Part shown: positions 1-40,800 of the stretch, piece by piece
Position numbering within the stretch: position 1 is the first letter of the stretch
Layout of the letters: each line of letters opens with the position of its first letter
Assembly (NCBI GenBank): GCA_964482665.1
Contig: CAYZYW010000004.1
Span: 1 to 40,800, forward strand
Direction of reading: 5' to 3'
Source of the DNA: Candidatus Woesearchaeota archaeon
GTDB taxonomy: Archaea; Nanobdellota; Nanobdellia; Pacearchaeales; GW2011-AR1
DNA length: 40,800 nucleotides
Position numbers and translations under genes: made by a program
Notes under the pieces: generated by a model
Seen by the model: only the letters and a program-made list of their open reading frames with translations
The model's database searches: none
Told to the model about the DNA's origin: nothing

Positions 1-34
1 ATGTTTAAATAATATTTATTCTAAAAGTTCTCAT

Positions 35-862
35 ATGGATTATACTAATGATAGCCAAAGATATCTTCAAAAATTAAAAGAAAGATGTATTTTAAAGGGG
101 TATTCTTCGCAGACAATTAAATCTTATACTTATAATGTTTCTAGATATCTATCTTTTTTAAGTAAAGGTAGACTTAATCTAACAAATGACAGTGTTAAGT
201 CTTATTTGTTAACACTTAATCTTTCTGTTAATTCCATTAGGCTTCAATATGCCTCAATTAGCTTCTTTTTTAGAGAAATATTAAAACATCCTTTTAATTT
301 TGACGATATTCCAATAAAAAAGAGAGAGAAATCTTTACCTAAGGTAATTAGTAAAGAAAAAATAAAAGCTATACTTAATTTATGTCAAAATCTCAAACAT
401 AGAGTAATTATAAAACTTCTCTACTCTTCTGGATTAAGACTTCAAGAATTGATAAATTTAAAACGAAAAGATATTGATTTTGAAAGAAATACTTTACATG
501 TAAAAAATGGGAAGGGAAAGAAAGATAGAATAACAATTGTATCTGAAAATTTAAAACTAGATTTGTTAAAATATTATAGCAACTATCAATTTAATACCGA
601 ATATATCCTAAATGGAAGAAAGGGGAAGTATTCAAAAAAATCTGTTCAAAAAGTTTTAGATTTTTTTGGAAAAAAAGTTGAAATAAAATTGACCCCACAT
701 ATGCTTCGACACTCTTTTGCAACGCATCTATTAGAACAAGGAACTGATATCCGATATATCCAAAAACTACTCGGACATTCCAACTTGGAAACAACTCAAA
801 TTTATACACATGTAGCAAATTCTGATATTGCGAAAATTAAATCTCCCTTGGATAATTTATAA
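35..862 (+). CDS. Xer-family tyrosine recombinase/integrase with N-terminal SAM-like domain
   Basis: Complete catalytic set: SGLRLQE (R), GKGKKDR (K), HMLRHSFATH (HxxR), LGHS (H), TQIYTHV (Y); 275 aa. Confidence 0.92.
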   Translation: MDYTNDSQRYLQKLKERCILKGYSSQTIKSYTYNVSRYLSFLSKGRLNLTNDSVKSYLLTLNLSVNSIRLQYASISFFFREILKHPFNFDDIPIKKREKSLPKVISKEKIKAILNLCQNLKHRVIIKLLYSSGLRLQELINLKRKDIDFERNTLHVKNGKGKKDRITIVSENLKLDLLKYYSNYQFNTEYILNGRKGKYSKKSVQKVLDFFGKKVEIKLTPHMLRHSFATHLLEQGTDIRYIQKLLGHSNLETTQIYTHVANSDIAKIKSPLDNL

Positions 863-863
863 T

Positions 864-1406
864 ATGAAAAAAATTCCTAAAGAAAATAAAGAAAAAATTA
901 TGAAAATGATTGAAGAAGCTGGGAGTGAAAAATATGAAACGTCGTGGAATGAAGCTGGTATTTTTTCTACCTCTAAAAAAAAATCAAATGTTAAAAAAGG
1001 TAAAAATTCTCGCGCCAAAGGAGCTCGATTTGAATTAAAGGTTCGAAAAGATTTGACGGAAAAAGGTAGAATTGTCGACAAATGGGGAAACAATATTGAC
1101 CTTGATGAAAATAAAATAATTATCGCAAAGCGAAAATTTAATCCATTTTCAAAAGTTATGACAATTGGGACAGGATTCCCTGACTTTGTTTCAATTAAAC
1201 ATGTTAATAATGAATTGTATAGCGTGATTGCTGTTGAAGTTAAAATGAATGGGCTACTTTCAAAAATTGAAAAAGAAAAATGTGCATGGTATTTAAAAAA
1301 TAAAATCTTTTCTCAAGTTTGGATTGCAAAACAAGGGGAAAAACGAGGGCAAATTGAATATGTTGACTTCAAAGAAAAATATGGAAATAAATATAGCAAT
1401 ATTTAA
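864..1406 (+). CDS. PD-(D/E)XK nuclease, Holliday-junction resolvase (Hjc)-like
   Basis: KGARFELKVRKDL...GFPDFV...AVEVK motif order typical of Hjc-type nucleases; ATG at 864 directly after the recombinase stop. Confidence 0.65.
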   Translation: MKKIPKENKEKIMKMIEEAGSEKYETSWNEAGIFSTSKKKSNVKKGKNSRAKGARFELKVRKDLTEKGRIVDKWGNNIDLDENKIIIAKRKFNPFSKVMTIGTGFPDFVSIKHVNNELYSVIAVEVKMNGLLSKIEKEKCAWYLKNKIFSQVWIAKQGEKRGQIEYVDFKEKYGNKYSNI

Positions 1407-1430
1407 AATAAATATATTCGTTGTTAACTA

Positions 1431-2117
1431 ATGAGGTGGTTTATGTGTTTAATTTCTGTTATTTTTTTATTGAGTTTTATTTCATGTATTAATATTAACG
1501 AATTCGAATTAAATCCTGCTGGTAGCGACTCTGGAACCGAATGGATTGAATTCTATAGCGATGATGAAATTGACCTAAAGGATTATAGGATTATGAATAA
1601 TGATGGTGGTGAAATAACATTAAGTGGAAGTTTTTCAGGTTATTTTATTTATGAATTTGAAAAACAATGGTTGGATAATTCGGATGAGGGAATTTTTTTA
1701 TACAAAGGGGATGACTTGATTGATGAAACAGGAATAAGTTATGATTCAAAAAATGATGATAGAACATTGCAATATTGTGATACTTGGATTTTTACAGAAT
1801 CCACAAAAGGTGAAAAAAATAAATGTGAAAATGAAGCTAAAGAACCAAAAGATAATTTAGATAAAGAACCTGATGATGAACTTGAAAAACAAAACGAAGC
1901 TTTAGGGAAAGATATTAAAAATATAGACAAGGAAAAAGTGTCGCCCGTTACGGGAAATACTCCAATTATTTTAACTCCAAAAAGTATAAAAACGGAAAAA
2001 GATATGGATAGATACGCAATTTATTGTTTTGCAATTTTTTGCGTGTTGCTTGGATCTTTATTTTGGATTAAAAAAAAGCAACAAAAAAAACATGTGAGTG
2101 AATTTGAAAATGAGTGA
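1431..2117 (+). CDS. Secreted, membrane-anchored protein with lamin-tail-domain-like N-terminus
   Basis: Signal peptide, ININEFELNPAGSDSGTEWIEFY (LTD-like INE..NP...EWIE motif), acidic linker, C-terminal TM followed by KKK. Confidence 0.7.
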   Translation: MRWFMCLISVIFLLSFISCININEFELNPAGSDSGTEWIEFYSDDEIDLKDYRIMNNDGGEITLSGSFSGYFIYEFEKQWLDNSDEGIFLYKGDDLIDETGISYDSKNDDRTLQYCDTWIFTESTKGEKNKCENEAKEPKDNLDKEPDDELEKQNEALGKDIKNIDKEKVSPVTGNTPIILTPKSIKTEKDMDRYAIYCFAIFCVLLGSLFWIKKKQQKKHVSEFENE

Positions 2118-2550
2118 AAAAATAAAAGCAACAATGATTCTTGAAATGATAGGTAGACCTCCTGAACATATGGTAAAGGTTTTGAATGAAATTATTGATA
2201 AAATGAATGATGAGAAAAAAGTTGAAGTTTATGAACGAAAAGTTAAAGAGCCAACTCTATTAAAAGACCAAAAAGATTTATATTCTGCTTTTGCGGAAAT
2301 TGAAGTTGAGGTTGAAGAGATAATGTATCTTATTATGTTAGTTTTCAAATACAAGCCTTCGCATGTTGAAGTTCTTTCTCCTGAATTTATCAAATTGCAA
2401 AATAATGATTTAGGTGAAGTGCTGAGCGAAATCACAAGAAAAATTCATATTGCAGATAGCACAATCCAAGCTGTTCAAATACAGAACCAACAGATGGTTA
2501 AAAAAGTAAAAGAGTTTATGGAAAAAAAGAAGAGTGAAGAAAAGGTTTGA
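2110..2550 (+). CDS. Hypothetical protein (ferredoxin-like alpha/beta pattern plus C-terminal coiled coil)
   Basis: 146-aa ORF overlapping the upstream stop; EMIGRPPEH and YSAFAEIE segments; normal codon composition. Confidence 0.6.
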   Translation: MSEKIKATMILEMIGRPPEHMVKVLNEIIDKMNDEKKVEVYERKVKEPTLLKDQKDLYSAFAEIEVEVEEIMYLIMLVFKYKPSHVEVLSPEFIKLQNNDLGEVLSEITRKIHIADSTIQAVQIQNQQMVKKVKEFMEKKKSEEKV

Positions 2551-2568
2551 GGTTGTGGGAATATTTTC

Positions 2569-3576
2569 CTAAAATCCAACATTTCGTCTAGTTTTTCCGT
2601 GTTGTTTTGTTTTATAAAACCACGCCAAAAAACCAACTGCAATAAAAACCAATAACCATCCAATTGTTTTTCCCCATGATGATTTTTCAACTTCTTTACA
2701 TTCTCCTATGCAACACATTGTGTCTTGGGCTGTTACACTAATCCCTTGACACTCGTATCCTTCCTCGCAAACAATTCCCTCCATTTCAGAACATGTTTTA
2801 ATGGATGAGGTGGAATCATTTTCCTTATTTGACTGTGTATTATTTTCTATTGGAACTTCGCTTTTATTCTCATCATCATCTGAATTATTTTCAACAGGCT
2901 CCCAAATTTGTTCTTCAAATTTTACAAAAAGAGGTATGTTATAATATTGCTCGCTTGATTTTAATTCAATGTATCTTAACTCATCCTTTGTAATATTTTC
3001 TAATGTGAATTCAATTATTTTTTTATCTCCTGATATAAGTGTTATTGATTTTTCATATTTAGATAAATCTTCTTTCCCTGAAAAAAGACTTTCCCAAAAT
3101 CCTTTTGGTGATGATTCAATTAATTCACTTGTTCGTAATTCAATATTTATTTTCTTATCTTGAAAGTTTTGAACTTCTATTTCAACATCTCCTGTTGTCT
3201 CAAAAAATCCAGGATTTATTGAAAAAATTGTTGTTTCATTTGATATCGAAAAGTTTTTTACAATGTATTCTTCTGAAATTTTATTCCCCTTCATGTATTG
3301 TACATCTTGTATCGAGATTGAATAATTTGCTTCATTTTCTGGAAGCTGTGCATAAACATAAAACTCATCTTTAAATTTTTTCACTTCAGGTATAATTGCT
3401 ACTAATGTATAATCTCTATAGAAAAAAATATTTTTATCCAATACTGGTTTTAAAAAATTTCCTGAAATTTTTGCAATTAATGTTTCTCCTTGACTAAAAT
3501 TAGATTTCATTTCAACTTCAACAGAAGACATTAAAGGTAGTAACAATAATAAGATTAAAAATATAATTTTTTTCAT
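2569..3576 (-). CDS. Secreted surface protein with Cys-rich module and C-terminal TM anchor
   Basis: Signal peptide MKKIIFLILLL, many N-x-S/T sequons, TCSEMEGIVCEEGYEC...CCIGEC module, C-terminal TM plus basic tail. Confidence 0.75.
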   Translation of the reverse strand: MKKIIFLILLLLLPLMSSVEVEMKSNFSQGETLIAKISGNFLKPVLDKNIFFYRDYTLVAIIPEVKKFKDEFYVYAQLPENEANYSISIQDVQYMKGNKISEEYIVKNFSISNETTIFSINPGFFETTGDVEIEVQNFQDKKINIELRTSELIESSPKGFWESLFSGKEDLSKYEKSITLISGDKKIIEFTLENITKDELRYIELKSSEQYYNIPLFVKFEEQIWEPVENNSDDDENKSEVPIENNTQSNKENDSTSSIKTCSEMEGIVCEEGYECQGISVTAQDTMCCIGECKEVEKSSWGKTIGWLLVFIAVGFLAWFYKTKQHGKTRRNVGF

Positions 3577-3616
3577 ATTGAATAAAAGTCTGATGGGTTA
3601 ATAAAGTTTTTGAAAC

Positions 3617-5413
3617 CTACTGCCCCATGTCTCTCAATTTTTTAAGAACGTCATCTAATTCTTGTTTTGGTTTTTGAGGAGGTCTTTGACTCATTTGTTT
3701 TCTTACAGGTGTTGGCAATATTCTTCTTTGAACAGGTCTTTGCATTCCTGGTCTCGGAGGAAATCCTGGTCTTTTTGCAGGCATTCCTGATTTTGGTTTT
3801 TTCTTAAAATTTGATTGAACTCTTAACCACAATGGTCTTAACTTATCTCTAAAAACAATTCCCAAAATTGTTAAAATTATTAAAGCTAAAAGTATCCATA
3901 ACCACCAATAGCTTGTTTTTTCTTTTTCTATTTTCATACAACAGCTATCACCTAAAGCGCATGTCTCCATTGTAGATTCCTCTTCATCATCTAAACATCC
4001 TAATGCTCTACACTCTCCGCCTTCACTTTCACAAAAATCTTCTTCAACTTCTGGAATAGTGCATACTCCTTCGATGCAACATTGTCCGCCTTCAGTACTT
4101 TCCATCCTTCCCCCTAAGCATTTTGTTTGAGCAGATGTGCAAATATTTCCATTTTTATCTTCACAAGTTGAAACCACTTGTGGCTTACTACAACATATTG
4201 ATACACCGCAACCAGGATTAGTTAACACAGATCCCCCTGCAACTGTACATTCAATTGAACTTATACAATATCCACCTGAATCAGAACATAATGTTTCTGT
4301 TCCACCTCCATTTCCGCCTCCCTGTACTCCTCCAAACATTGAATATAATAAAAATCCCGTGTCCACCTTATTTCCATCATCCCAGCACCCCTCATTTTCT
4401 CCTTCTGTTCCTTGTTCCTCAAAAATCCATTCTTCAGCTTTCGCTTCTACTTCTGATCCAGAATCTAATGTTAATAATGCTAAAGCTGTTCCATAAAATT
4501 TATCATTGTTATATTTCCATGATCCTTCTGAGTATTGTTTGTTAATAAAATCGTTTGTAAAAGATTGATCAAAATGTGATAAAAATGCTTCTGGCATATA
4601 TTTTTCATTGCTATCTGCTAACGTTACTAAATATGGCATATATTCTGCCGTATCTATCCTTAATGTTTCAAGAATTAATGTTGCCCAAAGTGTTCCCTCA
4701 TAATTACATATATTTGAATTTCCAAAACATGATGAATGAATTTCTTCCGTTGTTGTTGAATCTACTGATCCCGAATGTGTGTTGCTTGAGACATACATAG
4801 TTGGTTTGTTTGTTTGTTTGTAAATCAAATTTGTTTTAAATGATTGGTCACATGTTATTTCAAATATATTGTCTTGACATGATTGTGCTATTTTAAACCA
4901 ATAATTATCCATTACAGTTAAGCATGAATTACTATCTATTGTTACTGACTTATCTTTACTTATCGTAGCGGATATCGACTTGTCTTTATATGATATTGTA
5001 CATTTTGCTATTTCATCTACTGTCTGATCTACCTGCAAAAGCCATTCCAATTCTTTCGGTGTTGTTTTTTTAGAAAGCATCCATTGCTTTGCTTTTTCAA
5101 TATTTTCCGTATCTTTTAATGCCAATACTGCCTGAGCTGTTGATTTTAAATCGCAATTGTCTTTTGGCCAACATTCACTTTCATTTTTTGCATCATTAAC
5201 AAGTTCAGTTCTACATTCACCTAATCCAAGTAATGCGAATGTTTTTTCTTCAGTTGTTAAGCTCGAACAATCACCTCCTATTTTTTCTGTCAAACAATCT
5301 ATCGCCTTTTCTCTTTTGCAATCCTTTCCACATTCATCATCTTCTGCTATAATAAAAGATAAACTAAATACCAATAGGCACAATAAAGATAATGCAACCA
5401 CTCTTTTTTTCAT
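3617..5413 (-). CDS. Membrane-anchored Cys-rich surface protein with alpha/alpha-toroid-like repeats and Pro/Arg-rich cytoplasmic tail
   Basis: Signal peptide; TAQAVLAL...AKQW, QYSEGSW...TALALL and GCW repeats (prenyltransferase/TED-like); three Cys modules; TM YWWLWILLAL; P/R-rich tail. Confidence 0.72.
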   Translation of the reverse strand: MKKRVVALSLLCLLVFSLSFIIAEDDECGKDCKREKAIDCLTEKIGGDCSSLTTEEKTFALLGLGECRTELVNDAKNESECWPKDNCDLKSTAQAVLALKDTENIEKAKQWMLSKKTTPKELEWLLQVDQTVDEIAKCTISYKDKSISATISKDKSVTIDSNSCLTVMDNYWFKIAQSCQDNIFEITCDQSFKTNLIYKQTNKPTMYVSSNTHSGSVDSTTTEEIHSSCFGNSNICNYEGTLWATLILETLRIDTAEYMPYLVTLADSNEKYMPEAFLSHFDQSFTNDFINKQYSEGSWKYNNDKFYGTALALLTLDSGSEVEAKAEEWIFEEQGTEGENEGCWDDGNKVDTGFLLYSMFGGVQGGGNGGGTETLCSDSGGYCISSIECTVAGGSVLTNPGCGVSICCSKPQVVSTCEDKNGNICTSAQTKCLGGRMESTEGGQCCIEGVCTIPEVEEDFCESEGGECRALGCLDDEEESTMETCALGDSCCMKIEKEKTSYWWLWILLALIILTILGIVFRDKLRPLWLRVQSNFKKKPKSGMPAKRPGFPPRPGMQRPVQRRILPTPVRKQMSQRPPQKPKQELDDVLKKLRDMGQ

Positions 5414-5435
5414 AAACAAGATAGTTAAATGTTGT

Positions 5436-7013
5436 TTATAAATATTTCTTTGTTTTTTTAGAATTTTTTTTAAGTTTTGTTTTTTTTACTTTCGTTTCTG
5501 TTTTGTTTTGAATTAAATTTTTTCTAATTACATAATTTGTTGGATTTTTTAATTTCGAACAAAATTGGTCTGGCAAACACACTCCAAGATTTTGATAAAA
5601 CTCTTTACAATTTTGAGGCAATATTGGCTTTCGTCTATAACTCCAATTTAATTGTGAAATTATGTATCCTTTTTTTAATGGAACTTCGTTTTTTTCGTTC
5701 CATTCGTATATTCTTTTTTCAAGTTCAATTTTTTCTAATCCTATTGATCTAAATAAATTTATTAAAACAAATACCGCTCGTTTTTTACCATCGCTAATTC
5801 CTTCTAATATTTTTTTAATACATGGTGGGAAATTTTCATCTTTTAAATTTTCTAATTTTATTTTTGCATAATTTGCAAATTTTCCTGTTGTTTTCTGGAT
5901 GCTTTGCTTTGGCTTGTTTAAGCTATACCAATCCAATGCTCGCATAACAAATTCTTTGGCTTCATTTTCATCTGAATCTGGCATAAAATTTTTTACTTTT
6001 ACATTTAATGCATTTGCGTCTTTAAATTCAAAACCATCTATTTCTTTTGGGTCGATTACTACGCTTGATAATGCTGTTTTTTCATGAAGAGAATATGGCA
6101 TTCTAAATAAATGCCTTGGGGAAACCAGGGCTATATCCAATCCCATTAATTCGAATAGGTCCTCTTGTATGCTTTTTGAAAAATTATCTGGATTCGTTCC
6201 TGAGTTTATTTGACATTGGTTGCATTCTGAATAAGGTATTGACTTTTTTACTTCGAATTTTTTTCTGCAACTTGGACATTTAAATTCTTTTATGTTTTCT
6301 TTTGGAAGTTTTCTTTGTTCTCCAATTTTACAATTTGGACAAAAAAAATCTGTCAAAATAAATTCATCTGCTATATTATTACATCTATTGCATTTTATTC
6401 CTCGTTTTATTTTTACATCCTTAAATTGTTTATCAAAATCTTCAGGTAAATTTTGCTCCATTATTTTTTCAGCTTCAGCTCCCAAATATGCCACGAGTTT
6501 TCTTGGTAAATCTGGGAATAAGTCCTTTGTGTTTTCGCCTGCAATTTGTTTTGGAAAAGCTTTGTATGGAACTATTATATGCCAACCTTTTGAACCTGAG
6601 AATTTTAAACCTATGTTTTCCACTTTATTTTGCTTCAATGCTTGAATTATTGCTTTTGCTGCTAATTTTGAATAATCGAACCATTTGCAATCTATGTCTA
6701 TCAATAGATCCCACCCTGTTCTTAATTTGTCTGATTCTTTGGCTGTCATTCCTGTTTTAATATTCATAGGATCTTTCCATAATTCTTCAGAACAATGCAA
6801 AGAGGTTGCACCATTTTTCACAAATCCTAAAACATCTCCTAAATATTGCAATGAATCTGGTCTTGTTCCGAAACCTTCGAAATATCTTGGTGAAATTTCT
6901 CTATTTTTTGAAAATTTAAAAATTGCCTTTTGAACTTCTGGTTTAGAATAATATAGATGGGTTATTTTTCTTACTCTTTCTTCTCGTATAGATTTTGGCT
7001 TAAAATTTTCCAT
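5436..7013 (-). CDS. priSL: Fused DNA primase small+large subunit (PriS-PriL) with Zn-ribbon insertion
   Basis: PriS motifs GWDLLIDID, FSGSKGWH, RHLFRMPYSLH; PriL-like C-terminus FPPCI...QNC...GVC...FC; insert with four CxxC. Confidence 0.9.
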   Translation of the reverse strand: MENFKPKSIREERVRKITHLYYSKPEVQKAIFKFSKNREISPRYFEGFGTRPDSLQYLGDVLGFVKNGATSLHCSEELWKDPMNIKTGMTAKESDKLRTGWDLLIDIDCKWFDYSKLAAKAIIQALKQNKVENIGLKFSGSKGWHIIVPYKAFPKQIAGENTKDLFPDLPRKLVAYLGAEAEKIMEQNLPEDFDKQFKDVKIKRGIKCNRCNNIADEFILTDFFCPNCKIGEQRKLPKENIKEFKCPSCRKKFEVKKSIPYSECNQCQINSGTNPDNFSKSIQEDLFELMGLDIALVSPRHLFRMPYSLHEKTALSSVVIDPKEIDGFEFKDANALNVKVKNFMPDSDENEAKEFVMRALDWYSLNKPKQSIQKTTGKFANYAKIKLENLKDENFPPCIKKILEGISDGKKRAVFVLINLFRSIGLEKIELEKRIYEWNEKNEVPLKKGYIISQLNWSYRRKPILPQNCKEFYQNLGVCLPDQFCSKLKNPTNYVIRKNLIQNKTETKVKKTKLKKNSKKTKKYL

Positions 7014-7100
7014 GATTTATGAAAGGGTTTGTAATTTATATTGTTTTATATTGTTTTTCATCACAATAATGTTTAAAAGAGGAGATGTTTTTTAGTTTTC

Positions 7101-7826
7101 ATGTTAATTAAATTAGAAAATCCCGTTATATTAACAAAGGCTGTTGAAATTATCTCGGATCTTGTTATGGAAGTTCGATTGAAAGTTAATGAATTTGGGT
7201 TAAGTGTTGTTGCGATGGATCCTGCGAATGTTTCAATGGTTGCGTTTAAATTACCGAAAAGTTCATTTACTCAATTTGAGGCTGAAAGTGAAACATTGGG
7301 TGTTAACTTAGATGATTTGAAAAAGATTTTGAAACGTGGTGGTGCGAAGTCGACTTTAATTTTTGAAAAAAAAGATAACAAATTAGAAATTCAAATTGAA
7401 GATCGAATTCGTCGTAAATTTAGTCTTGGACTTATTGAAATTGACAGTGAAGACAAAAGTATACCTTCTTTAGAATTTAGCTCAGTTGTGAAATTGCAAA
7501 GTGTTGATTTTGTGGATTCGGTTGAGGATTGTAAAATTGTTGCAGATGCATGCTCTTTTATAGTTGAAGATGGAAAATTTGTTATTGAGGCTAAAGGAAT
7601 CAATTCTGCGCGCGCTGAATTTTCAGGCGATGAAGCTGAAATAAAAGCTGAAGATTGTAAAGCACGTTATAGTTTAGAATATTTACAAAAATTTTTGAAA
7701 GCTGCTAAATTAACAGATAAGGTTGTTTTAAATTTTGCAAATGATCACCCCTTAAGATTAGACGTTAAGCCAAAAGGCATGGAGATGAGTTTTATTTTAG
7801 CTCCAAGAGTTGAAACTGATGATTAA
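7101..7826 (+). CDS. pcn: PCNA DNA polymerase sliding clamp
   Basis: AMDPANVSMV, YSLEYL, FILAPRVE motifs; 241 aa. Confidence 0.97.
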   Translation: MLIKLENPVILTKAVEIISDLVMEVRLKVNEFGLSVVAMDPANVSMVAFKLPKSSFTQFEAESETLGVNLDDLKKILKRGGAKSTLIFEKKDNKLEIQIEDRIRRKFSLGLIEIDSEDKSIPSLEFSSVVKLQSVDFVDSVEDCKIVADACSFIVEDGKFVIEAKGINSARAEFSGDEAEIKAEDCKARYSLEYLQKFLKAAKLTDKVVLNFANDHPLRLDVKPKGMEMSFILAPRVETDD

Positions 7827-7829
7827 GAA

Positions 7830-8096
7830 ATGATAGACACAATTGAATACAAAAGAGAGGATGTGGATTATTTAGAACAATTTGAAAATATACTTAAAAA
7901 AATCAATCCTGAAATTAAAATCATAGAAGGTCTGGGATTTCCATATCGTAGATCATTTGGGGGAGAAGGAGTTTATATTCTATTTAAAGGTGAAATTGAA
8001 TTGCCCCATGCTAAAATTACAGTACTTTTAGAAGGTGATGACTTAAAAGTCTCTGATTTAAAAGCCAATTTAGAAAAACATCTTAATATTAAGTAA
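7830..8096 (+). CDS. Small hypothetical protein
   Basis: 88-aa ORF starting 3 nt after pcn; no recognisable motif. Confidence 0.55.
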   Translation: MIDTIEYKREDVDYLEQFENILKKINPEIKIIEGLGFPYRRSFGGEGVYILFKGEIELPHAKITVLLEGDDLKVSDLKANLEKHLNIK

Positions 8097-8174
8097 TACT
8101 TTGTATTACTTAATATGATTTAATATATTTTTTAACACAAAGTATATAAAGTAGCATTTTGTATTACTTAATAT
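8086..8174. promoter_or_regulatory. Palindromic operator plus repeated half-site around the promoter of the RHH/pilin cluster
   Basis: Perfect 14-bp inverted repeat ATATTAAGTAATAC-ttt-GTATTACTTAATAT (8086-8116); TTTGTATTACTTAATAT repeated at 8158-8174 abutting ATG 8175; TATA-like TATATAAA at ~8143-8150. Confidence 0.65.
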
Positions 8175-8315
8175 ATGAAGGCTAGAATTTCTGCAACTAT
8201 AGATGAAAAGAATTTGAAATTAATAGATATGTTTTTGAAAAAAGGCTCATATCGTAACAGGTCTCATGTTATAGAAGAAGCAATTAAATTATTTATGAAA
8301 GAAAATGCAAAATAA
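8175..8315 (+). CDS. Ribbon-helix-helix (CopG/MetJ-type) transcriptional regulator, 46 aa (missing from the ORF track)
   Basis: Manual translation MKARISATIDEKNLKLIDMFLKKGSYRNRSHVIEEAIKLFMKENAK: alternating beta-strand, helix, G-Y-x-NRS-x-VI-x-EAI RHH signature; overlaps the next ATG. Confidence 0.85.
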   Translation: MKARISATIDEKNLKLIDMFLKKGSYRNRSHVIEEAIKLFMKENAK

Positions 8316-9084
8316 AGGACAGGTTACAATTTTTATTGTTGTTAGTATTATAGTTGTTGTTGCCACTGGTTTATTTTTTACATTAAAGGGAAATATTTTA
8401 CCCGGAATGGGTACTGATTTTGGTAAAAATCCTGCCGGTTTTTTGAAAAATTGTATTGAAGATCAAGTTGAGGAGGGAATTATTTTAATTTCATCACAAG
8501 GTGGATCTGTAAATCCAGTATTCTATCAACCCTTTCAATTTACTGGTGAAGATTCAGTTAATATTTCATATTTATGTTTTAATAGAAATGATTTCAATCC
8601 TTGTAAAAATCAAATGCCTCTCTTAATGAAACATATGAAGAATGAATTAAAAACTTATGTTTCGGATACGGTTGACGAGTGCATTGATGAACTTAGTGAA
8701 GGTTTAGAAAAAGAAGGGTTTGCTGTCGAAACTCATTACTCTAGAGGTGATTTTGATTTAGACTTTGATCCAAAAAAAGTTTTAATAAATATAAATGCAA
8801 AACTTAATTTAATGAGAACTGATACTCCAACTATTTATGAAAATTTTAATGTTTCAATTCCTAGTAGAATTTACGAATTAGGTAATTTAGCCAGAGAAAT
8901 AGTAAATCAAGAAAGTCAATATTGTCATTTTTCAACTGATGGTTACCACGTTCTTCATCCTCAATATCAAATATCTCGTCATATTACTAATTCTATAAAA
9001 ATTTATACACTTGAATATGAAAATAGTTATGAAAAATTTAGATTCGCTGTAAGGGGGTGTTCTATTCCAGCTGGATTATGGTAA
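8305..9084 (+). CDS. Class III signal peptide (prepilin-like) protein, module 1
   Basis: NKG/QVTIFIVVSIIVVV N-terminus; paralog of 12876-13652 (shared GFL.NC.ED, SSQGGS.NP, YLC, FxFA.R....P.G). Confidence 0.8.
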   Translation: MQNKGQVTIFIVVSIIVVVATGLFFTLKGNILPGMGTDFGKNPAGFLKNCIEDQVEEGIILISSQGGSVNPVFYQPFQFTGEDSVNISYLCFNRNDFNPCKNQMPLLMKHMKNELKTYVSDTVDECIDELSEGLEKEGFAVETHYSRGDFDLDFDPKKVLININAKLNLMRTDTPTIYENFNVSIPSRIYELGNLAREIVNQESQYCHFSTDGYHVLHPQYQISRHITNSIKIYTLEYENSYEKFRFAVRGCSIPAGLW

Positions 9085-12000
9085 ATAAAAATAATTTAAT
9101 ATTTTTTATGTGCATATTTTCTATTTCTTTAATGATGAATTTTGCAGTTGCTCAAAGTTATTTTATAGATCAATCTAACGATCCAAATAATAATATAAAA
9201 ATAGATATACCCGAAAAAAGTTTTGAAAAATTGATTGGAAATTTTTTAATTAGCTTTTTTAATATAAAACAAATTGGAATTGTTTCTGCTGAAGTGAATG
9301 CAGAAATAAATGATGAAATCGTCTGCTGCCCTAAGCTTCTTAATGGTGAAATATGTCAAGAAATAACATTATCTAAAAAAAATATTTGTGAAACATCAAT
9401 TATCCCTACCATCTGTGAAAATGTTGATGACTGTAGACTTGGCTGCTGCATTGATGAAAGTACAGGTGAACCTTCTAAAAATTCTCCACAGTTAACATGC
9501 ACCTCACAAGGTGGAAAATGGTTTGATGATCCAATGTGCAACATTGATGAGGCAATTAAGGGATGCTGTGTTCTTGAAGAAAAGGGTTATTCTGAACTTT
9601 TAAACAAAAAGCGATGTGAGATTTTGTCTTTAAAAGAAGGGGTTGAGGTTGATTTTAGAAATGGATTCTTAGAGCCTGAGTGTATTGATTTACTTAAATC
9701 TGAACAACGAGGTGCATGTATTATTGATAACATGTGCTCAATAACCTATAAAGATTCATGTAATGGTAGATTTGAAGAAGGATTTTTGTGTTCACATGAA
9801 AAAATTGGATTATGTAAACCTCAAGAAACAATTAGTTGTGCATCTGAAAATGAAAGAAATTCACTTCATGGAATATATTGGTTTGATAGCTGTGGTAATA
9901 GAGAAAATATATATGATTCAGATAAAACAAAAAGTTTTAATGATGGAAAAATCCTAGAAGAAATCCAAAGTTGTAATGATGGAAATGGTAATATAAATTC
10001 AAAAACATGTGGAAATTGCCACGTTAATGCAGAAAGTATATGTTCTTTTAAAAAAGATGGAGTAAAAGATGGAGATTATGTATGTAAAGATTTAGGATGT
10101 TATGATACAAATAATGCTGTTCTTAAAGATTTTAATGATATGTATGGATACTATCCTGCAAATGGGGAATCATGGTGCATATATGAATTTCCAATAATAG
10201 ATACACAATCAACTGTTGGTAGCGAACACTGGAGAGCGTCATGTGCGAATGGGATTGTTAATATAGAAACTGCAGGCGAACATCGTGAAAAAATTTGTGC
10301 ACAAAGTATGGCAGAAAGGCCTGATGGTAGCAAGTTTGTTGAAGCAACTAATCTAGTAAATGATTGGTCAAGTTGCTTAAGTTATAATGAAGAAGATGAT
10401 ATGGTAGAAAAATGTGAAAAAAATAGATTTTGTACTTTAAATCATGTTAATGTTGATGTTGCATTTGCATTTAGTACATGTGTTCCCAAATATCCAATAG
10501 GACTTGACCTGAAAGGTGATATAGAATCAGATATTGTTAAAAACGAAGAACTTTGCTCGATGGCAAATCGTCAATGTATAATTAAACAAAAGAGGGACAA
10601 TATACATGGAGACTGGGGATTTAAAGAAAATGAAGGATGTACTCGTTGGGAATTTATAGAAGAAATGAATGATTTATGTACATCAATGGGGGATTGTGGA
10701 ACTTATATAAATTATAAAGGAGAAGGTACTGATAATATAGATGTGTGGGGAAGTGATGGTTCAGTTGGTGGTTTAATTCTTGGACATCTTTCTCGTTTTC
10801 ATTCAGACTTATACTCTGGACGTGTTAAAAACCTTGCTATTCCTCGTGGCACAAATAAAGAAAAATATATTACTTTAAATGGTGCTAATGAAGACTTGTT
10901 TGAAGTTCTTGGTTTTGGAAAAGACTATAAGGATTTTTCTCAAAAAGAAGTTTTAGCATATACATCCGGAGCAGTTGGGGCGCTTGGAATGTTGTCTACG
11001 GGGTCTGTTACATATCTTGGGACGAGTGCTGGGTTCGCTGGGTTCGGAGTTGCTGCAATTGGTGCTGGAATTGGAATGGGCTTATCTTTAATGTTAAATA
11101 ATTTATTAGACATGGAAAATGAAGGAGCAATTATAGCGATAATAGGGATGACTACTGCTGGACTTGGTTTTGGTATGCTAGCTGGAAATCTACTTGGATC
11201 CATGGGAGCTATTGCCGCTTCAAATGCATGGAATCCTGTTGGATGGGCATTTGCGATAGCTGGTACCATTACTGCAATTCTAGCATATACTATAAAATGG
11301 GGTCAAACAAGAGAGCTTACAATGAATTTTGAATGTTACCCCTGGCAACCTCCTGAAGGCAAACAGGATTGTAATGCTTGTGATGATGATCCTAAGTTTC
11401 CATGTAATAAATACAAATGTGAAAGTATCGGTTTAAACTGCGTTCTGCTTGGTGATGATGAATTAGAAAATCCAACTTGTGAATATGTGCCTCTAGAAAA
11501 TAAAGCTCCTATCATATCTCCTGGAAATATTGATACGGAAGGATATGTATTCAAAGAAACAGAAAATGGTGTTGACGTAATTAATACAATGAGAGAAGAT
11601 GGACGCATTCAAGAATATACGCCTGTTAAATTTACATTAAAAACAGATGAGTATACAATGTGTCGATTTGATACAGATAATAGCGCAACAGATTTTGATG
11701 CCATGGATCAAACATTAGGTCAACATGGATACCGGAAAGAACATTATATTGAATTTAATATGCCACCAATAAATGTTCTTGGATTAGCTGAGAAAGAAGT
11801 GACGGAATTAATGGAAACTTATTATGCTAATTTCAAACTCTATGTTAGATGTAAAGATTATAATGGAAATCCATCAGGTGGTTCATATATTGTAGGTGCT
11901 AAAATTAATTCAGGTCCCGATGAAAAAGCAGTTAGTCATACATCTACTAAATTCAATCCTGAATCTAAATCATTTTTAGAATATGATGTAGAAACTTTAG

Positions 12001-12851
12001 AAATGACAATGTGGACAAATGAACCTGCAACATGTAAATATAGTAATGAGTCTGGAGTGGATTATGAAAATATGCTTGGAGAAATGTCCTGCAATACAAA
12101 TTTTATGACAGATTATAATAAAAATAATGGTGGGTGGCCATGTAGTACAACATTGAATAATCTTAACTTAGAAGAAAATAAAATTTATATAAAATGTAAA
12201 GATAATTCAGATAATGTAAATAAAGATGATTACGAGTATATACTATATACTTCAAACTCTGAATTAACAATTGAATCAATTAAGCTTGAAGTGTTTAATG
12301 GTGATGATAAAGTTTTATCTGATAATGGATATGATTTCGAAATTGGTGGATTATTACGTTATATTGATGTTCTTTCTATTGTTAAAACATCTGGTGGGGC
12401 AAAAAATGGAGAATCGATTTGCTGGTGGGGAGATGATTATAAAATTAAATTTCTTGATAAAGAAGGACGTGAAGATAAAACAACTAATACCCAAATGCTT
12501 TCAAATAAGCGTCAAGGTAACTATAATTTTCCAATAAAATGCATAGATGATGCTGGAAACTTTGTAGAAGATGTTATTAAATTTGAAATTGTTTCTGATA
12601 GTACTGCTCCCGAAATTATTAGAGTATATTCTTCTGGAAATCAATTAACATTTGTAACAGATGAAACATCCCAATGTTTTTACAATACTTCGAAATGGAC
12701 CGATTTTAATATTCAATCTTCTACTGTATTTTCAAAAACACATAATATTCAAACAGAAAGTGATGAAACATATTATATTAAATGTAAGGACGTTTGGGGG
12801 AAAAGTAATGATGGCGAATATGCTATTATTGTAAAGCAATCTCCTGATTAA
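9078..12851 (+). CDS. Giant Cys-rich secreted protein (A+B fusion) with internal Gly/Ala hydrophobic segment and C-terminal Ig-like repeats
   Basis: 1257 aa from ATG 9078; signal peptide; N-half paralogous to 13649-15283, C-half to 15280-17439; repeated YVRCKD/IKCKD..GN motifs. Confidence 0.85.
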   Translation: MVNKNNLIFFMCIFSISLMMNFAVAQSYFIDQSNDPNNNIKIDIPEKSFEKLIGNFLISFFNIKQIGIVSAEVNAEINDEIVCCPKLLNGEICQEITLSKKNICETSIIPTICENVDDCRLGCCIDESTGEPSKNSPQLTCTSQGGKWFDDPMCNIDEAIKGCCVLEEKGYSELLNKKRCEILSLKEGVEVDFRNGFLEPECIDLLKSEQRGACIIDNMCSITYKDSCNGRFEEGFLCSHEKIGLCKPQETISCASENERNSLHGIYWFDSCGNRENIYDSDKTKSFNDGKILEEIQSCNDGNGNINSKTCGNCHVNAESICSFKKDGVKDGDYVCKDLGCYDTNNAVLKDFNDMYGYYPANGESWCIYEFPIIDTQSTVGSEHWRASCANGIVNIETAGEHREKICAQSMAERPDGSKFVEATNLVNDWSSCLSYNEEDDMVEKCEKNRFCTLNHVNVDVAFAFSTCVPKYPIGLDLKGDIESDIVKNEELCSMANRQCIIKQKRDNIHGDWGFKENEGCTRWEFIEEMNDLCTSMGDCGTYINYKGEGTDNIDVWGSDGSVGGLILGHLSRFHSDLYSGRVKNLAIPRGTNKEKYITLNGANEDLFEVLGFGKDYKDFSQKEVLAYTSGAVGALGMLSTGSVTYLGTSAGFAGFGVAAIGAGIGMGLSLMLNNLLDMENEGAIIAIIGMTTAGLGFGMLAGNLLGSMGAIAASNAWNPVGWAFAIAGTITAILAYTIKWGQTRELTMNFECYPWQPPEGKQDCNACDDDPKFPCNKYKCESIGLNCVLLGDDELENPTCEYVPLENKAPIISPGNIDTEGYVFKETENGVDVINTMREDGRIQEYTPVKFTLKTDEYTMCRFDTDNSATDFDAMDQTLGQHGYRKEHYIEFNMPPINVLGLAEKEVTELMETYYANFKLYVRCKDYNGNPSGGSYIVGAKINSGPDEKAVSHTSTKFNPESKSFLEYDVETLEMTMWTNEPATCKYSNESGVDYENMLGEMSCNTNFMTDYNKNNGGWPCSTTLNNLNLEENKIYIKCKDNSDNVNKDDYEYILYTSNSELTIESIKLEVFNGDDKVLSDNGYDFEIGGLLRYIDVLSIVKTSGGAKNGESICWWGDDYKIKFLDKEGREDKTTNTQMLSNKRQGNYNFPIKCIDDAGNFVEDVIKFEIVSDSTAPEIIRVYSSGNQLTFVTDETSQCFYNTSKWTDFNIQSSTVFSKTHNIQTESDETYYIKCKDVWGKSNDGEYAIIVKQSPD

Positions 12852-12875
12852 ATTTATAAACTTAAAAAACATAAA

Positions 12876-13652
12876 ATGAGTATGCAAAAAAAGGGTGAAC
12901 GAGGACAAGTAACTATTTTTATTATAGTCGCGATGGTCATTGTTGCTGTTGGTATTTTAGTTTCACTTTTATATCCTAAATTTTATACAGGTTTTAATTT
13001 TGAGGCTGAAAACCCTGAAGGATTTTTACAAAATTGTTTAGAAGATGAAATGGCAAATGCTGTTACACTTTTATCTTCTCAAGGAGGTAGTTTAAATCCG
13101 GCACATTATTTTACACACAATAAAGATAAATTAGAATATCTTTGTTATACAAATAAATATTATACGCCATGTATGATACAACAGCCAGCATTAGCTACAC
13201 ATATTGAATCTGAAATTTTACGCGCAATTGAAGATAAAAAAAATGAATGTATTAAATCCCTAGAAGATGCTTACAAGAAAAAAGGATACAAGGTGTCTTT
13301 TAAGTCAGGTGAATTTAATATTGAACTTCTACCAAAAAGGATTGTTGCAACAATCAATGACGAATTAACTTTAACAAAAAAAGAAACAAAAAAATATGAA
13401 TCGTTTAATATTATTTTGAATAACAATCTTTATGAACTAACTTCTATTGCAAATAGTATTTTAAATTGGGAGGCGAAACTTGGAGATTCAGACACGACAA
13501 GATATATGACATATTATCGTGATTTAAAAGTTGAAAAGAAAAAACAATCAGATGGTACAACTGTTTATATTCTGACAGATAGGAATGATAAAAAATCATT
13601 TAAGTTTGCAACAAGAAGTTTGGCTTTACCTCCAGGATATATAAAAATATGA
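12876..13652 (+). CDS. Class III signal peptide (prepilin-like) protein, module 2
   Basis: ERG/QVTIFIIVAMVIV; paralog of 8305-9084; own TATA box (TTTATAAA ~12854-12861). Confidence 0.8.
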   Translation: MSMQKKGERGQVTIFIIVAMVIVAVGILVSLLYPKFYTGFNFEAENPEGFLQNCLEDEMANAVTLLSSQGGSLNPAHYFTHNKDKLEYLCYTNKYYTPCMIQQPALATHIESEILRAIEDKKNECIKSLEDAYKKKGYKVSFKSGEFNIELLPKRIVATINDELTLTKKETKKYESFNIILNNNLYELTSIANSILNWEAKLGDSDTTRYMTYYRDLKVEKKKQSDGTTVYILTDRNDKKSFKFATRSLALPPGYIKI

Positions 13653-15283
13653 GAAAAATAAATTTAATATTAATTTTAGGAATTTTACTAATTGGGGGTG
13701 TGCTTGCATCTGAAACTTCATATTGTTGCGAAAGATTGGTTGGGAATGATGGAACTACGCCTGGTTCATGGTGTCAAGATGCGGAAAGGGATCAATGTGC
13801 TGAAGGTTTTCAAAGTGTTCCAACATCATGTGAGGCTACAAGTTTTTGTAAAGGTGGTACGTGTATTGATATATCGAATGGGGGATGTAGAGAAAATGTT
13901 GGAGAGGCTGCATGTTTAGATTCAGATGATAGTATATGGGACAATAGAGATTCCTCAGAAGTACCTCAATGTCAATTAGGATGTTGTTTAATTGGTGATC
14001 AAGCTGCATTCACAACACATCCAGGATGTAAAAAAATTGGATCTGATTATGGAACTGATCTTATATTTAGGCCAGACATAACAAGCGAAATTGAATGCCT
14101 TGCTAATGCTAAACCTAACGTTAGAGGTGCATGTGTTTTTGAAAAAGAATTTGAAAGAACATGCAGAATGGTAACAAAAAAAGAATGTCAAGATATGGAA
14201 ATTGGTATAGAAAGTTCTAATACTAAATTTCATGAAGGAGTTTTATGTACAGCTAACGATTTAAATACAAATTGTGCTCGAACAGAAAGAACAACGTGCG
14301 TAGAGGGAAAAGATGAGATTTATTATTTAGACACATGTGGTAATACAGCAAATGTATATGATTCTACAAAACATAGTGGGACAGATGAATATTGGGACAA
14401 AATTCAATATACTGATTGTGATCCAGCAATTACTCCTAAAACATGTGGGAATTGTAATTATTTAGATGGGAGTGTCTGTGGCAAAGCTAGTATTTTAAAT
14501 CAACCTGAACATGGTGGAAATATATGTAAAGATTTGGATTGCACGTGGAAAGGTGAACCTAAAGAACATGGAGAAAGTTGGTGCGCAGATTCATCTGGGA
14601 CTTCTTCAATTAAGCTTAATGAAGATAATTTAAATATTAATCCTCGTGATATTATTAATGTAGAAGAAAATCTTCCAGGAAGTCGATATACTCGATTAGT
14701 GTGTTATAATGGGGAAGTTATGGCTGAACCATGTGATGATTTTAGACAACAAATTTGTGTAGAAACTGAGGTTGAAGGACAATCTGGTGAAAAGTTTACA
14801 TTTGCTGGATGTAGAATTAATATATGGCAGGATTGTGTACATCAGATAAATGAAAAAGATTGTACGAATACAGATAGAAGGGATTGTAGATGGATAGAAA
14901 TACCTGGATATGTATCGTGTACTCCGCTTTTTTCACCTGGTTATAATTTTTGGGAAATAGAAGATGAAGGTAATTTATTATGCGGATTAGCTTCTGAAAC
15001 ATGTGTTGTTAAATATAAGAAAAGTATATGGAATGCTAATGGACTTAAGGATTGGACATGTATTGAAAATTGTCATTGTGCAGATCCAAGTTGGCCTATT
15101 TCCATGAATAATTTATGTACTTCATTAGGCGATTGTGGATCCAAAGGAAATTATAAAACAAGTGAGCTTGGCTACGATCCTAAAAGTAAGAAACCAAAAG
15201 ATAGATATTTTCATATAACTGATTTATTTTGGGAAGGTTATGGTGGTCCGGCAGATAGATCAGAAGGGAGTGATAAAGAATGA
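13649..15283 (+). CDS. Cys-rich secreted protein (A part)
   Basis: Sec signal peptide; IYYLDTCGN, CKDLDC, GESWC, LCTSLGDCG motifs shared with the N-half of 9078-12851; ATGA overlap. Confidence 0.82.
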   Translation: MRKINLILILGILLIGGVLASETSYCCERLVGNDGTTPGSWCQDAERDQCAEGFQSVPTSCEATSFCKGGTCIDISNGGCRENVGEAACLDSDDSIWDNRDSSEVPQCQLGCCLIGDQAAFTTHPGCKKIGSDYGTDLIFRPDITSEIECLANAKPNVRGACVFEKEFERTCRMVTKKECQDMEIGIESSNTKFHEGVLCTANDLNTNCARTERTTCVEGKDEIYYLDTCGNTANVYDSTKHSGTDEYWDKIQYTDCDPAITPKTCGNCNYLDGSVCGKASILNQPEHGGNICKDLDCTWKGEPKEHGESWCADSSGTSSIKLNEDNLNINPRDIINVEENLPGSRYTRLVCYNGEVMAEPCDDFRQQICVETEVEGQSGEKFTFAGCRINIWQDCVHQINEKDCTNTDRRDCRWIEIPGYVSCTPLFSPGYNFWEIEDEGNLLCGLASETCVVKYKKSIWNANGLKDWTCIENCHCADPSWPISMNNLCTSLGDCGSKGNYKTSELGYDPKSKKPKDRYFHITDLFWEGYGGPADRSEGSDKE

Positions 15284-17439
15284 ATAATAAAGGATTGATG
15301 GCGTTAACTCAAATTTTTGTATTACTAATTGGGATTATTGCAATTTCATATGCTATTGGAGGTGGAATTGGAGTTGTTAGTGGGAGTACTATGGCAGATG
15401 ATGAAATAGATGAAGTTTTAAATGTGGACGATGATGATATTTTTGGAATGATACAATATGATAAAGATGTGGCATCGGCAACAAACCCCACAGAAACAAT
15501 TGGAATGCCTGATGTTTTACCAAAAGGGGAAATAAAGAATACCAATAAAAAATCTTCTAAAACAGAAGATAAAAAAGGTGGGCTATTCGCTGGAATGGGA
15601 GCAACTATGTCTTCGCTTGTTCTAGGATTAACAATTACAGCAGGGCTTTTAGCTATTGTAAATGTATTAAGATTTATTCCAGACGTTGAAGGTGAATCTA
15701 ATTGGATAGATGCTGCAAGTGCTGCTATTGGTGCTGGTGGTACTGTTGGTTCGCTTATAACCTCTCTTTTGGTCGAAGGAGATGTGGCTGGCGATGTATC
15801 CAAGCTTGCTGGTGGTGGAATTGGTGCCCTAATAGGAATTGCTGTATTTGTTATGGTTTTAAAATTTGAACATCAAAAAATATACAACTTTGATTGTCAG
15901 CCATGGGATGCTCCCGTAGGTGGAAATAATTGTGATTTATGTAATCAAGATGATTTATTAGGGTGTTCAGAATATCAATGTAGAAGCTTGGGTCAAGCGT
16001 GTCAATTAGTAAACTCTGAAGATTCGGGTGAGGCAATGTGTGTATGGGTGCATCGAGATGATCATGTTCCTCCTCAAATTACATCGTGGGCAAACATTCT
16101 AACTGAAGATTATGAATATACTCCAAATACTGCCATTGCACTTCCAGATGAAGGTGTTAAAATTATCTCAAAAGACCAGTCAGATGGTAATGAGTGTGTA
16201 TCTCCTTTTGAACCTATTGAGTTTGGAATAATATTAAATGAACCTGCAAAATGTAAAATGAGTGTTGAGCTTCTAGATATTCCAGAAGGTTTTGAAAAAA
16301 TGCCATTATTCTTTGGTGGAACATCATTATCAAAAATGAATCATTCTCAAATAATTAGTATCCCGAGTAGAGAAGCTCTTGAATCTGAAAATATTACATT
16401 AAAAACAGGAGATCAAGATTTAGATATATACGTGCGATGCCAAGATGCGAATGGCAATTCAAATGAGGCAAATTATGTATTTAGCTTCTGTGTTGACGAC
16501 GCTCCCGATGTAACGCCCCCAAGGATTATGAGATCAAGTATTCCTGATGGATCTCCGTTCTCATTCAATCAAACAAAATTAGATATTGCAATATATGTTA
16601 ATGAGCCTGCATCGTGTAAATGGGATATCTCTGACAAGAGTTATGATCAAATGGAAAATAATCTTAAATGTGAAAAAGATCTAAGCGATATGGATAAAAA
16701 AATGACACTTCCATGTACTGGGACATTAGATGGATTAAAAGATTTTTCAGTTGAAACACCTTTTTACTTTAGATGTAATGATACAAGCGGTAATGCAAAT
16801 ACTGAATCATTTAAAATTGGATTAATCGGATCACAACCTTTAGTAATAAAATCAATTGAACCCGAAGGAACACGTAAAGACTCATCCTCTTCCGTTAGAG
16901 TTCAGTTAGAAGTTGAAACATCAGCAGGTTACGATTCAGGTAAAGCTCATTGTCAATATTCAGAATCATGCACAGAAATAGGTGGATCAAAAACATCGTG
17001 GACAAGTTTCGAATATAGTGATGCGTTTTCAACACACCTACATGAAGCTTTAATTTCTGCATCTAGTGGAAAATATGAATGTGCAATTAGATGTTCGGAT
17101 TTTGCAGGAAATGCGGATGTTTCATACACAAATTATACTATTGAAACAGACAGAGAGGCTCCAATTGTTGTTAGAGCTTATTATGACGATAATAAATATT
17201 TAAAACTGATAACAAATGAAGAGGCAGAATGTGTGTATCATACAAAAGATTGTGATTATCCTTTTGCAGATGGAGTAAAAATGACAACTCACAATAGTGT
17301 CAATCATGTAGTTGAATGGAAAACTGATACATTTTATTATGTTAAATGTAAAGATATTTACTCAAGGGAACCAACCCCTCAAAATGTATGTAGTATTATT
17401 GTTAAACCTTTTACAGCTCCAGAGCCTGAAGAAGAATGA
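15280..17439 (+). CDS. Cys-rich protein (B part) with prepilin-like N-terminus, Gly/Ala hydrophobic segments and Ig-like repeats
   Basis: NKG/LMALTQIFVLLIG; FDCQPWDAPVG, YVRCQDANGN, NEPASCKW, YYVKCKD shared with the C-half of 9078-12851. Confidence 0.82.
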   Translation: MNNKGLMALTQIFVLLIGIIAISYAIGGGIGVVSGSTMADDEIDEVLNVDDDDIFGMIQYDKDVASATNPTETIGMPDVLPKGEIKNTNKKSSKTEDKKGGLFAGMGATMSSLVLGLTITAGLLAIVNVLRFIPDVEGESNWIDAASAAIGAGGTVGSLITSLLVEGDVAGDVSKLAGGGIGALIGIAVFVMVLKFEHQKIYNFDCQPWDAPVGGNNCDLCNQDDLLGCSEYQCRSLGQACQLVNSEDSGEAMCVWVHRDDHVPPQITSWANILTEDYEYTPNTAIALPDEGVKIISKDQSDGNECVSPFEPIEFGIILNEPAKCKMSVELLDIPEGFEKMPLFFGGTSLSKMNHSQIISIPSREALESENITLKTGDQDLDIYVRCQDANGNSNEANYVFSFCVDDAPDVTPPRIMRSSIPDGSPFSFNQTKLDIAIYVNEPASCKWDISDKSYDQMENNLKCEKDLSDMDKKMTLPCTGTLDGLKDFSVETPFYFRCNDTSGNANTESFKIGLIGSQPLVIKSIEPEGTRKDSSSSVRVQLEVETSAGYDSGKAHCQYSESCTEIGGSKTSWTSFEYSDAFSTHLHEALISASSGKYECAIRCSDFAGNADVSYTNYTIETDREAPIVVRAYYDDNKYLKLITNEEAECVYHTKDCDYPFADGVKMTTHNSVNHVVEWKTDTFYYVKCKDIYSREPTPQNVCSIIVKPFTAPEPEEE

Positions 17440-17933
17440 ATAATTCAAGAGGTCAACTAAAACTCTCTTTTGGAATGATTTTTTCTATTATTTTAATTAT
17501 TGCATTTATGACTTTTGCATTTTATGCAATCAAAATGTTTTTAGGAATTCAATGTGGGGTCTTAACTGGAAGCTTTGTGAAAGATCTTCAAAGTGACGTT
17601 GATAATATCTGGAGTGGTCATGGAGAATCGCGTCCTATAACATACAATGTTTGTAAAAAAATAAAAAAGGTTTGTTTTGCGGATTGTGAAAGATCTTCAG
17701 GTAGAATGTCTGATGATTTTGAAGATATGTGTTGGAATGGACTTAATGGTGAAAATTTATTCTTCTATCCTTTTGAATCATCTGGCTCTCTAAAAAGCAT
17801 CAAAATAGAACATATAAATCTAGATTCGATGATCAAATCAAAAAATCCTTTTTGTATTGACGTTCAAGATGGAAAATTAGAATTAACTATAAGCAAATCT
17901 TTTGGTGAAAATTTTGTTTTAATTAGTGAATAA
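17436..17933 (+). CDS. Pilin-like protein (class III signal peptide)
   Basis: SRG/QLKLSFGMIFSIILII; Cys-containing head domain. Confidence 0.78.
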   Translation: MNNSRGQLKLSFGMIFSIILIIAFMTFAFYAIKMFLGIQCGVLTGSFVKDLQSDVDNIWSGHGESRPITYNVCKKIKKVCFADCERSSGRMSDDFEDMCWNGLNGENLFFYPFESSGSLKSIKIEHINLDSMIKSKNPFCIDVQDGKLELTISKSFGENFVLISE

Positions 17934-17963
17934 TTTTAAAAGCAACAGATTCTTTTATTTAAT

Positions 17964-18917
17964 ATGAAAAAATTGGTGATTAATAGACGCGGTGCGTTGG
18001 AAATTTCTTTTTCATGGATTTTTGCAATTATTGTTGGAATTTTTATTTTATTTTTAGCTATCTTTGCTGTTACTAAAATTATGAAAACTGAAGAAACTAT
18101 TAGTGACGTTAAAGTTGGAAAAGAAATAGGTGCATTGTTAAATCTTTTAGAAACCGGCGTAGAATCGGATAAAACAAAATCATTTGATGTTCCCGCCGAA
18201 TCACGAATTCTTAATCGTTGTCATGAGGAAGGTTTGTTTGGGGATCAAGGTATTATGATTTCTCAAAAAAGTTTTAATAAATGGACGGAACCTGAAATTG
18301 AATCTCTATTTAAAAATAAATATATATTTTCAAATAGAATCGAGGAAGGTAAAACATTCTATTTATTTTCTAAGCCATTTGAATTCCCATTTAAGGTTTC
18401 AGACTTGGTCTATATGAGTTCAAGTTTAACAAACTATTGTTTCAAGGGACTTAAGGGATCTAGTGGATTAAAAGATATTGAAAATGATATTGAAAAACTA
18501 AGTCAAGGAAATTTACATCTTGAAGAATCTGAAGAAAAATGTCCTGACAATAGTATTAATGTTTGCTTTAATGTTGCATCAGATTGTGATATTGTTGTGA
18601 ATTATGATGGAGGATACACTAAAAAAGATGGAGAGACGCTTTATTTTGTTAATGATGCTCTGATGTATGCAACGATATTTTCAAATAAAGATATATATGA
18701 ATGTCAAGTAAAAAGATTGATGAAACGAGCCAAGTCATTAGCAGAAATTTATTCAAGTAAAGAAGTTTTTACAACTAGGGTTGGGTGTGGTTCAAATGTT
18801 GGTCTTAATTATTTAGCTGGAATGTTCGAAGGTGTAAAAAGTTCAGGTGAACTGTCAAATATACCTATCGACGACGTTAGAATGAAAAATGATGGAATGG
18901 AGTGTCAGCTATGGTAA
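17964..18917 (+). CDS. Pilin-like protein (class III signal peptide)
   Basis: RRG/ALEISFSWIFAIIVG; paired cysteines. Confidence 0.78.
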   Translation: MKKLVINRRGALEISFSWIFAIIVGIFILFLAIFAVTKIMKTEETISDVKVGKEIGALLNLLETGVESDKTKSFDVPAESRILNRCHEEGLFGDQGIMISQKSFNKWTEPEIESLFKNKYIFSNRIEEGKTFYLFSKPFEFPFKVSDLVYMSSSLTNYCFKGLKGSSGLKDIENDIEKLSQGNLHLEESEEKCPDNSINVCFNVASDCDIVVNYDGGYTKKDGETLYFVNDALMYATIFSNKDIYECQVKRLMKRAKSLAEIYSSKEVFTTRVGCGSNVGLNYLAGMFEGVKSSGELSNIPIDDVRMKNDGMECQLW

Positions 18918-19453
18918 AAAGGGGACAATTAAAAATTCAGCAAATGGCATTTATGCTTATAGCTGTAACATTGTTTTTTGTTTTAGCTGGAATGTTCGTT
19001 TTGGTTTTAAAATTTTCAGATTTAAAAAAAACAGCTTTAGGTCTTGAGGATAAAAATGCGATGCTATTGGTTTCAAAATTAGCAAACTCTCCTGAATTTT
19101 CATGCGGAAGTGCATTTGGAACATCTAAAATTAATTGTATTGATAGCGATAAAATTATGATGTTAAAAAACTATGTTCAAAATAATAAAGATTATGAAGA
19201 TCTTTGGGGTGTTGGAAAAATACAAATACGTAAAATATTTCCAAAAGAAGGTGATGGGTTGACAGATATTGAATGTGAGGGTAATTATCCAAACTGCAAT
19301 CTTATAACTATTTTTGAAAAAAATGTAGCGCTTGGATCTGAGCAATCAACATATGTAACATTATGCAGAAAAGAAGTTGATGAAGGCTATATATTTTCAA
19401 AATGCGAAATCGCATTATTATTTGTATATCCGGAGGATAGAACAAATGAATAA
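18911..19453 (+). CDS. Pilin-like protein (class III signal peptide)
   Basis: KRG/QLKIQQMAFMLIAV from ATG 18911. Confidence 0.78.
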   Translation: MVKRGQLKIQQMAFMLIAVTLFFVLAGMFVLVLKFSDLKKTALGLEDKNAMLLVSKLANSPEFSCGSAFGTSKINCIDSDKIMMLKNYVQNNKDYEDLWGVGKIQIRKIFPKEGDGLTDIECEGNYPNCNLITIFEKNVALGSEQSTYVTLCRKEVDEGYIFSKCEIALLFVYPEDRTNE

Positions 19454-19952
19454 AAATATTTTAAAATTTTCTGGGTTGCGAAAAAATAAAAAAGGGCAAG
19501 AAGAAATGGTTGGATTTGGTTTAATAATTATTATTGTAGCTGTTATTCTTTTGGTTTTATTAAGTCTTTCAATGAGCGGTCGGGATAAAGAGATTATTAA
19601 TAGCTATGAAATTTCGAGTTTTTTGACATCGATGTCATGGTATACAACAGAATGTAAAACTCACTTAGAATTACAGCCTGTTTCTAAATTAATTTCAGAT
19701 TGTTATCAAAATAAAATGTGTCTCGACGAGAAATCTGCTTGCGACATTTTAAATTCAACTATTAAAAATATTTTAGATGCAAGTTGGTCAGCTGGTGAAA
19801 ATTTTGCTGTCAAGGGTTATAGATTAAGAATGTCTTCTGGCGACGAAGAATCTTTTTTAATATTCGAAGAAGGTAATGTTACATCGTCGATTAAAACTGG
19901 ATATATTCCAGCCACAAATAATATTGATATTCATTTTAGCGTTTATTATTAA
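19446..19952 (+). CDS. Pilin-like protein (class III signal peptide)
   Basis: KKG/QEEMVGFGLIIIIV from ATG 19446. Confidence 0.78.
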   Translation: MNKNILKFSGLRKNKKGQEEMVGFGLIIIIVAVILLVLLSLSMSGRDKEIINSYEISSFLTSMSWYTTECKTHLELQPVSKLISDCYQNKMCLDEKSACDILNSTIKNILDASWSAGENFAVKGYRLRMSSGDEESFLIFEEGNVTSSIKTGYIPATNNIDIHFSVYY

Positions 19953-20308
19953 ATTTTTATATTTATAATCATTGTATCAACAATAATTTCTGGTCTATGT
20001 CTTATTCTATTTTTTGTTTTCTCCTCGACAAATTCAATAAAACCAAATCTTTCTAAAAGTTTAAGGTCATCATTTACGGATTTAAAACCTCGACCTAGAA
20101 TTTTCGCTAATTCATAAATTGATTTTGGTTTTTGATTTTTTATCGTATGTATAATTCTTGCTTTCTCGTTGCTGAGAAGTTGTCTTAAAGAAAGAAGTCC
20201 ATCGAAATTATAATCTTTTTTTTTCGGAGGTGATTTTTTAAATAATGAAAAAGCTCCTTTGGATTCTATTATCGTTATCTCTCGTGTTTTTATTATCTTT
20301 TTTGCCAT
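19949..20308 (-). CDS. Winged-HTH transcriptional regulator
   Basis: LLSNEKARII...PKSIYELAKILGRGFKSVNDDLKLLERFGFI wHTH pattern. Confidence 0.85.
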   Translation of the reverse strand: MAKKIIKTREITIIESKGAFSLFKKSPPKKKDYNFDGLLSLRQLLSNEKARIIHTIKNQKPKSIYELAKILGRGFKSVNDDLKLLERFGFIEFVEEKTKNRIRHRPEIIVDTMIINIKI

Positions 20309-20322
20309 ATCTGGTATTTTTG

Positions 20323-20360
20323 AATAGATATATGTGAAGCATGTTTTTCATATATCTATT
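20323..20360. promoter_or_regulatory. 38-bp palindrome upstream of the wHTH gene (candidate operator)
   Basis: AATAGATATATG-N14-CATATATCTATT with perfect 12-bp arms and a quasi-palindromic spacer. Confidence 0.55.
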
Positions 20361-20702
20361 TATCCTCTATATATATTATATATAAATACCCTATATTAAT
20401 AAATGTTTGGTTGTATTGTTTTGGTAGCATTGTGTTGTTTTCTTGGTGACACCACAACCTTTATAAAAAAACCACCAAAATCTCTTGTTTTATAGGTAAA
20501 ACACCTCAAGCAAAAGAGTAAGCCTTTTAAAGAAAATTCTATTTTGTAATATAATCAAAATGTTCTATAGGGATTTACAACAAAAGAGGAAACAGAATGG
20601 TTCATACTCATCTAATAAATTGGTTTACCCTATAATTGATTTATTGGGAGAAGTTGCCTTAGGTAACATATTTAATATAGTTGAAAGGAGGTTTAAAAAT
20701 AA

Positions 20703-23081
20703 ATGAGATTTAATTTTAAAAAAATCTCAGCAATCGTAACTAGTGCGTTAATGACTGTTTCAGGTATTGGATTCGCAGCTGCTGCAAATTACCCTGCGCC
20801 ATTCGTGGCAAACGGTGCTGCAAATGTTGCCGTTGTTTATGGAGCTAGCGCTGCACAAACAGATTTTGCTCAAGCGGGAAGCATTCAAACTAACTTAGAT
20901 ACTGGTGTTACTGTTACAAGTGGATCAACTGTTATCGATGGTGATTCATGGTCAGTACAAACAACTTCAGATAATTTAGAATTAGGTGAAAGTATATATG
21001 ATGTAGAAAAATACATTGATGAATCTAACTTAGCCCTTCTAACAGATGGGATATTGTCAAACGAAAAAGGAGATGCAAAATATGAGCAATTCTTTTACTT
21101 TGATGATGCATCTTCTTCAAGTGTTGTATACACTGAAGATGATGATAGTAATCTTGGATTATTTTTCAAAATAAGTGATGGCGCAGTAATTGCTAGATAT
21201 GTTATGGATTTTACAACAAATCTTAAGTCCGATATCGAACCTGATACTGAATTATCAGATATAGAAGATAAAGACATTACCTTTTTAGGTAAAACATATA
21301 CAATTACTACTGCAAATAACGGTACAAGTGGTGTAGAGCTTACTTTGATGAGTGGTGCTGAAAAGGCAATTGCTAAAAATGACGAAACTATTAATGTTGG
21401 AGGCAAAGACGTTAGCGTTCTTGTTTCTTCTACAACAGAAGCTCAATTTACTGTAGATGGAGTTACCCTTGATAAAATGAATAAGGGGGAGACAGTTAAA
21501 CTTGCAGACGGTACACATCTTGGTGTTTCGGATATTACATATCAGAATTTCGCCGGAGGTTTAATGCAAGCTACTTTCCATTTAGGTGCTGATAAAATTG
21601 AAATGAACACTGGGTCCACACTGACTGTTAATGGTGAAACTATAGGTGAAGCTGCTGTTACAATAACATCAACTGAAGCTGGATCAGATATTTCTATTTC
21701 AGAAATATCTATTAACATGACTGCTGAAGACGACCTATATGTTCCTGTAAATGGAAAACTTAGTGAAGCTGCTAATCTTGATGAGCCAGAAGTATTGGTT
21801 AGTCAAAATTGGGATATTGTATTCAATGGACTAGCTGAATTTGATTCAGAAGAAATTAGTTTATTACCTTCTAACTCTGACAAACAATACACATTAAACT
21901 TTAATAATTTTAATGGTGATGCTGTTGAGTTGCCTGTGGTTTATGCTACAGCAACTGGACTTAAGGGTGGAGAGTATGATACAGCCGATAAGGATTTATT
22001 AGTTCTTAACGCAAGTGGTACAATTACCGACGAAGATTACTTTGTATTAAATACTGCTAATCCTGCAATATATTCAGATGATGCAAGAAGTTTTGTAGTT
22101 AGATATAGAGGTGCAGATAAGGTTACAGACACTGATCCAAAAGTGACATTTGATATCGCTGGAGTTGAACAAAGTAGAGAAGTATCATTAACTAGTACTG
22201 GAACTTTTGACTTAAAGTTAGGAGGAAGTACATTTAGTTTTGCTAACGCTTCATCTGGAGCAAGCAACAACTTTGATATTACTTTGACAACTGCTCAACT
22301 TGGTTATTCTTCTGTTGCAAATAATGCTGGTTGGTTACAAATGAGAACACAAAATAATGCTCTTATTACTGTAAACAACACAAATGCGTCTCTTGCAACT
22401 TCTAGTTGGATAGTTAAAGTTGACCTTGATGATCAAGATAAGGATGGAGATGATATAAGTTTATCAACTGCTCAGAATGTATTTTCAGTGACACTTTCAA
22501 ATGCTACAAGCACTCTTGAAGTTTCAACTGGATCTGTTACAAGTTCTGGAACGTTCTATACAAATCCAGATAATGATGATGAAACTTTAACAACTACGCT
22601 TTATGGCGCAGATGTATCTGTTTTAGATACTTCAACTGCTCCTGCTAAGATAACAGCTACAATACCGGAATCTATAGTGAATCCAATGGTATATATTACT
22701 TCATCAGAAGCTACTTCAAGTGATGCTTCATCTATGGGTGCGTTACTAGTTCTAGATTCAGACGTTGCTTCAGTTAGTGATAAAAACTTAATTGTTGTTG
22801 GTGGAAGTTGTATAAATACAGCTGCTACTGCTCTATTGGGTGGTGCTTATTGTGGAGATGCGTTTACAGCGGAAACAGGTATTGGTGCAAACCAGTATAT
22901 AATTAAAAGTTATGCTACTTCCGAACTTACAAGTGAACTTGCCCTTTTAGTGGCAGGTTATGAAGCTGCTGAAACTGCTATGGCGACAAGTTACTTGACT
23001 ACGCAAGACGTAGACACAAGCAAGTCGTGGAAAGGAACTAGTGCTGAGACCGCAAGTCAAATTGTTGAGGAAACTGCTTAG
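20703..23081 (+). CDS. S-layer protein
   Basis: Signal peptide, YPAPFV...AVVYG N-motif, C-terminal NLIVVGGSCIN...LLVAG motif of Methanococcus-type S-layers; acidic, T/S/D-rich; strong SD GAAAGGAGG. Confidence 0.88.
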   Translation: MRFNFKKISAIVTSALMTVSGIGFAAAANYPAPFVANGAANVAVVYGASAAQTDFAQAGSIQTNLDTGVTVTSGSTVIDGDSWSVQTTSDNLELGESIYDVEKYIDESNLALLTDGILSNEKGDAKYEQFFYFDDASSSSVVYTEDDDSNLGLFFKISDGAVIARYVMDFTTNLKSDIEPDTELSDIEDKDITFLGKTYTITTANNGTSGVELTLMSGAEKAIAKNDETINVGGKDVSVLVSSTTEAQFTVDGVTLDKMNKGETVKLADGTHLGVSDITYQNFAGGLMQATFHLGADKIEMNTGSTLTVNGETIGEAAVTITSTEAGSDISISEISINMTAEDDLYVPVNGKLSEAANLDEPEVLVSQNWDIVFNGLAEFDSEEISLLPSNSDKQYTLNFNNFNGDAVELPVVYATATGLKGGEYDTADKDLLVLNASGTITDEDYFVLNTANPAIYSDDARSFVVRYRGADKVTDTDPKVTFDIAGVEQSREVSLTSTGTFDLKLGGSTFSFANASSGASNNFDITLTTAQLGYSSVANNAGWLQMRTQNNALITVNNTNASLATSSWIVKVDLDDQDKDGDDISLSTAQNVFSVTLSNATSTLEVSTGSVTSSGTFYTNPDNDDETLTTTLYGADVSVLDTSTAPAKITATIPESIVNPMVYITSSEATSSDASSMGALLVLDSDVASVSDKNLIVVGGSCINTAATALLGGAYCGDAFTAETGIGANQYIIKSYATSELTSELALLVAGYEAAETAMATSYLTTQDVDTSKSWKGTSAETASQIVEETA

Positions 23082-23119
23082 TTTTTCAATTTATTTTTTT
23101 TTATTTTTTTTTATTTTTA
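23082..23119 (+). terminator. T-rich archaeal-type terminator
   Basis: Several oligo-T runs directly after the S-layer stop. Confidence 0.55.
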
Positions 23120-23175
23120 CCTTATTGCGAGAGCTTTCGGGAAAACTTTTTATACTTAGATGAATATTTTTATGT

Positions 23176-23796
23176 ATGAGAAAGCTCAAATCAAAAGCAG
23201 ACGAGGCTAAGAAGAGAAAGAGAAACCAGATTGTAGTGGGGGTTTTATTGATTTTCGTTATGCTTTTCAGTACGCTAGGTTTTGCGTTTAATGGGGGTGG
23301 AAACGATGAAGAAGGACAAGAAAATGCAAATTATAATGGTTTTGAATTTATTGCGCAAAACGGTTACTGGTTTTTAGAATTGGGAAACTATGTTTTTGTT
23401 TTTTCTAATTCTCCTGAGAAAGAAATTGATTTGGAGGTAGAAGGTGAAATAAAATTATTAAATAATTATTTAGGTAGGCCACTTTACATATACTCTGAAA
23501 ACGAAATTTCGAGCTATGAAATTTATAGAAATATGTTTTCAGAAACAAATCAAGTTATTCAACGTGTTCAAAATGCTTGCTTAAATCGTTCGGATTTTAA
23601 TTTGAGTTTATGTAGTGATGATTTTCCAATTAAAACATGTGAAGATAATTTCATATGGATCAAGGAGAGTGAAGAAAATATAATAACACAAGTAGAAAAT
23701 TGTGTTATTATCGAAGGTGAAATTGAGAAACTTCCACAAATCACAGATGAATTTTTATTTAGAACTATTGGGATTAAGAAACCCCTGGTTTCTTAA
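23176..23796 (+). CDS. Membrane-anchored hypothetical protein
   Basis: Basic N-terminus, TM, YNGFEF motif; probable paralog of 24060-24860. Confidence 0.7.
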   Translation: MRKLKSKADEAKKRKRNQIVVGVLLIFVMLFSTLGFAFNGGGNDEEGQENANYNGFEFIAQNGYWFLELGNYVFVFSNSPEKEIDLEVEGEIKLLNNYLGRPLYIYSENEISSYEIYRNMFSETNQVIQRVQNACLNRSDFNLSLCSDDFPIKTCEDNFIWIKESEENIITQVENCVIIEGEIEKLPQITDEFLFRTIGIKKPLVS

Positions 23797-23985
23797 TAAC
23801 CTAAAGGTCACAAGCAACTTCCTCACGTTCCGGCTGGGCAGTATCTTTCTTGCACTTTGGGATGCCACATTGGCCCGTCTAGCGGTCCTTTTGCGTGTGC
23901 TGAATAAGTTAGGGTTAATTGGTGACAGGTAAGAAATGCTTAATGAAAGGGAAGAAATTATTTTGTGGGGTGGTTAGATTTTTGA
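23773..23985. repeat. Dispersed structured repeat element, copy 1
   Basis: Starts with hairpin ATTAAGAAACC-cct-GGTTTCTTAAT; 102-nt GC-rich core 23815-23916 nearly identical to 37928-38028. Confidence 0.9.
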
Positions 23986-24059
23986 AGATGTGGGGGTGCG
24001 ATTAAAGAAAGGTAAATCAACACAATTAAACTTATAAACTTAAATTAATATTAGGTATA

Positions 24060-24860
24060 ATGGTTAAAGAAGAAATAGATTCAAAAAAGAAAGGTAATAT
24101 AGAAAATAAAAAAGATAATTATGGCTCTAGATTAAAAAAAGATATTAAAAATAAATCTTTAAAAATAAAAAAGAAAGTTTGCGAAATTTTTAAAATCAAA
24201 AAGAAAGGTAAAGAAAAAACAATTGAAATGTGTGGAATGCAAGAAGAGCAAAAAGTTACAAAAGGGCAAATTGAACATCATAATAAATTATTAAGAAATA
24301 TTTTGATATTTGTCGGATTAATCTTAGTTGTTTTTTTAATTAGTTATTTTGCATTACAATCGATTAGGCAAACGAATTATAATGGAATTGTTGAATTTGA
24401 AACTCAAAGTTATTGTGCAACAAAACCATGCTTGATTGTTTATCAAACTTCATTACCTGTTATAATGAATGAAAAACCTGCTGATTATAATTTCTATTTT
24501 AGAACGCATCCTTTTGAACTAGAAAGAATTGATTTCGATGGGGACTTGAATATTTTACCTAATATGGTTTTAGAATATCCTGATAATGCATTTTCATGTG
24601 AAGGTTATGGTAATATTGCTATTGCGAATCTTATGAACTTGTATAAAGTTTTAGGAACAACTGTTATTCAAGATAGAAATGCAAGCTGTGATTCAGAAGG
24701 AAGATACATGTATGTTGAACTTAAAGAAGGTGATAAAACTCGAATAGAAAAAGTTGGTCCATCATGTTACGATATTTACATAAAAGATTGTGAAATTCTT
24801 GAAGCAACTGAAAAATTCATGGCTGAAACTTTTGTATATGCTCATGAAAAATTTTTATAA
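24060..24860 (+). CDS. Membrane-anchored hypothetical protein
   Basis: Lys-rich N-terminus, TM, YNGIVEF motif, C-terminal Cys pattern like 23176-23796. Confidence 0.7.
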   Translation: MVKEEIDSKKKGNIENKKDNYGSRLKKDIKNKSLKIKKKVCEIFKIKKKGKEKTIEMCGMQEEQKVTKGQIEHHNKLLRNILIFVGLILVVFLISYFALQSIRQTNYNGIVEFETQSYCATKPCLIVYQTSLPVIMNEKPADYNFYFRTHPFELERIDFDGDLNILPNMVLEYPDNAFSCEGYGNIAIANLMNLYKVLGTTVIQDRNASCDSEGRYMYVELKEGDKTRIEKVGPSCYDIYIKDCEILEATEKFMAETFVYAHEKFL

Positions 24861-25372
24861 ATATTTTTTAAATCTGAATAAACGGGTATTTGTTTTAATT
24901 TGAAAATTTTAACTTCAGAAAACCATATTAAAACTACAAATATTGTACTAAGGAAATACCAAAATATTTTATGAGAAAAATCAAAAAATGTTAAATCATT
25001 TATGAATAGAATTGTTAAAAAAATTATACGAAAGATATTGACAGCTAAAAGGGTTGAAAAAGCGAATAGAATCATTCTCAAACGTTTTTTAAATTTTACC
25101 GAAGGTATTGAGAGATTTAGAATAAAAAGCAAATAATAGGCTGATCCTGCAATGCACGCACTTATAAGTTCTACAATATGTCCCTTAATTAAAATTGATG
25201 GATAAATTAATTCTACTTGTGTAAATAAATTTAAAACAAAATAAATTGGGTAAATTGTTAAAGGCGTTAAAATAAAATAAAATAAATAAAGATTTGGAAT
25301 AGCAATTAAGATAATAATTAAATATCTTAAAATTAAAGATTTGATTTGATTATTATCTGCTTTTTTTAACAT
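24842..25372 (-). CDS. Exosortase/archaeosortase family protein (pacearchaeosortase-like)
   Basis: Polytopic membrane protein with ELISACIAG (Cys), VNIFRI (Arg) and FSHK (His). Confidence 0.8.
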   Translation of the reverse strand: MLKKADNNQIKSLILRYLIIILIAIPNLYLFYFILTPLTIYPIYFVLNLFTQVELIYPSILIKGHIVELISACIAGSAYYLLFILNLSIPSVKFKKRLRMILFAFSTLLAVNIFRIIFLTILFINDLTFFDFSHKIFWYFLSTIFVVLIWFSEVKIFKLKQIPVYSDLKNIYKNFS

Positions 25373-26003
25373 TTACTTTTTTACATAATTTATTTACTGG
25401 ACATTCTGAACATTTTGGTGAGATTGGTGTACATACTTGCTTTCCAAATAAAACAAATAATGCGTTAAATTCTTTCCAGTATTTTTTTGGAAGAATTTTT
25501 TCTAATTCAGCTTCTGTTTTTTCAGGGGTTTTTGTTTTTATCCATCCTAATCTGTTTGGAATCCTATGGCAATGTGTATCAATAGGTAAAACAAGTTTAT
25601 TGTATGCAAAATTTAAAACTATGTTTGCGGTTTTTGGACCTATTCCTTTTATTGATAAAAGTTCATCTCTAATTTTTGGAACACGAGAGTTGAATCTTTT
25701 GATTAAATCATCTGAAACACTTTTAAGAATTTGGGATTTCTTTTTGTAATGGCCTGTTGAAAAAATTAATTTTTCTAATTTTTTAATAGGAATTTTTAAA
25801 ATCTTTTTAGGTGTGTCTGCCACTTTAAAAAGTTCTTTCGAAACTTTCTCGGTTGTTTCATCTCTTGATCTTAGGGAAAGTAAACATGAAATAAGAATTT
25901 TAAATGCATTGGGATTTTTTCGCATTCGATTTAAAGTTGTCCTCTCGTTATAATCAAAATGTTTTGCTAATTTATTCATAACTTTTGGAATCGTATTAAT
26001 CAT
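25353..26003 (-). CDS. nth: Endonuclease III
   Basis: HhH LLSIKGIGPKTAN, IDTH, Fe-S motif CTPISPKCSECPVNKLC. Confidence 0.95.
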   Translation of the reverse strand: MINTIPKVMNKLAKHFDYNERTTLNRMRKNPNAFKILISCLLSLRSRDETTEKVSKELFKVADTPKKILKIPIKKLEKLIFSTGHYKKKSQILKSVSDDLIKRFNSRVPKIRDELLSIKGIGPKTANIVLNFAYNKLVLPIDTHCHRIPNRLGWIKTKTPEKTEAELEKILPKKYWKEFNALFVLFGKQVCTPISPKCSECPVNKLCKKVNVKKSR

Positions 26004-26040
26004 AAATTAAATAAGAAAATTAAGAATTTAAATGTTAGTT

Positions 26041-27699
26041 TTATTTCTTAGAAACTTTTACAGCTACAATTATAATTATTAAGATAAGAACGATGTTCAA
26101 TGCTCCAATTAACCATAAGTGCCAGTTTTCTCCAAATGAATCTAATGAGAATCCGAATATTGATTCTTCAATTGTTACTGTTAAAGCTTGGCTCATTACA
26201 AGTTCTCCGTCTGATGAAACTTCGAAATTTAAAGATTGAGCTCCCTCCGCTGTTCTACTTGTGTCTAATGATAATAAAACTTCTTGTGAAGTACCTGCAC
26301 TTAGGACAATTGTGTTTTGATCTAATGAAACACTTGATGCCCAGTCCTCGTAACCTGTAGCAGCTAAATCAAAAGTTAATGTTTGACTAGTGGGATTTGT
26401 AATTGTTAATTTTAATATTAATTCTTTTCCGGCTACAGCCTCTGAATCTAATAACGCTGAAACACTTGCTTCTGCATCTACTTTACATGCACCTTCTATT
26501 TTAAATAAAACATTGAAAACAGATTCATCATCGTCAAAATCATTTTCATATATATCATTGTCTTCATCATAAACTTTGAATTCTAATGCGTACCATTTTT
26601 CTTCAGCGTCTGAAGGAAGTTCTATTGAAATTTCAAGTTTTTCATTTTCTAAAGCGTCAACATCTCCAATTGTAATTGTTTCAAAAATATCTAAATCCTT
26701 ATTATAAACTACGACATAAACATCTTCTTGATCATCGTCTCCAATGTTCCACGCCTCAGCTTTTAATGTTAAAGTTGATCCACATAAAACTGAATCATCT
26801 AATGTTAAATCATTTAATTTTTTTCCATTAATTTCAAATTCTCCTAGGATTACAAAATCGCTTTCTATTACAATTTCAATTGATTCTGATTCACTTACAC
26901 ATGTCTTATTTCCGTCCAATTCTTCATCTTCGCCTGTTACCCAAACATAAAACACATAATCATGATCTGCATCATAATCTTCTGGATCATCTAATGTGAA
27001 TTCAATTTCTAACGTTTCTTCATCTCCGTCTTTAAGGTCGAAATCATTTTCCTCATCATCAATTATAAATTTTTTATCTGTTAAATCATACAATCCCCAC
27101 TCAACAACAATATCTTTTATCTTTTCGTCTCCGTTATTCTCAACTTCAATTTCAACTTTTATCTTATCTAATGGGAACCATTCTTCATCATCTCCAAATC
27201 CTTCTTCAGTTGAAAAATCTAATGATAATGCTAAATTGCTATTAACACCTGAATATTCACAAAAGTTTTGAACTGGTGTTTCATTTACTGTGATTGCTAA
27301 AGGTAATGTATATGAAACGTCTGATGAATATGTTCCATTTAATATTAAAGATGAATCATATGTTCCCAAAGCTTGTCCTGATGGTACATTTACTGTTAAT
27401 GTCATTTCTACGCTTGTTGCTCCATTGCTTAATGAAGTAACTGCATTTGTAACAGTGCTTGCTGATGTGAAAGTATTTGATCCTGATGTGAAAGTTATTG
27501 GTGTGTTGAAAACCATGCTTGTTAAATCTGCGTATCCACTTTCTTTTAATTTGAAAGTTATTGCTACTGAATCTCCTTGACTAACTGTGCTAACATTATT
27601 TGTAACATCTGTGAAATCGACTATTGCAGTTGCAAAACTTAAAAGTAAAACTACCGAAAAAATCATTGCGCTCATTAGAGTTAATGTTTTTGTTTTCAT
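26041..27699 (-). CDS. Putative S-layer/surface protein with Ig-like (CARDB-like) domains and C-terminal TM
   Basis: Signal peptide, very acidic beta-rich repeats (VEVENNG, AWNIG, ITNP), C-terminal NWHLWLIGALNIVLILIIIIVAVKVSKK. Confidence 0.78.
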   Translation of the reverse strand: MKTKTLTLMSAMIFSVVLLLSFATAIVDFTDVTNNVSTVSQGDSVAITFKLKESGYADLTSMVFNTPITFTSGSNTFTSASTVTNAVTSLSNGATSVEMTLTVNVPSGQALGTYDSSLILNGTYSSDVSYTLPLAITVNETPVQNFCEYSGVNSNLALSLDFSTEEGFGDDEEWFPLDKIKVEIEVENNGDEKIKDIVVEWGLYDLTDKKFIIDDEENDFDLKDGDEETLEIEFTLDDPEDYDADHDYVFYVWVTGEDEELDGNKTCVSESESIEIVIESDFVILGEFEINGKKLNDLTLDDSVLCGSTLTLKAEAWNIGDDDQEDVYVVVYNKDLDIFETITIGDVDALENEKLEISIELPSDAEEKWYALEFKVYDEDNDIYENDFDDDESVFNVLFKIEGACKVDAEASVSALLDSEAVAGKELILKLTITNPTSQTLTFDLAATGYEDWASSVSLDQNTIVLSAGTSQEVLLSLDTSRTAEGAQSLNFEVSSDGELVMSQALTVTIEESIFGFSLDSFGENWHLWLIGALNIVLILIIIIVAVKVSKK

Positions 27700-27827
27700 C
27701 TGTAGTCATTTAAGGATTACTATGGTTTATAAAGATTTCGGTTCTGTAGAATATATGTCATTTTTTAGAAATATGTATATAATATAGGGGGCACAAAGTT
27801 TATATAATATTTTAACTAATAATTTTT

Positions 27828-28214
27828 ATGGTTTTAAAATCTCACGACAATAAAATTGGCGCATGGGCATTTTTAATTGGGGTTGTGTTAGCATTGATGA
27901 TTGGTTTATCTACGACACTGTTGTCGATTCCATCATTGAAAGAATATGGTGCTCAAATTTATGGTATTTTAGTTATACTTGGTATAATGGTTGGATTTTT
28001 GAATGTAGCAGGAAAAGACTCTCAGACCTTTTTGCTTACTGGGTTAGTTTTAGTTATTGTTAGTAAATTTGGAATGGAAAGTGTTACCGGCTCATTAATG
28101 GGTGTTGGAATTGGAGATACTGTTATTGCGATATTTTCTGCACTGTTAGTTTTGTTTGTTCCTGCAACAATTATTGTAGCATTAAAAACTGTTTTTAGTA
28201 TAGCGAAGATATAG
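27828..28214 (+). CDS. Small 4-TM membrane protein
   Basis: GAWAFLIG, VGFLNV, FVPATIIVALK; hydrophobic; TATA box ~28 nt upstream. Confidence 0.75.
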   Translation: MVLKSHDNKIGAWAFLIGVVLALMIGLSTTLLSIPSLKEYGAQIYGILVILGIMVGFLNVAGKDSQTFLLTGLVLVIVSKFGMESVTGSLMGVGIGDTVIAIFSALLVLFVPATIIVALKTVFSIAKI

Positions 28215-28273
28215 TATTGTTATTAGAAATGATAAATAGAATAATTTAAAAACTCTACAATTTATTTAATTTT

Positions 28274-28708
28274 ATACCTAACTTAAAAAGAAAAATTCAA
28301 AATAGACTAATAGGAGTATTGCTATTTAGGGGAATGGCTTTATCTGGGGGAGTAAGTATACTTTCGGGAGCTTATTTACACCACACTCAACCAAAAAAAC
28401 CACAAATATTCTCTGAATACGAAAATTTAAACCAAAAATATAATTATTTAAATTCAACTAAGCAGTTTAATTTAGAAAAAGCAGCAGATAAAATATATCT
28501 TCAAAAACAGGTCGATAAAGTAACTTCTCTTTCTGAAAAAATAAAACGCATTGAGCTATCTGATGATTATGTAAAAATAACTAAACATAAAGATAGAAAA
28601 AGCAAGCATAATAAATATTGGTCAATTCCAATTTTGTCTTTTGCGATTGGTGTATCTTCTATGCTATATGGAATGCGCTTGGACTCTAAAATCAATCCTC
28701 CCCTTTGA
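28274..28708 (+). CDS. Hypothetical membrane protein; possibly pseudogenised start (ATA at 28274, TTG at 28319)
   Basis: Frame open from 28274; TM-coil-TM layout; no ATG at the expected leaderless position. Confidence 0.45.
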   Translation: MPNLKRKIQNRLIGVLLFRGMALSGGVSILSGAYLHHTQPKKPQIFSEYENLNQKYNYLNSTKQFNLEKAADKIYLQKQVDKVTSLSEKIKRIELSDDYVKITKHKDRKSKHNKYWSIPILSFAIGVSSMLYGMRLDSKINPPL

Positions 28709-28792
28709 TTAATCCATAACATTAGTTTTTATTTCTTTGAACACCAAGAGATATAATCATAGTAATTATCGCAATAACTATAAATAAAACAA

Positions 28793-29284
28793 TTAATGAA
28801 AAAAAGATTTTAACTCTTGTTTCAAGTCAGAAATTTGTGTAATTATTTTTCCTTTATACAAACCAATAAAATACTCTACTTGAAGATTCACAGTCGAACC
28901 TTCATTGTCAGCAGATAGTCTAAAATCTCCCCTATAGCCCAACGTTGGCTTTCCTAAAGCAGTGGCATAGCCAATTTCTGAGGCTGTTCCGCTATCAACA
29001 TCAACACCATCTAAAACAGCCACCAATCCCGATGACTCCTGAATTGCATCTGCATTATTTTTTCCAATAATTTTATTGAGTTCTTTCCACCGATCTCTTT
29101 TTTCTTGCCCATAAGGCAATTGTAAAACTGCGTCAACAAGATCGTCTGAAGTTAACTTCCAAGGATCAAGAACTAAATATCCCAATTCCTCAATTGCTGG
29201 AATAATTTTTGAATACATAAAATCTCTTCCGACCTCTGAAAATCCCAATGGAGAAGCTACATAAATTTTTGTTTTTTCAGACAT
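28793..29284 (-). CDS. Nucleoside 2-deoxyribosyltransferase-family protein
   Basis: IYVASPLGF, DGVDVDSGTASEIGYA, NLQVE motifs. Confidence 0.9.
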   Translation of the reverse strand: MSEKTKIYVASPLGFSEVGRDFMYSKIIPAIEELGYLVLDPWKLTSDDLVDAVLQLPYGQEKRDRWKELNKIIGKNNADAIQESSGLVAVLDGVDVDSGTASEIGYATALGKPTLGYRGDFRLSADNEGSTVNLQVEYFIGLYKGKIITQISDLKQELKSFFH

Positions 29285-29357
29285 GATATAAAAAATATAA
29301 ACTAAATATATAAAGATTTCTTTCTTTTAAATTCTTAATGCTTTAAAATTATCAATA

Positions 29358-29969
29358 TTACAAATCTTTCATATTAACAATCGAGGTTGAATTTAAATCC
29401 ATTCGTGGACAAGCTGTATTTACCCAACTTTCTAATTGGAAGTTTTCAGATTCTGCCATGTTTAAATCGTTTGCTAAAAATAAATATGATTTTTTTGAAT
29501 TTAGATTTTTTTTGAATTTTAAAGCTTGATTAAATCTTTGTTGTCCTGGTTTTGTTGAAATTAAAATTCCAATTTTATCTGAATTTAGATATTTCATATA
29601 TGCTCCCTTTTTTCTTTTTTCTAATTTGTCAACCTCTGTATTTGGAATTTTTTGCAAAGTGTTGTGAGAATAAAGATGGACTTGAATTTTGGATTCGCGC
29701 ATTAATGAAACTGCGTGAAATCTTCCTTCTCCTATTAATAAAATTGACTCTGTGTTTTTCTTAAACCTTGGATTTGAACAGCCTAAAACCTGAATGAAAT
29801 CTGTTATATTATTTGTTTTTGATAGAATTGTTTTTATTTCTAAGGCTATGTCTTTAAATTGAATCGAATAAGCTATTGCGATATTTTTTGATAAAGGCTT
29901 TGTTAAAGATATTAATTTTTTTGTGTTAAGTTTTAATCTAGATTTCGCTGGAATAAATAATGTTTTCAT
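29358..29969 (-). CDS. dph2: Diphthamide biosynthesis Dph2-family protein, N-terminally truncated (203 aa)
   Basis: QVLGC, GEGRFH, STKPGQ, VNTACPR motifs; start ATG 29969. Confidence 0.82.
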   Translation of the reverse strand: MKTLFIPAKSRLKLNTKKLISLTKPLSKNIAIAYSIQFKDIALEIKTILSKTNNITDFIQVLGCSNPRFKKNTESILLIGEGRFHAVSLMRESKIQVHLYSHNTLQKIPNTEVDKLEKRKKGAYMKYLNSDKIGILISTKPGQQRFNQALKFKKNLNSKKSYLFLANDLNMAESENFQLESWVNTACPRMDLNSTSIVNMKDL

Positions 29970-30003
29970 ATAAACCGAAAAGAGTTTGGGTATAAATAAG
30001 TAT

Positions 30004-30387
30004 CTAAGAGAATCTGCTTTCTTTTGGAGCCCTTGAAGGTTCTTTGTAAATTTGAGCAAAAGATGGTGTAACAATTATTGTATCTTCTAAAAATCCTGCT
30101 ATGCTTCCCTCAAGCGCATCTGTTGTTTTCTTGATTTTTGAAACGGCTCGCTTTAATTCAATTGGATCTCTTTTTCGTAAAATCTTAATGTCAATTACAG
30201 CAATACAATAACCTTCTCGTAATGCTGCCAAAATATCGTTAACATCTTCATATTGTTTTAATACAAATAGTTTCACAGCTATCTTTTTATCTTTCTTTTC
30301 TTGATGTAAATCTATCTCTAAATATTCGTCTCCCATTGATTCTACATCACTTGGCGATCCAAACGCCTTTTTTATTTTATTAAACAT
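30004..30387 (-). CDS. sepF: Cell division protein SepF
   Basis: EYLEIDL, LREG..AVIDI, LKRAV, GSIAG..IIVTP. Confidence 0.88.
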   Translation of the reverse strand: MFNKIKKAFGSPSDVESMGDEYLEIDLHQEKKDKKIAVKLFVLKQYEDVNDILAALREGYCIAVIDIKILRKRDPIELKRAVSKIKKTTDALEGSIAGFLEDTIIVTPSFAQIYKEPSRAPKESRFS

Positions 30388-30478
30388 AATAATTTTACAT
30401 TGAAGATATTTATAAAGATTTCGTAAGTTTAGTATATAGGTTTTGGATTTGATTGAATAATAAAGGAGATTTAATAAA

Positions 30479-30964
30479 ATGGAATTTGCTTATAATGATA
30501 GGATGAAAATAAGAAGAGGTACTAAAAATGATATATTTTCTGCGGAAAAACTGGTTTGCGATACATTTGCTAAATGTAATTACAATGAGGGCTCAAAAAA
30601 GAGTGTTCAGGGATATTTAGATATACATGATCCTGTAAAAAATTTAAAACGAATAAGTGAGATATTTGAACAAACTGAGATATATTTTATAGCAGTTGAA
30701 AATAACAAGATTATTGGGAAAATCAGTGGAAAAAGATTTAAAATTGGGAATTTATATGTAAACCCTCAATATCATAAAAAAGGTATTGCTAGAAAACTTG
30801 TTGAAAGATTTGAAAAAGAAGCTAAAAAACTAGGATCTAAAGAAATTAAAATTAAATCTTCTTTATATGCAATTCCCTTTTATCAAAAAATGGGTTATAA
30901 AAAAACAACCGGAATTAGAAAAATGATAGGATTAAATTTTCAACCAATGAAGAAAAATATTTAA
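30479..30964 (+). CDS. GNAT acetyltransferase (start may be 30503)
   Basis: LYVNPQYHKKGIARKLV, AIPFYQKMGY. Confidence 0.9.
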   Translation: MEFAYNDRMKIRRGTKNDIFSAEKLVCDTFAKCNYNEGSKKSVQGYLDIHDPVKNLKRISEIFEQTEIYFIAVENNKIIGKISGKRFKIGNLYVNPQYHKKGIARKLVERFEKEAKKLGSKEIKIKSSLYAIPFYQKMGYKKTTGIRKMIGLNFQPMKKNI

Positions 30965-31137
30965 GATTAAGAAAGTAGAAAATTTTGATAGAAACAAAAT
31001 CAAGAGAAATTTTTCCAGACCTTATTAATGAAAAATCAAATAGCTATTATCTGTCGAATGTGTGGGTGGATAGGTTGGCCATATAGATTGGTGGATTAAT
31101 TAAAATATAGAAAAGTTAGCAAATTTATTAATTAAAA

Positions 31138-31461
31138 TTATTCTTTTTTCATTCCAGACATAACTTCATCTCGAAGTTTTTGAACTTGGTCGTTCAACTT
31201 TTCTTCTTGATCTTCGAAATTTTTCATTCGAGTTTCAATAACTTTCTTTTTGTTTTCCATATCTGATTTGATTTTATCTTTTGACGTTTTTATCATTAAT
31301 TGTCCAACTATTTTGAAAACTTCATCTCCTGAGTTTTCTAATTCTTTTAATGCTGATTCTGTTTCATTCAATTCCATTTGAAAAGCTTGTTTCTGCATAA
31401 GCATATTTTGAAAGCCTTGTTCAAGCATTTGTAATTCTTGGATTTTATTTTGGTTTTCCAT
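31138..31461 (-). CDS. pfdB: Prefoldin subunit beta
   Basis: Coiled coil with central VFKIVGQLMIK hairpin. Confidence 0.92.
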   Translation of the reverse strand: MENQNKIQELQMLEQGFQNMLMQKQAFQMELNETESALKELENSGDEVFKIVGQLMIKTSKDKIKSDMENKKKVIETRMKNFEDQEEKLNDQVQKLRDEVMSGMKKE

Positions 31462-31599
31462 TTAATCTGTTTTTAATGTTTTAACTGCTGTTCGTGGCTT
31501 GAAAAAAATCAAACTTCCACAATGTGGGCAGACAAATCTTTTGTCAAGATCTTTTGAGTCGATTTCTTTTCCGCACTTGAAGCATTTATATGTTGTCAT
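31462..31599 (-). CDS. rpoP: DNA-directed RNA polymerase subunit P (Rpo12), missing from the ORF track
   Basis: Manual translation MTTYKCFKCGKEIDSKDLDKRFVCPHCGSLIFFKPRTAVKTLKTD; conserved position between rpl37ae and pfdB. Confidence 0.92.
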   Translation of the reverse strand: MTTYKCFKCGKEIDSKDLDKRFVCPHCGSLIFFKPRTAVKTLKTD

Positions 31600-31600
31600 T

Positions 31601-31819
31601 TTAATCTAAATAATATGTGTTTGATGCAAATGTTTTGTCGCATTTTTTGCAATTCCAAATTCCGTTTGCTTTTCGTTTTACGCCAAGCTTTTCACAGAAA
31701 GGACACTTTTGTTTAATTCTTTGTTTTTCTTCAACTTGAGTTAATTTGTTTCTAACTTTACGTCCGTATCTTGCACCGAAACGTCCTGCTGATTTTGTTT
31801 TTTTTAATTTTGTAGTCAT
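31601..31819 (-). CDS. rpl37ae: 50S ribosomal protein L37ae
   Basis: AGRFGARYG, CPFC...GIWNCKKC. Confidence 0.96.
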   Translation of the reverse strand: MTTKLKKTKSAGRFGARYGRKVRNKLTQVEEKQRIKQKCPFCEKLGVKRKANGIWNCKKCDKTFASNTYYLD

Positions 31820-31995
31820 TTTAGAACCTTAATATAATAAATTATAGAAATGGGTTTTAAAAGGTTTCGGGTTGTAAAGGGGGTGCTTAATTCCAAGTTA
31901 AATCAAAGATTCAATGAAACTATTTGAATTTGTACGGTGAAAATTCGATAGAACCATTATTCATTCAAATTTTTAATTTAAATCTAATAATAAAA

Positions 31996-32069
31996 TGGGA
32001 CTACCCGGATTTGAACCGGGGTCACGAAGTCCCAAACCTCGAAGCTTAACCAGGCTGGCCCATAGTCCC
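31996..32069 (-). tRNA. tRNA-Pro(TGG)
   Basis: Reverse complement GGGACTA...TAGTCCC-A acceptor, D arm AGCCTGG, anticodon stem CGAGG/CTTCG with loop TTTGGGA, T arm CCCGG-TTCAAAT-CCGGG; no intron, CCA not encoded. Confidence 0.95.
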
Positions 32070-32132
32070 TTATAAAATATTAGAGAATTAATGATTTATA
32101 AAATGTGCGTTATTATTGTTTTTCAAAAAAAA

Positions 32133-32726
32133 TTATTTTTTTTCAGCTGCTGCTTTTTCAGCTGCCTCTTTGATGAACTTTGCCTGATCTTCTTCAATTG
32201 TTTTAAAGTATTCATCAAGCTCTTTTTGTTTCTCATCTGATGTTTCAATTTTTTCTTCAGAAATTTCTTTATCATAAACTCCTGCATCAATATCTGCTTC
32301 AATTTTAACTGCACTTTTACTTTCAATTAAAACTCCCAAACTTACACATGATCCTACAATTGTTTTTACAGCTGTCTTTAAATTTCTACATAAAAGATTT
32401 GGCATTTTTGTTTTAGCAACTGAAATTATTTGTTCAATTGAAGCATTTGCAACTTTAACTTTTTCCTGCATTCCTGATGCCTTTTTCAAACCTAATTCTT
32501 TTTTTAATAATTCTGAAACAGGGGGTGATGAAATTTCAATCTCGAACTCTTTTGTTCCAGTATCAACTTGTAATGTTACAGGTACTTTCATTCCTTTGAA
32601 TCCAGCAGTTGCTTCATTAACTTTTGCAATTACATTGCTAATATTTATTCCGGCTGGTCCTAGCTGTTGACTTAAAGCTGGTCCTGGCTTCATTGCCCCG
32701 CCTTCTGCTAATAATTTAATCTGCAT
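32133..32726 (-). CDS. rpl11: 50S ribosomal protein L11 with acidic C-terminal extension
   Basis: GGAMKPGPAL...LGPAGINI, GMKVPV, GSCVSLGV. Confidence 0.96.
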   Translation of the reverse strand: MQIKLLAEGGAMKPGPALSQQLGPAGINISNVIAKVNEATAGFKGMKVPVTLQVDTGTKEFEIEISSPPVSELLKKELGLKKASGMQEKVKVANASIEQIISVAKTKMPNLLCRNLKTAVKTIVGSCVSLGVLIESKSAVKIEADIDAGVYDKEISEEKIETSDEKQKELDEYFKTIEEDQAKFIKEAAEKAAAEKK

Positions 32727-33171
32727 CTTCGTCTCCTTCTCTTCTTATAACTTTAACATTATCTATTTTTATGGTTACCGGTATTGGAATTGCGGCACCT
32801 AATAAGCTAACTACGACTTCGCCCTTTTGTTTATCAATTCTAGTGACCTTTGCTTTTTCTTTCTTGAAAGGTTCAGAAATTATTTCAACTATATCTCCAT
32901 CTTTAATTGAAACTGAAGTAGCTGATGGTTCAATCATGTTCTTTATTTCTTCGTATGTAATTGTTTTTCCAATTATTCCTTTAATATAAGGTAATCCATA
33001 AACTGCCTCTTCTGCTGCATCTCGCGTTTCAGATTCTAAAAGAATGTATCCTCGTAATCCATGCGGTCTTGAGACTGAAGCAATTTTAAGGTTTTTTTTC
33101 TGAGCCTTATCTGCAATCATTTCGACTGCTCTTTCTTCTTTGTTTGTTATTACTTTTATAATGAAAATCAT
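32716..33171 (-). CDS. spt5: Transcription elongation factor Spt5 (NusG)
   Basis: NGN domain (LRGYILLE) plus KOW motif (GDIVEIISEPFK). Confidence 0.95.
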   Translation of the reverse strand: MIFIIKVITNKEERAVEMIADKAQKKNLKIASVSRPHGLRGYILLESETRDAAEEAVYGLPYIKGIIGKTITYEEIKNMIEPSATSVSIKDGDIVEIISEPFKKEKAKVTRIDKQKGEVVVSLLGAAIPIPVTIKIDNVKVIRREGDEDAD

Positions 33172-33237
33172 TTTTTGACCAATCTAAGCATAAAATCTTA
33201 GAAAGATATAATTAAAGTGAGATAAGGGTTTATAAAA

Positions 33238-33417
33238 TTATCGAAAAAGTGATTTCATAATCACTGATATTATAAATCCAAAAAGTCCAAGAAATAAAAT
33301 CCCGAAGGCTGAAACTTTCGCTGTCATCTCAAATTCTTTTCTTGATGGTTTTTTCAAAACATACCAAACACGTTTACATTTTAATGCGAACGATTTTGTA
33401 AATTTCCAAGCTTTCAT
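33238..33417 (-). CDS. secE: Protein translocase SecE/Sec61-gamma (missing from the ORF track)
   Basis: Manual translation MKAWKFTKSFALKCKRVWYVLKKPSRKEFEMTAKVSAFGILFLGLFGFIISVIMKSLFR; ftsZ-secE-spt5 synteny. Confidence 0.93.
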   Translation of the reverse strand: MKAWKFTKSFALKCKRVWYVLKKPSRKEFEMTAKVSAFGILFLGLFGFIISVIMKSLFR

Positions 33418-33454
33418 AAAAATAATAAAGAGTATGAGTTTTTAATGTTTTTGC

Positions 33455-34552
33455 TTATTCGTAAAATTCAATTCCTAGTTCATCCTCAATTTCTTTATGC
33501 TTTAAGCTTTCAATTGATTCATTATGTCCAAGAATTTGCGAACTTTTAACACCTGTTACAATTATTAAAACTCGGATTGACTTTTCCATATCTGGTGATA
33601 TTTTTGCACCCCATATTAACTTTGCGTCTGGGCTTAATTTGTTTCCTACAGCTTCTATTATTGATTTACATTCATCTAAACTCATATCTGCTCCTCCAAC
33701 AACATTCACTAAAGCCCCTGTTGCGTTTGAAATGTCAACATCTAATAGCGGATTTTGAATTGCTTTTTCAACCGCGTCCATTGCTCTATTTTCCGCGTCC
33801 GATTCTCCCATTCCAATTAATGAAACTCCTCCATTAACCATTACGGCTTTAATGTCTGCAAAATCTAAATTTACCAAACCCGATGTTGTTACTAATTCCG
33901 TTACTCCTTTTACTGCATTTGTTAAAATCTCATCTGAAATTTTGAATGCTGTGTGTAAAGGCAAGTCGGGTGCTAACTCTAATAATTTATCGTTTGGTAT
34001 TACAATTAATGTATCGACTGCATTCTCCATTCTTTCCAAACCATCCATTGCATTTTCTATTCTTTTTTGTCCCTCAATTGTAAAAGGTAATGTTACAACA
34101 CCTATTGTCAAAGCTCCTTGTTTTTTTGCCAAATCCGCAACAACTGGTGCTGCTCCTGTTCCTGTTCCTCCACCTAAACCGCATGTTATGAAAACCATAT
34201 CACTATTTCCTAACTTTTTCTTTATTTCAGTAGCTGATTCTTTTGCTGCCTCTTTTCCAACTTTTGGATTACTTCCTGCTCCAAGTCCAGCTGTTAATTC
34301 TCTTCCAATTAAAATCTTCTGATCTGCGTTCGCATAAAGTAAATCTTGAGCATCTGTATTAAGTGCTATAAACTCTCCGCCCTTTATTCCAATATCTTTC
34401 ATTCTGCTTAACGAATTATTTCCTCCGCCCCCCAAACCACAAACTTTTATTTTTGCAGATTGCTTTTGTAAAATTTCAGCTAATTCTTTATCTATTTCAC
34501 TTGTCTTAGAAGATTGGCCAAAGCCTTCCTCTTTTTGAAAAATTTCATCCAT
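33455..34552 (-). CDS. ftsZ: Cell division protein FtsZ
   Basis: GGGGNN, GLGGGTGTG tubulin signature, NLDFAD. Confidence 0.98.
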   Translation of the reverse strand: MDEIFQKEEGFGQSSKTSEIDKELAEILQKQSAKIKVCGLGGGGNNSLSRMKDIGIKGGEFIALNTDAQDLLYANADQKILIGRELTAGLGAGSNPKVGKEAAKESATEIKKKLGNSDMVFITCGLGGGTGTGAAPVVADLAKKQGALTIGVVTLPFTIEGQKRIENAMDGLERMENAVDTLIVIPNDKLLELAPDLPLHTAFKISDEILTNAVKGVTELVTTSGLVNLDFADIKAVMVNGGVSLIGMGESDAENRAMDAVEKAIQNPLLDVDISNATGALVNVVGGADMSLDECKSIIEAVGNKLSPDAKLIWGAKISPDMEKSIRVLIIVTGVKSSQILGHNESIESLKHKEIEDELGIEFYE

Positions 34553-34684
34553 ATTAAATTTAGAAGTTGATTGTTTATAAAAATTGTTGTGTTAAAAGGG
34601 GTATATTATTGAAACATTTTTATAAAAAGATGCCTGAAAAAATCACTTGATTATTTAATAATTCCAAACTCAGGGAAAGAACTC

Positions 34685-35044
34685 ATGAAGGTTCGAAAAG
34701 CTCGAGCGAAAAAAGCGTTGAAAAATCGTGTTGTTTATAATGTTTTGATAATTAAAGACAAAGATAGTGAAGAAGATATTTTATATTTGGGAAAAATTTT
34801 GAAAAAAGGTAATAGGGTTGGAATTGATACTTTTCATTTGCATTTTAAAGAATACAAAGAATTAATCAAGAAAGCGAAGCGTGATGGAAAATTTCCAAAA
34901 GGAGTTAAAATTGAAAATATTAATGGCTTTTTATCCAGCCTATCCTTAGAACAACCTGATCCAAAAGTTAATCCAACTCCTAATGCAATCACTCCAGTTC
35001 CTATTTTTAATCTTTGTTTTAAGTCCATATTAATAAAACTCTAA
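34685..35044. pseudogene. Two overlapping convergent gene fragments (34685-35044 + and 34834-35028 -)
   Basis: The + ORF looks natural for ~80 aa, the - ORF has a signal/lipobox-like start (GLTFGSGC); each then reads into the antisense of the other. Confidence 0.4.
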
Positions 35045-35061
35045 AATCTAAATATATAAAA

Positions 35062-35763
35062 TTATTCTTTCTTAACTTCTTCTTTAGAAACTTCTTCTGC
35101 CTTTTTTTCAACTTTGGGAACTTCTTTTTTCTCAGCAGATTTTTCTTCTTCGACTTCAAGATCTAAATCTAGAATTTCCTTAAACTTGTCTTTGAATAAA
35201 ATTAAAAATTTACCAGCTTGCTCAGGTGCTTTCAATATTAACTTTTTATCTTTAATTTCAAAGGGGAAATCTTGTCTCAAGAAAAAATTAATTAATGATT
35301 TTGTTTTTTCTTCTTTCTTTTCTAATTTTCGTAAAACTTCAATTTTATAAGTTACATCTTTTCCTGCTAAAACATGATTGAAATCTACAATAACACGACC
35401 ACCTGAAACTGAAAGAACTTTTCCCATCTTGCCGTCAAAATTTAAAACCAATCCCTGGTATGGGTTTATTTTTTGAGCTGTAAAAACTTTTATTGGAACT
35501 ATCTGGACTTGTTTTGAATCACGCAGGCCGAATGCATCTTTTGCTTCAAGTTCTACTGAATATTCTCCGACATCTTTTCCTATTAAAAAATCCTCGATTC
35601 CTTTCAAAAACATTCCCTCTCCTAAGCAAAATACAAAAGGCTTTGAAGGAGATTTTAAACTTCCCTCTTTTATATCTTTCTCAATATTTGAATCAAAAAT
35701 TGTATTATCTTTCGTTTTTCCTGTGAAATTTATTTCAACAAAATCTTGTTTCTTGAATGTCAT
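35062..35763 (-). CDS. FKBP-type peptidyl-prolyl isomerase (long archaeal SlyD type)
   Basis: FVEINFTG...IFDS, AFG.RD, VDFNHVLAGK. Confidence 0.92.
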   Translation of the reverse strand: MTFKKQDFVEINFTGKTKDNTIFDSNIEKDIKEGSLKSPSKPFVFCLGEGMFLKGIEDFLIGKDVGEYSVELEAKDAFGLRDSKQVQIVPIKVFTAQKINPYQGLVLNFDGKMGKVLSVSGGRVIVDFNHVLAGKDVTYKIEVLRKLEKKEEKTKSLINFFLRQDFPFEIKDKKLILKAPEQAGKFLILFKDKFKEILDLDLEVEEEKSAEKKEVPKVEKKAEEVSKEEVKKE

Positions 35764-35854
35764 ATTAAAACGATTGGGAAGTTACTTAAAAAGTTTTTGG
35801 ATGGTTAATGCTAATCACACAAAATTTTATAAAGAAAGATATTTTGTATTTGAT

Positions 35855-36247
35855 ATGGTATTAAAAATAATTGGTGCAACTGAATCAAGAGTTGGTACAA
35901 ATATTCTTATTGATGGCAAACCTTTTACAATTAAAAGTATTGATATTTCAAAAACAGGTAAGCATGGTCATGCGAAATGCCGAATTGAAGCCGTTTCGAT
36001 TTTCCAGGGAAATAAAAAAGTTTTCGTAATTCCTGGACATGATAAACTGGAAGTTCCATTGGTTGAAAAACGGAAAGCTCAAATCTTATCAAAATCGGAA
36101 GGAAAGGTCAGCGTTATGGATTTGGAAAATTTTGAAACTGTTGAAATTGTTGTTGACGATCAGGACTTATTGGATTCGCTTGAAGAAAATGGTAATTGTG
36201 AATATTGGGATATCGAAGGTGAAAAATTAGTTAAACGGAAATTATAG
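35855..36247 (+). CDS. eif5a: Translation factor aIF-5A
   Basis: Hypusine motif SKTGKHGHAK; start ATG 35855. Confidence 0.96.
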   Translation: MVLKIIGATESRVGTNILIDGKPFTIKSIDISKTGKHGHAKCRIEAVSIFQGNKKVFVIPGHDKLEVPLVEKRKAQILSKSEGKVSVMDLENFETVEIVVDDQDLLDSLEENGNCEYWDIEGEKLVKRKL

Positions 36248-36301
36248 TTTTATTGGAGTTTGAATGCTAAGTTTTAAAAACTCTTTATCTATAAAATTAA
36301 T

Positions 36302-36463
36302 ATGGGAAAAATAGTAGAAGCAATGAATCGTTTGTTTAAGAATAAATTTGTATGCTTAAATTGTAAAAGTACAATACGTGCTGATACTCAGAAAATTCTT
36401 AAAGGCAAAGTCAAATGTAGAAAATGTGGAAAGAAACAATTTCGACCACTAAAAAAGAAATAA
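36302..36463 (+). CDS. rpl40e: 50S ribosomal protein L40e (missing from the ORF track)
   Basis: Manual translation MGKIVEAMNRLFKNKFVCLNCKSTIRADTQKILKGKVKCRKCGKKQFRPLKKK. Confidence 0.9.
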   Translation: MGKIVEAMNRLFKNKFVCLNCKSTIRADTQKILKGKVKCRKCGKKQFRPLKKK

Positions 36464-36479
36464 ATACATTGAGGTGAAT

Positions 36480-37904
36480 ATGAACTTTATAATACTAGAC
36501 CTTTCGTTACTTGCAATTTTTCTAATCTCGATTTCAATTCTTCTTTATAAAAATAAAAAAAATCTAGTTCAAGATGGACCTCTTTATTTATATAAAGCTC
36601 AATGGGGAATTAATTTAATTAAGAATGTCGGTAAAAAATATTCAAACTTTTTAAAAAAAATTAGCTATGTTTCAATGGGTGTAGGTTACGTTTTGATGGC
36701 CGGCATTGTATTTTTAATTTTACAAACAGTTTACCTTTATCTTACAACTCCAATTGCTAGAGCAATTAAAGCTCCACCAATTATGCCCTTGATTCCATAC
36801 TTTCCTAAATTGTTCGGACTTAGTAGCATGTTTCCTCCATTTTATTTTATATATTTTATTTTAGCATTAATAATTGTTGCAACAGTTCATGAATTTTCGC
36901 ACGGAATTTTCGCAAAAGCTTTTGGAATACGAATTAAGACAACCGGTTTTGCTTTTTTCAAATACTTCCCTGCCTTGTTTGGTGCATTTGTAGAACAGGA
37001 TGAAAAACAAATGAATAAGCAAAGTAGATTTGCAAAAATGAGTGTTATCTCTGCTGGTGTATTTGCAAATGTTTTAACTGGGTTTTTATTTTTTGGACTT
37101 TTGATTTTAACATTTTCACTTTCATTTAGCGCATCAGGTGTTGTGTTTGACACATATAGTTATTCAGCTGTAAAAATTTCAAACATATCGAGCGTTAATG
37201 GAATTTCAATTGCGGATTCAAATTATGATAATATTCTTGACTTATTAGAAGAAAATAAAACAAATAATGTTTCAATCGGAGATGTTAATTATTTGACAAC
37301 AATAGAATTTTTTGAAAAACAAAAAGAATACAATGGGTCAGCAATTCTTTATCATGATTCTCCTGCCTTGAATGCTGGACTTTATGGAGCTATTCATAAA
37401 ATTGATGGAGAGATTATTAACAATCGAGATACATTGAAAAAAATATTGAATGAAAAAAATATTGGAGATGTTATTACAATAACTTCTATAGATGATGATA
37501 AAAAAGAAATAGAAACTGAAATCGTTTTGGGTGAACATCCTGAAGAGGAAGGTAGAACATGGATTGGAATTGGATTTATGGAAAAAAACACAGAAGGTTT
37601 TAGAGGAAAAATTTATTCATTCTTTTCATCATTTAAGGATTCAAGTATTTATTATACCCCTGATTATGAAGTTAGTTATTTCATTTATCATTTGTTATGG
37701 TGGATTGTTTTGATTAATTTTGCCGTTGCTTTATTCAATATGCTTCCGGTTGGAATTTTAGATGGTGGTATGTTCTTTTATTTAACGTTAGAAGGTCTTA
37801 CAAAATCAGAAAAATTTTCGAAAAAAGCATTTAGTTTTATGAATTGGTTTTTCTTGCTATTGTTTGTTACTTTAATGGTTAGATGGGTTTTTATTTTCTT
37901 TTAA
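36480..37904 (+). CDS. Site-2 protease (M50) with PDZ-like domain
   Basis: HEFSH, GAFVE, SAGVFAN, FNMLPVGILDGG; SD GAGGTGA upstream. Confidence 0.93.
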   Translation: MNFIILDLSLLAIFLISISILLYKNKKNLVQDGPLYLYKAQWGINLIKNVGKKYSNFLKKISYVSMGVGYVLMAGIVFLILQTVYLYLTTPIARAIKAPPIMPLIPYFPKLFGLSSMFPPFYFIYFILALIIVATVHEFSHGIFAKAFGIRIKTTGFAFFKYFPALFGAFVEQDEKQMNKQSRFAKMSVISAGVFANVLTGFLFFGLLILTFSLSFSASGVVFDTYSYSAVKISNISSVNGISIADSNYDNILDLLEENKTNNVSIGDVNYLTTIEFFEKQKEYNGSAILYHDSPALNAGLYGAIHKIDGEIINNRDTLKKILNEKNIGDVITITSIDDDKKEIETEIVLGEHPEEEGRTWIGIGFMEKNTEGFRGKIYSFFSSFKDSSIYYTPDYEVSYFIYHLLWWIVLINFAVALFNMLPVGILDGGMFFYLTLEGLTKSEKFSKKAFSFMNWFFLLLFVTLMVRWVFIFF

Positions 37905-38094
37905 TTAAGAAACCCCTGGTTTCTTAACAACTTCCTCACATCCGGTTGGGCAGCATCTTTCTTGCACTTTGGGATGCCACATTGGCCCGTCTAGCGGTCC
38001 TTTTTCGTGTGCTGAATAAGTTAGGGTTGTTGACGATAGGTAAGAGATGGTTTATAATAGGTGAAATGTTTTGTGAGGTGGCTAGATTGTTTGA
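37904..38094. repeat. Dispersed structured repeat element, copy 2
   Basis: Same hairpin start and core as 23773-23985; lacks an 18-nt segment present in copy 1. Confidence 0.9.
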
Positions 38095-38127
38095 TAGGGA
38101 AGAAGTAATATATATTATTCTGAATAT

Positions 38128-38164
38128 AAAAGTTTATAAATTAAAATTGTGATAATTTTTTATG
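38128..38164 (+). promoter_or_regulatory. Duplicated 37-bp promoter/start block, copy 1
   Basis: AAAAGTTTATAAATTAAAATTGTGATAATTTTtTATG; 36/37 identical to 38487-38523. Confidence 0.8.
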
Positions 38165-38464
38165 GTAAAAATATTTGACTTAAGTAAATTACTAAAAGTA
38201 TCTTTTGAAGATTATTGTGAATCTGCAGGTAAGAAGCGAGGTGACTACAATCTTGTGGGTTTTTACCATACATTTGAATCTCCAATAACAGAGAATAATT
38301 GGATGGCGTATGACAATATTCGAGAAATTATTCCAGAAGGGGCAGAGGTGGTTGTTGGATATGATTGCGCATTTTGGAATAATGGTGGACTTAATTCATC
38401 CGCGTTCCAATATGTTTCAGAAACTGCTCTGATTCCGAAATCTAAAGATGATGAGAAAAGTTAA
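38162..38464 (+). CDS. Hypothetical protein
   Basis: 100-aa leaderless ORF behind a TATA box. Confidence 0.6.
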   Translation: MVKIFDLSKLLKVSFEDYCESAGKKRGDYNLVGFYHTFESPITENNWMAYDNIREIIPEGAEVVVGYDCAFWNNGGLNSSAFQYVSETALIPKSKDDEKS

Positions 38465-38486
38465 CTTCTAAATAATAGTAAAAACG

Positions 38487-38523
38487 AAAAGTTTATAAAT
38501 TAAAATTGTGATAATTTTCTATG
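38487..38523 (+). promoter_or_regulatory. Duplicated 37-bp promoter/start block, copy 2
   Basis: AAAAGTTTATAAATTAAAATTGTGATAATTTTcTATG. Confidence 0.8.
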
Positions 38524-38766
38524 AAAAACAAAGAAAGGGAATATGGGGTTTTAGCACGTATAAATTTAACAAATGGTCTAGTAGATACTGGATTAATGCG
38601 TACTATAAATAGACACACTTTATATGAAACATCTACCGATAAAGGTAAAGCGATTTTACATGTTAAACTTTTTTGGGATGATAGCAATAAAGATGAAATT
38701 TATTCAGAAATAAAAAAATCTAAGAATGTAGAAAAATTGTTGATTTATTCAGAAAAAAAAATTTAG
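38521..38766 (+). CDS. Hypothetical protein
   Basis: 81-aa leaderless ORF behind the duplicated promoter. Confidence 0.55.
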   Translation: MKNKEREYGVLARINLTNGLVDTGLMRTINRHTLYETSTDKGKAILHVKLFWDDSNKDEIYSEIKKSKNVEKLLIYSEKKI

Positions 38767-38800
38767 AAAAGCTTAAAACTCTAATATATTAATATTATTT

Positions 38801-39787
38801 ATGGAAATTACACCTGAGATTAGAAAACAGTTAACTAAGGAAAATTATGAAATTGTTGGTAAGCATAGTGCTGTTAAAATTTGCAACTGGACTAAAAATT
38901 CCCTAAGAGATGAAGGCGTTTGTTATAAGGAACAATTCTATGGAATTAAATCTCATTTGTGTTGTCAAATGAGTTGCACATTGCTTAATTGTCAAAATAA
39001 ATGTATTCACTGCTGGAGAGATTTGAGATATAGTTGTCCGAGTGAGGTTATTGATTGTGATGATCCAAAGAAAATTATTGATGAAAGTATAATTGCACAA
39101 AGAAAATTATTAACAGGTTTTAAAATTGATCCTAATAGTGACAAGAAACAATTAAGCAAGGCCAATCAAGAAAAATTAGCTGAAGCACAAGAGCCAATGC
39201 AGTTTGCAATTAGCTTAACAGGTGAAGGATTACTTTATCCTAAAGTCGGAGAATTAATTGAAGAGCTGACACGACGAGGAAAAACAAGTTTTTTAGTTTC
39301 GAATGGGTTATGTCCCGAAAGACTTCAGGAAATAGTCGATAAAAATCAATTACCAACCCAGCTTTATATTTCAGTAAACTCACCAAATAAAAAACTTTAT
39401 GATGAATTTCATAGAAGCTCTAAAAAGAATGCGTGGGAAAAATTGAATGAAAGTTTAGCTATCATGTCAACATTAAAAGGTCAGGCGAGAACCGTTTTTA
39501 GAATGAATCTTATTAGAGATTTAAATATGGAAAACGAACATGTTGAAGAATATGCAAAAATGATTAAAAAAACAAATCCGATGATTGTTGAAATAAAAGG
39601 ATTTATGAGCGTTGGCCATGCAAGAAAAAGATTGGGATATGATAGAATGCCCAATTTTGAAGAGATGCAAAAATTTATTGAAAAATTAAGCGAAGCAACA
39701 GGTCTTAAAATTTTAGATTCGCATGAGAGAAGTAGAGCTTGGGTTTTAGGTGAGAATAAAGAAGAGTTGAGAATTAAAGGATTGTAG
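38801..39787 (+). CDS. taw1: 4-demethylwyosine synthase Taw1/TYW1 (radical SAM)
   Basis: HSAVKICNWT, CYKEQFYGIKSH.C, CxxxCxxC (CQNKCIHCW), AISLTGE. Confidence 0.95.
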   Translation: MEITPEIRKQLTKENYEIVGKHSAVKICNWTKNSLRDEGVCYKEQFYGIKSHLCCQMSCTLLNCQNKCIHCWRDLRYSCPSEVIDCDDPKKIIDESIIAQRKLLTGFKIDPNSDKKQLSKANQEKLAEAQEPMQFAISLTGEGLLYPKVGELIEELTRRGKTSFLVSNGLCPERLQEIVDKNQLPTQLYISVNSPNKKLYDEFHRSSKKNAWEKLNESLAIMSTLKGQARTVFRMNLIRDLNMENEHVEEYAKMIKKTNPMIVEIKGFMSVGHARKRLGYDRMPNFEEMQKFIEKLSEATGLKILDSHERSRAWVLGENKEELRIKGL

Positions 39788-39804
39788 GTTTAGATTATTT
39801 GTTT

Positions 39805-40155
39805 CTACAAATCTATAACACCTTCTTTTGTTAAAGCTGCAAACCGAACTCCAATTGGTAAATTAATCAAAGATGAAATTAAAGCCATATGCTCTTTTCC
39901 ATCTCCTGACGCCATTGATAAAGCAACTTCCATTCCTGAAAATTTTCCTTTCATTTTTTTTGAGAATTCATCTCGAAGATCTTTAATTTTTTTAGATAAA
40001 TCAATTTTAATAAATTCGAATGGTTTTTCATGTGAAAATTCTTTTGCTAAATCATCTCCCAATATGAAAATTTTATCCCAATCTCCGTGTTTCATTAAGC
40101 CTGAAACCTGCGCCCATGATCCTTTTCCTGATGAGAGTAATGCCACTAATTCCAT
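39805..40155 (-). CDS. Hypothetical protein, small Rossmann/CARF-like fold
   Basis: VALLSSGKGSWAQV...SGDGKEHMA pattern; 116 aa. Confidence 0.65.
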   Translation of the reverse strand: MELVALLSSGKGSWAQVSGLMKHGDWDKIFILGDDLAKEFSHEKPFEFIKIDLSKKIKDLRDEFSKKMKGKFSGMEVALSMASGDGKEHMALISSLINLPIGVRFAALTKEGVIDL

Positions 40156-40249
40156 AATTAAAAAAGAAAACTTATGTTTATAAGAATTGTTGTGATTTTT
40201 AGCTATTCTGAGACCGAATAATTTATAAACTAAAATCAGCTAAAATTCA

Positions 40250-40310
40250 TATCGTTAACTACATCGGGATAAAATAGTATCTATGTTTATCGCGCATAAT
40301 GTAGGAGATA
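40250..40310 (+). promoter_or_regulatory. Structured rpl1 5' leader, candidate L1 autoregulatory site
   Basis: TATC-GTTAA-CTACAT ... ATGTAG-GA-GATA helix/internal-loop/helix overlapping the SD GGAG; TATA box TTTATAAA at 40222-40229. Confidence 0.6.
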
Positions 40311-40318
40311 GGGAAAAA

Positions 40319-40800
40319 ATGGAATTACAAGAAGAATTAATGAAAGCATTGAAAGAACTTAGATCAGAAAAGGAACGGAAGTTTGATCAAACAGTTGACC
40401 TAATTATTAATTTACAAAAATTTGATGTTAAGAGAACTTCAGTAAATTTCTTTGCGTCTGTTCCTCATAAAGTTAAAGAAAAAAAGATTGCAGCATTCCT
40501 TGAAATCACAAATAAAAATATTGATACAATTACACAAGACAGATTTATAAAATTCTCTAAAGATAAAAAAGCAGTTAGAGAACTTGTTAAAAAATATGAT
40601 TTCTTTATTGCTCAAGCAAGTTTAATGCCAAAGGTTGCAACAACTTTCGGTAGAGCACTTGGTCCAACAGGTAAAATGCCTTCGCCTCAAATGGGAATTA
40701 TGATGAACCCTGATGATAAGACAATTGAAGATTTGAGAACAAGAATTAATACAAATATTAAAATTAGATTAAAAGAGGCAAGTGCTAAAATTAATGTTGG
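40319..40800 (+). CDS. rpl1: 50S ribosomal protein L1 (partial, runs off the window)
   Basis: Manual translation: RKFDQTVDLIINL, YDFFIAQASLMP, GRALGPTGKMPSP. Confidence 0.95.
   Translation, partial: MELQEELMKALKELRSEKERKFDQTVDLIINLQKFDVKRTSVNFFASVPHKVKEKKIAAFLEITNKNIDTITQDRFIKFSKDKKAVRELVKKYDFFIAQASLMPKVATTFGRALGPTGKMPSPQMGIMMNPDDKTIEDLRTRINTNIKIRLKEASAKINV

Follow-up and report, generated by a model that had tools for sequence, protein, structure and literature searches.

A conserved set of minor-pilin-like genes with giant cysteine-rich partners in a DPANN archaeon, read as a candidate type IV filament tip

A ten-gene operon of Candidatus Woesearchaeota archaeon encodes what we regard, on balance, as the initiation or tip set of a type IV filament carrying a giant adhesin, an arrangement analogous to, and not detectably homologous with, the bacterial minor pilins and PilY1. 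According to this reading, a filament would be formed, the set would be located at its tip, and its target would be a host cell; the source archaeon itself is tiny and probably host-dependent. The sequence studied, referred to here as the window, is a stretch of 40,800 nt that lies on contig C4 of the genome (GCA_964482665.1 CAYZYW010000004.1:1-40800).

Positions 8175-19952 of the window hold ten + strand genes that mostly overlap according to the ORF lists, with seven junctions overlapping by 4-16 nt and two gaps of 24 and 30 nt (Table 1), as the preliminary description of this DNA had reported in calling them co-oriented and mostly coupled. They encode one small ribbon-helix-helix-like protein, six leader-bearing proteins (P1, P1', and g7-g10), and three Cys-rich giants (AB, A, and B). 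The first gene, g0, which that description did not characterise, encodes a probable transcriptional regulator and not a surface protein, as judged from its sequence: residues 4-40 of its 46 are covered by Pfam RHH_1 (E 0.0012; 19.1 bits, below the cut-off of 20.5), and weak matches extend to the N-termini of NikR and ParD. The g0 gene overlaps P1 by 11 nt, and its orthologues head the cluster in three of 16 loci (L017, L020, and L031). Regarding gene starts, AB likely begins at M8 (position 9078), and g10 likely begins at 19446 and not at 19377, because its orthologues align from about residue 24. The nine remaining proteins have no explanatory match in Pfam, NCBIfam, or PDB sequences and belong to no described family, which supports the earlier statement that the cluster matches no recognisable characterised system.

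Table 1. Genes of the cluster; a slash in a leader marks the putative cleavage site.
Gene	Position	Strand	Product	Features
g0	8175..8315	+	46 aa, ribbon-helix-helix-like, heads the operon	Pfam RHH_1; weak NikR/ParD
P1	8305..9084	+	259 aa, pilin-like, putative partner of AB	leader MQNKG/Q, hydrophobic helix, globular domain with conserved Cys
AB	9057..12851	+	1264 aa, fused giant, 57 Cys	Sec-like signal, A domain, three helices, B domain
P1'	12876..13652	+	258 aa, P1 paralogue, putative partner of A and B, here two genes	leader ...ERG/Q
A	13649..15283	+	544 aa, Cys-rich, secreted-type, 43 Cys	Sec-like signal, without anchor
B	15280..17439	+	719 aa	N-terminal hydrophobic leader KG/L, acidic linker, three hydrophobic helices (106-199), Cys-rich module, four predicted Ig-like domains
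g7	17436..17933	+	165 aa, minor-pilin-like	leader RG/Q
g8	17964..18917	+	317 aa, large minor-pilin-like	leader RRG/A
g9	18902..19453	+	183 aa, minor-pilin-like	leader KRG/Q; AF2 model
g10	19446..19952	+	about 168 aa, minor-pilin-like	leader KKG/QEEM; longest ORF 19377-19952 = 191 aa

The evidence that part of this operon is pilin-like begins with the leaders. P1, P1', and g7-g10 carry the motif [KR]-[GAS], usually with Gln at +1, followed by a hydrophobic helix. Among orthologues, [KR][GAS] stands directly before the hydrophobic core in 30/31 for P1, 19/20 for g7, 20/21 for g8, 19/21 for g9, and 16/17 for g10, and Gln occupies +1 in 27, 15, and 17 of those of P1, g7, and g9, respectively, and in 16 of the 17 of g10; because it is conserved across orthologues, the motif is beyond what chance would produce. 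In addition, the N-terminal segments of the five families (P1 and g7-g10) match one another in hhalign. Taken together, the sequences support a pilin-like nature for all six proteins, whose leaders would be cleaved. The preliminary description counted seven class III genes, and the motif as it was worded there (K/R-G before Q/A/L and a hydrophobic stretch) does occur in those seven ORFs. The seventh, B, is no secure pilin: a canonical [KR]G is present in only four of 12 N-termini of B-only orthologues, and the same hydrophobic segment in AB proteins resembles a Sec signal with an A-x-S/Y site, which leaves a class III reading of the B leader doubtful. Profile searches recognised none of these N-termini, as Class_IIIsignal (PF04021, DUF361) matched nothing in the genome at E<=1, Pilin_N (PF07790) matched on contig C2 only and thus nowhere on the cassette contig, and hmmscan of the ten cluster proteins returned no pilin N-terminal HMM.

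No assembly gene was seen in the window by the preliminary description, and contig C4 indeed has no match to T2SSE, T2SSF, or Peptidase_A24. The search elsewhere in the genome, which that description had proposed, located them, so that a genome lacking type IV assembly genes, one of the observations it had listed as refuting its reading, is not what is seen: T2SSE has three matches (contigs C33, C2, and C7) and T2SSF two (C19 and C10), all over the Pfam cut-offs, and there is a single Peptidase_A24 gene (C8; 277 aa, Pfam E 1.4e-13). The T2SSE gene on C2 adjoins four pilin genes, and the peptidase gene has beside it a pilin-like gene of 117 aa and six other small genes with leaders. In ten distant 19-kb loci, phmmer with the proteins of this genome (E<=1e-5) likewise found no ATPase, TadC, or peptidase beside the cassette. 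According to PMC13705601, DPANN genomes generally have their type IV filament genes scattered.

The giants are set apart by their cysteines, with 57 in AB (4.5%), 43 in A (7.9%), and 23 in B (3.2%), compared with 1.28% in those ORFs of the genome that reach at least 200 aa, as the label Cys-rich had anticipated; nearly all Cys columns of A are at least 90% conserved, and disulfides would be expected in all three proteins. The duplicated layout first noticed at this locus is equally clear, as P1 and P1' are 33% identical (E 9e-52), AB 90-554 is 28% identical to A (E 1e-37), and AB 757-1260 is 26% identical to B (E 4e-43). By sequence comparison, AB is an old paralogue of A plus B, with the P1-AB and P1'-A-B copies kept across genera; the two "variant modules" are these old paralogues and not copies that vary fast. 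B is present in 56 of 61 related genomes and has a weak Pfam match to DUF4625. The AF2 model of the AB homologue P0125 (38% identical, pLDDT 82.8) had as its top Foldseek matches arrays of tandem Ig/Fn3 domains from adhesion molecules, SiiE, and GhpA, with E down to 1.7e-12 but TM by query of at most 0.15; its top viral matches were phage tip-attachment proteins. As modelled, B is a string of Ig-like domains, and with such tandem domains the large proteins look like adhesins. In other families, four of five giant ORFs carry CarboxypepD_reg, Big_13, fn3, TSP3, SdrD_B, or SpaA domains.

P1 is tied to these giants by its relatives. Other families have P1, A, and B joined in a single polypeptide, and at ten loci, picked for a P1 match in a long open frame, all 11 long P1-bearing ORFs (1084-1305 aa) also match the A-domain and B-domain profiles. 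We infer from this a contact between P1 and A/B in the present genome. Of 1495 candidates, 1155 are related to P1' at E<=0.001, and its ESM Atlas model (pTM 0.77) has no look-alike outside its own family.

Structural evidence on the cassette consists of predictions throughout. The AF2 model of g9 (pLDDT 88.5) has a helix of 59 residues (3-61), a loop with short helices, and then four strands (104-113, 134-139, 148-160, and 163-178); a long N-terminal helix followed by a beta-sheet is the element order of a type IV pilin, and the model, together with the conserved leaders, supports the description of the small proteins as pilin-like. A Foldseek search of this model against the PDB gave 572 matches at E<=10, none of them at E<=0.001, and the 50 listed include no pilin. 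For g8, the ESM Atlas model (pTM 0.81) has no secure neighbour outside its own family, and its weak ones, among them archaeal DUF7266 and a cluster of GspI pseudopilins (TM 0.29 by query, 0.52 by target), would serve as a lead only. In hhalign, the shorter g7 appears as a paralogue of the N-terminal 80 residues of g8 (97% probability).

A four-chain folding of g8, the scored partner, together with the globular parts of g7, g9, and g10 gave ipSAE values of 0.82, 0.81, and 0.80, compared with 0.00 for the best of three controls; the runs shared at least 90% of contacts, partner pLDDT was 82, and the interface was that of g8 with g9, with no confident contacts reported for g7 or g10. Among solved complexes 58 of 80 attain the ipSAE mark, and among mismatched pairs two of 110, counts that apply only roughly here because our own alignments and four chains were used. 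Thus at least g8 and g9 are predicted to bind each other, which agrees with the minor-pilin complex first proposed for this locus.

The profile searches and synteny comparisons suggested at the outset show that the cassette is no peculiarity of this organism. Of 301 genomes sampled from the phylum, 285 have a match to the P1 domain profile; for g8 the count is 126 of 151. In the window, g7-g10 come directly after B; among related loci, g8 follows B in seven of the first 16, and g8 and g9 accompany B in 13 of 20 further ones. At ten distant loci around g8 in other families, the ORF directly upstream of g7-g8-g9-g10 is in every case a giant (929-2170 aa, 20-118 Cys), the g7-g10 profiles all match in order in nine of the ten, and at least six of them continue into further small pilin-like genes, some of 95-120 aa and resembling major pilins. 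Judged by these matches, the cassette is conserved through the sampled class and is no local oddity.

A feature that sits badly with a filament tip is found in the giants themselves. At about 658-746, between the Cys-rich A domain and the Ig-like repeats of the B domain, AB has three hydrophobic Gly-rich helices that the preferred reading leaves unexplained. As predicted, the helices of AB and B could fix the giant in the membrane of the cell itself, or B might even lie inside the cell, a poor fit to a tip-borne protein, and because of them A/B may sit in that membrane rather than at a fibre tip. They are also the sole support for the "membrane-penetrating" appendage suggested earlier. They invite, moreover, a rather unlikely alternative in which no fibre is made and the operon encodes a fixed cell-envelope complex, with the pilin-like proteins staying in the membrane to hold the giant A/B as a permanent spike or scaffold; they would do so in a short pseudopilus or simply by their N-terminal anchors, much as substrate-binding proteins do in the Sulfolobus bindosome. 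Near-universal presence in the sampled class would suit a core envelope part, an S-layer gene (20703-23081) is 750 nt from the cassette, the assembly genes are not adjacent, and class III signals are known on non-filament proteins (PMC3047682). However, the internal anchor is not general, because the fused P1-A-B forms of other families have no hydrophobic segment beyond the N-terminal one, and the distant loci that run on into small, in part major-pilin-like, genes point to a fibre, as do the four conserved minor-pilin-like genes in fixed order, a hallmark of filament initiation sets in the account given in PMC13533445.

An improbable variant keeps the filament and changes its task to the uptake of DNA or nutrients, as in competence, with g7-g10 corresponding in function to the four minor pilins of Gram-positive Com pili (PMC8727766) and the giant as a putative substrate catcher. 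Such a pilus would serve an organism unable to make its own nucleotides; the genome is small (617 kb, 86.5% complete), and ultrasmall Patescibacteria take up DNA via type IV pili according to PMC10633639, but the giant is built of predicted Ig-like, adhesion-type domains, none of the results points to DNA binding in particular, and no DNA-binding domain, ComEC-like channel, or nuclease was noticed in the cluster. Least probable of all is the reading of the leaders as ordinary signal anchors or Sec signals on unrelated secreted or anchored Cys-rich proteins without any type IV filament, which the missing pilin HMM matches, the lack of a solved pilin among the Foldseek matches of g9, and the Sec-like signals of AB and A would allow, but which has against it that [KR]-[GAS]-Q is strictly conserved immediately ahead of the helix across five separate families, as well as the mutual hhalign matches of their N-terminal segments, the 59-residue helix of g9, and a prepilin peptidase (A24) in 147 of 151 sampled genomes.

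Among known systems, a close parallel to the proposed initiation or tip set is found in the tip complexes of bacterial type IV pili and of the T2SS (PilI-J-K, FimU-PilVWX, and GspHIJK with PilC/PilY1), in which fixed-order minor-pilin genes share an operon with a non-pilin of about 1000 aa or more. As with GspK and PilK, one member, g8, is much bigger than the other minor pilins of the set, and a heterodimer lies within it, here the predicted g8-g9 pair, while PilI-PilJ and PilK-PilC are the pairs described in PMC13533445. In contrast, no cassette protein matches GspH/I/J/K, PilV/W/X, or PilY1/PilC in sequence or significantly in structure, apart from the weak GspI neighbour of g8; the giant, unlike PilY1, combines a Cys-rich head with Ig-like domains; and the cassette has in addition a fifth pilin-like protein, dedicated to the giant and fused with it in relatives, and hydrophobic helices inside AB and B.

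The fused relatives also recall modular or large pilins, namely TadG/CpaL of Tad pili and PilB/PilC of Streptococcus sanguinis, as a single chain joins a class III-type leader and hydrophobic helix to a large, extracellular adhesion-type body, the modular principle set out in PMC8179133 and PMC13533445. Unlike those pilins, the window encodes foot (P1) and body (A/B) as separate genes, and the body is of 1000 aa or more with about 45-57 Cys and with no vWA or lectin module found in it.

With the Epd pili of Methanococcus maripaludis (archaeal system 1) the cassette shares a short leader whose last residue is Gly, followed by Gln at +1, as given in the leader descriptions of PMC3875500, and the distance of pilin genes from those of the ATPase and platform; PMC13705601 reports pilins of system 1 from 1990 DPANN genomes. 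It differs in lacking the Glu at +5 that the same PMC3875500 descriptions give and that is also typical of bacterial pilins, as the window proteins have F, S, Q, and V there and place Glu at +2 and +3 in g10 and at +3 in g8, in having no DUF361 match, and in its giant Cys-rich partner, of which the consulted Epd descriptions make no mention. Finally, the Sulfolobus bindosome resembles the cassette in having class III-type leaders on proteins that possibly stay at the cell surface, whereas the cluster has neither substrate-binding-protein domains nor ABC transporter genes.

In the preferred reading of a filament initiation or tip set, the operon would supply the non-core, surface-exposed parts of a pilus-like type IV filament system in a Pacearchaeota-type DPANN archaeon, possibly under the control of g0. 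The short [KR]-[GA] leaders of the four minor-pilin-like subunits g7-g10 would be removed by the single A24 prepilin peptidase of the genome, after which their N-terminal helices and globular domains would assemble into an initiation or tip complex with the g8-g9 heterodimer within it, driven by the ATPase and the TadC platform, whose genes lie on other contigs. P1 and P1' would be a fifth kind of pilin-like subunit, each serving as "foot" to a giant ectodomain, either AB or A together with B, made of a disulfide-stabilised head (A) and a stalk of Ig-like domains (B). All nine of these cassette proteins were previously unstudied and fit no described family, and the giant among them may be the element with which this archaeon binds a surface, most plausibly that of its host cell.

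The ten co-oriented, mostly overlapping genes that the preliminary description had reported at 8175-19952 of the window are borne out by the ORF lists, and at seven of the nine junctions the neighbours overlap by 4-16 nt, the remaining two being gaps of 24 and 30 nt. They comprise g0, the paralogous pilin-like "foot" proteins P1 and P1', the Cys-rich giants AB, A and B, and the minor-pilin-like proteins g7-g10. Regarding g0, a match to RHH_1 (E 0.0012, just below the Pfam cut-off) suggests a ribbon-helix-helix-like protein.

Coordinates of the cassette genes and of neighbouring features in the window
Feature	Coordinates	Strand	Length	Remarks
Primase-like ORF	5436-7013	-	525 aa	Weak, sub-cut-off matches to both the small-subunit and the large-subunit DNA primase families
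PCNA gene	7101-7826			Follows the primase-like ORF
g0	8175-8315	+	46 aa
P1	8305-9084	+	259 aa
AB	9057-12851	+	1264 aa	Met at residue 8 would give a normal Sec-type signal
P1'	12876-13652	+	258 aa
A	13649-15283	+	544 aa
B	15280-17439	+	719 aa
g7	17436-17933	+	165 aa
g8	17964-18917	+	317 aa
g9	18902-19453	+	183 aa
g10	19377-19952 (longest ORF); 19446-19952 (likely)	+	168 aa (likely form)	Orthologues begin at about residue 24
HVO_A0114-family small regulator	19949-20308	-		E 6.6e-18; convergent with the cluster end, overlaps the end of g10 by 4 nt
S-layer-like protein	20703-23081		792 aa	S_layer_C, E 4.3e-8; starts 750 nt downstream of g10
Probable surface protein	26041-27699	-	552 aa	Ig-like FixG_C, E 9.2e-7, and a weak NPCBM_assoc match

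The N-termini of P1, P1', g7, g8, g9 and g10 have a short basic segment whose last residues are K/R-G; next come Gln (Ala in g8) and about 20 hydrophobic residues. In the orthologue alignments, [KR][GAS] stands just before the hydrophobic core in 30/31 sequences of P1, 19/20 of g7, 20/21 of g8, 19/21 of g9 and 16/17 of g10, and among these Gln occupies +1 in 27, 15, 17 and 16 members of the P1, g7, g9 and g10 families, respectively. Because it is conserved in the alignments of five families, the leader pattern is more than a chance feature of one genome. The pilins of M. maripaludis are described as having a leader ending in Gly, Gln at +1 and Glu at +5 (PMC3875500); the cassette proteins share the Gly-ending leader and the Gln at +1 but lack the +5 Glu. 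Of the seven class III-type leaders first proposed, these six are kept across orthologues, whereas that of B is doubtful. B begins with K-G-L and a hydrophobic stretch; a canonical [KR]G occurs in only 4/12 of the B-only orthologue N-termini inspected, and the equivalent segment of the AB proteins is Sec-signal-like: it has an A-x-S↓Y site, and a Gln or Glu is conserved within its helix. B is therefore not a secure pilin. No pilin HMM matched the cassette's nine proteins in the Pfam and NCBIfam scans.

The cassette is widespread. In a sample of 301 genomes of the phylum, the P1 profile has 1-9 matches in each of 285, every one of which is labelled as the same class or closer; two unpublished genomes, G303 and G304, are included in this count and in no other result. 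The g8 profile matches 126/151 genomes, and B is present in 56/61 related genomes, including 36/36 in the same family. Among 16 loci fetched from B-protein hits, the recurring order is either RHH-P1-AB-P1'-A-B-g7-g8-g9-g10 or a single P1-A-B unit followed by g7-g10, with g8 present in 7/16; in 13 of 20 further loci sampled from the same hits, g8 and g9 accompany B, and most of the others run into a contig edge. Ten additional g8-centred loci were picked for long contigs in other families, with their content unseen. In all ten, the ORF immediately upstream of the g8 region is a giant one (929-2170 aa, 20-118 Cys), and g7-g8-g9-g10 keep this order in nine, g7 being undetected in L083. The giants vary among lineages, and four of the five scanned have CarboxypepD_reg, Big_13, fn3, TSP3, SdrD_B or SpaA-type domains. 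In a distant family, locus L081 (G172:C1:396000-415000) reads P1 - AB - g7 - g8 - AB2 - two ORFs - g9 - g10, with a second giant gene amid the pilin-like genes. In at least six of the ten other-family loci the row extends into further small leader-bearing genes, some of which, at 95-120 aa, show weak similarity (E 2e-5 to 4e-4) to a 117-aa gene located beside the prepilin peptidase in the window's own genome.

That genome (617 kb in 44 contigs, 86.5% complete) has T2SSE ATPase genes on contigs C2, C33 and C7, TadC-type genes standing alone on C19 and C10, and a single A24 prepilin peptidase on C8, where its neighbours are the 117-aa pilin-like gene and six other small genes with leaders. In the C8 row (L041: 850-3676, 5028-5381, 5575-6408), six small genes of 108-222 aa, all in one orientation and all with MNK[KR]G-type leaders, precede the 117-aa KKG↓Q gene and then A24. 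Since similar small genes directly follow g10 in other families, this row may be the detached second half of the cassette system. On C2, the T2SSE gene (519 aa; L037: 6802-8361, minus) adjoins four small pilin genes (9031-11003, minus), three of which match Pfam Pilin_N weakly; this locus is a second, more conventional pilin set. No assembly genes are adjacent to the cassette, as the preliminary description had observed for the window, and the ATPase, TadC and A24 genes are now located on other contigs. A scattered layout of type IV filament genes is given as general in DPANN archaea by a 2026 survey (PMC13705601). The A24 peptidase is found in 147/151 genomes and is thus almost universal, which makes its co-occurrence with the cassette uninformative.

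The relation between the foot and the giants is apparent from gene fusions. Very long open frames hold about 16 of the 150 P1 matches listed, and ten loci were fetched because their P1 match fell in an open frame of at least 880 aa. All 11 long P1-bearing ORFs (1084-1305 aa) have an N-terminal P1, then the C-terminal half of A, then B, a count that concerns these long ORFs and not every P1 gene. Their only hydrophobic segment is N-terminal, and the four inspected have 44-50 Cys; one example of a fused relative is L066:6027-9548 (1173 aa). P1, A and B are therefore parts of one unit, which is split in the lineage of the window. The window's genome has a third P1-domain protein on C17 (L042:1293-3185, 630 aa), with the P1 domain in the first 200 residues and about 430 residues that have no Pfam match; comparable proteins of about 610-660 aa are encoded by many genomes in the class.

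In the AF2 model of g9 (21-row alignment; pLDDT 88.5), a helix of 59 residues at the N-terminus is followed by a loop containing two short helices and then by four long strands; this predicted succession is that of a type IV pilin. Foldseek found no solved structure for it at E<=0.001, so the fold is assigned by topology alone. Among the ESM Atlas models, those of P1' (pTM 0.77) and g8 (pTM 0.81) are confident; the former has no neighbour outside its own family (TM at most 0.29), and the weak neighbours of the latter include a GspI pseudopilin cluster and the archaeal DUF7266. By hhalign, g7 is related to the first 80 residues of g8 with 97% probability, and other pairs are alike in the N-terminal segment only. 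In a four-chain prediction with the hydrophobic helices removed, g8 packs against g9 with ipSAE 0.82, 0.81 and 0.80, the best of three controls giving 0.00; the mark used for this score, reached by 58/80 solved and 2/110 mismatched pairs, is a rough one here, given our own alignments and four chains. At least 90% of the g8-g9 contacts are shared between runs, and the partner pLDDT is 82.

For the giants, P0125, a homologue 38% identical to the AB protein of the window, was modelled with AF2 (pLDDT 82.8). Its Cys-rich A domain (30-540) is of mixed alpha/beta type and confidently predicted; a disordered linker and three hydrophobic helices (599-682, pLDDT 61-80) come next, and the B domain is all-beta. 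By Foldseek, B falls among tandem Ig/Fn3 arrays (adhesion molecules, SiiE, GhpA, an S-layer protein) and phage tip-attachment proteins, with TM scores that are low, as expected for multi-domain chains; none of the hits listed covers the A domain.

Taken together, we cautiously favour a type IV filament initiation or tip set carrying a giant adhesin. The five small families would be prepilin peptidase substrates and type IV filament subunits, with g7-g10 as a low-copy initiation or tip set. P1 would serve as a pilin-like foot linking g7-g10 with the giant A/B ectodomain, covalently in the relatives and by association here. The giant would be the binding element, and host attachment would be its obvious use in such an organism; there are published reports of pili-like appendages that reach into hosts, and of Pacearchaeota being strongly attached to theirs (PMC7906910).

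Three glycine-rich hydrophobic helices, at residues ~658-746 of AB, between A and B, and at ~106-199 of B, before the B domain, bear on this reading. An odd number of crossings would place the Cys-rich, Ig-like B domain in the cytoplasm, which contradicts the helix-free fused relatives. With two or four crossings, the giant would be anchored in the cell's own membrane, an arrangement more in keeping with a fixed surface complex than with a fibre tip. For this reason the helices are the main ground for giving weight to a fixed cell-envelope complex rather than a fibre, a reading that we regard as rather unlikely and against which the fused P1-A-B relatives, devoid of internal hydrophobic segments, speak. 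The same helices are the sole support for a highly improbable idea, namely that, instead of anchoring the giant in the archaeon's own membrane, they are a latent insertion element: the foot and g7-g10 would carry the giant outward, A would bind the host, and the helices would enter the host membrane. On this idea the inserted helices would resemble a translocon or a fusion loop and would form a physical bridge through which the DPANN cell taps its host. If insertion were true, the cassette would be the first genetic handle on host-entering pili, given that "pili that enter the host" have been seen by cryo-TEM (PMC7906910).

Returning to the proposed filament tip set, the two modules of its layout are confirmed as a duplication by alignments: P1 and P1' are 33% identical (E 9e-52), AB 90-554 matches A (28% identity, E 1e-37), and AB 757-1260 matches B (26% identity, E 4e-43). 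Each paralogue is closer to its own orthologue in other genera (e.g., in loci L020, L021, L023, L029, L031 and L032), so the duplication is old and both copies, rather than varying rapidly, are paralogues retained across genera. An assembly artefact is ruled out as their source, since identity between the copies is no higher than 26-33% and separate orthologues exist for each of them. AB, A and B have 57, 43 and 23 Cys, respectively, against a Cys fraction of 1.28% in the genome's long ORFs, and nearly all Cys columns are kept in at least 90% of 63-138 relatives.

The GC content of the window is even throughout, and the cluster is flanked by a primase-like gene, PCNA, the small HVO_A0114-family regulator and the S-layer gene, so that its context is chromosomal; these features and the synteny in dozens of relatives rule out a mobile or viral island. 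The 525-aa ORF looks like a fused primase, to judge from its paired matches. Among the read sets listed as containing the sequence, nine are of DNA, all labelled salt lake metagenome, one of them perhaps the source, and none is of RNA.

The claim that the cassette matches no characterised family holds in the Pfam, NCBIfam, PDB sequence and literature searches. Scans of all ten proteins with Pfam and NCBIfam gave nothing significant beyond the weak RHH match of g0. Against PDB sequences, the P1 profile found none (best E 0.18), and the AB profile returned a single row, AopB (E 0.18), over the hydrophobic region, which is treated as chance or low complexity. YceG, the JGI name on two P1 relatives, is rejected as the identity of P1, Pfam YceG occurring in only 5/31 members (best E 0.0069) as a match to the N-terminal membrane segment. 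In a collection of 5.8 billion proteins, the relatives are all "hypothetical" records of Pacearchaeota or Nanoarchaeota, and only 3 of the 120 AB relatives listed have a precomputed Pfam entry, all of Ig-like families. No description of the cassette was found in the literature searched or by a term search of a Nanobdellota preprint, and the supplements of PMC13705601 may list some of the small genes as candidate pilins.

Closest in function and layout is the bacterial minor pilin plus PilC/PilY1 initiation complex, as described in PMC13533445; the large pilin-like TadG/CpaL and modular pilins are also close, and the Epd (system 1) pilins are nearest by leader type. Neither sequence nor structure comparisons support membership in the PilC/PilY1-type, TadG/CpaL/modular or Epd families, and for this reason the cassette is best described as a putative type IV filament accessory set of unrelated families, with a dedicated foot and a Cys-rich giant. 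In the passages on DPANN pilin genes of archaeal type IV filament reviews (PMC13705601), these genes are described only as "scattered", with unclear function.

What emerges is a defined set, found in the majority of the genomes sampled from the class, made of a dedicated P1 foot, a lineage-variable, Cys-rich giant with Ig domains, and four ordered minor-pilin-like proteins. An attached life on hosts is presumed for Pacearchaeota, Woesearchaeota and related groups, which are abundant and uncultured. The proteins of the cassette could be targeted by antibodies and proteomics, fitted into cryo-ET subtomograms, and tested for cleavage and assembly in heterologous hosts. If the favoured reading is right, it would be the archaeal counterpart, built from unrelated sequences, of the bacterial minor pilin plus PilY1 initiation complex, and the variable giant would be a natural candidate determinant of host range.

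Follow-up and report, generated by a model that had tools for sequence, protein, structure and literature searches.

Short palindromic repeats of the REP, BIME and REPIN kind are non-coding, multi-copy sequences of bacterial genomes that are mostly found just 3' of genes, and REPINs are mobilised by RAYT. REP copies are alike within a genome and diverged between genomes, with the pairing of their stems conserved. Other small non-autonomous inserts, such as the Correia, ERIC and RUP MITEs and the Rickettsia palindromic elements, are tolerated by keeping the neighbouring genes expressed. IS1634, an autonomous insertion sequence of the DDE type bounded by inverted ends, makes direct repeats of very variable length, whereas IS200/IS605 elements insert 3' of a fixed target of 4-5 nt and produce no target duplication. 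A relic of an omega-RNA is expected to follow a tnpB gene, at its 3' end. The genomes of DPANN-type archaea rank among the smallest and most densely packed known, and these archaea are usually called poor in mobile DNA. The gain of archaeal tRNA introns via an integrating element has been proposed (PMC3293823). In mitochondria, double-hairpin elements, the repetitive hairpin-forming elements of sponges and the GC clusters of yeast are described as small mobile hairpin inserts (PMC2800124, PMC4478555).

Two copies of a small hairpin repeat are present in the window, that is, the whole stretch of 40,800 nt that was analysed, from contig CAYZYW010000004.1 of a Candidatus Woesearchaeota archaeon. 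This non-coding repeat looks like an undescribed miniature mobile DNA and not like an RNA gene. The family to which it belongs is probably a mobile, non-autonomous structured repeat of the REP/MITE kind, and the two window copies, both in sense orientation, are likely to be old representatives of this small, non-autonomous element, which either still moves or once did. No description of such a family was found in the literature searched, supplementary files excepted. The first-pass annotation had offered a candidate ncRNA or a palindromic mobile element; the second option is retained here, and the ribozyme, IS200/IS605 and omega-RNA proposals that accompanied it are not.

The copies lie at 23773-23985 and 37904-38094, both on the + strand, and share 81% identity (BLASTN, E 1e-51), in agreement with their earlier description as look-alike copies in one orientation. 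As had been noticed, each begins at its 5' end with the same hairpin, the exact palindrome TTAAGAAACC-cct-GGTTTCTTAA, which has two matches in the window against 0.05 expected. The core of about 102 nt differs between the two copies by four substitutions and one indel of one base, and the tail is diverged, both as first reported from the alignment. "GC-rich" applies to the element only relative to its surroundings, with about 37% in a 400-nt bin against a background of about 30%.

In copy 1, hairpin 1 occupies 23774..23796 (+), and compensatory changes at this hairpin are found in other copies. It encodes the final five codons and the stop codon (23794-23796, +) of the upstream gene, an ORF of 206 aa without a Pfam family at 23176..23796 (+); the earlier reading that the copy supplies the last codons of this gene is thus correct. 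The ortholog in a related genome, G407 (46% identity, E 3e-56), has a C-terminus that is five residues shorter (...IIGVK versus ...TIGIK+KPLVS in the genome studied here, G000), and its end is the exact start of the element array of G407 itself. The additional 18 nt that had been reported for copy 1, TAACCTAAAGGTCACAAG, are present at 23797..23814 (+) and mark a subfamily, as 4 of the 14 copies in the genome carry this segment (C4a, C2a, C14 and C10). It is followed by the motif AACTTCCTC at 23816..23824 (+), hairpin 2 at 23838..23868 (+; GCAGTATC ... GATGCCAC), which is supported by covariation, and a genome-specific 3' domain, ATTGGCCCGTCTAGCGGTCCTTTTGCGTGTGCTGAATAAGTTAGGG, at 23869..23914 (+) with a run of T4-T5 inside. 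The purine-rich, diverged tail covers 23915..23985 (+); its 3' limit is uncertain, and BLASTN aligns it with another copy of the genome, C2a, as far as 23985.

Copy 2 is located behind an M50 peptidase gene (36474..37904, +; ORF list and Pfam), whose stop codon at 37902-37904 (+) is directly adjoined by hairpin 1 at 37905..37927 (+). The motif AACTTCCTC is found at 37929..37937 (+), hairpin 2 at 37950..37980 (+; GCAGCATC ... GATGCCAC), the 3' domain at 37981..38026 (+) and the diverged tail at 38027..38094 (+), the last two delimited by identity among the genome copies and, for the tail, by BLASTN.

The view that only two copies exist does not survive a BLASTN search of the 0.62-Mb genome, in which 14 copies are spread over 10 contigs. 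The most conserved segment among them is the 3' part of the core, the 3' domain, with a mean pairwise identity of 92% and a conserved T4-T5 run in the alignment; over the tail, identity drops from 57% to 43%. The genes upstream are unrelated to each other and include an M50 peptidase, RtcB, Kae1/TsaD, DUF424 and hypothetical genes. The named ones are housekeeping genes and not tnpB, which speaks against an omega-RNA relic. In 7 of the 14 copies the upstream stop is the element's own TAA; in one further copy it is the TAA of the 3' arm, and in another the stop lies immediately before the element. At C7b, a 71-codon ORF spans the entire antisense element and ends 9 nt inside a GTPase gene, and at C22 a 9-nt repeat includes the 3' end of tRNA-Phe, 26 nt away from hairpin 1. 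A protein-coding remnant was ruled out, since indels of 1 nt and of 2-3 nt between copies leave no common coding frame, and the antisense peptide frames are mostly broken. A long open antisense frame is present in 9 of 12 copies and is barely longer than in shuffles (P 0.004-0.19 for those 9/12). Over 20500-40000, contigs of four public DNA runs end at both copies, with no join that bridges or skips either. An exact-pattern scan of the genome contig collection gave no matches. The same pattern in metagenome contigs gave eight stretches, which are each 99.9-100% identical to this genome's own contigs and therefore include no independent relatives.

The pairing of both hairpins was examined over 112 distinct copies, and both covary strongly. 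Paired cells amount to 91% versus 80.5% in shuffles (0 of 500 shuffles as high) and to 37-59% in controls with a slid structure. Double changes occur in 15 of 18 pairs, with 251 double-changed cells versus 79 expected. For hairpin 2, 95% of cells are paired family-wide and 7 of 8 pairs have double changes. Within this genome, compensatory changes are seen in hairpin 1 of C22, C21 and C7b and in hairpin 2 of C13 and C9. Of the helices proposed earlier, hairpin 1 and GYATC/GATGC (hairpin 2) are thus supported by covariation and the others are not: AACTT/AAGTT and CAC/GTG are nearly invariant among copies, and for CCG/CGG 6 of the 14 copies have CAT with no compensating change. The related claim that G-U pairing is preserved on the + strand only fails across the family, where G-U/U-G pairs number 46 and A-C/C-A pairs 56. 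Without a sense-strand excess of G-U over A-C, the covariation does not establish an RNA-specific structure. The core folds with an unremarkable energy (z -0.83 for the + strand, -1.12 for the - strand). A different core fold, obtained with RNAalifold from the 14 copies, was weakly supported and not relied upon.

A BLASTN search of the element against 60 relatives, which include no genome of the same genus, gave as its sole match a hairpin-sized one in G035, and this led to the wider family. The first ~85 nt, comprising hairpin 1, the invariant AACTTCCTC and hairpin 2, match a two-hairpin element of relatives. This homology is based on alignment A3, in which copies from G000 and from 11 other genomes are combined and AACTTCCTC is invariant in 20 of 20 sequences. 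Among 150 other genera belonging to the same family, covariance model R1 detects the element in 42. The richest genomes are G407 with at least 29 copies and G451 with 27; R1 scored no more than 29 candidates in any genome, so a count at that ceiling is a lower bound. The genomes are 61-92% complete, and kin are not independent. The motif pattern has 51 matches, spread over 22 of the order's 400 genomes, versus 17 matches for a reversed-pattern control. Tandem arrays of the element have been observed in G407 and G171. The genome-specific 3' domain is absent from the relatives searched, which bear different modules in that place, for instance a third hairpin in the case of G407. Element positions common to different genera number at least three: the end of the ORF at 23176-23796 (G407), the start of the GTPase gene (G243) and the flank of tRNA-Phe (G328).

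In relatives, at least 15 non-array copies are flanked by directly adjoining direct repeats of the target of 11-44 nt, the left one terminating at element position 1, which marks those copies as insertions. Among the duplicated targets are, in 7 genera, the opening 11 codons of Gins51 and, at L052, a tRNA-Glu 5' end. Given its dispersed copies, its unrelated neighbours and these duplications in relatives, the element fits a generic interspersed non-autonomous mobile repeat. At the 14 copies of this genome, no target duplications of at least 10 nt adjoin the element, and none are found at stop-abutting copies here or in relatives, the window copies included, so the mobility of the window copies is inferred from the relatives. 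In fresh insertions, the final ~8 nt of the left flank recur in inverted form near the element's 3' end.

Copies sit directly against stop codons, start codons or tRNA ends, or interrupt tRNAs as introns, and lie in either orientation relative to the adjoining gene. In the relatives, 5 of 92 copies are tRNA introns according to ARAGORN, with three clean cases (Lys-CTT, Glu-TTC and Gly-GCC). Seven copies have a junction 1-2 nt from a mature tRNA 5' or 3' end, and 17 have one 0-3 nt from a candidate leaderless start. In 10 of these 17, the antisense element is crossed by an ORF of 32-105 codons that begins with ATG and terminates 2-4 nt ahead of the start; at L040, a 45-aa uORF overlaps the ATG of Gins51 as ATGA.

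In order, the element consists of hairpin 1, the invariant AACTTCCTC, a linker, hairpin 2 and a lineage-specific 3' module, which in this genome is the highly conserved ATTGGCCC...AAGTTAGGG domain followed by the decaying tail. The hairpins and the motif may be cis signals for copying, read as DNA or on either strand, and the mobilising activity would be supplied in trans. The element may persist at gene boundaries because it is harmless there by design. Where the element lies in sense, the T(A/G)A with which it opens would supply a stop codon to the upstream gene. In the antisense orientation, an open frame would cross the element and end in TAA on or beside the ATG of the next gene, so that this gene could be translated by termination-reinitiation. 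The window copies probably persist as 3' trailers of the ORF at 23176-23796 and of the M50 peptidase gene, where the T-run may have a putative terminator effect. A 3'-UTR role may apply to stop-abutting copies and is not the common function of the family, since copies are also placed antisense against start codons, at the ends of tRNAs and within tRNAs.

Compared with the described systems, the element shares with REP, BIME and REPIN sequences the features named above. Unlike REP, it is polar, with two different hairpins and an invariant single-stranded motif, resides in an archaeal host, has target duplications of 11-44 nt and occurs on start codons, on tRNA ends and within tRNAs. No Y1/RAYT partner tracks it either: 16 of the 42 genomes that bear the element have Y1_Tnp, as do 31 of the 108 that lack it. 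Similarly to the Correia, ERIC, RUP and Rickettsia palindromic elements, it is a small insert tolerated at or in genes, and its tolerance seems due to the built-in stop and to the open frame terminating at the start codon that follows. Unlike MITEs, it lacks terminal inverted repeats and a short duplication of fixed length; its ends differ from each other, a hairpin at the 5' side versus a variable 3' end, which departs from the classical MITE. The long target duplications of variable length resemble those of IS1634, also a prokaryotic element. With mobile archaeal tRNA introns, it has in common related sequences at the canonical intron site and tRNA fragments duplicated beside the insert. The model proposed for their gain involves an integrase-bearing element of 1.8 kb and a fixed att site (PMC3293823), in contrast to the present insert, which measures ~90-200 nt, has no genes and makes a different duplication at each site. 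The mitochondrial hairpin elements are likewise described from very compact host genomes and as having no transposase of their own (PMC2800124, PMC4478555); hosts and sequences are unrelated.

How the element moves can be addressed tentatively. The preferred possibility, for which the chances are somewhat below even, is spread by copy-choice, with template switching at hairpins during replication or repair and no dedicated transposase. The seven junctions 1-2 nt from mature tRNA ends are not easily accounted for by selection and hint at an RNA-level step that would fall outside the template-switching model. A broader proposal, which is doubtful as a whole, is that transposase-less, "translation-transparent" hairpin elements exist in archaea and spread by an as yet undescribed mechanism, with long, variable duplications, an inverted flank copy and junctions on mature RNA ends, and that they can also be spliced as tRNA introns. 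The mature RNA ends in that proposal are tRNA position +1, the discriminator base, the canonical intron site and leaderless start codons. If it is true, the elements owe their movement to host machinery, either RNA processing (RtcB together with the splicing endonuclease) or template switching, and would be a living source of new archaeal introns.

The alternative that survives best is a host-serving RNA signal at gene boundaries whose copies are kept by selection. Hairpin 1 and the motif, and here also the T-run, would then form a terminator, processing site or stabiliser that punctuates a compact genome. The flush placement at stops, starts and tRNA ends agrees with such a signal, as does the covariation of the hairpins, and the strongly uneven conservation (92% in the 3' domain) together with the positions common to genera would fit a host function under selection. 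The conserved T4-T5 run also points in this direction, oligo-T tracts being archaeal transcription terminators. Several results make this explanation unlikely nevertheless. G-U pairs in the stems do not exceed A-C pairs on the sense strand, the core folding energy is unexceptional, and copies occur in both orientations. The long target duplications and tandem arrays are marks of insertion or slippage and not features of a signal, and with no match in 108 of 150 related genera the signal would be dispensable. No Rfam family corresponds to the element: at gathering thresholds the whole window contains tRNA-Pro only, and at E<=10 the region 23600-24100 gives chance-level matches of 10-20 bits, all far under threshold, of which those overlapping the element reach just its first bases or its tail. 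The element therefore belongs to no known ribozyme or ncRNA family, contrary to the ribozyme suggestion.

Quite improbable is an RNA-level, intron-like mobile element that is cut by the tRNA splicing endonuclease at a bulge-helix-bulge, re- or mis-joined by RtcB and then returned to the genome by reverse transcription and recombination. The tRNA introns among the relatives' copies support it; by eye, L063 can be drawn as a relaxed form of the motif, with a stem of 5 bp, a CUCU/GGAG helix of 4 bp and two bulges of 3 nt. The junctions near mature tRNA ends and candidate leaderless starts are also in its favor, and the inverted flank copy would pair the flank with the element. The flank-complement signal comes from few independent sites, however, as runs of at least 8 nt occur in 13 of 91 copies, with arrays and the single Gins51 site included. 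Moreover, the reverse transcriptase RVT_1 is found in just 19 of the 42 genomes that bear the element, compared with 37 of the 108 that lack it, and is absent from G407, RNA ligation is not expected to give long direct target duplications, and the stop-abutting copies, the window pair among them, need no splicing.

The remaining explanation, an IS200/IS605 relic or PATE, or a REPIN that a RAYT-type Y1 transposase moves, perhaps accompanied by a transcript resembling omega-RNA, is very improbable. In its favor, the ends of IS200/IS605 are brought to mind by the subterminal hairpins, by the strand polarity and by the missing terminal inverted repeats, and 47 of the family's 150 genomes have Y1 transposases. 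Against it stand the differing left flanks, the 11-44-nt duplications, which IS200/IS605 does not make, and the lack of an Rfam match. Y1_Tnp is absent from this genome, where TnpB is represented by a single sub-threshold zinc-ribbon match of 20 bits with a stop inside. Of the 42 genomes that bear the element, 26 give no Y1_Tnp match, G407 and G451, which have the most copies, among them.

Among candidate mobilisers, reverse transcriptase, Y1 transposase and Cas1 (0 of 42 element-bearing genomes) were rejected, as none is associated with the presence of the element. A DGR variable region or template was likewise rejected: the copies follow stop codons, and their differences, judged by eye from alignment columns, are not limited to adenines. 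Integron attC, 5S-like, C/D-box and k-turn readings were set aside on inspection of the sequence alone.

The repeat bears on how selfish DNA persists where non-coding space is nearly nil, being present in dozens of copies in some genomes. Stop codons, start codons and tRNA introns are settings that it tolerates and may even exploit. If its mechanism is based on RNA ends or is intron-like, it also bears on how archaeal tRNA introns arise. In practical terms, the copies break assemblies and produce false ORFs and false N- or C-terminal extensions. Cases in point are the last five codons of the ORF at 23176-23796 and the long ORFs C7:14157 and C21:8153.

The stretches at 23773-23985 (copy 1, or C4a) and 37904-38094 (copy 2, or C4b) are homologous on the + strand, with 81% identity (BLASTN, E 1e-51). 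Both are opened by the exact palindrome TTAAGAAACC-cct-GGTTTCTTAA (hairpin 1), which has two matches in the window versus 0.05 expected. Their ~102-nt cores are separated by four substitutions and one 1-nt indel, the tails are much more diverged than the cores, and copy 1 carries 18 additional nt. The upstream ORF of copy 1 (23176-23796) continues through hairpin 1 and ends at the TAA of its 3' arm, and the stop codon of an M50 peptidase gene (37902-37904) immediately precedes hairpin 1 of copy 2. The shared orientation and opening hairpin, the core, tail and extra nucleotides, and the last codons supplied to the upstream gene had all been described in the first-pass annotation and are reproduced here. 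Its count of two copies is correct for the window, but the whole genome (G000; 617 kb, 44 contigs, ~30% G+C, 86.5% complete) contains 14 copies spread over 10 contigs. The host is judged to be a small-genome archaeon from an S-layer domain, RtcB, Kae1, intron-bearing tRNAs and TATA-like boxes, the latter seen by eye in the window ~27 nt upstream of start codons. The S-layer domain, an archaeal outer-domain match (PF05124, E 4e-8), belongs to a 792-aa protein (20703-23081, +) encoded shortly before the copy-1 gene.

Mean pairwise identity among the 14 copies is strongly uneven along the element. It is highest in the 3' domain (92%), followed by the region of the motif AACTTCCTC (88%), the arms of hairpin 2 (84-88%), hairpin 1 (83%), the linker (76%) and the loop of hairpin 2 (69%); it drops from 57% to 43% in the tail and is 36% in the unrelated flank. 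Indels of 1 and 2-3 nt between copies exclude a shared reading frame. The folding energy of the core is no better than that of shuffled sequences (z -0.83 on the + strand and -1.12 on the - strand).

A BLASTN search of 60 relatives with the G000 element returned nothing beyond one hairpin-sized match, adjoining a tRNA, in which hairpin 1 is followed by CAACTTCC closing a short stem (locus L017). When 400 genomes of the order were searched for hairpin 1 plus AACTTCC, allowing three mismatches at most, 22 of them contained a total of 51 matches, versus 17 matches in 15 genomes for the reversed control. Alignment A3 and the loci themselves show that the G000 element is homologous over its first ~85 nt to a two-hairpin element of relatives, in which hairpin 1 is followed by the invariant AACTTCCTC, then by a linker and finally by hairpin 2, of 8 bp. 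The part 3' of hairpin 2 is lineage-specific, being a ATTGGCCC...AAGTTAGGG domain and tail in G000 and a third hairpin in the related genome G407. Covariance model R1 (E<=1e-3) was run on 150 other genera of the family and detected the element in 42. With at most 29 candidates scored per genome, G451 has 27 matches, G428 has 20 and G407 at least 29. Tandem arrays of 4-5 whole units occur in G407 (period ~121 nt; L067 1807-2261 on contig C18, and L068 on C13) and in G171 (141 nt; L058 on C7), and the G407 array starts where the ortholog of ORF 23176-23796 has its stop codon.

Base pairing was counted on 112 distinct copies (alignment A5) with hairpin 1 in its corrected register. Hairpin 1 of R1 is offset by two columns from the structure tested, which means that in hairpin 1 the alignment had not been made to fit that structure. 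Paired cells amounted to 91.0% versus 80.5% after shuffling, with none of 500 shuffles as high; double changes were present in 15 of 18 pairs, with 251 double-changed cells versus 79 in shuffles, and partners slid out of register were 37-59% paired. Therefore, both hairpins are real and under selection. The strand is not indicated by the mismatch types in these copies: G-U/U-G against A-C/C-A is 30 to 26 in hairpin 1 and 16 to 30 in hairpin 2. The earlier proposal that G-U pairing is kept on the + strand only thus fails family-wide, and the stems might act in DNA or on either strand.

Copies are found at the boundaries of genes. In seven of the 14 G000 copies (C2a, C2b, C2c, C14, C10, C7a and C9), the element's own TAA is the stop codon of the co-oriented upstream gene, including rtcB (C2b) and kae1 (C10). 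C4a supplies the TAA of its 3' arm as described above, the stop directly in front of the element in C4b also occurs in C22, and the remaining four copies (C7b, C21, C18 and C13) are antisense and adjoin the start or promoter of a gene. At C7b, the antisense element is spanned in full by a 71-codon ORF that overlaps the GTPase start (G000:C7:13988-14203, +), and at G000:C21:8153 the longest ORF of a gene that we take, from its N-terminal sequence, to be SRP54-like begins inside the element; ORF callers will mis-annotate both places.

Among 92 distinct copies with a 5' end from relatives, a co-oriented ORF ends at the element TAA or 3-4 nt ahead of it in 13, and in 17 a divergent gene has a candidate start codon at most 3 nt from position 1. 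Ten of these 17 have an ATG-started ORF of 32-105 codons through the antisense element, with its stop 2-4 nt ahead of the start (TAATG or TAA-ATG); at L040, the ATG of Gins51 is overlapped as ATGA by a 45-aa uORF. The element is a tRNA intron in five of the 92 copies (ARAGORN, introns allowed), with three clean cases in Lys-CTT, Glu-TTC and Gly-GCC. Also, two copies lie 1 nt past a tRNA 3' end and five are antisense, 1-2 nt upstream of a tRNA 5' end. A single tRNA-Glu(TTC) gene (L115, G428:C69, 476-722) has both an 89-nt element intron and an antisense copy 1 nt before its 5' end, and in an rRNA spacer (L127, G345:C17) the element starts 8 nt past the 16S rRNA 3' end (...GGATCACCTCCT). Three positions are common to different genera: the end of ORF 23176-23796 and its G407 ortholog (46% identity, E 3e-56), the start of a DRG-like GTPase gene in G000 (C7b) and G243 (57% identity), and the tRNA-Phe 3' flank in G000 (C22) and G328.

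Direct repeats of 11-44 nt surround at least 15 of the 92 copies, all outside arrays. On the left, no more than a few nt separate the end of the repeat from element position 1; on the right, the repeat starts 0-31 nt past the model end. At eight copies in seven genera, the repeat spans 36-43 nt and takes in the start of Gins51 (named by Pfam) with its first 11 codons; other duplications cover 44 nt of a gene start (L146), 18 nt of a tRNA-Glu 5' end (L052) and 23 nt including a tRNA-Phe 3' end (L062). In several fresh insertions, the final ~8 nt of the left flank recur in inverted form near the element 3' end. Flank-complementary runs of at least 8 nt occur in 13 of 91 copies versus 1.6% of permuted pairs; arrays and the recurrent Gins51 site contribute to this count, which leaves few independent sites. 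In G000, such a trace is confined to C22, where 9 nt that take in the tRNA-Phe 3' end are repeated; the two copies in the window are old and bear no footprint.

The first-pass annotation had offered a non-autonomous palindromic mobile element or a structured RNA. With the footprints in relatives, a non-autonomous element, mobile now or formerly, is the best fit, and no Rfam family, ribozyme or other, was matched. The hairpins and motif would be its cis signals, and its ends may be shaped so that insertion at gene boundaries causes little harm. In sense orientation, it would provide a built-in stop codon for the upstream gene; in antisense, an open frame through the element would end on the start of the next gene. 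Termination-reinitiation in archaea is reported in PMC6728339.

For mobilisation, we lean towards hairpin-promoted template switching on four grounds: long duplications of variable length, a flank that is copied in part and inverted, the existence of tandem arrays, and no enzyme co-occurring with the element. An RNA-level, intron-like mechanism is kept alive by the junctions, which fall on the ends of mature RNAs, and these should be invisible to processes acting on DNA. The systems closest in behaviour are REP/REPIN, signal-carrying MITEs, Rickettsia palindromic elements, mitochondrial hairpin elements and mobile archaeal tRNA introns. The defining tests of IS200/IS605 PATEs, REPIN-RAYT systems and classical MITEs are failed by the element. 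No description of it was found in the literature searched, supplementary files being outside that scope. The present analysis contributes the finding that the G000 and family-wide elements are homologous, the distribution of the element, tests of covariation and of strand, the copies within tRNAs or flush with their ends, and the negative enzyme associations.

These associations were scored in the same 150 genera, 42 with the element. The reverse transcriptase domain RVT_1 is present in 56 genomes (19 overlapping with the element), the transposase domain Y1_Tnp in 47 (16 overlapping; none in G000, G407 or G451) and Cas1 in 10 (0 overlapping). None of the three tracks the element, and these are weak negatives since the genomes are incomplete and related to each other. 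The suggested IS200/IS605-type PATE or omega-RNA-like relic is disfavored, as G000 has no Y1 transposase and its TnpB-like zinc ribbon is sub-threshold. This TnpB/Cas12f zinc-ribbon match (31513-31623, -; 20 bits, internal TAG), beside tRNA-Pro, may be a decayed TnpB or merely a zinc ribbon. Two tyrosine recombinases are encoded in G000: one in the window (344-820, +; 136 bits), which looks like a housekeeping Xer-type gene, and one of 432 aa at G000:C21:3036-3494 (-; 46 bits), 5 kb from the C21 copy. In addition, a reverse-transcriptase domain lies in two neighbouring pieces in different frames at G000:C3:25023-25720 (-).

Directly 3' of tRNA-Pro (31996-32069, -), ~166-170 nt of the stretch 31823-31994 are skipped in contigs of the public sequencing runs X3 and X4, and contigs of X1, X2 and X4 have 9-14 other letters in its place. 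At this tRNA 3' end there is a polymorphism of the presence/absence or replacement type, and the stretch may be another small cassette.
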